The position numbers and the translations under genes are program-made. A stretch of DNA of 56,342 nt, filler included, from Sluysia triapertura (taxonomy: Eukaryota), in assembly GCA_046118255.1 (NCBI GenBank). It is 4 parts of 4 records of this genome, joined end to end, with 100 filler letters (N's around TTAATTAATTAA, not from the genome) between each part and the next. Parts side by side here need not be neighbours in the genome. Positions count along the whole stretch, not along the records: positions 16,083 to 31,195 come from JBJNIA010238772.1; 3 more parts are not named here. One strand, given 5' to 3'. Shown here in pieces: positions 1 through 56,342 of the stretch (positions are counted from its first letter, which is position 1; the number at the start of each line of letters is the position of its first letter). The notes under the pieces were generated by a model. That model saw only the letters and a list, made by a program, of their open reading frames with translations. It searched no databases and was not told where the DNA came from.

Positions 1-12679: not shown

Positions 12680-14089
12680 ATAATAATAATAATAATCTGC
12701 ATAATCGAAAATAAGAAAGACTTTTATGTTGATCTTAGATAAAATTTTTATTTCCGATATGTCAAATATTTAATATTCAATAATCATCCTTGCATTGCCA
12801 TGAAAACATAGAAAACAACGTACAAATGAGGAAGTCAGAAAATAAAGTTTGGTATTCTAAGCAAAAAGCAGAAAAATCTGTATCTGCATAATGTTTACAA
12901 ATTGATTCATATTCAGATGGTTTTTTTGATGCTTTGTTAAATGATGTGCCAAATTAATTGATACTACTGTTTCCAGATGTTTCAAAGAAATACAATTTTA
13001 TGATAAATTAAAAATGTAAAATAAGACCTTCGAAACTGTTTAAGCATATGGTTAGAATTTGAAAACAATACATTATTGTGGCGTGTGTCAAAATACACTT
13101 GAATTCTTATGACATATTTTGTATGTCAGATTAGTTATAACAATGCAGTTAATTGCTATCCTGAAATATTTTTAAAGCAACTAAATGAAAACATTAAAAT
13201 TAAGTAAATTAAAACCATTAGATTCATTAATAAGACTTGCAAATTATTATGTAAATTTGTATTTTACTTCAGAAGCTAATACTGATTTGATCAAAATTTA
13301 AATAATAGGTTACCTTATAATGAATCTCATCAAAGAACGTACGATCAAAAAATTTCGAAACTGCCAATAACCGTCTTTATTTATTAGTTGTGAATTTTCT
13401 GGGAAATAAACCAATTTGTAAATAGTGTAAGGTCTAGTTTGTACGCATGAAAACTTTGATCATGATCTTTTCGAAGATGAACGTATTAATTTTGAATACG
13501 TTTTTGTACATTTTTAAAAACGTACAACAAACGTCGAGTGTTTCTGGTACAAGAAAGTTACCTAGAATATATTCCCAAAAGAAATATTCAAGTTATATGT
13601 AAACTTATTTATAAGATGATGATTTATTGGGAAATTAAAGGTACTGTTTTTCGATGAATATGGGGTGTTGGATTGGATTAACTATGTTAATATTGGTTGC
13701 GAAATAATATATTTTCGTGATAAAAGATAATATTATAGCCAAAATACAACGATATTACGCGATGTCGACCTAATAATAATGTCGAATTGACAGTTAATTG
13801 AAAGTTAGAACATTTTATTTAGGATACGAAATCCAATCCTAAACTTACTAACTCTCGTGGCTTAACTAAACCTTTTGAAATATTACTGTGCTACGTTATT
13901 TAATTCTCGATTATTTAAGCAGAAATCTGAGAAGTAATTTCAAAATTATTTTCAAGTGCTTTAAGAACAGTTACAGAATAAGTAGGATAAAACCGAGATA
14001 TAAAGCCTATATTTAAGCATTAAATAATTTAAAAATATGTATTTTAACATATTTTTGTACATAATTCGTCATCAATTAACTACTAAATA

Positions 14090-14480
14090 CGCTTTAAGGT
14101 TTTAAAGTTGCCTAGTATTTATAATGCTCTCAGGAGGTATTAGATAATTTCACCTTCATCAATTTGATTCCTTTTTCTACTTATGTTAATTATTAATATA
14201 TCAAATTTATTTTTAATATTATTAACAGTTATTTTATTTTTCATATATTTTAAAACTTTTAAATACTTTTCAATGTTACTCAAATGTTTTAAAGACTTAT
14301 TGAGGTTTTAAAAATCCTTAAAAGCTTATAAGATCTTAAATGGTTTGAACGCTCACAAACTCAAGAATACTTTAATATTTCAAAACGTTTTCTAAACCCA
14401 CCTCAGGCTTTTTCAACGGTCTTTGGAAATCCGTTGTATTTTCATCTTCATCATTCTTATTCTACAATGTTTACAATGTT
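14090..14480 (+). repeat. Host repeat H, partial copy
   Basis: Aligns by eye with 7660-8090 and 26950-27370. Confidence 0.8.
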
Positions 14481-15982
14481 TGCATCATTTCTTCCTGCAT
14501 TTTTCAATTCGTTTCTTACTTATCAGTTAAGAAATCACAACAACTACAATTATTGAATTTCAATTTTAACTTAATAATTGATAATATTTACACTTGGTAT
14601 GATTCTGAAGTTCATTTATTTCTGTATAATGAAATTTAAATTATTGTTATGTTTAGTTAACATCTTACACTGGCATTTGGCCTGTTAAATGTTTAATTAA
14701 TAAAAAATTAAGAAAACAATATTACATATTATTTCATCGAATTTTTCAGTATGTGTACTTAATTAAATGGTAAATAATATTTTTAAATAGATTTATGTAA
14801 AAACCAATTATTTATTCCCATATATTTCAAGTATAAACAAGCATAAATTGATTTAATTAATGATAAATTAGTTTTTATTAATATATCTGTCTATAAAATC
14901 AACTATTTTTACTAAGTATATTCTTTTATTGAAGTAACAATTGGTGCACAAGTAAACAATTTATATATAAAATATAAACAATACGAAGAAATATAATGGT
15001 GTCGAAAGGAAATTTATAATCACTACGTAATCGTTTTTTTCAATAAATATATAAGTTAAATTAATTATCGCTTGTATACAAATATAACAGAATAATTATT
15101 TTTCTTAACTTAATTTTTATTTTGTGATTACTGATGTGATAATATTATTATACTTTTGTAAGATGTAACAATATAACAAATTCGAAAAATTTATATTACA
15201 TTGCAGGTATAAACAGATAATTTATTATGAAAATTTTGAAAGTAGATTAACCTATTTGAAAATATAGGAAATAATTTAATTAGATTGTAATAAATACCAA
15301 TAGAAGTAAAAAACAAAAATTTGAAATATAAGAGTTAAGTTATTAATATTGTTTAAATGATTTTAAGAACAATTGTGACATTACCTAAAAATTCTAATTC
15401 TGACAGGTTTATTATACCTAACAATGACAATATATGAATTCAAAATTTTATTAAATGAAAATCAAATAAAAATTACACAATTTACTTATTTGCAGAATAA
15501 AGATTAAAGATAACAAAAGAAGAATAAAAATTAAGTAGTAGTAGCTTTTAATTGTGCTATATAATAAATTAAGTTACCTGTATTTTAACTTTCAAGATAT
15601 CGGAAAACTTAAATTTTAATAAATAAATAAATAAAAATAAATTTTAAGTATAGTTTAAAATATTAATTTTTCTTAAAATAAAATTAGTATTTCCTTATAA
15701 AAAATATCTTACTGTTAATATGAGAAGAGTTTGGAGTTTAAACCTTTTTTAATTTTTTAACGTGAGTCCCCTATAACCTTAGACTTATACACTTAAGGGC
15801 TAAAATTATAGGCAATATTAAGAAAGGTAGTGGAGGTAACAGAATATTTCGTAACTTTGTGGTATAAATTTAAGTAAAATATGTAAATTAGCGTGACAAG
15901 TCAAAAAATGCAATCCTTTTTTGGTTATTATTATTTTGATATTCAAAATTTTAATCTTTAAAGTTTACGTCGATTTTACGTC

Positions 15983-16082
15983 NNNNNNNNNNNNNNNNNN
16001 NNNNNNNNNNNNNNNNNNNNNNNNNNTTAATTAATTAANNNNNNNNNNNNNNNNNNNNNNNNNNNNNNNNNNNNNNNNNNNN
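15983..16082. other. Assembly gap with artificial TTAATTAATTAA linker
   Basis: 100-nt N run with a central six-frame-stop linker. Confidence 0.98.
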
Positions 16083-16198
16083 AAACCATTTATGTTTTGG
16101 TAGGACTTTATTTTGATATTTATTTTGTTATAAATATCATTATAAATATCAATAGTTGTAATGATTGGACGTCCATACTGGCGTTCTGCATATTACTA

Positions 16199-16610
16199 CC
16201 AGGGATGACACAACTCCAATAAAATAAATGTTTTTTTAAACTAAAATGTAATGAATAAAAACAAGCTACCAACAATTGTATATTACCTTGAATGTTTGTT
16301 TTAGTCGGTTGCTAAAAATAAGCCTAAATTTCACCGTTTTCCTCAAATGAATTGAAGCAGCGTTCCTTAAGCTAAAAGTTTTCAATTTCGTTATTGTATT
16401 TTCCTACTTTTTCCTTGTTATCTTGTTTCTGATTTTCTATAAAATATGACGCATTATAGTAGTTTTACGATCATGTGGGAAATTGAAAATTGAAAATTGG
16501 AAATTGGACAAGACGGCATTTTAAAACTGGCCACTCTTTTTAGTCGGTGATAAGCCGACCAATTTTACTGATTAAATTTCGACAGTAATTTCCGCATTTA
16601 TGTTAAACAA
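16199..16610 (+). repeat. Interspersed repeat C, copy 1
   Basis: CCAGGG(A/G)TGACACAA start and TTTTAGTCGGT(G/A)ATAAGCCGAC hairpin block shared with 27393-27790. Confidence 0.65.
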
Positions 16611-17081
16611 TTCCTTTATCTTCTCAACATCATTAAATTAAAATGTAATATCATTGTTATATTTTATTGAATCAATAAGGCAATTTATTAACTTAAATTA
16701 AGGAAAAAATTAATGGAATATTAAATTTATTTTCCTATAAGAATCTTTTATAAAATACGTTGTGCGTCAACCGTACGTTCAAGTTCAATAATATATTTAG
16801 AATAGTATCTTTATAAACATCAATTTAATATATACTTTGTTACTACTTAAACATCGGAACATATTATAAAAACTAATTAAAGTAACTAATTGTTATGTTA
16901 TCTACGTCGCCATGTTTCGTAATACTTCAGACTTAAAAATACTAACAAAACTCATAATTATGCACTAAATCTAATATTATTCTAACATGAGCAAACATTT
17001 TTATTAAGTTATTAAATTAAACAAATTTTTATTAAATTAATTAACAAATGTACTTTAATACTATAATAAATAAAACCTTAA

Positions 17082-19153
17082 TGTGGTGGTCCAGCCCGCA
17101 ACTACATACACATGATATAAATCACACCAGTCAATTTCATAAACCTCATCACAAAAATCACATCATAACAAGTTTTGCTCGCATCATTCACTACATCACA
17201 TCACTCATCCTTACAAAATCATTGATGCGTAATAAAATTCCTTTTATTAACATTATGATCAAAACATTAAACACAACATGCGTTGTCATCTTGTCATCAT
17301 TATGACGCAACATCCTTTTGCTTGTGTCTCGCAATCTTTTATTTTATATTTTACATCTGAAATATAAAAGGTGATCGTAGTTTCCGTATTAAACTTGTTG
17401 AGACTTGTTATAAATAAAACCTATAATGTCGTAACTCGTACGAAAGAAAGTACATGTTTAAGATTGCTCGATTTCTAAAAAAATTTTTTAAAAACAGATC
17501 TTGTATAATCATCTTAATAATTTTTGTTTCATCTATTTTGAAATTCTTCCTACTTCAGATGTGTAATTTTTATTCAAAAATTTATAATTTATAGTTTTCA
17601 TCCAGTGACATTTTTTAGTTTATTTTTCATCAATAATTGTCAATCGAAAGACCTAACTATATTTACAATTTTGATATTTTTAATTGTTTTTTATTAATTT
17701 ATTACTTGACATCGTTTCACTTAATATATTAACAAATGAAAAATATTGCGAGGTTAATACACTTCAAACGAAATATTGAAGTGTAACAATTAATGATTTC
17801 TTAATCAAATTACCTTAATTTTGAATAATATTTTCATTTAATATAAGGAATGTTCTTGAATTAATACTACACACAACTTATTGATTTAATCAGTTAAAAT
17901 TTGTTTATTATTATTTTTATTATTATTACTGCTATTATTATCATTTTTTATTATATTTATATAGTTCAAAAATAAGCTATATATCAAACAAAGTTTTAAA
18001 ATTTTACAAATTACAAAATCATTTTGTTTTTAATAAATTTTTTCTTGGTATAATGTTAAAGGCGATCAGATTTAAAAAATCGAACAGCATGATGTCGACT
18101 AATTTTTACTCTCTAAATGGCGATATCGATTGTGTGAAGAAAGTTATTGTAATACACTATCTCATGGCCTTCCTCATTTGTGTCAAATAATGGATGAAAT
18201 TGTTACAGCCGCTACTGAATTTGCAGCGCTTGCAAGCTTCAGCAAATTCAGATCAACTAAGAGTTTACTGCGGTTGCTTTCAGTAATTCTATACCATCGG
18301 CGATTTTTATCAATTTATGTTTCAAACATTTTTCAAGGAGTAGATGAAAGAGAATGTTACATGGAAACATTACAACCATGTTTTGACAACCAAATAGTGA
18401 AGAAAAATCAGTCAAACGTTGAAGTAAAGAGCTTGATGACTGCAGACGCAATGTTTTTTAAAGGTATGTGCAGTAACGTCGTAGAAAGATATATTTATCG
18501 TAGTAATGATGTTTATTCTATTTTTTAAAGTTTATGGACAAAGTACTCTTATTTTAAAATACGTTTTATGTTTTGAAGTTTATAAAAGTAATTACATTGA
18601 TTTAAAATATGCTCGTAAATTTAGTAATGTTTCGATTTTTAAAAGTTTATGAACAAATTACTCTTATTTTAAAATATGTTTAGTTTATTAATTTGCGTCA
18701 AGTTGACTATGCCGTTTTAAAATACGTTTCGTTTTATAAAATTGATGACGAAGTGACTAAAGTCTACCTACAAGATACTGATAATAAGTCGAGCGGACCA
18801 CATCGTGTTGAGGAAAAGATTGACATCTCCGATCTTAAAGAAGTTGTTCCCACGCATGTGGACGGTACTGGGCAGAGCAACTATCCCGTGTCAGTTACAA
18901 CGGTGATCCGTCGAGAAGGTAAGCTTTACTTACTGAAATTTGTTTCTTTCGTGAGTGTACGAAGAATAGCTGTAAAAATATTTTATTGTCGCTAAATAAA
19001 CAAATTCTGTGTTATTTTTGTCTTAAGAGGTTATGTCATAATAAAGTCTTCATGTGCCTTAAGCATCCATTTCCTAATTATATTTATTTAGATTCTATTA
19101 AGAATTTTTTAATCAATTAACTAATGAAAACAATAATGATAACTTATCCAACA
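17082..19153 (+). mobile_element. Cargo element E2 (divergent), 4-bp TSD TTAA
   Basis: TTAA|TGTGGTGGTCCAGC ... ATCCAACA|TTAA; A/C-rich 5' part; internal ORFs 18130-18528 and 18693-18995 followed by AATAAA. Confidence 0.55.
18130..18995 (+). pseudogene. Unassigned cargo ORFs of E2 (132 aa and 100 aa)
   Basis: ORF track; higher GC than flanks; separated by ~40-bp direct repeats at 18527-18567 and 18641-18680. Confidence 0.35.
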
Positions 19154-19481
19154 TTAAATACCTAAACGAAAAACACAACTAAGATAAATTCTATAATTCT
19201 AATATAATTAAAACTAATAACCGTAAAAATAATGTTAACGATAATGTTGCTAATCGTAAACACAAAGTTTCTAATTTCAATACGATTAGATCCAGAATAC
19301 TTATAAAGGGTTATTTCTTTGTATTTCTCATTCTTTTGTTTTGATTCATACTTGTTCAAGTATTTTATAATATCTTATTTAATTCTTCAATGATGTTCAT
19401 TTTATTTTTGTTATCGTGATGTTGGGATTACCCAGTTAGTGTATAGAATATAGGTTAAAAGATAAGAGAATTTTATATGTA

Positions 19482-20043
19482 TGTGGTGGCTAACTTTTCA
19501 TACAAAATTTTATTATGTATTTTTATACTAAACCACAACTTTACAACACTCAAAACACTAACAACATCAAAATCATTATATTTATATTTTAAAATTTTCT
19601 TTTAACACTTCTAACGTCATTAAATGTCTCTCACAATTTCTCTTTTAATTTATTTTTATTATCCGTCCCATTTCTCTTTCTATAATAATCCAAAACATAA
19701 TATACGTCAGCATCATCCAAGTTTGTTTCAAAATCGAAGAAATGTCGAAACTAATCAAAATGCACTATTTGACGATCACAATATGTTATCAGATTTTGTT
19801 TCTACAGCAAGGAGTTACTATGTTATCAATAAATTGTCATATTTTACACCGAAAGCAGCCAGAATGAATTATGATTCGAAAAATCTAGTAGAGCATGGCG
19901 TTCAAGAGCGAAAAATACAATTAATAAAGACGAATATTTATATATTTTAAGATGTCAATGGTTATCAGCATTAACTATTTTTAAAGTTTTACTTTCATTA
20001 TGTTCAATTATTTTATCAATAAAGGAATATATTATTTTATACA
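19482..20043 (+). mobile_element. Short or deleted cargo element E3, inserted in host repeat H
   Basis: Starts TGTGGTGGCTAAC...AAAATTTTATT like the other copies; residual ORF 19624-19950; minus-strand H resumes to the left (19420-19437 matches ~8130-8146); right end approximate, no TSD found. Confidence 0.45.
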
Positions 20044-20734
20044 AATTTGTAATTAAGAAATATTTAAAGAAAAAGAATATTAATTTTAAAGAGAAAGAAC
20101 ATAATTTAACAAAGATTTAATGAAATTTTAAGAATTAGAATAAAGATAAATATGAAAATAAGCAGGTATCATAATTAAACATAATCTAAACATAATTACA
20201 TATTCCTAGAGCAAAAATAATGAACAGTAATATGTTTATAATCATTTTGGAACCGAAGAACACCTTGGAATTCCAAAGATATTTGTAGAGTATTGAGACC
20301 CTTATGAAGACTTAAGTAAGTATGAAAAGATATCTTGAAGTATGAAGATACCTTTAAACTTCTGAACGTTTGAAACCTTAATAAACTTTTGAGACATTCA
20401 AATAACTTTGTAAAATGTTAGGAACCTTTAAAATGTTCAATAATTAAAATCATGGTTAATAATATTAAAGATAAATTTGATACATTAATAATTTAAATAA
20501 AAAAGTAGAAAAAGGAATTAGGGTGGTGAAGGTGAAAACATCTAAAGCCTCCTGAATACCTTATAAAGTATTTAACTGTTGAGGGGTTTTATATTTTAAA
20601 ATTGGTTCATTAAAAATCGAATTATTATTATAATAAAAACAAAAATAAAATATGTGTAATTTATTTTTACACTCTTTAACATTTGATAATAAATAAAATT
20701 TACACAAAATTATATATGATGCATATATATAAGA

Positions 20735-21208
20735 TTAAAATACTGTCCCGAGTAGTACGCCACGTATTACTCCCACTCCACTATCTAAACAAAAATAAAA
20801 ATTTATAATATTATTATCGGTGTAAAATTTAATTACTTTTAGTTCGTTATCAATCGTATTGTTATTGCTGGTGTTCAGATTTGATGTTTCGAAGGATCTT
20901 AAGATGTTACCGATTCGATAAAGATGATTGACGTTCTGTAAAGAATTGGTGTATGAATTCATCAGTTCTTTTACTGTATGGGCTTAATTACAGCTGTTCC
21001 CATATTTATCACAAGTTCCTTTTTTGTCAATATCAAATAGGCACATTGCTCTTTTGATACTATTATCAGAGTCCATATATGGTCAACGAGTTTGATATGA
21101 ATTGCCTTGTGATTGATCATCTTTATAATTGTTAAGTTTGTAATCATCAACTCTTTCATTTTCAGAACAATCATAGTCAGAACTACATGAAAACATAGGA
21201 ATATTCAT
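20735..21208 (-). pseudogene. CCCH zinc-finger cargo gene of E4 (Unkempt-type finger), two premature stops
   Basis: One frame from ATG 21208 contains IKRAMCLFDIDKKGTCDKYGNSCN*AHTVKEL (C-x9-C-x6-C-x3-H); stops at 21083-21085 and 20984-20986. Confidence 0.7.
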
Positions 21209-21402
21209 AATAATCTGTTATTTAATGTACAATAAATATCCGTAATGTTAATCTTTTAGTTGAAAAATTTTTGAAACCGTAAAATTTTACCAAATTAACT
21301 GGTGTATGATTATTGTAATTGAGACAATAATTTTTAGATGTGTTTATTGTTTGATCGTACAAAAATAGCATGAAAATTCTCAATGGTAAAAAGTAAGTAT
21401 TG

Positions 21403-21670
21403 ATTGGTCATCCAACCAGAAGTATTGTAATGATAAAAGCAGTGATACTTGTTCTGGTTGGATGGTCAATAGAACACACAAATTATCAATCACAAATTAA
21501 ATGATTGATGTGTGAACTACTATCAGTGGTGACATTGACTGTAATTGTAAATTAATACAGTCACCACTGGTAGTGGTAGTTACCAAATAAATTAAGTAAA
21601 AATAATAAAATTAATAAAATTAAAAATGGTAATAATAATAATAATAATAAAATTTTATTATCATTATTAT
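21403..21670 (-). promoter_or_regulatory. Conserved hairpin cluster and CCAAT box of E4
   Basis: Inverted repeats 21403-21421/21452-21470, 21485-21509, 21516-21533/21560-21577; GACCAATCA on the cargo strand. Confidence 0.6.
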
Positions 21671-24667
21671 TATCCTAAAAACGCATAGATTCTCTGGTTC
21701 TGTGAATTACACATTATTTATTTTAAGTCTTTACCTTCTGAACATATTAAAATCTATTTAAACAAACTAGATATCTTTAATGGTGTATGGAGGTTAAATG
21801 TTATGATGGAATAATGTTTCTAACTGAAGATGTTAATAGAGTGTAGAAGGTTATGACTTAAGTACTTTGGAATAATATAAATGTTAAAATATCTCCATTG
21901 GTGTTTTGAAAAAGTCATGTTTGGTTGTTAGGATTTAATGATAAAAGATCATACATTTAGAATGTTTCAGATGATTTAAAAGTGTATGATAATTCATTTC
22001 GAATGTGGTTGAAATCGAATTGTCAAGAAACGAAGAATAAAATATTTTAGATGAATTTTTAATGTAAATTAATGGTTTTGAATGTAATTGTGGTTTGACT
22101 CTTATGAGATTGTTGGTTTAATTGGTTTTAACGGATGAAGATGTTTTAGTGGATGTAAAAGAGATAAATATGGGAATGTTAAAATGTTTAAGAGTATGGT
22201 TTTACGTACAATGTGTTGATTTAGTTTAATATTATTTTATATTGAATTTAGAATGTAAATGGTAGATTTTGAAATGTTTTAAAAAATGGAAGTTGATCTC
22301 TGTCGATGTAAAAGAAATAAGATATAAAAACGGTTATGACGAATTTTGCAAAATGTTGTGCAGTGTTGCAACGAATATGATTTTGATTATTTTTTGTATT
22401 AGTTGTGAATTTGAAAATTTGAGTTTTATATTTTGGGAATGAATGTTATTTTGGCAAAAGCTTATGTAAAAGAGATGTTTTTGATGAGTTTTTTTGGGAA
22501 ATATGAAATGTAAATTTTAATAAAATTTGTTAAGGTTATGTGTTGGCCACCACATTAACAATTTCATAATCATAATAAAACCTTTAAACTTAAAATAAAA
22601 TAAGTTAACTTAGCTTAACTTAATTACGAAAAATTACGTTAGTGTGAATAACTTTTAAGTGAGAAAAATTGTAAATGTGAATGTATGTGTTTTAAAGAGA
22701 TCTTGAAGATAAATAGTGAGGAGGTCATGCGAGGAAAACTTCCATATCCAGCAGAGTCGAATTTTAATTAATTTTTAATTAAAAAATGTTGAAATTTTCA
22801 TATTTAGAATGATAAAAAGATAATGAATTGAATATCGAATGATTGCTTTAAAAGAGGAGAAATATTGCTACTTCTTTAGCAATTCTTTATTACTACCAAA
22901 TTTATTTTAATCGAGCATTAAATTTAGAACTTAATAAGATTTAAAACATTCGAATTCGGATATATTCAGTTTAATGTAAATATATTAATGAAACAATTAA
23001 GGCCTACAACTCTGATCAATATTAAAACGGTAAGATATTACTTGTATTGGTCAGACATTCTAGAATAACCAGAGCAGCATCTGACCGTCAGTAATTTAAA
23101 TAATAATAATAATATAATAAGCCTACGGTGGTAGAACTAGTAGGAATTTCCCAAAAATTAAATATTCGCACTCTATAAAAGAAAATTTATGATTGATTGG
23201 TTCAGGATTTTAACTCAAAAGAATTTAATCAAATAATTCACAATAATTTTATTTTAAAACAAGTTTGGCAGGGAACCTCCGAAAAACAATTTCTAAACAG
23301 CTTAAAATATAAATGTTAAAATAGCGATAAAAAGCAAATAAAAACACTTTCAAAAAACTACTTTACACGCGAGTTCCCCGAAAATACTTAAAAATAAAAT
23401 ATTATTTTCAAAATAAATAATTAGTAACAAAATAAAAATAAAAAATTATATTTTTACAAATTCTTGGATACTCTTCGATTATACCGCTACATTTGTTATC
23501 ACCTCTTTTGTGCTGTTTCTTATTGTGTTGTAAAATCTTTAAGTATTACTCTATATACTTTCCCATCCACTAATCATTCTTGAATTTTGCAATTAAACAA
23601 TCTCTCACTTAAATAATCAAAACATTTTTGAAAATTAAACCGATAATAATAACTTTGACATTTACATAGTACGGCCTGTCAGACTTTATTAGATGCAGAC
23701 CACCAAAATTTAATTAATGATCAACCATTATTTTTAATTATCAGTATTCTTAACATACATAAAATAATGAAATTAATTTTAGTTTTTAAAATTCAATTGA
23801 TTTTGGTTTTTCATACCCAAGTTTTTAATATAAAACGTTTAAGGTTTTTATTTTCAAACAAACCACTCTACAAGCTGTGGAGGCCAACCTATTATCTTAA
23901 TAAATTTTATTAAAAATGTACATTACACATTCTCCAAAATTCATCAAAAAAATTCCTTTTACATAAGTTTTTGCCACCATAACATTCACCCCAAAGTCTA
24001 CAATTCACAATTAATACAAAAATAATTAAAATCATATTCGTTTCAACACCACATAACAACCTTGTAAAATTAGTTACAACTGTCTTTATACCTTAATTCT
24101 TTTCTCATTCACCAAAATAAATTCTAACTTCTCAAAAAATTTCAAATATTCAACCTTATAACATTCGAGCCACAATCACATACAATACCAGCAAATTACA
24201 CTAAGAAATCCATTAAAAATATCTTATTTGTCATTTCAGAACAATCTAACCACAAACATATCTCCAAACTAATTCAAACATTCTAAATTCATGATCCTCT
24301 GCGGCACATAAAGACATAACTACTTAAACATATCAAGAAAATAAATCATATTTTTTAACATTCTATAATCATTTTTGCAAACATACTAAAAGCTAGACTA
24401 TAATTTACATTTTTACAATCACTAAACCACACTCTTCTCAATGTATCTTTAGGTCACAATCTCCTAATATTCAAACATCATCTTCAGTTAAAAACATTAG
24501 TCGACATCTAAAAATTCATTTGAAAAGTCCTAAACATTACCGTACAGCATTAGAACTACAATTTTTCAAAACGTTTCTTATTTTAATAAGTTTAATGTGT
24601 TTAGAAATGCAAGAGTTTCAAAAGTGAGTTCATGTGAGTTTAGAAATAAAGAGTTTATGCTTTTTGG

Positions 24668-24940
24668 AATAATAATAATAATGATAACATTTTGTTGTTA
24701 TTATTATTTTTACCATGTTTAATTTTTATTATTTTTCAATTAATTTATCTAAATTATTAATTTGGTAACTACCACTAACACTGGTGACGGCATGGATTTA
24801 CATTTGCAGTCAATGTCACCACTGATAGTGGTTTACACATCAATCATTTAGTTTCTGTCATCTATTTTATGCGTTTCTATTTGCCATCCAAATACTACTG
24901 TTGTTATCATCTCAATGCTTCTGGTTGGATGACCAATCAA
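24668..24940 (+). promoter_or_regulatory. Conserved hairpin cluster and CCAAT box of E5
   Basis: ACCACTAACACTGGTGAC (24771)/GTCACCACTGATAGTGGT (24815); TTCTGGTTGGATGACCAATCA at 24919, ~85 nt before ATG 25022. Confidence 0.6.
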
Positions 24941-25021
24941 TAGATACAGTATCAGAGAAAATTTTATTGTTACAATTTTCATACAAAATGTTAAGACTCA
25001 GAAATAATGCAAATAAAATGA

Positions 25022-26575
25022 ATGTTCAAAACACATTATTATGTTTTTTTTAAAATCAAAGCTAATAGTCTCTTAAATCAAGACAATGGAAATTACGCAA
25101 AGATCAGAATTTTCAATCTAAATTTAGAATTTTATACAATGAATGATCTTAAGGAAGATTCATTGTGTTTCCTGTTCGATAAAATAGAGAATTTACACAG
25201 ACCCGATCATTCAGAAGATATATTAACAGCACTTAGGGTTCATACTAACCCATTATCAGTTATGCTCATAGTGAATGCAAATCTTAATCTGAAATTCAAT
25301 ATTAATAATCAAAATCAAAATAATACCTGTGAAATCAATGCACCTAACGAAAATATTTCATATATCAAAAAGAGTTCGCAATCGAATGATCATCGATTTA
25401 ATAGGATTGTACGAAATTTTCTTGGTAATCATATAACCGATAATACCGATAACAAAGATGCAAATTCAATGAATAGATTAAGTATTAAACTTATTCAAGA
25501 TTGTTTGATAATCCTAAGTAAACTATCCGATTTAAATGTTACATGCATGAAGGATTTAATTCTGATTAGTATCATTCCATATAAACTTTCTCAAATACAA
25601 ATAATTTCAATGGATTTATATAAATACATCGACTCAGCCACCTTCTTTTACAGTGGACTGACTCTATTCAACAAAAATAATAGATTATAATTTAAACGGG
25701 ATGTAACAATTAAGAAGTTGTATGATTTGTTCTTGAGAAACATGTTGCAATTGTTGGGAGAAGAACCAGTTACATTTGAATTATCAAAATTTTATTTGAA
25801 CTGTGTAATGCTGGAAAGGGATATTTTACATAATGACATTAGAAATTTAGCAACCGATGAATTTATGACATTTATTAAAGATGTTTGTAGTCAAATAGAA
25901 ACTGAAAAGTTGAAACCAATAGATCTTATTTTAGACGGTTTGTCAGACAAAAGTTATTCTGCGAAACAATGAATAGCTAAACTTTGAAAAGAGAAATTTC
26001 ATCAGACGCAGGTTTGATTCATAAGTGTGATTTAACTCGTAAAAGTTTTAAACTATGTATTCAAAACATTAACAATTAGTTTTTATCATTTATTCTTAAT
26101 GAAATTACTTTAGACTACGTTATTTGTAATGTGAGACAAAATGAAGTAATACGTACTGATAATGCTCCTGATTATCAAGGAAGAATCAGTTATATTAACT
26201 TAAATGGTTTAATAGTAGTTCGTTGCGATCTACTTGAATTACGTAATGACCTTAACATTATTTTTGATTATTGGCACCTTTTGCGCACCTTGATAGCGTG
26301 TTTGAAGTTTACCGAAGAAACAAATGAATGTAATTTGCTAAGAGTGATGACAGAAAATTTTAATAAAAGTTCGGTATTTAATCTCTTAACAATATTTAAG
26401 AGTAAAACTAATTCCGAGATGATAGAAAAGAATGAAGATGAACCTAAAGTAATTACATTTTACACCAAAATAATGATATCATAATTCTTTATTTTTATTT
26501 AAATAGTGGAGTGGGAGCAATACGTGGCACATCATGTGGGACAATTTTTGTAACTTATATGTATTTATTAAATAA
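25022..26575 (+). pseudogene. Cargo gene of E5, interrupted; weak nuclear-receptor-LBD-like segment; 3' end homologous to E4/E6 cargo
   Basis: Consecutive ORFs of 222, 84 and 117 aa; ILSKLSDLNVTCMKDLILI has LBD-signature spacing; putative intron 26449-26506 followed by TGGAGTGGGAG(C/T)AATACGTGGC shared with E4. Confidence 0.55.
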
Positions 26576-27392
26576 AATTGCATGTAATTTTTATTTCTTA
26601 TGGCTTCTAATAAACGTTAAAATTAAATCTCAAACATATTTGTTTTTACTTTATTATAATAAATAAGTTAATTCGGATTGAGATATCATTAAATTGTAAT
26701 ATAGATTCTCCTTTTTCAGAGAAATAACCTCATATTCAATTTATTATCTTTTTATTATTTTAAGTAAGAAAATTTCAACATTTTATAATTAAGAATTAAT
26801 TAAAATTTGACTTTGCTCAATACTAAGGCTTTCCTTGTATGAACTTTGTTAAACGATACCTTCATGTAAAGGTGTTTATAAAACATTAGTCATTCAAAAT
26901 TAATTAAGATTTTGAAAAATTAATCTATTTTTAGACTTAATTTTACATTATGTTTAAAGGTTTTATTAAGATTCTAAAGTTATTTAATACTTTATAAGGC
27001 ACTCAGGGCTTCTAGGTACTTTCACTTCCACCACCCTGATTCCTTTTTCTGATTCTTTATATTAATTATCAATGTACCAAATTTATCTTCATTATGAGTA
27101 ACAATGAATCCAGTTCTGAAACATTGTAAAGATTTCAAATATTTTGTTAAATTACTCAAAGGTCTCAATGCTTATCAAAGATTACTTAAGGTTGAATAAG
27201 GACATAAGTGATCTCAAGCCTTACAAGTTCAAGGGTACTTTAATGCCTCTAGAGGGTTTCCAAACCCATCTCAAGCCTCCGCAAGGTTTCAACACCTTAT
27301 AAAGGTCATTGGAACTCCAAGATATTTCTCGGCTCTCAACATCATTCTTATTCCAACAATGTTTATAATGTTATGTTATAATGTTATAATAA

Positions 27393-27790
27393 CCAGGGGT
27401 GACACAATTTATTTAAATTCTCGCACCCGTATTGATACAAAATGAACTCAATATAAAATAAATCACTAACCCTACATCCTCTAAATCTAAATATTTATGC
27501 GAATCAATTACTAAAGAATAAGCCTTAATATCACTGTTAACCACAGATAAATTAAGGCAGTTTTCCTCAGCTAGAAAGTTTTGTTATCTTAACTTTAACT
27601 CTGGTCTCGGTTGTTTTTACTTCTAACTCTGTGTAAAAATGTAACTGTTTATGTAGCAATTTTATGATGTTGTAGGAAATTAAAATTAGAAATTGAACAA
27701 GGAAATTAAGCTGTGTATTCTCTTTTAGTCGGTAATAAGCCGACTAATTTTACTGATTGAATTTCGTCAGCAGTTACCATCTATGTTCAA
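27393..27790 (+). repeat. Interspersed repeat C, copy 2
   Basis: Same start and hairpin block as 16199-16610. Confidence 0.65.
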
Positions 27791-28182
27791 ATTCATACAT
27801 ATTGAAGTTCCGAATTTGTTTTATTATTGAGTTATAATTTAATATTGTAAATTAAAAATAATAAAGACGCAACATATTAAAAAACAAATAGCTGTAAAAG
27901 TGAAAATTAACTCCGTTAAACGATAAGTTGTATAAATCATGCGTTAAGCTAGCTAAAACACGCTAACTCATTAAGTAAACTTATTTTGCTTTAGAGTTAA
28001 GAAAGATAATTCTAACATGTTTATACAAATTAATTAAATGAATAATACTGCTTACACTATTCTTAATTTTATTAGTTTAAATAATCTGATTAAATTTTGA
28101 CACAGTGTGACGTTTATTTTCATTAATTTTTTAAAATCTATTTTATAATTTTCAAATCTTATATCGATCTAAATTTTACTTA

Positions 28183-28698
28183 ATGTACGAAATAATTTAC
28201 GATAAATCTGAAATTCCAAAATATCCGTATAAAAAAAAGTACGATGTACCAAGTCAATTTAAAACAGCATTTGAAGGTTACTGCATCTTTTATAAACGAA
28301 AAATGATAGATACGGAATTTTTAATAAAAATTTTAAATGTGTGCTACTTACTAATACCGCCCGAATTAACTGAAGATACAGTTAAGTATGAATTATGTCG
28401 GTTGAGATGCACAAACATAATGGAACCACTTTTAGATATAATTGATTTTGATCATTTTCTTTATTCAGTTTTAGCATTATTGTATGCAAAATCTAAACGA
28501 ATATCTCATATTAAAGCTTATGATGAAATGGTGCAAAGTTTTCTTGATCATGCTCCGCCTATTCCTCCTCCCCCTCCCCCACCACCACCGCCAGAACCAG
28601 AACCGGAGAAAGGGAAATCTCCAAAAAGTAAAGGAAGTAAAAGTAATAAAGGCAGTAAAGGTAGCAAAGGTAGCAAGAAAAGTCCTAAAAAGAAATAA
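28183..28698 (+). CDS. Possible p25-alpha/TPPP-like protein with polyproline linker and basic K/S/G tail, 171 aa
   Basis: Clean ATG-stop ORF; AFEGY...FLIKILNVC...IDFDHFLYSVLALL follows the p25-alpha spacing pattern; family call tentative. Confidence 0.6.
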   Translation: MYEIIYDKSEIPKYPYKKKYDVPSQFKTAFEGYCIFYKRKMIDTEFLIKILNVCYLLIPPELTEDTVKYELCRLRCTNIMEPLLDIIDFDHFLYSVLALLYAKSKRISHIKAYDEMVQSFLDHAPPIPPPPPPPPPPEPEPEKGKSPKSKGSKSNKGSKGSKGSKKSPKKK

Positions 28699-30133
28699 TA
28701 TTTTTATCTTTATTTGCAATTATTCACATTATGAATAATTATAAATTATTTTGAAAAAGTATAAAAATAAAATTTTCTATTCTATTCTTATTATCAATTA
28801 GACATTTTTTTAGAATAATACATCAAATTTTTTTATTTATGTTGCATGCTGGTAAAGTGATTATAATTTCGTATAAATATTTTAATTTTTGAATTTTAAT
28901 TTTAATCCTTTGAATTTTAACTCAATAACTATAAAATTTGTTAAGTTAAAATTTTACAACTTAAAATTTTAGTTTAACACTTATGTAATCAAGATCAGCA
29001 AATTACAGAACCTTAAATTTATTTTTATTATTATACTGTCATATAAGATGTTCCAAATTTTCTATACTGTCATATAAGATGTTCTAAATTTCCCTAAAAC
29101 ACTACTATGAAATAATTCGACATTACATCTGTAACTTTCTTGTCATCAACAAATGATTGTTTTAATTTTTTTAAATAACCGAATAGAGTTTTTTAATGTT
29201 AAAATTAAAAAATAATAGTATTTTTCTTTAAAAAATTTTTATTTCACTTGACGGTTTCGGACTATGATGTTTGGATTTTTCTCACGAATATTTACTTTAG
29301 CTTTGTATTCTATTTAATGTTCGCTTGTGTGGTGGTTTAACAGTTTTTCTTAAAATTTTATCCACAAATTAAACAACAATACAAGCTTTTAAGCGGTTTA
29401 ACACAAAATCTTTCCATTTTAAAATATTTGTTCGGTTTTCCTTACTCTTCGAACAATTATAAAAATGTTAAATTTATATTTTGGGTCCGCCTACGCTAAA
29501 CGATTTACCTATAATGGACGTCTGCGTAGGATTTTAAAGCTTTGTCAAATGAATTAAAGAGGGTCAGTATTATATGCTCTGCTGTTAGAATGTGTTTGTA
29601 TTTTTTAGAGGTTAAACTTTTATCTGATCTTTTTGTCTTTTAATATATTCAAAAGAAATTATTCACTTTACTATATCCTTATTAGTACTTAAATATCTTT
29701 AATCTTTTCCTTTATATTTTTTCAACTATTAAAAAATTCTTTAACTTTCTTTAATTGACTTTTAATCTTTAAAAACTTCTATTACACTTTCTTGTTAAAC
29801 AATTATTATAACACAACAAAAACTTGATATAGGAACTTTTATTATATAACAAAGTATAAAACAATTTTAGAAAAATTCAGTTCAATAAAAATTTTAGATA
29901 ATGTAGACAATTATAATAACAATATATATATTATAAGTTTGAGTGGGATTTTAACCCAGAAGGTACTTGTGGGTGTATTCTAAATAATTTATAAAAGAGT
30001 TTACGTGTAGTTTAAGACCGCAAACAATAGGGTCGAAATCTTATAAATAAATAGCTTACGTAATCTTTGTTTGAATATTAGAGTATCCGAAATTGTGCAG
30101 ATCGAGTCGTGTAACCGAATAATTTGTTTCACC

Positions 30134-30278
30134 AATATCTTTGCCAAATCGGAATATCTTTACCAAAAAATTGAAATATCTTTACCAAATTGAAATATCT
30201 TTACCAAAATTGAAATATCTTTACCAAAATCGAATATCTTTACCAAAAATCGAATATCTTTACCAAAAATCGAATATC
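30134..30278. repeat. Minisatellite, about 7 copies of ~18-20 bp (GAATATCTTTACCAAAAATC)
   Basis: Directly visible tandem units. Confidence 0.9.
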
Positions 30279-30892
30279 GACTAAGATTTTCCGACAACTA
30301 ATAATTGTGCTTTATATACTTTTTTTTGCTGTAAATATCCGATTGAATTAAAATTATTATATCCTTTGTAATAATGGTATATTCGTTTATTTTTTGGTTG
30401 AATAAAAATTTAAGATAAATTTCCGTAGTTAAATTATAATGACTTTTACATAAACATCCTTATTTTTTGGTTTATCGTAATAATAATAAAGATAAATTAA
30501 ATCATAATAATGTAAGTTTTCAGATAAACATAAAATTTTGATGTAATAAATTTTCAAATAAACATAAATATTGTTATTCGTTTGTACATAATTGTTTATA
30601 AAATTATTATATTTTTACAATTATTATTGACACAATTAATAATTATTATATTTTTACAATTATTATTACAATTATTATTTTACTTTAAATTAAAATATTT
30701 TCATCGAAATAAATTATTATTATAATTATTATTTACAACTCGACATAATTTATTTTCTTTATTTACAATTTCTAAAAAAATAATATTCGAAAAAATAAAT
30801 CGAAAATTCTGTAACATTGATTTTTATTGGCTGATAAGTGGTTTAAATTAGTTTAGTTTAAATTACAATTTAATAACATAATTAAATAATTA

Positions 30893-31038
30893 TGTTAGAC
30901 TTCATAAAATGAATTGACCGTGAATCGAACCTGGGACTTCTCGCTGTGTAGTTCAATGCTCTAGCACTCAGCTATCAGCCTCGTCTAACAATTTTTGGAT
31001 TAGAATAATCAACCATACCTTAGGCCTATATCCCAACA
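30893..31038 (-). mobile_element. tRNA-carrying mini element, copy 1 (decayed)
   Basis: TGTTAGAC...CCCAACA on +; flanks ATTA/ATAA (3/4 match); tRNA-like sequence at 30910-30981. Confidence 0.7.
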
Positions 31039-31195
31039 ATAACACGATAATCTGATCTAGCCATCTTGTTTCAGCGATTCAAAATAATTTGTATGAATAT
31101 TTTTTTGGATATTAGTTTATTAACCACTTAACGCATAAGCCCGAGTTAACTCGGGCATGTGTTACCATCAAAAAGATTATTAACTCTATTTTATT

Positions 31196-31295
31196 NNNNN
31201 NNNNNNNNNNNNNNNNNNNNNNNNNNNNNNNNNNNNNNNTTAATTAATTAANNNNNNNNNNNNNNNNNNNNNNNNNNNNNNNNNNNNNNNNNNNN
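31196..31295. other. Assembly gap with artificial linker
   Basis: 100-nt N run containing TTAATTAATTAA. Confidence 0.98.
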
Positions 31296-31519
31296 ATTAA
31301 GGAACACTTTTCGTAGAATTTTTGACATACCTATAACTAAGTCTTCCGCAGGATATAAAACTTAGATTATAGACGAACCCAGTTAGCATAAAATTCATAA
31401 TTGTTTTAAGATAAAATCTGAACAATATAAAAAATATATCGAGATTCAGTTTTATTTGATTTTTAGTTATTTTTATTAACGAAGAAACACAGCACTTCTA
31501 TTTCTATAACTATTGATAT

Positions 31520-32343
31520 TGGAATTAGGTGACCTCTCGGTGCTGGTCTTTGGCCATTGTTAGAGGCACCATAATTGCTTACTTTACTGTTTTGGAACCC
31601 TTTATTTATATTATTATTCGTATTATAATTCGTATTACCCCTATAATTACTTGAATTATTTCTTTAATTTGAATTATTTGAATTGCCATTATCTGTGCGT
31701 GGGCTATTGTAATTACTATCGTGATTACTATCTATCATAATTAGAAGAATTATATTTATCATCATAATTACTTGTATTTCTTCTTAATTTAGGGCTTTCA
31801 TCTCCTTTATATTTTTCTTCCGTATTACTTACGTAATTGATGTTATCCTTGTAAATATAGGATCGCTCTATACTTCTTAATTTCTTAATTATTTTTCTAA
31901 AAGGCTTTCCTTCTATTAAGGTTGCATATATCCTTAACTCTAGTCGTTACCCAGTTTTTAATTTATCTATTAATTTTGCTCTGGTTACAAGGCTTTTAAC
32001 AGCGCAAGCATATTCATATACAGATTCATTTGGCTTTTGTCCTAGAGTTTAATATTTTAGTATAGTATTTTCCCATTACAAATGCGTTCCAATATTGCTT
32101 ATCGATATTGCATATCTTTTTATATGTCTGCATCGCCTCTTCAGTTAAATAATTTTGGATTCTCTTAACTTTTTCGGCTTCATTCCAGCCATTTGCTTCG
32201 GTGATGCTTTAATATTCGAATAAGAAATCACAAAGATCTTCCTCTGGTACGTCAAATTTTCTTATTCCACGTAATGCCATCAAAGGGCGCATATCTTTGG
32301 CCAACTGTGCCATGTAATCTTTGAAATCATTGGGTAAATTCAT
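31520..32343 (-). mobile_element. Ty3/gypsy gag pseudogene
   Basis: DFLFEY*SITEANGWNEAEKVKRIQNYLTEEA and LGQKPNESVYEYACAVKSLV match retrotransposon gag and its major homology region; multiple stops. Confidence 0.8.
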
Positions 32344-32836
32344 TGTTACTGTGTGGTTTCTTAATTTAGATTTATAATCTTCGTATACTATAATTTGAGT
32401 ATCAATCCTTAATTCTTAACTTATAAACTTAATAAAAACTTGTGAATTATGTCACAACTTGCAATTTAGGTGAATAAAATATATTTACGTACTTTATGAT
32501 TAGGGATCAATATAACTTAGAATATTATCTTACTTAAAGCTTATGCTTATATTTATATGCTAATTCTATCTTATACGCTGGTCCAGTTTTTATGCAAGAT
32601 TTGTTAAAATTTCTTATTTATTTGGATTTTATCCTAAGTGAATCCCTTACGATATTCGGCTTACTCACTTAAGGGCTAATACGTAAGTGGCGTATAAAAT
32701 CGCTATTTTGAGGTTATGTAAAAAAGCGTTGGTAATCTAGCTAAAAAACTAATGTGATGGTGTCATAATGTAATTCCTGTCTTATTGCAATGACAGATTA
32801 AAACTATATAATTTACGTCAGATCTCAAAAGAGTAA

Positions 32837-32994
32837 TGTTAGACTCCATAAAATGGACTGACCGGGAATCGAACCCGGGACCTCTCGCTGCGCAGTTCGA
32901 TGCTCTACCACTGAGCTATCAGCCCTGTTTAACAATTTTTAGATTACTATATTCTATTACACCAAATGGCACCCTAGGCCTTTTTACCTCAACA
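32837..32994 (-). mobile_element. tRNA-carrying mini element, copy 2, 4-bp TSD GTAA
   Basis: GTAA|TGTTAGAC...CCTCAACA|GTAA on +. Confidence 0.8.
32854..32925 (-). tRNA. tRNA-Ala-like gene or pseudogene with abnormal anticodon arm
   Basis: GGGCTGA TA GCTCAGTGGTAGAGC ... CCGGGTTCGATTCCCGG TCAGTCC A; intact acceptor stem (G3:U70), D and T arms, A/B boxes and TTTT terminator; anticodon stem does not pair canonically. Confidence 0.7.
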
Positions 32995-34508
32995 GTAATC
33001 TGCAATTTTTTTAGATTTCAATGTTACAAAAAATTCTAGTAGTCGGTAATGTTGGGTTAATTTTAAACTTCGATAAAGAGCAAGGAGGAATAACTCGTGT
33101 TAAATAAAATTATTATAACACAAAATTATTATGGCAGTACGATTATACAGGAAACATTATAAATAATTATACTGAATTTGCCAAAATTATACCTTATGTA
33201 ATATTTTTATTCTATTGTATTTTAAAAAAATATATTTCATCAACCCTTTAAAAGGTTGAAGTAAAAAATATAATAATTGATTTTTAGTAAATTTCACGTC
33301 ACGTAAACCTTGCCTATCCTATAATGAAACTGACTAACGTTACTATTTCTTTTCAAAATTCGGAATTGTTTGTGAAGTCGAAGATAGTGTTAGAATTGTT
33401 TTTTATTATTATCACCAAAATATTGACGAATTTCGAAGTCTTTAAGTCGTGGCAGAAATATTTTTAAGAAATTTATGTTGTGTTTATGCATTTTTATTGC
33501 TACTTTTATAGTAATTTTGAATGTCAGCTTATAATTGTATTTAAACAAAATTAATTTGTATTTTTAAAAATTAAATTAAATAGTTTAATCTTAATAGTTT
33601 TGAAGCTTTAAATTAAAATTATATTATTAAATTATTAAAAAGAGAAACATAAAAATAAAATACTTACATTAAAATGTTCAAAAATTCATATTAATATTGT
33701 TATTTAGACACACACGAAATCATATCACATAGAATCATATATATATATACTACACATAAAACATATAAAATCAATCAATAACTGACAACATAAATTCAAA
33801 CTTTGAAATCAAACTTTTAAAATTAATGATTGTTCTATTCTGTTATTCATTTATACACTAATTGATACTAATAAGATATTTTGTTTAAAGTTGCTACACT
33901 GAATTTAAAGTTGTTTTATCGTATTCCATGGAATTTAATATCAGCCTTTGACTTTATATAATAACGCTTATATTGTATGATTCTTTGACATTATAATGAA
34001 GTAAGATAAATTTCTATATCATGCAATCTTGTATAAAATTATTCCTAAGTATATTTACCGATATATATGTAAAAGTAGCATCACAATTATAATGTTACTC
34101 TTGTTAAAGTTCCTTGTATTGCCGAAAATATGTTAAATTATGTATACTGGCACAATAAATCTAATAAAATTGCAGACTGATGTCGCTTTTGTTTTTTAAA
34201 ACAATTAACTTTCATTTAAGTTATTTTTATTAATAAACTTTAATTAATAAATTATACCTTTTCAATTTTAACTTCATAATTAGCATTTAACATTTTCTAA
34301 TTAATCATATAATTGAAAATACTAAACTTCTAATTTGTTTGAATTGTTTACTTTAATAATACATTCAGATATATGTAACAGTAAACTCTACAAAATTCTT
34401 ATAAATAAATTTTCAAATTCAAATTTTATTTTTCTTTAATAAAACAATTTTTTTAATTTTGAAATTAAGTTATATTTGAATAAATTAATTAATTTTATTT
34501 ATTTACAA

Positions 34509-35217
34509 ATGTTAATAAGATTGAAGTTATTGTTTACATTTTTATTGTTGGTAATTCAAGGAAGTTCATCTAATAAAAAATGCTGGAGGAAAGATCAGGA
34601 AATAGATTGCTTGATGTATGGTTATTGTAATGTAAGAAGTTATTATATGTGTTTGTACAATTATTTTCAAACATTTGTATCAACATTTGTAAGACAATGC
34701 GAAATACATGAAAACATATGCTCACACGAGTGTGATTTTGTATCAACTTGGAAGATTGGTCCACAGAAAACAATTGTGCGAAAAGTAGAAGGATGTAAAT
34801 TGCCAGAAATTGTGGATTTAACCAAGAAACCTGAAGTTCCCTTAAGTTAGATATTACATTAAATTTTTTTATTTATCAATTTTAGAAATTCATAAATCAA
34901 CGTTTGTTAATTACTACTACATTTCTGGAGCTATAGTAATTCTGGTTGTTTTGATATTTATACTCGTATTGTGTCGACGAAAAATGATAAGAAATTTGAT
35001 TCAAATGAATATGAGATCAAGTCCAGTAGTTGATAATCAAAGCTTAACAGAATTCCAAGGAATCAAAGTAACAGCTAATGATATGGCTCCTCCACCATAT
35101 GCTATTTGTACTCAAGTTTCTAAGCCTATTGGGATTAGTCAACCGTCAGCTAGTATAGAGCCACCACCGATTTATTATGCTCCTCCGCCATATGAAAGCC
35201 AGAAAAACGTTGAATAA
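34509..35217 (+). CDS. Single-pass membrane protein: signal peptide, Cys-rich ectodomain, TM, three PPxY motifs (WBP1/VOPP1/Shisa-like architecture); exons 34509-34845, 34886-35217
   Basis: A 40-nt GT-AG intron (34846-34885) joins the two ORFs in frame, giving TM ISGAIVILVVLIFILVLC followed by RRK; PPPY, PPIY, PPPY. Confidence 0.8.
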
Positions 35218-36994
35218 TATACAGTCCAATAATCTTGATTCTCAATTTATTTGATCTTGATATAACTTTATTATAATAAATTGTTATACATAAAATCTTT
35301 TAAAATATTTAATATCGTTTATGTATTACTTTAATTTGAAATACTCGTTTAATTTTAGACATTACTATTTTATGATGTGTGTAGTTATGGGGAATTCGAA
35401 TAATTTTTATTTTCATTCACATTTTTGATTAAGCTTCATTAACCAATTAATGAAAATTTTCTTTGTCATCCATACATTTTTATTAGATTCAAAGGTTTCT
35501 CATTTTTAGATCAACCAATGAAAAGTAAATGATTTTTCTCTTATTTTGAGCATCGGAATAACACGAGTTTTTAGTCGTAGATTTACAAAATAAAACTGTT
35601 TCATCGTCATGCTGTTCACAAATTTATTTTTATCTAAAAACTAAATAGCACTTGTGTAATTGGCAAAAGCTGACTCTGAAATGAAGATCCTTTGTTTAAT
35701 TATGCAGCTATCCCTGAGAAGTTCTTTTCCTATATTTAAGGGAAATGTATATCTAAAGTTGACAGTTTTATTTTACAACTTTTTAGTAAATATCATATGT
35801 GTGAAAGGCTTCATATTTTTCTATTAAATTATTTACATTAATTGTTATTACAATACCGAATTTTAATTTAACTTTATTTAATAAAGGACTCGAGTCCCTT
35901 TAAAATAATAATAAATTTAGTAAAGGATGAGCTAAAGAAATAGCGTAACAATTTTATTTTAACCACAAAATGTTTAATTAATAATAGGTTGAATGTTATA
36001 TAAAAAGATAACAAACATTCAAACTCTCGTATGTAAATCCACTTATTAGTTTCAAAAGCTGAAAAATTCTCCTTTTAATATTGTTGGAATAACTCCACCT
36101 AATTGGACTTTTCATTACTTCTATCGATTTACATTTCGATTGCATATTTTTACTCAATGTCATAAAAGCGACTTTGTGCCATTGATAATTACGTTTAAAA
36201 TTAATAAAGTTATATACTAAACTAATTAACCATAATATTATTTGACCACCAACAAATTGCTTATTTCTTCGATTTGTAAAGTGTACAAATTAACGTAATA
36301 AATGCTGGAGTAAGCTAAAAATGTTACTAAAAATACAATGATACCAATTACAACTTGAAGATTTATTGACACTAAATCGAGTAATAAATCAAGTTGTAGA
36401 GTTGGTGTACAACAAATTGCAATTTGACATAAATAATCAACGACTATAAAAACAGTTTGAATAACTAAAGCAAAAATAACGTAAAAAGGAAACCATTCTA
36501 TTTTTATAATTATCTATAATGAACATAATTAATAAACAGAACATTGATAATAACAAGATTATTAACTCCATAAATAAGGTTAAATAATAGCTAGGTTTAT
36601 TTGTGACGACGATCAAAATAACTTGACGACATGAAACCATACACAACCACATTCATAATGTACATTTCATATTTAGGAAAAATATTTTCGTAAAATAATC
36701 ATTTATAAATTTGGAAGATTCCAAATATTTATCTTTAGTTGTCATCTTTATCAATTTCAATAAAAGCAATGAAAATACCGAAATGTAATTTGATACAATT
36801 TAAAATAATTCATTGTCATTTATAATTAATTATTATAAACTTTTATACATTTATTTAATTTTTATAATTTCAGATGCTATGGACAGCACAATGGTGGTAG
36901 CAGTAATAATAATAATAATAATAATAATAATAGTAGTAGTAATGAATTGTGTTGTCGTTCTACAAAAATAAAATATTGTTCTATAAGTTCTATT

Positions 36995-39594
36995 TGTGGT
37001 GGTCAACCTATTACTTTTAACAAATCTTATTAAAATTTTTCTTTTCAACATAATAAAAACCGCATTTACTTTCAAATTCACATTTTTAAATTCATTATAA
37101 ACACTTTCATACATAGTTCAATACTAACATAACCAAAATCATATTTTTTAACATCACACAATTACTTTTTAGAATGTACCAAAACATAGTCTATAATCTA
37201 TCTTATTCGCATCCACTAAACTACTCTCTTTCCATATATTAGCAAATCACAATCTTCTAACATCCAAACATTACCTTCAGTCAAAACATCAATGTATATT
37301 TAAAAATCCACATAAAACCTTTATATAATTTCAAAATACTTAAAATACTTTCATCACCCAAACTTATCTTCAGTTAAAACTATTAAACAACATTTAAAAC
37401 TTCATTTAAAACATTTTACCTAGTATTGTATGACATTAGAGTCACAATTACACCTTAAAATTTTATCCAAAATATGTAACATTAATCTGCAACATCACAA
37501 GTTCACCATTCTTTAATTCCCATAACTTCAAATATGTTTAGAAATAATAAAAGAATTAGAAAGAAAGTTTGTGATAAAATTATTGAAAGGATTTATGCTG
37601 TTTATAATGATAATAATAATAATGACATTGTTATTATTATTATCATTTTTATTTTCATTATTTTTAATTTTTAATTTTAATTTTATCATCTAACCAGTAA
37701 TTACCACTATCAGTGGTGACACTATTGGTTACTTTGTATAAATTCTTGTCACCATTGATAGTGGCTTGTCTGTCAATCTTGTTCTCTTCTAACGCTATTA
37801 TTGTACCTGATCATTATTTTTATCACTCTGGTTGAACAACCAATGAAGACAATCTCTCATTTGCTGTTGTGTAATTATGTATTGATAGTATTGCAATATG
37901 ATTGGTACTAAAAATAGTGATACTATAATTACCACAATTACAATTTGGTTGTTAATTTAAAAATTAAATTAACACTGTAGGAAATGTTTTATTTTTAAAT
38001 CGTAAAAGCACAATTTTTGAGTTATTTATGATCACATAGTTAAAGACAATAGAATATCTAGATTTAATGATAGACAAACATTTCGTAAAGCGTGTATCAA
38101 CTGTATATCATAGTTCTCAAACAATCAAACCTATAAGTATGAATATAATGACTTCAACAACTGAGTTGGAAATTATCACTCAACCAAATGAAAGTATTTT
38201 ATTAAATCTAAATAACAATAATCAAGAACATGATGGTCAGGAACGACGGAAATGCTTATACATTAGTATTGCAGAAAAAATTGATGAAATCCTCATTTAT
38301 TATATTTATTTACATGTTCTCTATCCTAGGCTCGATGTTAATATTTCAAGAGAATTTACTAATCCAAATCTAGAGCAGACTATTACTCCTATAGATTGCT
38401 ATGAAAATATATTCATTGTAATTAGACGTGAAGTTCGTGAATTGAGAACTCCACCACCAGTTTCGACGATAAAACGAGATTAATCATTGACAATTATATC
38501 AGTATATTCTCTCAATGTTATCTGATTTCAAAAGTGAAAAGATCAAGTGAAAATTTAAAAGAGCATGCCTTTTATGAATTTACGATGCCAATTCGTATAG
38601 AATTACTTGATAATAATATAGATAAATTTGAGCTGATTCAAGGGATGCTGCGTTTTCGAATAGGAGTAGATATAATTAGTCATGTTGATATCATTGATCT
38701 GAATCAAAGTGTAAAGTTCGCATCAATAGTTACTGGTAAAGTTTATGCTTACTCTAGTCCATGTAAAAGAATGCTTATGACCGATATACAAGTTAAAGAA
38801 AATATTATATTGAACATAAATATTATCAAACCTTTTAAGATAAGAACAATGAATACAAGCCTAAACTTAATTTCGAATAAAGCTTTACGAATTAACGCAT
38901 CCCAGTTAAGTATCAAGTACAAAGACCAATGTAAAAATGACTTGGAAATACGTTCTGTATACTGATCCTTACAAACATCGTCATTTTAGCTATACGTTCA
39001 AGAATTTAATATACCTTCCATCGGTTACTGTCAATTCAATTTCTCACAACTGTTTCAATAATTCATCAAGTTCAAATTAATGTATAACAACAGCACTTTG
39101 CCCATCTACTAGTGACATAAATGGCAGATGCACAACATTTGGAGTTAATTGTGTATATGTGCACGCGGTTAATTAGTTATTGAATCATAGATTCGAATAT
39201 ACATCTCACACAGATCATCAATCCAGACTTAGGAATTTACTAAAATGCATTGGAATACCAACCTCAGAAATATAAGACAAGATTGGTTATACTAGTTATG
39301 ATAAAGTAATTTTTCTTTATTGTTACACCAAAGGCAATCTAACTTCTATTTTCTTTTTAGATAGCAAAGCGTGGCTAATCGAGAGGAACGTATACAGAAC
39401 GATCTTCCTAAATGTTCAAATTTTTAAATTTTGTATGTTGAATAAAATGTTTTGTGTTTACAGATTTTCGTTCATTATTTATAAACTTTAAATTCATTCT
39501 TCTTTTTAGATTCGATGAATATTAACTTAGGAATAAAAGTTTTAAAAATTAAGATAAAAAATGTTATAAAAACGCAATTTTATATAAATCAAAA
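36995..39594 (+). mobile_element. Cargo element E6, 5-bp TSD CTATT
   Basis: CTATT|TGTGGTGGTCAACC ... AATTTTATATAAATCAAAA|CTATT; 5' module and hairpin 37704-37764 homologous to E4/E5. Confidence 0.8.
38067..39426 (+). pseudogene. Cargo gene of E6, interrupted, with Unkempt-type CCCH finger near the C-terminus
   Basis: ORFs of 138 and 143 aa, then ITTALCPSTSDINGRCTTFGVNCVYVHAVN*LLN at 39084-39185; putative intron from 39306 to 39360 or 39364. Confidence 0.65.
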
Positions 39595-41793
39595 CTATTT
39601 CTTAAATTAAACTATTCTAAAGCAAAACTGTTGAGTTTTTTAAATTAAGTATCGTTATAAGTTTAATTTTTGTGGTTAATATTGTAAGACACAGGTCTTG
39701 GATAATAGACTTTAAGTGTTTTAAGACTTTTATTTAAAGAGTAAAATTGTTTTCTAAAGCAACACATTAATACGGGTTGCGTAAATATAAAATTTATAAT
39801 TATATTATAAATTAATTTGAAGAATTTTTAAGAAGTTAATTATTCTTACATTGTAAGGTATAAGCAAAAGTTATTAAAGTTCTTAAGTATAAGCAATAAA
39901 AATCCTAATAATATAAATCATATATATTAGGCAGACCGACTCATAAAATATTTTGCAAGTAGGATAAATATTTTAAGAAAACGATTATCAAATCAATATA
40001 TTATGTGTATGCTAATTGAAATAGTATATATTGCATTGTTAAAAATATATTCATTAAGAATTTTTTGTAAACGAATTTTTGCAATAGAAATTTAAAAGAA
40101 AAATTTCATAAAATTTACGACATACAGGAATATCGAATTTTTTCAGGAAGATTGAATTTTGTTAAGAAGATAATTAATTTAAAGAAAAATTATTTTCAAG
40201 GATTTTATCGAGTTGTTTAATCTAATAGCTAGTTAATTTAAGTTCTTAATTTGTAATATTTTACAAAATTTTAATAAAGGTTAAATCTTAATTTTGCAAA
40301 AGCTTATATTGCTGATTTAAATTTAAAATTAAAAAAATATTATTATTATTATTATATTAATAAACTGTTATTGTTGTGTATTATAATCTTTTGTTAATAT
40401 AAACTATCGGAGACATGTTTTCTGAGTGAAAATAAAGTGTATATACATTATACTTTGTTTATAATTTAATAATTGGGTATTTATTAAGACTATTTTATTT
40501 ATTTAATTTGTATTATTAATTGAATATTTTATTTCTTTTGATACATTGTTAAAAGGAAAGTATCAAAAAATTTTTGGAACTATCAAAAAAAGGTACTTTT
40601 TCGTGCAATAATAAATTAACAACTATTGAATATTTATTAAAGGAAGATACTTTTAAAAAGATCCTTTTGATCATATTCAAATCTATTAAAGAACAAAAAA
40701 ATCCATATTTCTTACTTTCGACGCTGACATCTATGCGCTGGCCCTGGAGTCCATAGGCCCAGTGTCAGAGAGGACTCACTTAATATAAATTGATATGAAA
40801 TATATTTCAAAGCAAAATTATCTCATCCTATGACCTCAATTGAGAAAATGTATGGTCTAAATTATCCTTTAAGGTGTACAGTCAATGAAAACAGTATAAC
40901 AATATATCTGAGTTAAAAAATGCAATATTTGATCCTTGGCCCTAACTGGTAAGCCTAGTACATTGGTGAACTCACGTTAACAAATTTTTATTTGCACAAT
41001 ATCCTAAAAAAGTACCTAACTTAAATTTTATTCTAAAGATGTGAATAGTCCATCTATAGCACTTACTTAGTCAAGGTCTCGTCTACAGAACTTTAGTTTT
41101 AAGGTCGATAAATTAATTTAACTTTACTTAATCTACGATTTGTGATTTATCAAATATTTTAAGTCCTTATTTAAAATAGAACTGTAACAAAATATTTTAT
41201 AGGCTTCTTTAAAATATCCTTTTTGAAAAGTTCGTTATGTACTTTACAGCAATCTAAATTACTAACAAATAACCACTATGAAATAATTTATAATAGTAAT
41301 ATTAAAATAAAACAAAATAACAATTTTGAAATGTTAAGATTCGTTAGATCTTCATTAAAAAATGTTAAAATTTTAAAACGTTTAATTTATAGACCTATTT
41401 AAAATGGTCCTTTAAAAATATTCAAGAAATTTAATGTGGATTTTAGTGCGATACTCAATCAAACAAATCTAAGGTGATCTTGAAAGTAAATTTTCCGCTT
41501 GTTTAGTCTGAATTTGTTCCCATTTAATCATTAAGAGCAATCTGATTGCACGAAATTTTCTTCGAAGATTTAAAAAACAAAACATTTTTAAAAGATTTAT
41601 CTAAAACCTATTAATTAAGTTTTATAATTATGCTTACTTACATAGTCGAACTACATCCATTTACAAATTATTTAAATTAATTGTTTATATATTTAACTAA
41701 ATATTAAAATATAACTCACTAATTCACGTTAGATTCGTAGAACGATAGATGACGAATTTTAAATTTATTGCTTGAATTTCTTATTTCTTTCAG

Positions 41794-41961
41794 TCCTAAG
41801 GGAGAAGACGCTATGAAAACCGAAGAAGACGAACTGCCCAATGAAATAATGGATTGGTTGAAATCCACATTTACGAGAAGCGGTAAGAAGAAGCTTAACA
41901 AAGAACGGCCAACGTTTCGAGGAGTTGTTAAAGCTATTTTAGCATCCATGAGAGTCGAAAA
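41794..41961 (+). CDS. PDE1: Internal exon of Ca/calmodulin-dependent phosphodiesterase (PDEase_I_N region)
   Basis: EEDELPNEIMDWLKSTFTR...RPTFRGVVKAILASMRVEK matches PDE1 VPSEVRDWLASTFTR...KPRFKSIVHAVQAGIFVER; TTTCAG acceptor and GTAAAT donor; contig ends shortly after. Confidence 0.8.
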
Positions 41962-42089
41962 GTAAATAATGATTATAAATAAATAAGTAATAATTAATAA
42001 TAATAATAATATAATTATAATAATAATAAATTCGTCAATATAAATTAAATTTCCACCATCTTTTGTTACACATAATACATAACTAATTC

Positions 42090-42267
42090 AATATATATTT
42101 AGTTTTATAAACATTGATAGCTTTTATATCAATTAAATAAAATATGAAACATTCGAAAATTTATTAATAAAGAAACAGCTAAACTTATTGCTCATTCATT
42201 GATAACTAACAACATAGATTTTAACAATGGTTTATTGTACTCAATTTCATATAGAAAAGTGAAAAAA
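42090..42267 (+). mobile_element. L2/Crack LINE fragment
   Basis: IRKFINKETAKLIAHSLITNNIDFNNGLL; nucleotide match to 8460-8520. Confidence 0.7.
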
Positions 42268-42367
42268 NNNNNNNNNNNNNNNNNNNNNNNNNNNNNNNNN
42301 NNNNNNNNNNNTTAATTAATTAANNNNNNNNNNNNNNNNNNNNNNNNNNNNNNNNNNNNNNNNNNNN
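42268..42367. other. Assembly gap with artificial linker
   Basis: 100-nt N run containing TTAATTAATTAA. Confidence 0.98.
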
Positions 42368-43380
42368 AATTAATAAATAAATAATTTAAATTCGATTTGA
42401 ATGTTTTTTGAGTCAGGCGTTTAATTGTGAAAATTTTGTGTTTTTGCTGGAATTAAATAGTACCTATACAAGATACAATAGAAATAAAGTAGGACCACAA
42501 GGGGTTAACTTTTAACAATATTTTAAACTGGTGTAGTAGAGGATGACAAAAGATCTGAAAATTCTTATGAAATTAAAAGATTCACGCAAGAACACGATTT
42601 TGAAATAAAAATGAAATTCGTCACAATTAAGCAAAATGTAATGAGCACAAATATATTCACTTATTCCAAACTTATTAATACTAATTATAATTAGTCCTTG
42701 CCTATTTCAACACTATATCCATTAGCACCAGATCAATATTCGATATTATTCAGCTATCGAAACACCAAGAGGTAATATAAAAAATTGAAAATATTAAGCT
42801 GCAAAAACATTCACAAACATACTACTAATTTCAATCATACCCAGGCACAAATGAATCTCAATTAATACCAAATACGGAAGTGAAATATATTAACAGACAT
42901 AATGTTACATTTTTGATATAAAGAATTAAAATTTAATTTTGTTAATTTTTCTTTATTTTTGCTAAAGAATTAGACTGTTGTTTTCATAACATTTAATTTA
43001 TTTAATATATAAGAAACAGAAAAATACATTTTGTTATTAAAAAGGTGTTATGATTTTTTATTAAGTTGGGGGCGCCAAAAATAAATGTGTTGAAATAGGG
43101 GACGTAACTTAAAATGTTTGCGCACGCCTACGCTAGAATAGCAAACTTATAAAGGTTATCGTACCTGTAATAAGTTTGATTTGTACAAATTAAAAAAGGC
43201 TGTCATTTATTGGATCGAATATCTAGATAAAATGATAAAGAATCTATTGAAGTTTAATTATATTCAATTTCACGATTTAAACTACACAATTAAATGGCCA
43301 AAATGAATTTAACACAAATGAATTTTGAGGCACTAAATCATCTTTAAGATTTATAAAGATGAGCATAAAAAACACATTAA

Positions 43381-43512
43381 CCCTTTGAGTGCCAACAAGC
43401 ACGATCGCGCTCCTCGGTACCCGAAAAAAAATTATTTTTTTAATTTTCATTTTTGTGTAGCATCCTGGCACTTTTAGATAATTCTCTAAAAATCATGTTG
43501 GCACTCAAAGGG
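43381..43512. mobile_element. piggyBac-type MITE, 132 bp
   Basis: Perfect 17-bp TIR CCCTTTGAGTGCCAACA with TTAA TSD on both sides. Confidence 0.92.
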
Positions 43513-44998
43513 TTAATGACATTTTTTTGAATTTTATAGTCTCATTACTTATATGTTGCTAAAATAAAGTCAGAATTAAATTTTGAATTTGTACCATCTC
43601 TACAAACTTCCTTTTAAGTAATTGGTCCATTTTTTTGTCATTTATGACAAATCAAAAACTTATAAATAATCGAGAAATAAAAGTTCGACTTTGTTATTGT
43701 TGTCGTTTGTCAGATTTATTATTTTGAATATACATTTGTAAATTTTTACTGTTATTGAGCAACTGTGTCCTGTAAGTTAATTTTTATAGATAGCAGCCTA
43801 AAATAATATTTGTTCCATATTCTAAAATTAACATAAATATAACACTGTGCCGGATTAAAACAGTACCAAACAATTCATTAACAATAAAATGGTCTTTTAT
43901 AAATTCGTCACATAAAACATTATCATTCTCAAACAATATAACAACAATGGATTGGCGTGACAATAATACTTGGATAATATCTTCAAGGTTATATTATAAT
44001 AATAATATCAATTTATATTGTGCTAATATCTAACGCAAAAACGCCTAAAATAAATCATTCAATGTTATCTTTCTGCAACCGAAATAACGATGTCTTTTTC
44101 CTAAATATTTCAGTAATATAGTATTTTTGAAACATATCATTATGTATTATGTTTTAATGATATATTCCGAATTGTTTATTATCTCCAAGAAATATTCAGG
44201 ACTTCCATAAAACAATAACACATTCATGAATAAGTTGACTGACAATGAATTAACATTAAAAAACAATTTCTGAATAGACGTAATTACTGATTCCTTCTTC
44301 TTGATATTACTAATATATAATATTTAATTAATTTTATATAAACATAATAATGAAAATATGAAGATTCAAGAATATGCTCTACGAAAAAGATGTGGAGTAA
44401 GTTTTATTTTTGAAGTGTCAAAAGAAAAGAAAGTTTAATTTCAAAGTTTCTACTATGATTGGATTAATTATTAATTAATTAAAACATTTTTAGCACATAA
44501 AGTTGCTATTCGAATACGACAAACAGCAGATGTTGTGAATGAAGGTAATGATGAAGTTGGTTAAATACGCCATAGTGAAGATGTGTACACATTTCAAGAC
44601 ATAGTGAAAATGACAATTACTTACAAGTCTAATAATTATTCATCTTCATTTGTATGAATGTTGTATTGAAAATGATATTGGTAAATAATTAAAGTAACAA
44701 CTTTATTTAAATTGAGAAATCGAATGTATTGATTGTACATAATAAAGTGCAATCGGAATAAGTATACAAACCTGTATTGGAACTGAATGAAACGGAAGTT
44801 TCGTAATCCTTCATCAAAGTAGCATATGACTTCATGGTCAAATCAGATATCTTGGATATTTTGTTCCGTCCACCACCGAACAGCGAATTAAGTTTAGAGA
44901 GGATCTTATACGATCCGACACAAGTTTGCTCCAATAATTTAAAATCATTTTTAACAATAGAACCTTCTTCATCAAAAGGACCCATAATCTGAATAACA

Positions 44999-45420
44999 TT
45001 AATTCAATTCAATGTTTATCCAATCATAATTTGATAATAATTTCTTTGACCAATTATTGAAGTTAGAGGTTTTGTATATTAAACACATCGCAAAAAAGAT
45101 ATTTAGCAGATAATATAATAGTATTACCTCAGAATAAACAGTGGCACGGAAAGAAACCACAATATTAGATTTTTTGTGAATATTTAATATTAAAGAACAT
45201 TTTGCATTTTCAAATCCTAATATTATCAAAATCATAATATATTGTAATAAATTTGTTGATGATCTAACTAACTTATGTTGAAAATTAATGAATTTCAAAT
45301 TAACTAGTTGGATGAGTTCTATTACTGTACTGATGCTAAACAATTCTAATACTAACATTCCTGCTACATCACAGTCGAAGAGGACAAACGATAATACGGC
45401 GAATTGGTCCATTCAGAGTT
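44999..45420 (-). pseudogene. Class C GPCR (mGluR/CaSR-like) TM1-TM3 remnant
   Basis: L*MDQFAVL, HKLVRSSTNLLQYIMILII and FAMCLIYKTSNF parallel LxWxxxWAV, TPIVKASGRELSYVLL and YSALLTKTNRI. Confidence 0.5.
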
Positions 45421-47399
45421 CTCTTCTCTTATATATTTTTGTCGCTGTATTTACTTTTGTGGGTAGTTCACCCTTTATAATTAGTAAAATAAAAAGTAAA
45501 AGATAAGTATTAGTTCAACATGTTTTGATAAGGATGACTTTAGTACAAGAACTAAGACAACTAAATCAAGAGGATTAAAGAAGAAATCTAAGTTATTTTC
45601 ATTCATGACTTGTTAAATAAGATAAAAGTTAGTTTAAACTTCAGGTTAGTCTTTAAGAATGTAGAATAGAAATTATAATAATGTCATTATAAGTTCGTTT
45701 AATAAATATTACAAAAAATATTCATAAAAATTAAATGAAATTGCGATGCGATTTCATTTTTCCATCTTCGTCTCGACAAAACACATTTCAACCTTTGTTC
45801 TTTCGAATATTTAAAATTTCCCTTTACACGCGATATTTATTACCTTATACATTTCTTTGAAACCAGGTCCAAGAATGCTGCTTCATCCAGAATTAGTAGC
45901 ATAAAATGAAAACGGTATTTGGAAAATGTAAGGAAAGCATGCAAACATATTTATGGGAATGAATACTGTAAATTATTGATCAAATTATTGATTGACTTAT
46001 AAATAGATTGTTAATATGTGCATAATCAAATTATAAATAGATTGTTAATATGTGTGCGTTTATAGATACAATAAATACAAATTTAATTATTGATTTTTAT
46101 AACAATATAATAACATTTTGAATGATTTTAATTGTGGAAAGTAAATTATTTTTAAATTACTTTAAATATAATTAAAATAAAAATAATAAATAAATATTTT
46201 TTTGGGAATATGACAGATAAATTTTATTTTTAAAAATCTTTTATTACATTTTGTTTTAAATCTTTTATTGACCTTCAAGGTCACATTTTTACTATTTAAA
46301 ATCAGTAAAATTTACGTTACACTCACACAATTTGACATTGATTCTGTTCAACGCATTTTTCAGTTAACAATTTATCTGCGAGCAATTTTCGATTCTTTCC
46401 AAAAGAAATTACTATTATTGATTTTTCAATCGTTAGTTTAATTTTCATAAGTCATTTTGCCTAATATAAAATATTACTTAAAATCCTCTGAATATTTATA
46501 GCTACCATTTAATAAGGTAGCTGATTAAAATATATCTATTAAGATTATCTTAATAATCTTTATAAATTATTATATTTTATCCCCACTTTATTGCTTGCTA
46601 TTGTGTTAATATAATTTCCTATTAATTTAGAATCTTAATATTTTATAACAAGTAAATATAACTATAACTAGTTTCAAATCGTTTTTGTGTTTTATTTTAA
46701 GAATCAAATAAGAATTACCTAAAACCTTTTGATTTGAACCTAGTTGCAAGATTATCAGAAAATTTTCAGTCGAAAAAATTAAAAATAATTTAATCTCCTT
46801 AAGTATTAAGATTTTAAAACCCAACGGCTAGCCCTAACCGGTAAGACGAGTACTTTGGCGAACTCACTACATTCCCAAGCTAAGAAAAAACCTAGCAATA
46901 TGAAGACCTAATTGATACTAACTTAAATGGTTATTTGAGAGTATATATCACATGATAGAGCAACACATGTGTATGGAGTGTCCCAACCATTGATAATAAC
47001 TTTATTACAGCTTATCAACATAAAATATACACAACATTTAAAATGGAATTTAATCGTCATTTAGTAACTGAAAATAACGATGTGTTATCGAAAAACCAGT
47101 ATAGATAGAGGTCTTATCGATTATGATTATATTACAAATTTGTTTGAAAGACAACAGTTTACACAATAGGATTTGTGACCCTATGGAGATTCTTCGAGTT
47201 CTTTCTGTAAACTGTTTAAAATTTAATGATATGAGTAATAATAATTGTGTTTTAGGTTTTACATTCTTATTTATTTCGTTTAGTCTTATATATGAACCTC
47301 AAGTCCCATTTCAAGTTTAAAAGATATTTTAGTTTTCATAAAACAATTGAAAAGAGAAGTGTAAATTTAATTAGATATAACATTTCATATAATAATATG

Positions 47400-48170
47400 C
47401 GTAAAATTGCGTAATACTAACTAATAAAGTAGCAAACGGTATTTAGTGTCTTAAGAGTAAATCCACTTTTATTTGACGGAGAGAAACAGAAAAATATGCA
47501 AGAAAAAGAGAATTTGGGGATAAATGAGTGACAGTTTTACGAAATGCTGTTAAAGTTATTAATAATTAGCTTCATTAGAGAAAGATATCTATCGCAACAA
47601 TATATAGCCCCTCTAATAAACCAGCTTTATATAGTATAAAGATTTAGGCACTCTGTGATTCTGAAAATTCATATTACTATAATATATGTTTTTACAAGCA
47701 CCCGAAATGAATAAAGGTACTCAAATTGTTGTGGATCATTCAGTTTGTCTCAACGGTCATCGTCTAACTTGTTATAATTTAAGTATACAGTTATCGAAGT
47801 GAAATATTACCAATTGTACCAATCAGAAAATACAGGACGGAATTAAATTTTAATGTTATTTCGTACAGAAGATAAATATACTCACCAATATCTCGATACA
47901 CGAACAATACAACTGTTACACCTTGTAAAGTGAAGAAAAAGAAAAATGCAACATTGTTATCTACATTACACAACAAAATGTCTATTAGAAACAATGTCGA
48001 AAAAAACCAAATATAACTTTATATTATAGTGATACAAAAGGAGCAGTAGATAATTTAGATAAATTAGTTGCAACCTATACGTGTAAAAGACAAACAAAAG
48101 AAATTGAATCAATATAAAAAAGCGGACATTTACAACAGAAAAGCATTTTATAGTGTCCAGATAGATTGTA
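47400..48170 (+). mobile_element. piggyBac transposase pseudogene
   Basis: NKPALYSIKI*ALCDS, KKKKNATLLSTLH and YYSDTKGAVDNLDKLVATYTCKRQTK are piggyBac DDD-domain motifs. Confidence 0.85.
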
Positions 48171-48738
48171 ATTAATAAATATTGTTTTAATGTATTTTTA
48201 TTTACTTGATATTTTTAGATAATTAATAATTCTATCTTATGCATTCGTGACAGATTGAAAATACTTTGGTTTTCGATCTATGGCACTCAAACATCAATCG
48301 GGTAATTATTTTAGAACTCATTAGAACAGTTCTGTTCCTAAATAAACGTTCAGATAATCCATGTCATACCAAACCAAAATAAAAATATTGTAAGAATAAC
48401 GTATTTAAAAGTAATTTAGATATTTAGACAGAAATAATTTTGTAAATATTTAAAACCATTTCGAAAAACAATCTAGTAAATTTTATTCTATATATTTTTG
48501 ACCAAATAGGAGTGGTACATAAATAGATTCACAGATAATAGATAAAGAATAAGATAAAAAGTTTTTGTTTTAATTGGTGATCTATAATACATCGACAATA
48601 GGAGATATTTTTGGGTTTTCCATTCGTGGTAATCGTAGGCTTTTTGCGAATTTTGGATTAGCTGTTTACTCGAAGATTTTGCGGATTACATCTTTCGGAA
48701 ATTTAAAAGATTCCGTACGTTATTATTTTTACTAAATC

Positions 48739-48741
<3 letters not shown>

Positions 48742-48795
<54 letters not shown>
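48742..48795. repeat. (TAT)n microsatellite
   Basis: Directly visible. Confidence 0.95.
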
Positions 48796-49156
48796 GACAA
48801 TTGACTAATCTCAAATAGTTTTTTAACAATTGAATACATCCGCATAGTTAAGAGAAGTATATTTAAAATCCATACATATTTGCATAAAAAATCGTATGAG
48901 TACGTCGCCTTACACATAAATCGTACATCGAAGGCAAACCCAATAGTAAATAAAGTATTTTCAAATAAAACAAATGCAATACCACAAAAAACAACAATAA
49001 CTCTAATAACGAACCTTTCCATTGGTAACAATCATAGAAGATCCAAATGGAACTTTTAAAACATTCTTTACAAACATTTGTTCCAATTCCAAATATAAAT
49101 TCGGCAATTCTTCGAATGTTTCCAAACTCTTTTTGATTTCTGGGTTCTACAATCAT
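48792..49156 (-). pseudogene. Possible class A peptide GPCR TM3-TM4 remnant
   Basis: SSIWIF followed across frameshifts by MERFVIRV and a hydrophobic segment. Confidence 0.25.
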
Positions 49157-51299
49157 AAATAATATTCATAATTAAAAATGCAACAAAATCTTGATATAGG
49201 AATACATAATAAATGTAATATTGTCCTAGTTTTGAAGTTATTAAATAATATAATTAGATATCTTATCTACATTTGTCATAAGATATAATAATTTCACAGT
49301 TAAATGTGCTAAAACTGCTTGTAAAGTTTCATAAATTACAATTTATTTATTTACAATAAGTCAGTTATACATTAAAAATGGGGGATAAAACATAACATTC
49401 GAGCAAAGAGTTTTGCATTATTAGTCTTTAAATGGTTCGCAACAGTAAACTCGTATTTATAAAGTTGGGAAAACAAAACAACACTAAATAAAGACATTCA
49501 AAACTGCTACTAGGTGTTGTTCGAACAGATTATCATTTATTGAAAACAGAAATTTAGCTCATTTAACTCATTTAACTCATATAAAACAGAGTTTCGCAAA
49601 CAGCAACGTGCTTTGTTAAATGTGAGATATTTACAAAACCTTTCATTAAAGCTTTTTGTGCCAATATTGACTTATCTTCTAATAAAGTTAAGAAAAGCAC
49701 AATTTTAAACGAATGAATAATTAACAACGTACTTGTTCCAAAAAAAGCTTCAGATTTTCAGAAAGCGTTCTGTTTCCATCACTGATTAACGCAATAATTG
49801 CTTGCTTCGCTTTCGCAGCTGGCAGTTTCTGAATAATACTATACAGTGCTTTTTGGACTGTGGATGAAGATTGTTTTGGATTTGGAATTACAGCTAAGCG
49901 CATAGAATTCGACGACTGGATCCATTTAAAAGCTTCTTTTAATAAATGGCAACCAGAAGGTTTTTCAATGTCAACAAAGATCCAGGTGGAAATATGATAC
50001 GATATACTGGTGTCGTCTGAATGTTAATTTTTCAAAGTATGTCTTGTTTATAATATTTTTAATTGAACAGTTTTCGTAATATCCCACTTTTATTCCAATT
50101 ATTGAAGTATACTTGGTTCTAATTTTATTTTATACATAAAATATAAATAATCGAATGCAAATTTGTGTACACTATTAAAGCATACTTATTGAATGACCAT
50201 AAATTACATCCAATCTTGATTTAGAAAAAAAGGACCTTTTTCAATGTTGTTTAGTATAACTTTAATAATTTTTATGGCAATTTCAAGATACCATCTGGTT
50301 TTCCAGCTTCGACAAAGATTAGAAATAGTTTACGAGTAATAATGATAATAATGATAATAATGATAATAATGCATTATATTGATAATACATAAAAAATTAG
50401 TATATAATAAAGTGCATTTAGAATATCACTTTACTACATTTCACAAAATCATTAATCATACGCACATTTTTCAAGGATACTACAATCAATAGCATATGGA
50501 AAGGCTATGGAATGCCGCTGAGGGTCGACAAATATATCGGACAAATTGAGTCAGAAAAAAGGAGCGGTCATCATACTTCATGACCTAGACAAGTTCAATA
50601 CATGCGCATTTTAATTTATTTTATAGATATCGAAAATATTGCTCGGATCATATACAAATACTATATAAAGTCCAAAATATTTTTTTAATTTTATTATGAT
50701 TTTCGGAATAAAATAATTGTACTAACAATCATTTTAAGATATCAGCATTTTTGTACTAAAGATACTAATGCATCGTTGTATAAAAATAAATTAATAAATA
50801 AAAAATATGAAGTACGAAAATGCGTTAATTATTAAGTGATAACAGATGTTACAGTGATGTGCGACTCATTGTTCTGATTAACCAACCGTTAAATGGACTT
50901 TGACTAATTAAAATAAACTCTAAAACCAAACTACATTTCCAATTTATTAACAGCAAATCCAAATGAAATAATCGTACTCTAAAACCTAATTCTCAACAAG
51001 CAACCAATCAGATTGCTCAAAACCATTTCACAACAATCAACCAATCAGACCCCTCCGAACTTGTATCCGCGCTAAACTACTACTAAACCATAGTAAACCA
51101 CGAGTAAAGGAACATAGTTTTATGCAGACATATCCATCTACAATAAGAAAACAATGGTTACTGTGGATTTTCGGCGGCATCAAACACAAGATTTACTAAT
51201 AAATAGTACATTAGGACTATAATAAAAATATAATGTTCACGAATTAATAATTTTACTTCTTTGAAATGTTAAAATAATGCAAAACAAACGCATACTTAC

Positions 51300-53590
51300 C
51301 ATTCTTGACAAAATATTGAAGTTTCTCTGACAATAAAGTGCTTAATTCATCAGGCGAAAGTTTCGATAAACCTAAATTATAATTATAACATTATATCACA
51401 ATTATATTTTCAAATGAAAATTCATAATATCATTTAGAAACAGATTATTATTACTATTTTATTCTATTATTAGATTCATGACCGAATTATTTTAGAAAAG
51501 TATTTGAGACCTTTCTCTAAAGACCTTATGCTTCCAGCTTTATTATTCGTAATCAACGGATGTCACTGTAGTTGTTCATTTATGTAAGATACATTTATCA
51601 GGTTCAAAAAAACAAATTAAACTATTTTGAAAACGAGTTGTTTCTATCTTCCAGATTCCTCAGATTCAAGCGAGTAATTGTACCATCTTTGATCATGGAT
51701 TTAAGATCACATCAGATTGAGGACCTTGATGTGAAATATTTCGAGTCAATTGAAAATAAAATTGAAAATAGCTACTTTTAGAAGCAAACTAATCAATATA
51801 TTAATTACTTAATCTGATTTCCTACATAAATGAGGTCACATACTTTGTTCGTACTGTTTTTGTTCCACAGACTTCGTAAAAGAAACAAATCGTTTATTTG
51901 TGACATCCAATATCTTATCGTTCAACCTTTGCACAACGTATTCCGAATTCATCAACTGTTCCAGGACCGGTACATGATCTGTTAGTTTACTATCGAATAC
52001 CATTCGTTGCAAGTCCATTGTTATCTTCAGTACATTGTTAACAACTATTTCTTCAAAACCCAATTCTGACAGCTGTTTATTATCGATCAAAAGACCGTTT
52101 ATTATCAAAAATGGACGAGTTTGAGTTATTATTCCACTACTTTCCAGAAATTTCCATGATGCCTAAAAAATTCAATCCTGTTCAATATCTATCTATAATT
52201 TTTGTTATATCATTAAATTAAAAAGTCAAGCAGCAAATTAAATATATTAAGTAAATTTTGCACGAATAACGTAAACCTTGCAATCAATTAAGTAATAAAT
52301 ATATTTGAATTAGTTTAAAAATTCGGCTTTACTTATCATAAAATATTATGAAACAACTATCACGGAAATAAAATCAGCATATACAAGATCGTATTTGCAC
52401 AATGGATTTCACTATTATCGAGAATTAAAAGATGATGATTATGAGATTTCCAGACTTAATTTGACAAACTTGTCACTGTATTCTCATTTTCTAAATCCAA
52501 TAGAAAATGCTTTTTCGGATGGGGAAAATTTTATTCAATTTCTGATATAAATTTGGAAAAATAACTCAAGAAAATTGTAGTGCGTTTTATAGGAAAATGC
52601 TGCTGTAAACAGAGAAATAATCCTAGAATAAAAAGTAAATTTCTATTTTTGATTTTCATTTTTTAAATATTTTTAAATTAATTCAATATTTTTAATATAT
52701 TACTTAATTAATTACAAGGTTTACGTAATTCATGCAAAATTTAGATCGAAAATAGATCGAAAAACCCTACATATATCTTATATGCATTACAAATATTTCA
52801 ATAACATTAGTAAATGCAAAATATGTTTTCTTGGTTTAATCAATATGTACGACCAGTATAAATAATTAATTATTTTTGTTTAGCAGGTTACTTATCAGGT
52901 ATTTATAACCATGCAAGAAACAAATTTTTAAGTTAGACAATGAGTTTGGATAATTCCAACTTCTAATGGGTTAAACAAAAAGTTTATTAAAAACATAATT
53001 CCGCCATTGCATGGCCATGTACCTGTTGTTATTATTATGTAATATGCATCACAACAAATTCGACAAATATTCGGTATAAAACGAGCTAAAGAAAGAATTT
53101 AATAATCGTGTTAAAAATTGTATAGTAATATTCCTTCAAACATAAAAACTCTAACATGAACATTATCATCATAATCTGACTTTTCTCCAAATACCATCTC
53201 CATATCAATGTCTGGAAATTTAGACTTCAATAAATCTTTGATTGCTTGTGCGTTCAGTGTGTCATCATCTTCCAACTGAAATTAGAAATAAGAATTGTTC
53301 ACAATGAAGATTTTTTGTATCTAGTGTACAATGTGTACATCCACATACTTTTCAAGAGAATCTATTATATATACATCTTACTACTAGTACTACTAGTACT
53401 ACTATTACGATTACCTTTTCATTGTATAATTAAATTAAGTCTAACCGATGAATAATAATCAGTTACGAAACTAAGGCCAGATAAAGCACTGTCTTGTTCA
53501 CTGGTAGCGAAATTGAATGCTCGTATTAAAGTTCTTCCTGTATTGGTTCGATAATCTTCATCGGGATTTACAGCCCATAAAAAACCCATT
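51300..53590 (-). CDS. UGGT: UDP-glucose:glycoprotein glucosyltransferase, four internal exons (53446-53590, 53156-53275, 51844-52162, 51300-51371)
   Basis: Phase-compatible GT-AG exons give MGFLWAVN...GRTLIRAFNF...KSKFPDIDMEMVFGEKSDYD...FLIINGLLID...LQRMVFDSKL...LMNSEYVVQRLNDKIL, matching the UGGT thioredoxin-like region. Confidence 0.85.
52254..52741 (+). mobile_element. Internally deleted Tc1/IS630-type DNA transposon in a UGGT intron
   Basis: ~45-bp imperfect TIRs (AATTTTGCA(C/T)GAAT(A/T)ACGTAAACCTTG...), TA flanks, internal LYSHFLNPIENAFS (YSPxLNPIE motif). Confidence 0.85.
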
Positions 53591-53773
53591 CTAAAATAGA
53601 AAGATTTTAATTTCTAAATTGTTGATAACCAATGAAAATAATCTTAGTATTTTATCAAGTTAAATACTCTGTCAATACGAATATGTTTGAGGACAGTAAA
53701 ATAGTGAAAACTCAATTACACAAATGTACAATGAAATCAAAAAATTAATAAAATGCTAAAACTAATACTAACT

Positions 53774-53775
<2 letters not shown>

Positions 53776-53822
<47 letters not shown>
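53776..53822. repeat. (AAT)n microsatellite
   Basis: Directly visible. Confidence 0.95.
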
Positions 53823-53824
<2 letters not shown>

Positions 53825-55029
53825 CACTTTAAGATTAATTTTTACTGAACGTCTTAGATACATTGTCTATTAAGAAAATAAAAGCTGTTCATTTATTAAT
53901 AATTATAAACAGAGAAAATCATAAACAGAGATTTTGTTTGTGTTTTTGCTTATAATAAAGTCAGAGTGATTAAAATATAAGAAACAAAATTGTCATAAAG
54001 AAAGTTGTGCCAAGTAAATACCTTCTGAAGACAAGCACACAGATGTACTAATCGAAATGCACTACATTAATTACCAAAACTAATTTGTCAATCATCATGA
54101 TCGACTCTTTTACAGTAAAGTTAATATTCTTATGTTAATCGATAAAAATTCGAATAAGTAAAGTTAGTAAATTTTTTATTAGTATTTAATTTGTTTATAA
54201 AATTATTAAGGTTGGGAATGAACCTTTAACACGGAAGACCTGTGATGCTTGTTCTACTGTCACTTGAAATTCGATAAAGAATTAAAATTCCCAAAATAAG
54301 CTGAATTAATAGTTAGGTACTCAGTTTTATCCCACTTATTTGTATTTTTCTGTGTGCATTCTATTAATCGCAAAAGACAGTTTCTAATGTAGAATGTTTA
54401 TTAATTTATTCTTAATCACAACACCAACAGAAGTATACCTTAAAGATAAACTTTTTATTGAACAATCTAAAGAAAACACACAAGATAAAACCACTATTTG
54501 ATAGAAATTGGTAGACACATTTTCAGCATTTAATTAAACAAATCACAACGAAAGAATTTTCGAAAAAAGTGTATTAAATTATATTTATTTCTTATTTATA
54601 ATTCTAGTGATATTAGACTTTATTTAGGGAAATCTGTTAGAAGCGCTCAAATTTTGATTCTTTTGAAAACCCGATAGTTAATATGCACTTATGATATATT
54701 CGAATAGTTGTAACAAGCACTACAGAATGGCCACAAGTAACCTTTTTTCTAATAGTGATATAAGTAGCAACATCAAATTATGACCTGTTTGTAATGCATA
54801 ACTTTTTGTTGTCACTACAAACTTCCTCATTTAGAATTCTTTAACATTAAGAATAAAATAAACTGCCAGTTCCAATAAAATGATTCCTAGCTCAATAAAC
54901 TATAAGTGAAATATGGAAAAGATGACACATCACAAGAACATATGTATCGTTACTAACTACAGTTTTTACAAAAAATTATATATATTGGTTTATTAGATTT
55001 TGCTTTCTTTTCAAAATGTAAAAGAATTC

Positions 55030-55800
55030 ATTATTTTGACAGTGTACGTTCTCTAAATAACGCCGGTTTTGGTCGAAACACTGCTCACAACGTGAAACAA
55101 TGGAATCGAACTAATTCACGAAATAATTCTTTTGGTATTATTATTTCAAGTTTCATAAGAAATTCGATAGGGGAATATTCTAAAGTATCCAATCTCATCA
55201 ACGAAGAATCTGACGCAGCAATGGCAGAGTGAATGTCTCTCATCTTGCTGAAAATAAAACTACTCATCTTCAAAGTCTTCTTTAATACTTGGCATGACAA
55301 ACTGTAGCAGCAAGTTCAAGAATAGTCTAATTACTCTTTTAAATGATAAGCCGTCGACAGTAATATGCGGATTCTCAGATTCCTAAAAGATACAATTGCG
55401 GTGATTAATTGAACCATTTAATTCGAACGTGACCTCGTCATTCCACACAATATGTGTTGGAAAGTGTGTTTATTCGATACTTTGTTCCAACCACCATTTA
55501 CAATACTGTCTTCTTCGGTCATGATCATTGAAGAGGATGGATTAATCTTGAGATGATTTTAAAATGTCACAAAGACTTTCTTGAACTTCGATGAAACGCT
55601 TTCAAGACTCTTCCTTCTTTTGTAGAGCTTGTCGAACCTTTTCATGGACTTTCTGAACAGCTAAATCGTTTCTTTCGAGTAATGATAGATTCTTTTTGAA
55701 TCTCACTTCTAAATTGCCCTTACATCACCAGTTAACGAATATCCTCGAAGTTTATTTTTATCATTAGAAATAAGGTTTAAATCAATCGATTTAAAATGAA
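55030..55800 (-). mobile_element. Tc1/mariner (rosa/maT-like) transposase pseudogene
   Basis: IVWNDEVTFELNGSINHRNCIF*ESENPH and FYFQQDE motifs; stops and deletions. Confidence 0.8.
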
Positions 55801-56134
55801 TGACTGTGACAATATTTTATTATGATTTTCTTTTCTCCAATAAAATAAGTATATCAATGAAATCTGTCATTCTGTAACTCTGACAACTGTCATAGATTTT
55901 AACTAATTCCTAAGACGAGTTTCTTATTGCATAAACAAATCTTAAAATCAACTTCAAACTAGATCACCATATTCGGAAAAATAAATATCCAAAAAGTACA
56001 TCAAGACTTTAGTATTTTCTTATTTTATTTTAATTATATACGTTGATTTTATATTATTTTTAAAATATTCCTATTCACTAATTTTTAGAAATATTAATTC
56101 TACTGTTGATTTTATTTTTTAATTACTTTACTTT

Positions 56135-56137
56135 TAT

Positions 56138-56169
<32 letters not shown>

Positions 56170-56267
56170 TTATTATTATTACTCCTACTACATTACTGCT
56201 ACTATTATTATTGTTGTTATTCTTATTACTACCACAACAACTATTATTTTATCATTACTACTACTAC

Positions 56268-56342
<75 letters not shown>
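56135..56342. repeat. Compound (ACT)n/(ATT)n/(AAT)n microsatellite
   Basis: Directly visible. Confidence 0.9.

What the first reader, a model, noticed from the sequence alone, without database searches (positions are those of the whole stretch)
20735..21208. Hidden Unkempt-type CCCH RNA-binding finger shared by the E4 and E6 cargo
Seen: E4 IKRAMCLFDIDKKGTCDKYGNSCN*AHTVKELMN and E6 (39084-39185) ITTALCPSTSDINGRCTTFGVNCVYVHAVN*LLN both have C-x9-C-x6-C-x3-H spacing. Both have exactly 47 codons from the His to a K|GTAATT site, with shared H..R..N.L. The ORF track misses both because of stops. Protein divergence is high but the zinc ligands are kept, implying past selection. Known: this spacing with a D-x-x-G-x-C core resembles an Unkempt finger. 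Inference: an element-borne RNA-binding protein, possibly acting on the element's own hairpins or on host silencing.
Basis: partly seen in the sequence, partly recalled or inferred. Interest (0 to 1): 0.75.

Follow-up and report, generated by a model that had tools for sequence, protein, structure and literature searches.

The report
Decayed Unkempt-like zinc finger relic
A short remnant of one Unkempt-type CCCH zinc finger, broken by stop codons, sits in the variable core of a duplicated repeat unit in an AT-rich eukaryotic genome. It is most likely a dead gene fragment, not a working RNA-binding protein.

Summary
The pattern C-x9-C-x6-C-x3-H is really there, on the minus strand at 20978-21043. 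The 158-codon frame that carries it has two in-frame stops, and the four ligands do not lie in one open stretch. The open stretch with the first three ligands matches Pfam PF25427 (UNK-like CCCH finger) without gaps: E 1.7e-5, 25.1 bits, below the 31.1-bit cut-off. The exact spacing arises in 0.7% of shuffles of the piece, so the finger type is probably named correctly.

The functional reading is not supported. There is only one finger and the frame is broken. A span this open occurs in 30% of shuffles. The tail of the frame is read from a shared flank in which the sister copy differs by a 2-nt indel.

The locus is an inverted duplication, about 20190-22870 against 23826-27340, with 74-80% identity. 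The two copies share a 5' module with hairpins and a 3' module, but their cores are unrelated. The right core holds an orphan 222-aa ORF and a Kidins220-type SAM-like domain, and it is also broken.

No relatives turned up in any protein, viral or metagenome search, and the class of the unit is unresolved. Best reading: a decaying gene fragment carried along in a repeat.

The parts
20735..21208 (-). The finding's reading frame: 158 codons including the final stop, broken by two in-frame stops. Its last ~40 codons are read from the shared 3' flank.
20978..21043 (-). The C-x9-C-x6-C-x3-H pattern (domain bounds), a relic of one UNK-like CCCH finger.
   Evidence: Pfam PF25427 E 1.7e-5, 25.1 bits, profile 6-27 of 40; 5elh E 0.73
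20861..21190 (-). Left unit, variable core (~330 bp) with no counterpart in the right unit.
21191..21701 (-). Left unit, 5' module A. It is strongly conserved at 21398-21701 and weakly conserved down to about 21190. Three adjacent hairpins lie at about 21404-21586.
   Evidence: (z -7.2); Rfam shows only a chance-level MIR827 hit
21702..22554 (-). Left unit, upstream module X, with only 6-7% G on the unit's sense strand.
22557..22870 (-). Module Z (~300 bp) at the inner end of the left unit. It recurs inside the right unit's 3' flank.
20190..20860 (-). Left unit, 3' module B (B1 about 20625-20860, B2 about 20190-20575).
23826..24641 (+). Right unit, a remnant of the end of Z followed by module X.
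24642..25050 (+). Right unit, 5' module A. Only the first hairpin is kept (about 24763-24839).
   Evidence: (z -2.4)
25022..26484 (+). Right unit core, a former coding region. It has ORFs of 222, 84 and 117 codons in two frames. Read as one gene it has at least two stops and one frameshift. The 222-aa ORF has no relatives.
   Evidence: (325-codon span with two or fewer stops; highest shuffle 201)
26146..26319 (+). Kidins220-type SAM-like domain in the right core.
   Evidence: Pfam PF23307 E 1.5e-9, 38 bits, above the 27-bit cut-off
26425..27340 (+). Right unit, 3' module B, interrupted by a copy of Z at about 26700-26985.

Best explanation
The stretch 20978-21043 (minus strand) is the relic of a single CCCH zinc finger of the Unkempt-like type. 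It lies in the ~330-bp variable core of a ~2.5-kb repeat unit.

The unit's flanks recur in inverted orientation 3-6 kb to the right. These flanks are a 5' module with hairpins and a G-poor upstream stretch, plus a 3' module. There they surround an unrelated core: an orphan ORF plus a Kidins220-type SAM-like domain.

Both cores are decayed coding sequence. The finger most likely came from a fragment of a CCCH-finger gene that was copied into, or together with, the unit and has been drifting since. This copy makes no RNA-binding protein.

Shown: the pattern, the profile match, the broken frame, the single finger, and the architecture of shared flanks around unrelated cores. Inferred: origin as a captured or duplicated gene fragment, and loss of function.
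For: - Pattern and frame.
- PF25427 zf-CCCH_UNK scores E 1.7e-5 with 22 residues on 22 consecutive profile positions. No other zinc-finger family is hit.
- 5elh Unkempt is the only CCCH chain among the PDB hits, and it matches the same residues.
- The exact spacing occurs in 0.7% of shuffles.
- Twelve other open stretches of the same piece gave no Pfam family. Two of them are Cys-rich controls.
- Two in-frame stops in 158 codons.
- One CCCH pattern in the whole piece.
- Inverted duplication with 74-80% identical flanks and cores with no similarity.
- The right core was certainly coding and is also broken.
- A 2-nt indel between the arms early in the 3' flank means the tail of the frame is not a conserved coding sequence.
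Against: - The Pfam score is below the curated cut-off (25.1 against 31.1 bits).
- The same 32 residues also give weak EF-hand matches (Pfam E 0.023; centrin E 0.005).
- The near-open frame is what chance gives in 30% of shuffles.
- A codon-usage score favours the frame (top 0.8% of windows), but the model failed its own leave-one-out check.
- No parent gene, no second copy and no relative could be fetched, so 'fragment of a host gene' is inferred, not shown.
- The class of the unit is unknown.
Confidence: 0.58

Rival explanations
1. Chance. An AT-rich non-coding stretch happens to spell a CCCH spacing in one frame, and there never was a finger.
For: - Some generic CCCH spacing occurs in 32% of shuffles, and a frame this open in 30%.
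- The Pfam match is sub-threshold.
- Rival EF-hand matches show that short matches come cheaply.
- No relatives were found.
Against: - The exact family spacing occurs in only 0.7% of shuffles.
- The profile E-value of 1.7e-5 becomes about 0.007 after correction for 426 open stretches.
- The His sits at the right distance beyond the piece that was scored.
- Control stretches gave nothing.
Confidence: 0.2
2. One reading: the repeat units carry a working (or recently working) Unkempt-type RNA-binding protein that acts on the unit's hairpins or on host silencing.
For: The finger type is plausible. The left unit has three strong hairpins next to the core.
Against: - The frame has two stops, and the ligands are split between open stretches.
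- There is a single finger and no further domain in the core.
- The sister unit has another core altogether and has lost two of the three hairpins.
- The tail of the frame lies in a flank that is not conserved as coding sequence.
- No intact relative exists among 5.8 billion clustered proteins of similar length.
Confidence: 0.07
3. The stretch is a relic of an EF-hand (centrin or calmodulin type) and not of a zinc finger.
For: Pfam EF-hand_1 scores E 0.023. Centrin chains are the best PDB hits, at E 0.005-0.4, covering the helix and the first half of the loop.
Against: - The score is 14.6 bits against a 25.4-bit cut-off, and 10 bits below the CCCH match.
- Loop position 12 is not acidic (reading).
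- The match stops at the middle of the loop.
- Trimmed to the core 20 residues, the query finds nothing.
Confidence: 0.05
4. The two units are a diverging pair of ordinary genes with conserved regulatory flanks and fast-changing coding parts, as in gall-midge salivary protein families. On this view they are not fragment-carrying repeats.
For: The flanks are conserved up to about the start codon and from about the end of the frame. The arrangement is inverted and falls within 15 kb, as described for SSSGP-1 (PMC2955719).
Against: - The cores are not merely diverged. They are unalignable and differ four-fold in length.
- Both are broken.
- No signal-peptide-like start can be read in either.
- The cores carry pieces of unrelated intracellular domain families.
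Confidence: 0.08

Closest known systems
Unkempt / UNK-like CCCH zinc fingers (Pfam PF25427; mouse Unkempt fingers 1-3, PDB 5elh)
   Same: Same Cys/His spacing, with an ungapped match to 22 consecutive profile positions. The His lies at the expected distance.
   Different: The score is below the family cut-off. There is one finger, not clusters of fingers. The frame is broken, there is no RING or other Unkempt part, and it lies in a repeat unit.
Transposons that carry gene fragments (non-autonomous Helitrons, Pack-MULEs)
   Same: Shared ends around unrelated interior segments that look host-derived, with decayed frames. A hairpin-bearing module is present. Literature: PMC2575219, PMC3288121, PMC4778049.
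   Different: A unit has no terminal inverted repeats. No recognisable Helitron termini appear where homology ends. The hairpins are internal, not near an end. There is no transposase or Rep/helicase ORF in the piece. Only two copies were seen, and they are adjacent.
Gene families with conserved non-coding flanks and diversified coding parts (Hessian fly SSSGP; PMC2955719)
   Same: Inverted or tandem copies within about 15 kb, with flanks better kept than the coding part.
   Different: Here the cores are unrelated rather than diversified. They are broken and lack a shared signal-peptide region.
Duplicated pseudogene fragments in segmental inverted duplications
   Same: Arms 74-80% identical, decayed frames, indels, and a nested ~300-bp module.
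   Different: A plain duplication does not explain why the two arms hold different cores between the same flanks.

Membership tests
UNK-like CCCH zinc finger (PF25427) | Profile score at or above the curated cut-off (31.1 bits) | tested here: inconclusive
   25.1 bits, E 1.7e-5, for the open stretch holding three of the four ligands.
UNK-like CCCH zinc finger (PF25427) | Three Cys and one His at the family's spacing | tested here: met
   C-x9-C-x6-C-x3-H in the conceptual translation. 22 residues align to 22 consecutive profile positions. The exact spacing occurs in 0.7% of shuffles.
UNK-like CCCH zinc finger (PF25427) | Uninterrupted reading frame through the finger | tested here: not met
   Two in-frame stops in the 158-codon frame; the ligands are not in one open stretch.
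Unkempt proteins | Several CCCH fingers in clusters, plus further parts of the protein | tested here: not met
   Only one CCCH pattern exists in the 15-kb piece. The other stretches of the frame have no Pfam hit.
Unkempt proteins | Sequence-specific RNA binding | not testable with these tools
   No expression or binding data are available.
EF-hand | Profile score at the cut-off and a complete 12-residue calcium loop with an acidic last position | tested here: not met
   14.6 bits against 25.4. The last loop position is not acidic.
Helitron-type fragment carriers | Defined 5' and 3' termini with a hairpin just inside the 3' end | tested here: inconclusive
   The ends of homology between the two units are ragged and show no such termini. 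The hairpins lie about 1 kb from the nearest end. Two copies are too few to fix the ends.
Helitron-type fragment carriers | Shared ends around heterogeneous interior segments derived from genes | tested here: met
TIR transposons that carry gene fragments (Pack-MULE type) | Terminal inverted repeats within one unit | tested here: not met
   The self-comparison shows no inverted similarity between the two ends of a unit.
Kidins220-type SAM-like domain (PF23307), right core | Profile score above the curated cut-off | tested here: met
   38 bits against 27, E 1.5e-9. The structure model was unusable (pLDDT 48).

The most novel reading that the evidence does not exclude
The units belong to an undescribed kind of repeat. 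In it, fixed flanks (a hairpin-bearing 5' module and a 3' module that both cores enter in the same reading frame) are combined with interchangeable, unrelated coding cores. One such core is an Unkempt-type finger that is intact and expressed in other copies of the genome.
Probability: 0.07. Interest if true: 0.6.

Novelty: new member of a known kind. Interest (0 to 1): 0.2.

Why it matters
As it stands it matters little. It is one more decayed gene fragment inside repeated DNA, and it is not evidence of an element-encoded RNA-binding protein.

The architecture around it is of modest interest. Two copies have the same flanks and wholly different former coding cores, one of them with no relatives anywhere. 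If the source genome holds many such units, they would be a record of how gene fragments are shuffled in that lineage.

Tried and rejected
- **Word-index protein searches.** The 82-aa stretch after the finger, the 171-aa neighbouring ORF and the 117-aa SAM-like ORF all came back blank.
- **Full HMMER search.** The 222-aa right-core ORF against 1.84 billion representatives gave 0 hits.
- **Exact-product look-ups.** Two ORFs were looked up and neither is on record.
- **DNA pattern scans.** Scans for the best-kept flank motifs in viral contigs gave 0. In metagenomes, six loci (L001-L006, 38% GC) share only the 21-mer and are unrelated.
- **Viral-contig scans with both right-core ORFs.** None found.
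- **Rfam and tRNA scans.** Only a chance-level miRNA hit (E 0.2) on the third hairpin, and no tRNA.
- **PDB search with the 20-residue core of the finger.** Nothing.
- **Other genetic codes.** They do not lengthen the frames beyond chance.
- **Codon-usage score.** It favoured the frame, but the model failed leave-one-out, so I do not rely on it.
- **Single-sequence structure model of the SAM-like ORF.** pLDDT 48, unusable, so no fold search was run.

- A profile scan of the whole finger with X at the stop. That string has no reference and would have had to be typed.
- Any joined reading of the right core across its frame change.
- Any comparison with E6, which is outside the piece.
- The source organism could not be named. 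The Pfam families suggest an animal, and GC is 25%.

Full report
**Setting.** The usable piece is 16083-31195. It has 25% GC throughout, no tRNA genes and no Rfam family apart from one chance-level hit. Long open frames are few. Alternative genetic codes do not open the frames beyond what shuffles give. This looks like repeat-rich, gene-poor eukaryotic DNA. I could not name the organism.

**The observation.** The pattern C-x9-C-x6-C-x3-H lies at 20978-21043. The frame has 158 codons and two in-frame stops, and the four ligands are not within one open stretch.

Shuffles of the piece give these chance rates:
- exact spacing: 0.7% of 300 dinucleotide-preserving shuffles;
- any generic CCCH spacing: 32%;
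- a 158-codon span with two or fewer stops: 30%.

**Is it a finger, and of what type?**
- The 32-residue open stretch with the first three ligands hits Pfam PF25427 (UNK-like CCCH zinc finger). The match is E 1.7e-5 and 25.1 bits against a cut-off of 31.1, with residues 10-31 on profile positions 6-27 of 40, so it is ungapped.
- No general CCCH family is hit.
- There are 426 open stretches of 20 aa or more in the piece, so the corrected expectation is about 0.007.
- The His, which was not part of the scored piece, lies at the expected distance.
- Twelve other open stretches of the same DNA gave no family at all. Two of them were Cys-rich controls.
- In the PDB search, mouse Unkempt (5elh) matches the same residues, but only at E 0.73. 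Centrin-type EF-hands score better (E 0.005) over the N-terminal half. Pfam EF-hand_1 gives E 0.023.
- The EF-hand reading fails at the end of the loop, scores 10 bits less, and vanishes when the query is trimmed.

I take the Unkempt-type finger as probable, not proven.

**What surrounds it.** A self-comparison shows that the locus is an inverted duplication. Read in the direction of its frame, the left unit runs from about 22870 down to about 20190. The right unit runs from about 23826 to about 27340. About 1 kb lies between them.

The units share, at 74-80% identity:
- an upstream module X whose sense strand has only 6-7% G;
- a 5' module A;
- a 3' module B.

In the left unit, A holds three adjacent hairpins (z -7.2). 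In the right unit only the first survives (z -2.4). A ~300-bp module Z stands at the inner end of the left unit and is also found inside the right unit's B.

**The cores.** Between A and B the two units have nothing in common.
- The left core is about 330 bp and holds the finger.
- The right core is about 1.4 kb and was certainly coding. It has a 325-codon span with two or fewer stops, against a maximum of 201 in 200 shuffles.
- The right core has ORFs of 222, 84 and 117 codons. The last of these carries a Kidins220-type SAM-like domain above the Pfam cut-off.
- Read as one gene, the right core has at least two stops and one frameshift.
- Its 222-aa ORF has no relative among 1.84 billion representative proteins.

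- The 'site' 47 codons after the His is the start of the shared module B. Equal spacing in a second copy therefore means common descent of the copies, not conservation of a protein.
- Both cores enter B in the same reading frame for its first seven codons. The arms then differ by a 2-nt indel, so the last ~35 codons of the finding's frame are not a conserved coding tail.
- There is one finger only, while Unkempt is described as having clustered CCCH fingers.
- Nothing indicates that this copy can make a protein. Whether the finger was once under selection cannot be tested without the other copy, which lies outside my piece.

**What the unit is.** I could not classify it.
- A unit has no terminal inverted repeats.
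- No Helitron-like termini appear where homology ends.
- No transposase, Rep/helicase or reverse transcriptase ORF exists in the piece.
- Neither right-core ORF has a relative in viral contigs, and the two flank motifs tried have no match there.

Shared ends around unrelated, decayed, gene-derived interiors work like the fragment-carrying non-autonomous transposons described in the literature (PMC2575219, PMC3288121, PMC4778049). Membership in any such family is not shown. The pattern also recalls the gall-midge families with conserved flanks and diversified coding parts (PMC2955719). Here, though, the cores are unrelated, broken and lack a shared signal-peptide region.

**Verdict.** The letters are real and the finger type is probably right. 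What is there is most likely a dead fragment of a CCCH-finger gene in the variable core of a duplicated repeat unit. This is an ordinary finding, and I score its interest low. The swapped-core architecture is the one feature that deserves a genome-wide census.

- I did not send the whole finger with X at the stop, because it has no reference.
- I did not look at anything outside the piece.
- Checkpoint note 1 names the bounds of one open stretch I searched, which amounts to naming where the frame is interrupted. I declare this as a slip and have deleted nothing.

Noticed in passing
window 20190-22870 and 23826-27340: Inverted duplication of a 2.5-3.5 kb unit, arms 74-80% identical. The flanks are shared but the cores between them are wholly unrelated.
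   Followed up: yes
window 21702-22554 and 23876-24641: Module X has an extreme strand bias, with only 6-7% G and 20% C on the unit's sense strand over about 800 nt. The cause is unknown.
   Followed up: partly
window 21404-21586 (left) and 24763-24839 (right): Three adjacent strong hairpins lie in the left unit's 5' module (z -7.2). Only the first is kept in the right unit. The third gives a chance-level Rfam hit to a plant miRNA family (E 0.2).
   Followed up: partly
window 25022-26484: The right core is former coding sequence. An orphan 222-aa ORF has no relative among 1.84 billion proteins, and a Kidins220-type SAM-like domain lies at 26146-26319. Read as one gene it has at least two stops and one frameshift.
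   Followed up: yes
window 22557-22870 and about 26700-26985: A ~300-bp module (Z) is present once at the inner end of the left unit and once inserted in the right unit's 3' flank. The last ~40 nt of it also precede the right unit.
   Followed up: partly
window 28183-28698: A 171-aa ORF with a run of Pro followed by a Lys/Ser/Gly-rich tail. Stop to stop it spans 187 codons, longer than any shuffle gave (132). It has no significant Pfam family (best E 0.002, well below cut-off) and no relatives in the word search.
   Followed up: partly
window 16309-16607 and 27508-27790: A direct repeat of about 300 bp at 69% identity. It is a second repeat family, followed in both places by different sequence.
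   Followed up: partly
window 30134-30278: A tandem array of about 7 copies of a 20-nt unit, about 90% matching.
   Followed up: no
window 18130-18995: The only somewhat GC-richer stretch of the piece (32%). It has ORFs of 132 and 100 aa with no Pfam family, and might be exons of a host gene.
   Followed up: partly
L001-L006 (metagenome contigs): Six contigs of 38% GC share an exact 21-mer with the third hairpin's arm and nothing else. This is a chance match.
   Followed up: yes

Follow-up and report, generated by a model that had tools for sequence, protein, structure and literature searches.

The window analysed here is a 56,342-nt stretch of Sluysia triapertura DNA with ~25% G+C, consisting of four genomic parts separated by joins of 44 N, a 12-nt spacer and 44 N (15983-16082, 31196-31295 and 42268-42367), none of which falls within the elements described below. 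It contains an insertion, E4, in which a block of hairpins, fixed in position, separates a strand-skewed block from the variable gene, here called the cargo. The labels E4, E5 and E6 are those of a preliminary description of this DNA, and E1, E2, E3, E3b, R and HA to HD are our own. The features of E4 are as follows.

20572 to 20576, + strand: left copy of the 5-bp target-site duplication
20577 to 22554, + strand (the proposed LTR reading, against the cargo): whole insertion, 1,978 bp, with TG...CA ends
20735 to 21208, - strand: cargo reading frame with two internal stops and an Unkempt-like CCCH finger at ~20966-21055
20785 to 20836, - strand: putative GT...AG intron of 52 nt in the 3' module (predicted donors at 26449 in E5 and 39306 in E6)
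21403 to 21407, - strand: CCAAT closing the HD arm, present in E4, E5 and E6 and lacking in E2
21403 to 21470, no strand: hairpin HD, arms 21403-21421/21452-21470, 17/19 Watson-Crick, 30-nt loop
21485 to 21509, no strand: hairpin HC, a perfect 8-bp stem (21485-21492/21502-21509) that extends to 21475-21515
21516 to 21577, no strand: hairpin HB, arms 21516-21533/21560-21577, 16/18 Watson-Crick, 26-nt loop
21632 to 21673, no strand: hairpin HA, an (AAT)n/(ATT)n palindrome, arms 21632-21650/21655-21673, 18/19 paired
21755 to 22554, + strand: strand-skewed block of ~800 nt, G/T-rich on this strand, ending ~80 nt before HA
22519 to 22524, + strand: AATAAA, 36 nt inside the terminus and followed by a G/T-rich tail
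22555 to 22559, + strand: right copy of the 5-bp target-site duplication

The four tandem hairpins reported earlier for E4 were confirmed in place. The 286-nt block folds with -83.2 (+) and -79.4 (-) kcal/mol (z -8.06 and -9.20), and none of 200 shuffles folded equally well on either strand; with HA removed, the z-scores are -8.0/-7.3 (60 shuffles). Stems scoring at least 11 number 183 in the window, and only five are compact and GC-rich (an arm of at most 19 bp with at least 8 G/C), four of them within hairpin clusters. HB is the best-conserved element and has a short palindrome within each arm, and the cargo-proximal arm of HD contains a small alternative hairpin that is present in all four clusters. 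The CCAAT box said to end the last arm is indeed seen in three of the four clusters (E4, E5 and E6), the fourth having ACAAT at this place, and it is a putative NF-Y site. No conserved TATA or INR was found beside the hairpins. They had been placed directly upstream of the cargo start, which is true in a loose sense, the first long ORFs beginning ~85-220 nt downstream. The hairpins resemble a folded control region, not microRNA genes.

At gathering score, Rfam found a single tRNA in the whole window and no hairpin match; below threshold there were 14 matches on the E4 cluster and one on that of E2, all far under the family cut-offs. Six hammerhead-like ribozyme cores occur in the window, none of them in a hairpin cluster and none recurring across copies, and membership of the Penelope-like elements or retrozymes was rejected on the lack of a hammerhead core and of any Rfam match. 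A 49-nt match of the AT-rich palindrome in a phage collection was taken as chance. Three further stems were observed: an (AAT)n/(ATT)n palindrome, close to perfect, that closes the window (56269-56342) with no sign of the hairpin element beside it; an isolated imperfect 18-bp stem at 29323-29386, including a TGTGGTGG motif, which is not followed by a skewed block and is not matched by the family profiles; and an extra 18-bp stem in E2 (11967-12019), ~110 nt upstream of the E2 AAT palindrome and absent from the other copies.

Five more copies or fragments of the family lie in the window.

9636 to 12679, - strand: E2, with a hairpin cluster at 11568-11856 showing compensatory changes; left end not found
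17082 to 19153, + strand: E3, 2,072 bp, with TG...CA ends and TTAA flanks, GC-rich hairpins missing
19482 to 19720, + strand: E3b, a truncated sixth terminus with skewed block
23876 to 26701, + strand (cargo +): E5, hairpins at 24670-24937, within repeat R; terminal motif not found
36995 to 39620, + strand (cargo +): E6, HA and HB at 37606-37764, CCAAT at 37840-37844, cargo at 38067-38965 and a CCCH remnant at ~39090-39173; right end not found

The equivalents previously proposed in E5 and E6 hold for HA and HB, which recur there and also in the fourth cluster, that of E2 on the minus strand, which had been missed. The long HD stem is intact only in E4 and E2; in E5 its 5' arm is short of 9 of the 19 positions, in E6 that arm is missing altogether, and pairing of HC is confined to E4. 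Without HA, the z-scores drop to -2.1/-1.5 in E5 and -4.0/-3.5 in E6. E3, which has both ends, is without the GC-rich hairpins and gives z 0.2/1.2. Scans of the window with profiles built from our own alignments found no cluster beyond the training copies.

E4 is inserted as a discrete unit that has TG...CA ends and lies between the two copies of a 5-bp target duplication. In the cargo direction it begins at 22554 and closes with CAACA at 20577, and an identical 5-mer flanks it on both sides. It interrupts a copy of repeat R, and removal of exactly 5 bp lets the rejoined flanks match the E5 copy of R best, and without a gap (scores of 102.5, 103.5, 108.5 and 105 for 0, 4, 5 and 6 bp removed); two random 5-mers of R would match by chance with p 0.0035. 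The E1 copy of R has a gap at the junction and does not separate 4, 5 and 6 bp. E3 is flanked on both sides by the 4-bp TTAA, compared with 5 bp at E4. Both ends were found in these two of the six copies; the far ends of E2, E3b, E5 and E6 were looked for and not found, nor was a target duplication for these four. On the target duplication and the TG...CA ends, a Helitron was dropped as a candidate, judged by the general features of that group.

Repeat R (~1.07 kb) is C-rich on one strand, and its copies have common 3' ends, varied 5' truncation and, in one case, a short tandem tail; it looks like a non-LTR or SINE-like element. Two of the six hairpin-family elements lie inside it, in a nest of repeats between ~7 and 40 kb of the window.

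7025 to 8093, + strand: copy of R
14013 to 14480, + strand: copy of R
23508 to 23873 with 26702 to 27385, + strand: copy of R
~22865 to 22555 with 20576 to 20189, - strand: copy of R

A third repeat (27385-27945 and 16191-16761; 63% identity over ~600 nt) begins with a CAGGG motif, a start that we take to recall hAT ends.

The family has six related TGTGG termini (22554-, 23876+, 36995+, 12679-, 17082+ and 19482+), spread over ~25 kb of the window, distances across the joins between parts being uncertain. Behind each comes a skewed block that, on the cargo strand, contains ~5-10% G and 17-21% C (~6% and ~20% in E4), together with old subrepeats of ~170-190 nt. The end consensus for LTR integrases is TGTTRNR...YNYAACA, and TGTGGYG is given for the CsRN1 clade in the part of the source used here (PMC3601003). 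The cargo-3' end of E4 and an end of E3 match YNYAACA at 7/7 positions, and in both elements the opposite end has one mismatch to the consensus; TGTGGYG is matched by five of the six starts. The terminal inverted part is only ~8 bp long, and the terminal motif fits both orientations about equally.

Orientation is addressed by the position of polyadenylation-type signals. On the anti-cargo strand, five of six copies have AATAAA or a variant of it 33-37 nt before the CCACA end (three exact, two with one mismatch), compared with four exact AATAAA in 2,439 nt of background on the same strand; as the copies are related, this is conservation and not five independent events. The order AATAAA, GT-rich stretch, CA is described as a conserved LTR 3' end in the section of PMC3601003 drawn on here. 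In the cargo direction, E4 has an AATAAA with a T-rich tract 89 nt before its CAACA end, a signal that the cargo gene would require under every model. The family thus has several features of LTRs, namely short inverted TG...CA ends (E4 and E3), a duplication in the range of 4-6 bp and AATAAA followed by a GT-rich stretch. A search of the window gave no pair of matching LTRs, the six CCACA and two TGTTG ends are all without an adjoining PBS or PPT, and the 150 ORFs scanned (21 + 129; stop-to-stop frames of at least 52 aa from 1.6-48.5 kb plus selected others) contain no reverse transcriptase, integrase or transposase domain. The missing pol, PBS and second LTR are as expected of solo LTRs, and the LTR identity is unproven.

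Each copy has a variable segment downstream of the hairpins, followed by a 3' module common to E4, E5 and E6 (71% over 270 nt between E4 and E5). The CCCH finger of E4 matches PF25427 (E 3.4e-07, 30.5 bits, under the curated cut-off of 31.1), as does that of E6 (E 0.0028, again under the curated cut-off), and the two are linked by tblastx (E 5e-05), at the protein level only; the E4 cargo is thus not unique, the finger being common to both copies. The broken cargo of E5 (25022-26484, ~1.4 kb) encodes a KIDINS220-type SAM domain (PF23307, E 1.9e-11). The cargo frames bear stops or shifts. A 'SIN1/AVO1' label for E6 was not accepted, as its one Pfam match is weak (E 0.0012) and falls below the cut-off. 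The cargo ORFs of E2 (9636-11439) matched no known family. Searches for longer-protein relatives of the E5 SAM ORF found none among 155 candidates (a weak test), those for relatives of the E4 frame, translated with X for each stop, none among 14 candidates, and those for relatives of the E6 ORF at 38441-38965 none among 1.84 billion representatives; the PDB gave nothing informative apart from a weak Unkempt match (E 0.33). The family matches suggest that the cargo domains may be of host origin. At the DNA level, none of the ten pairs among the variable segments of five cargo regions was clearly above 30 shuffles, the highest being E5/E3 with 78 against a maximum of 76.

A segment bounded by GT and AG lies at a matching place in the 3' module, with a length of 52 nt in E4 and 55 nt in E6, and with the first AG at 58 nt in E5. 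It looks like an intron. A codon test comparing the frame after the acceptor (2 synonymous and 6 non-synonymous changes) with read-through (0 and 5) offers weak support, and reading through gives an open frame as well. Capture of a processed mRNA was dropped as an explanation on account of this apparent intron.

The similarity between copies ends at places that differ by pair. E4 and E5 part at 21366/24972, 37 nt past HD, and rejoin at 20855/26430; the alignments of E4 and E5 with E6 stop at or just after HB (21519/37762 and 24845/37778, respectively). The suggestion that the hairpins mark a site of cargo exchange is thus in keeping with the E4/E5 break but not with the two breaks that come already at or after HB, and mapping across E4, E5 and E6 gave no single breakpoint.

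Taken together, the hairpins are probably the structured core of a family of 2-3 kb elements, inserted by an integrase, in which each copy carries a different small gene, and the family probably represents gene-carrying, LTR-like insertions. The explanation that we favor, with a confidence that as a whole chain stays a little short of even, is that these are solo LTRs with an antisense accessory gene and that the hairpins form a strand-neutral promoter or leader structure. The LTR would read against the cargo and end in AATAAA, a G/T tail and CA, and the cargo would be an antisense accessory gene inside it; this orientation accounts for both AATAAA signals and for the retained intron, since an intron lying antisense within the LTR would survive reverse transcription. 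The hairpins and the CCAAT box would serve as promoter and 5' leader of the cargo gene and would also be copied into the element's own RNA; in LTR terms their place would be either U3 or the start of a long R. The variable gene segment would be swapped next to the hairpin block, E5 being the one clear case.

A non-autonomous DNA transposon with integrase-type ends, of Ginger/GingerRoot or Pack type, is an unlikely alternative; it would have acquired its gene pieces by gap repair, and the hairpins would be promoter dyads or part of a 5' UTR. According to the sections of the papers used here, TG...CA ends are known in Ginger, GingerRoot captures gene fragments (PMC6839031), and Pack-TIRs capture exonic as well as intronic DNA (PMC8277862), so that capture of a gene with its intron needs no antisense argument. 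The captured fragments and non-autonomous copies seen here are in keeping with such elements, as is the absence of a second LTR, PBS and PPT from the termini examined. The inverted ends of ~8 bp are, however, far from the TIRs of 100-150 bp that GingerRoot has together with a 6-bp duplication, and Ginger1/2 make duplications of 4 or 6 bp, as given in the part of PMC6839031 consulted. No long terminal inverted repeats occur in the present family, which differs from Ginger and Pack-TIR elements also in its conserved internal hairpin block and its one-sided poly(A)-like end, and the positional AATAAA on the anti-cargo strand would be left unaccounted for.

The evolution of the hairpins bears on their function. 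Covariation was tested on a four-copy alignment (A2) in which the pairs of HA, HB and HD were assigned by hand (57 pairs, 195 cells, 90.8% of them paired). Two-sided changes occur in eight of the 57 pairs, all from one Watson-Crick pair to another; one of 500 shuffles reached this number and slid controls gave 0-3, figures that rest on four related sequences and on a shuffle that takes no account of relatedness. E2, whose adjacent block is ~51% identical to that of E4, accounts for seven of the eight changes, and E6 for one. The covariation is suggestive, not proof, of selected structure, and arm-to-arm copying can yield paired changes without any selection. Between E4 and E6, the HB arms are identical at 32/36 positions, the loop at 11/26 and the adjacent block at 310/586 (53%); between E4 and E5, the arms are identical at 33/36 positions compared with 63% in the flank. 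The arms are thus more conserved than loop and flank between E4 and E6, which supports selection on HB, and together with the two-sided compensatory changes this supports a conserved folded element.

The wobble pairs had been read as favoring the antisense strand in E4. This applies to HB and HD (four pairs), but HA favors the cargo strand, and in the four copies together neither strand is favored (10 G.T and 8 A.C on the cargo strand, p = 0.81); the non-Watson-Crick positions number 28, the remaining ten being plain mismatches. By stem, HA leans 7:1 towards the cargo strand, and HB and HD together 3:7, towards the anti-cargo strand. In the reading of solo LTRs with an antisense gene, the hairpins would be held to Watson-Crick pairs without wobble bias because they are present on both strands or act as DNA.

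The hairpins could also be without selected function, that is, quasi-palindromes kept by template switching from arm to arm, acting as fragile or pausing sites for exchange of neighboring sequence, as in the recombination site suggested by the preliminary description. This we regard as distinctly unlikely. The lack of wobble bias and the plain mismatches (10/28) are compatible with it, and so are the pairing of HC in E4 only, the breakage of HD in two of four clusters, the absence of the block from E3, the swap in E5 that starts 37 nt past HD and the AAT/ATT palindrome standing alone at 56269-56342. It does not explain that the sequence of the HB arms, beyond their pairing, is conserved far above the flank (32/36 vs 53%; 33/36 vs 63%) or that loop length stays within 25-31 nt, and the variation of the breakpoints by copy pair also argues against it.

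A reading of the unit as an LTR that runs in the cargo direction, with skewed block and gene as an enlarged U3 and the hairpins as a signal for genomic-RNA export, packaging/dimerisation or internal translation, appears very unlikely. TGTGGYG starts and YNYAACA ends fit this direction too, an AATAAA with T-rich tract precedes the CAACA end of E4 by ~90 nt, the palindromes nested in the HB arms could permit alternative or intermolecular pairing, and HA wobbles favor the cargo strand 7:1. Those of HB and HD, however, favor the opposite strand 7:3, the intron would have to evade splicing in each cycle, the AATAAA near CAACA could equally be the cargo gene's own signal, and the conserved hexamer at the opposite end would be unaccounted for. 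Packaging signals of the retroviral type, which encapsidation requires, belong to the RNA leader near or behind the PBS, and psi usually lies beyond the PBS; were the unit an LTR, the hairpins would be inside it.

That the element carries a group of hairpin-siRNA precursors or of pre-miRNAs, the latter as proposed in the preliminary description, is most improbable: HB (62 nt) and HD (68 nt) are of suitable size and their arms are conserved over their loops, but the canonical geometry of 30-35-bp stems and loops <15 nt, as given in the part of PMC12553114 used here, is absent, the stems having 18-19 bp (~25 with inner extensions) and the loops 26-30 nt. HD, HC and HB stand back to back, two of the four hairpins do not persist from copy to copy, HB and HD folded alone with 15-nt flanks gain just 0-10 interrupted flank pairs, the HB arm sequence is altered in E2 (21/36 identical), and no Rfam family was reached, the best sub-threshold match being to plant MIR827 (27 bits vs 65 needed); the hairpins are thus probably not a miRNA cluster.

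The proposed LTR family can be placed beside several described systems, as these are presented in the portions of the cited papers drawn on here. With solo LTRs of animal Metaviridae (Ty3/Gypsy), including flatworm CsRN1, it shares TG...CA ends, inverted repeats of ~7-8 bp, TGTGGYG, a short duplication and AATAAA with a GT tail (PMC3601003, PMC2582038). In contrast to CsRN1-like elements, which make 4-bp duplications and include PwRn1 with an LTR of 381 bp (PMC2582038), the present copies measure 2-3 kb, E4 has a 5-bp duplication, the gene carried has a putative intron and no parent element occurs in the window; of the features of the CsRN1 clade, TGTGGYG is thus found at five of six termini, while the combination of 4-bp duplication and short LTR is lacking. 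The clade is further marked by a tRNA-Trp PBS, a CHCC Gag and its RT phylogeny, features of an internal region, none of which occurs in the window. Solo LTRs of the cestode ta-TRIM are 198 bp long with 4-5-bp duplications (PMC4558846). In HML2/3/4/8 endogenous retroviruses and in MMTV with its sag gene, long LTRs bear sense or antisense ORFs that are unrelated between groups, and stem-loops in R (PMC2664473), a likeness that is limited by the invertebrate host, by a length beyond the 1,300 nt of MMTV and by the host-like domains and apparent intron of the cargo. The plant elements Grande, RIRE2 and Retand have antisense accessory genes with their own upstream promoter, as proposed here, but between pol and the 3' LTR, that is, outside the TG...CA unit, and these genes stay conserved within a family (PMC7264820). 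Giant Gypsy elements of planarians (Burro/GYPSM1) have BIR, MATH, ankyrin and RING domains in the internal polyprotein or an accessory ORF (PMC6431247), and thus offer, compared by description only, another flatworm LTR element that gathers host-like regulatory domains; the portion of PMC8532177 on Burro used here is without LTR detail. No description of the hairpin-element family was found in searches of open-access main texts.

Hairpins in a transposon are ordinary by themselves, and the interest lies in the element around them. A further-reaching version of the favored reading, which we hold to be rather doubtful, is that an LTR was turned into a gene cassette in a flatworm retrotransposon lineage: the hairpin/CCAAT promoter would drive an antisense spliced gene, upstream exons would be exchanged between families for host-like CCCH, SAM and ubiquitin-like domains, a common last exon would be kept, and each solo LTR would be a complete transcribable chimeric gene. 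Should the copies be solo LTRs, complete chimeric genes with their introns would be spread over the genome by ordinary LTR recombination, a route of gene shuffling unlike that of retrocopies, in which introns are lost, and unlike that of Pack-TIRs. The hairpin block would then provide a conserved landmark by which to find the family and to test how a promoter or leader common to opposite transcripts evolves.

The surroundings of the elements include host genes and other repeats. An intronless SLC16-like transporter gene lies at 210-1583 (-); its ORF encodes an MFS transporter whose named best matches are flatworm proteins (Schmidtea, trematodes, Macrostomum) with ~55-64% identity, so that the host is a flatworm-like animal. 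An N-terminal exon of PDE1 was seen at 41753-41965 (+) and two thioredoxin-like exons, presumably of the UGGT type, at 49721-52162 (-); at 34443-35217 (+), two ORFs encode a membrane protein that has PPxY motifs and a part rich in Cys. A broken frame at ~32030-32345 (-), with ORFs between it and the CCACA end of E6, lies 4.6 kb beyond that end on the same strand; it has no Pfam match at E 1 and contains a motif that we take to recall Ty3/Gypsy Gag. A tRNA-like sequence at 32854-32925 (-), with no anticodon assigned, has a diverged second copy at 30864-31019 (78%), and the pair is possibly a tRNA-derived SINE. A MITE-like inverted repeat at 52252-52743 has arms of 71-75 bp, 85% identical and ~490 bp apart, and a tandem array at 30134-30278 comprises about seven units of 19-20 nt.
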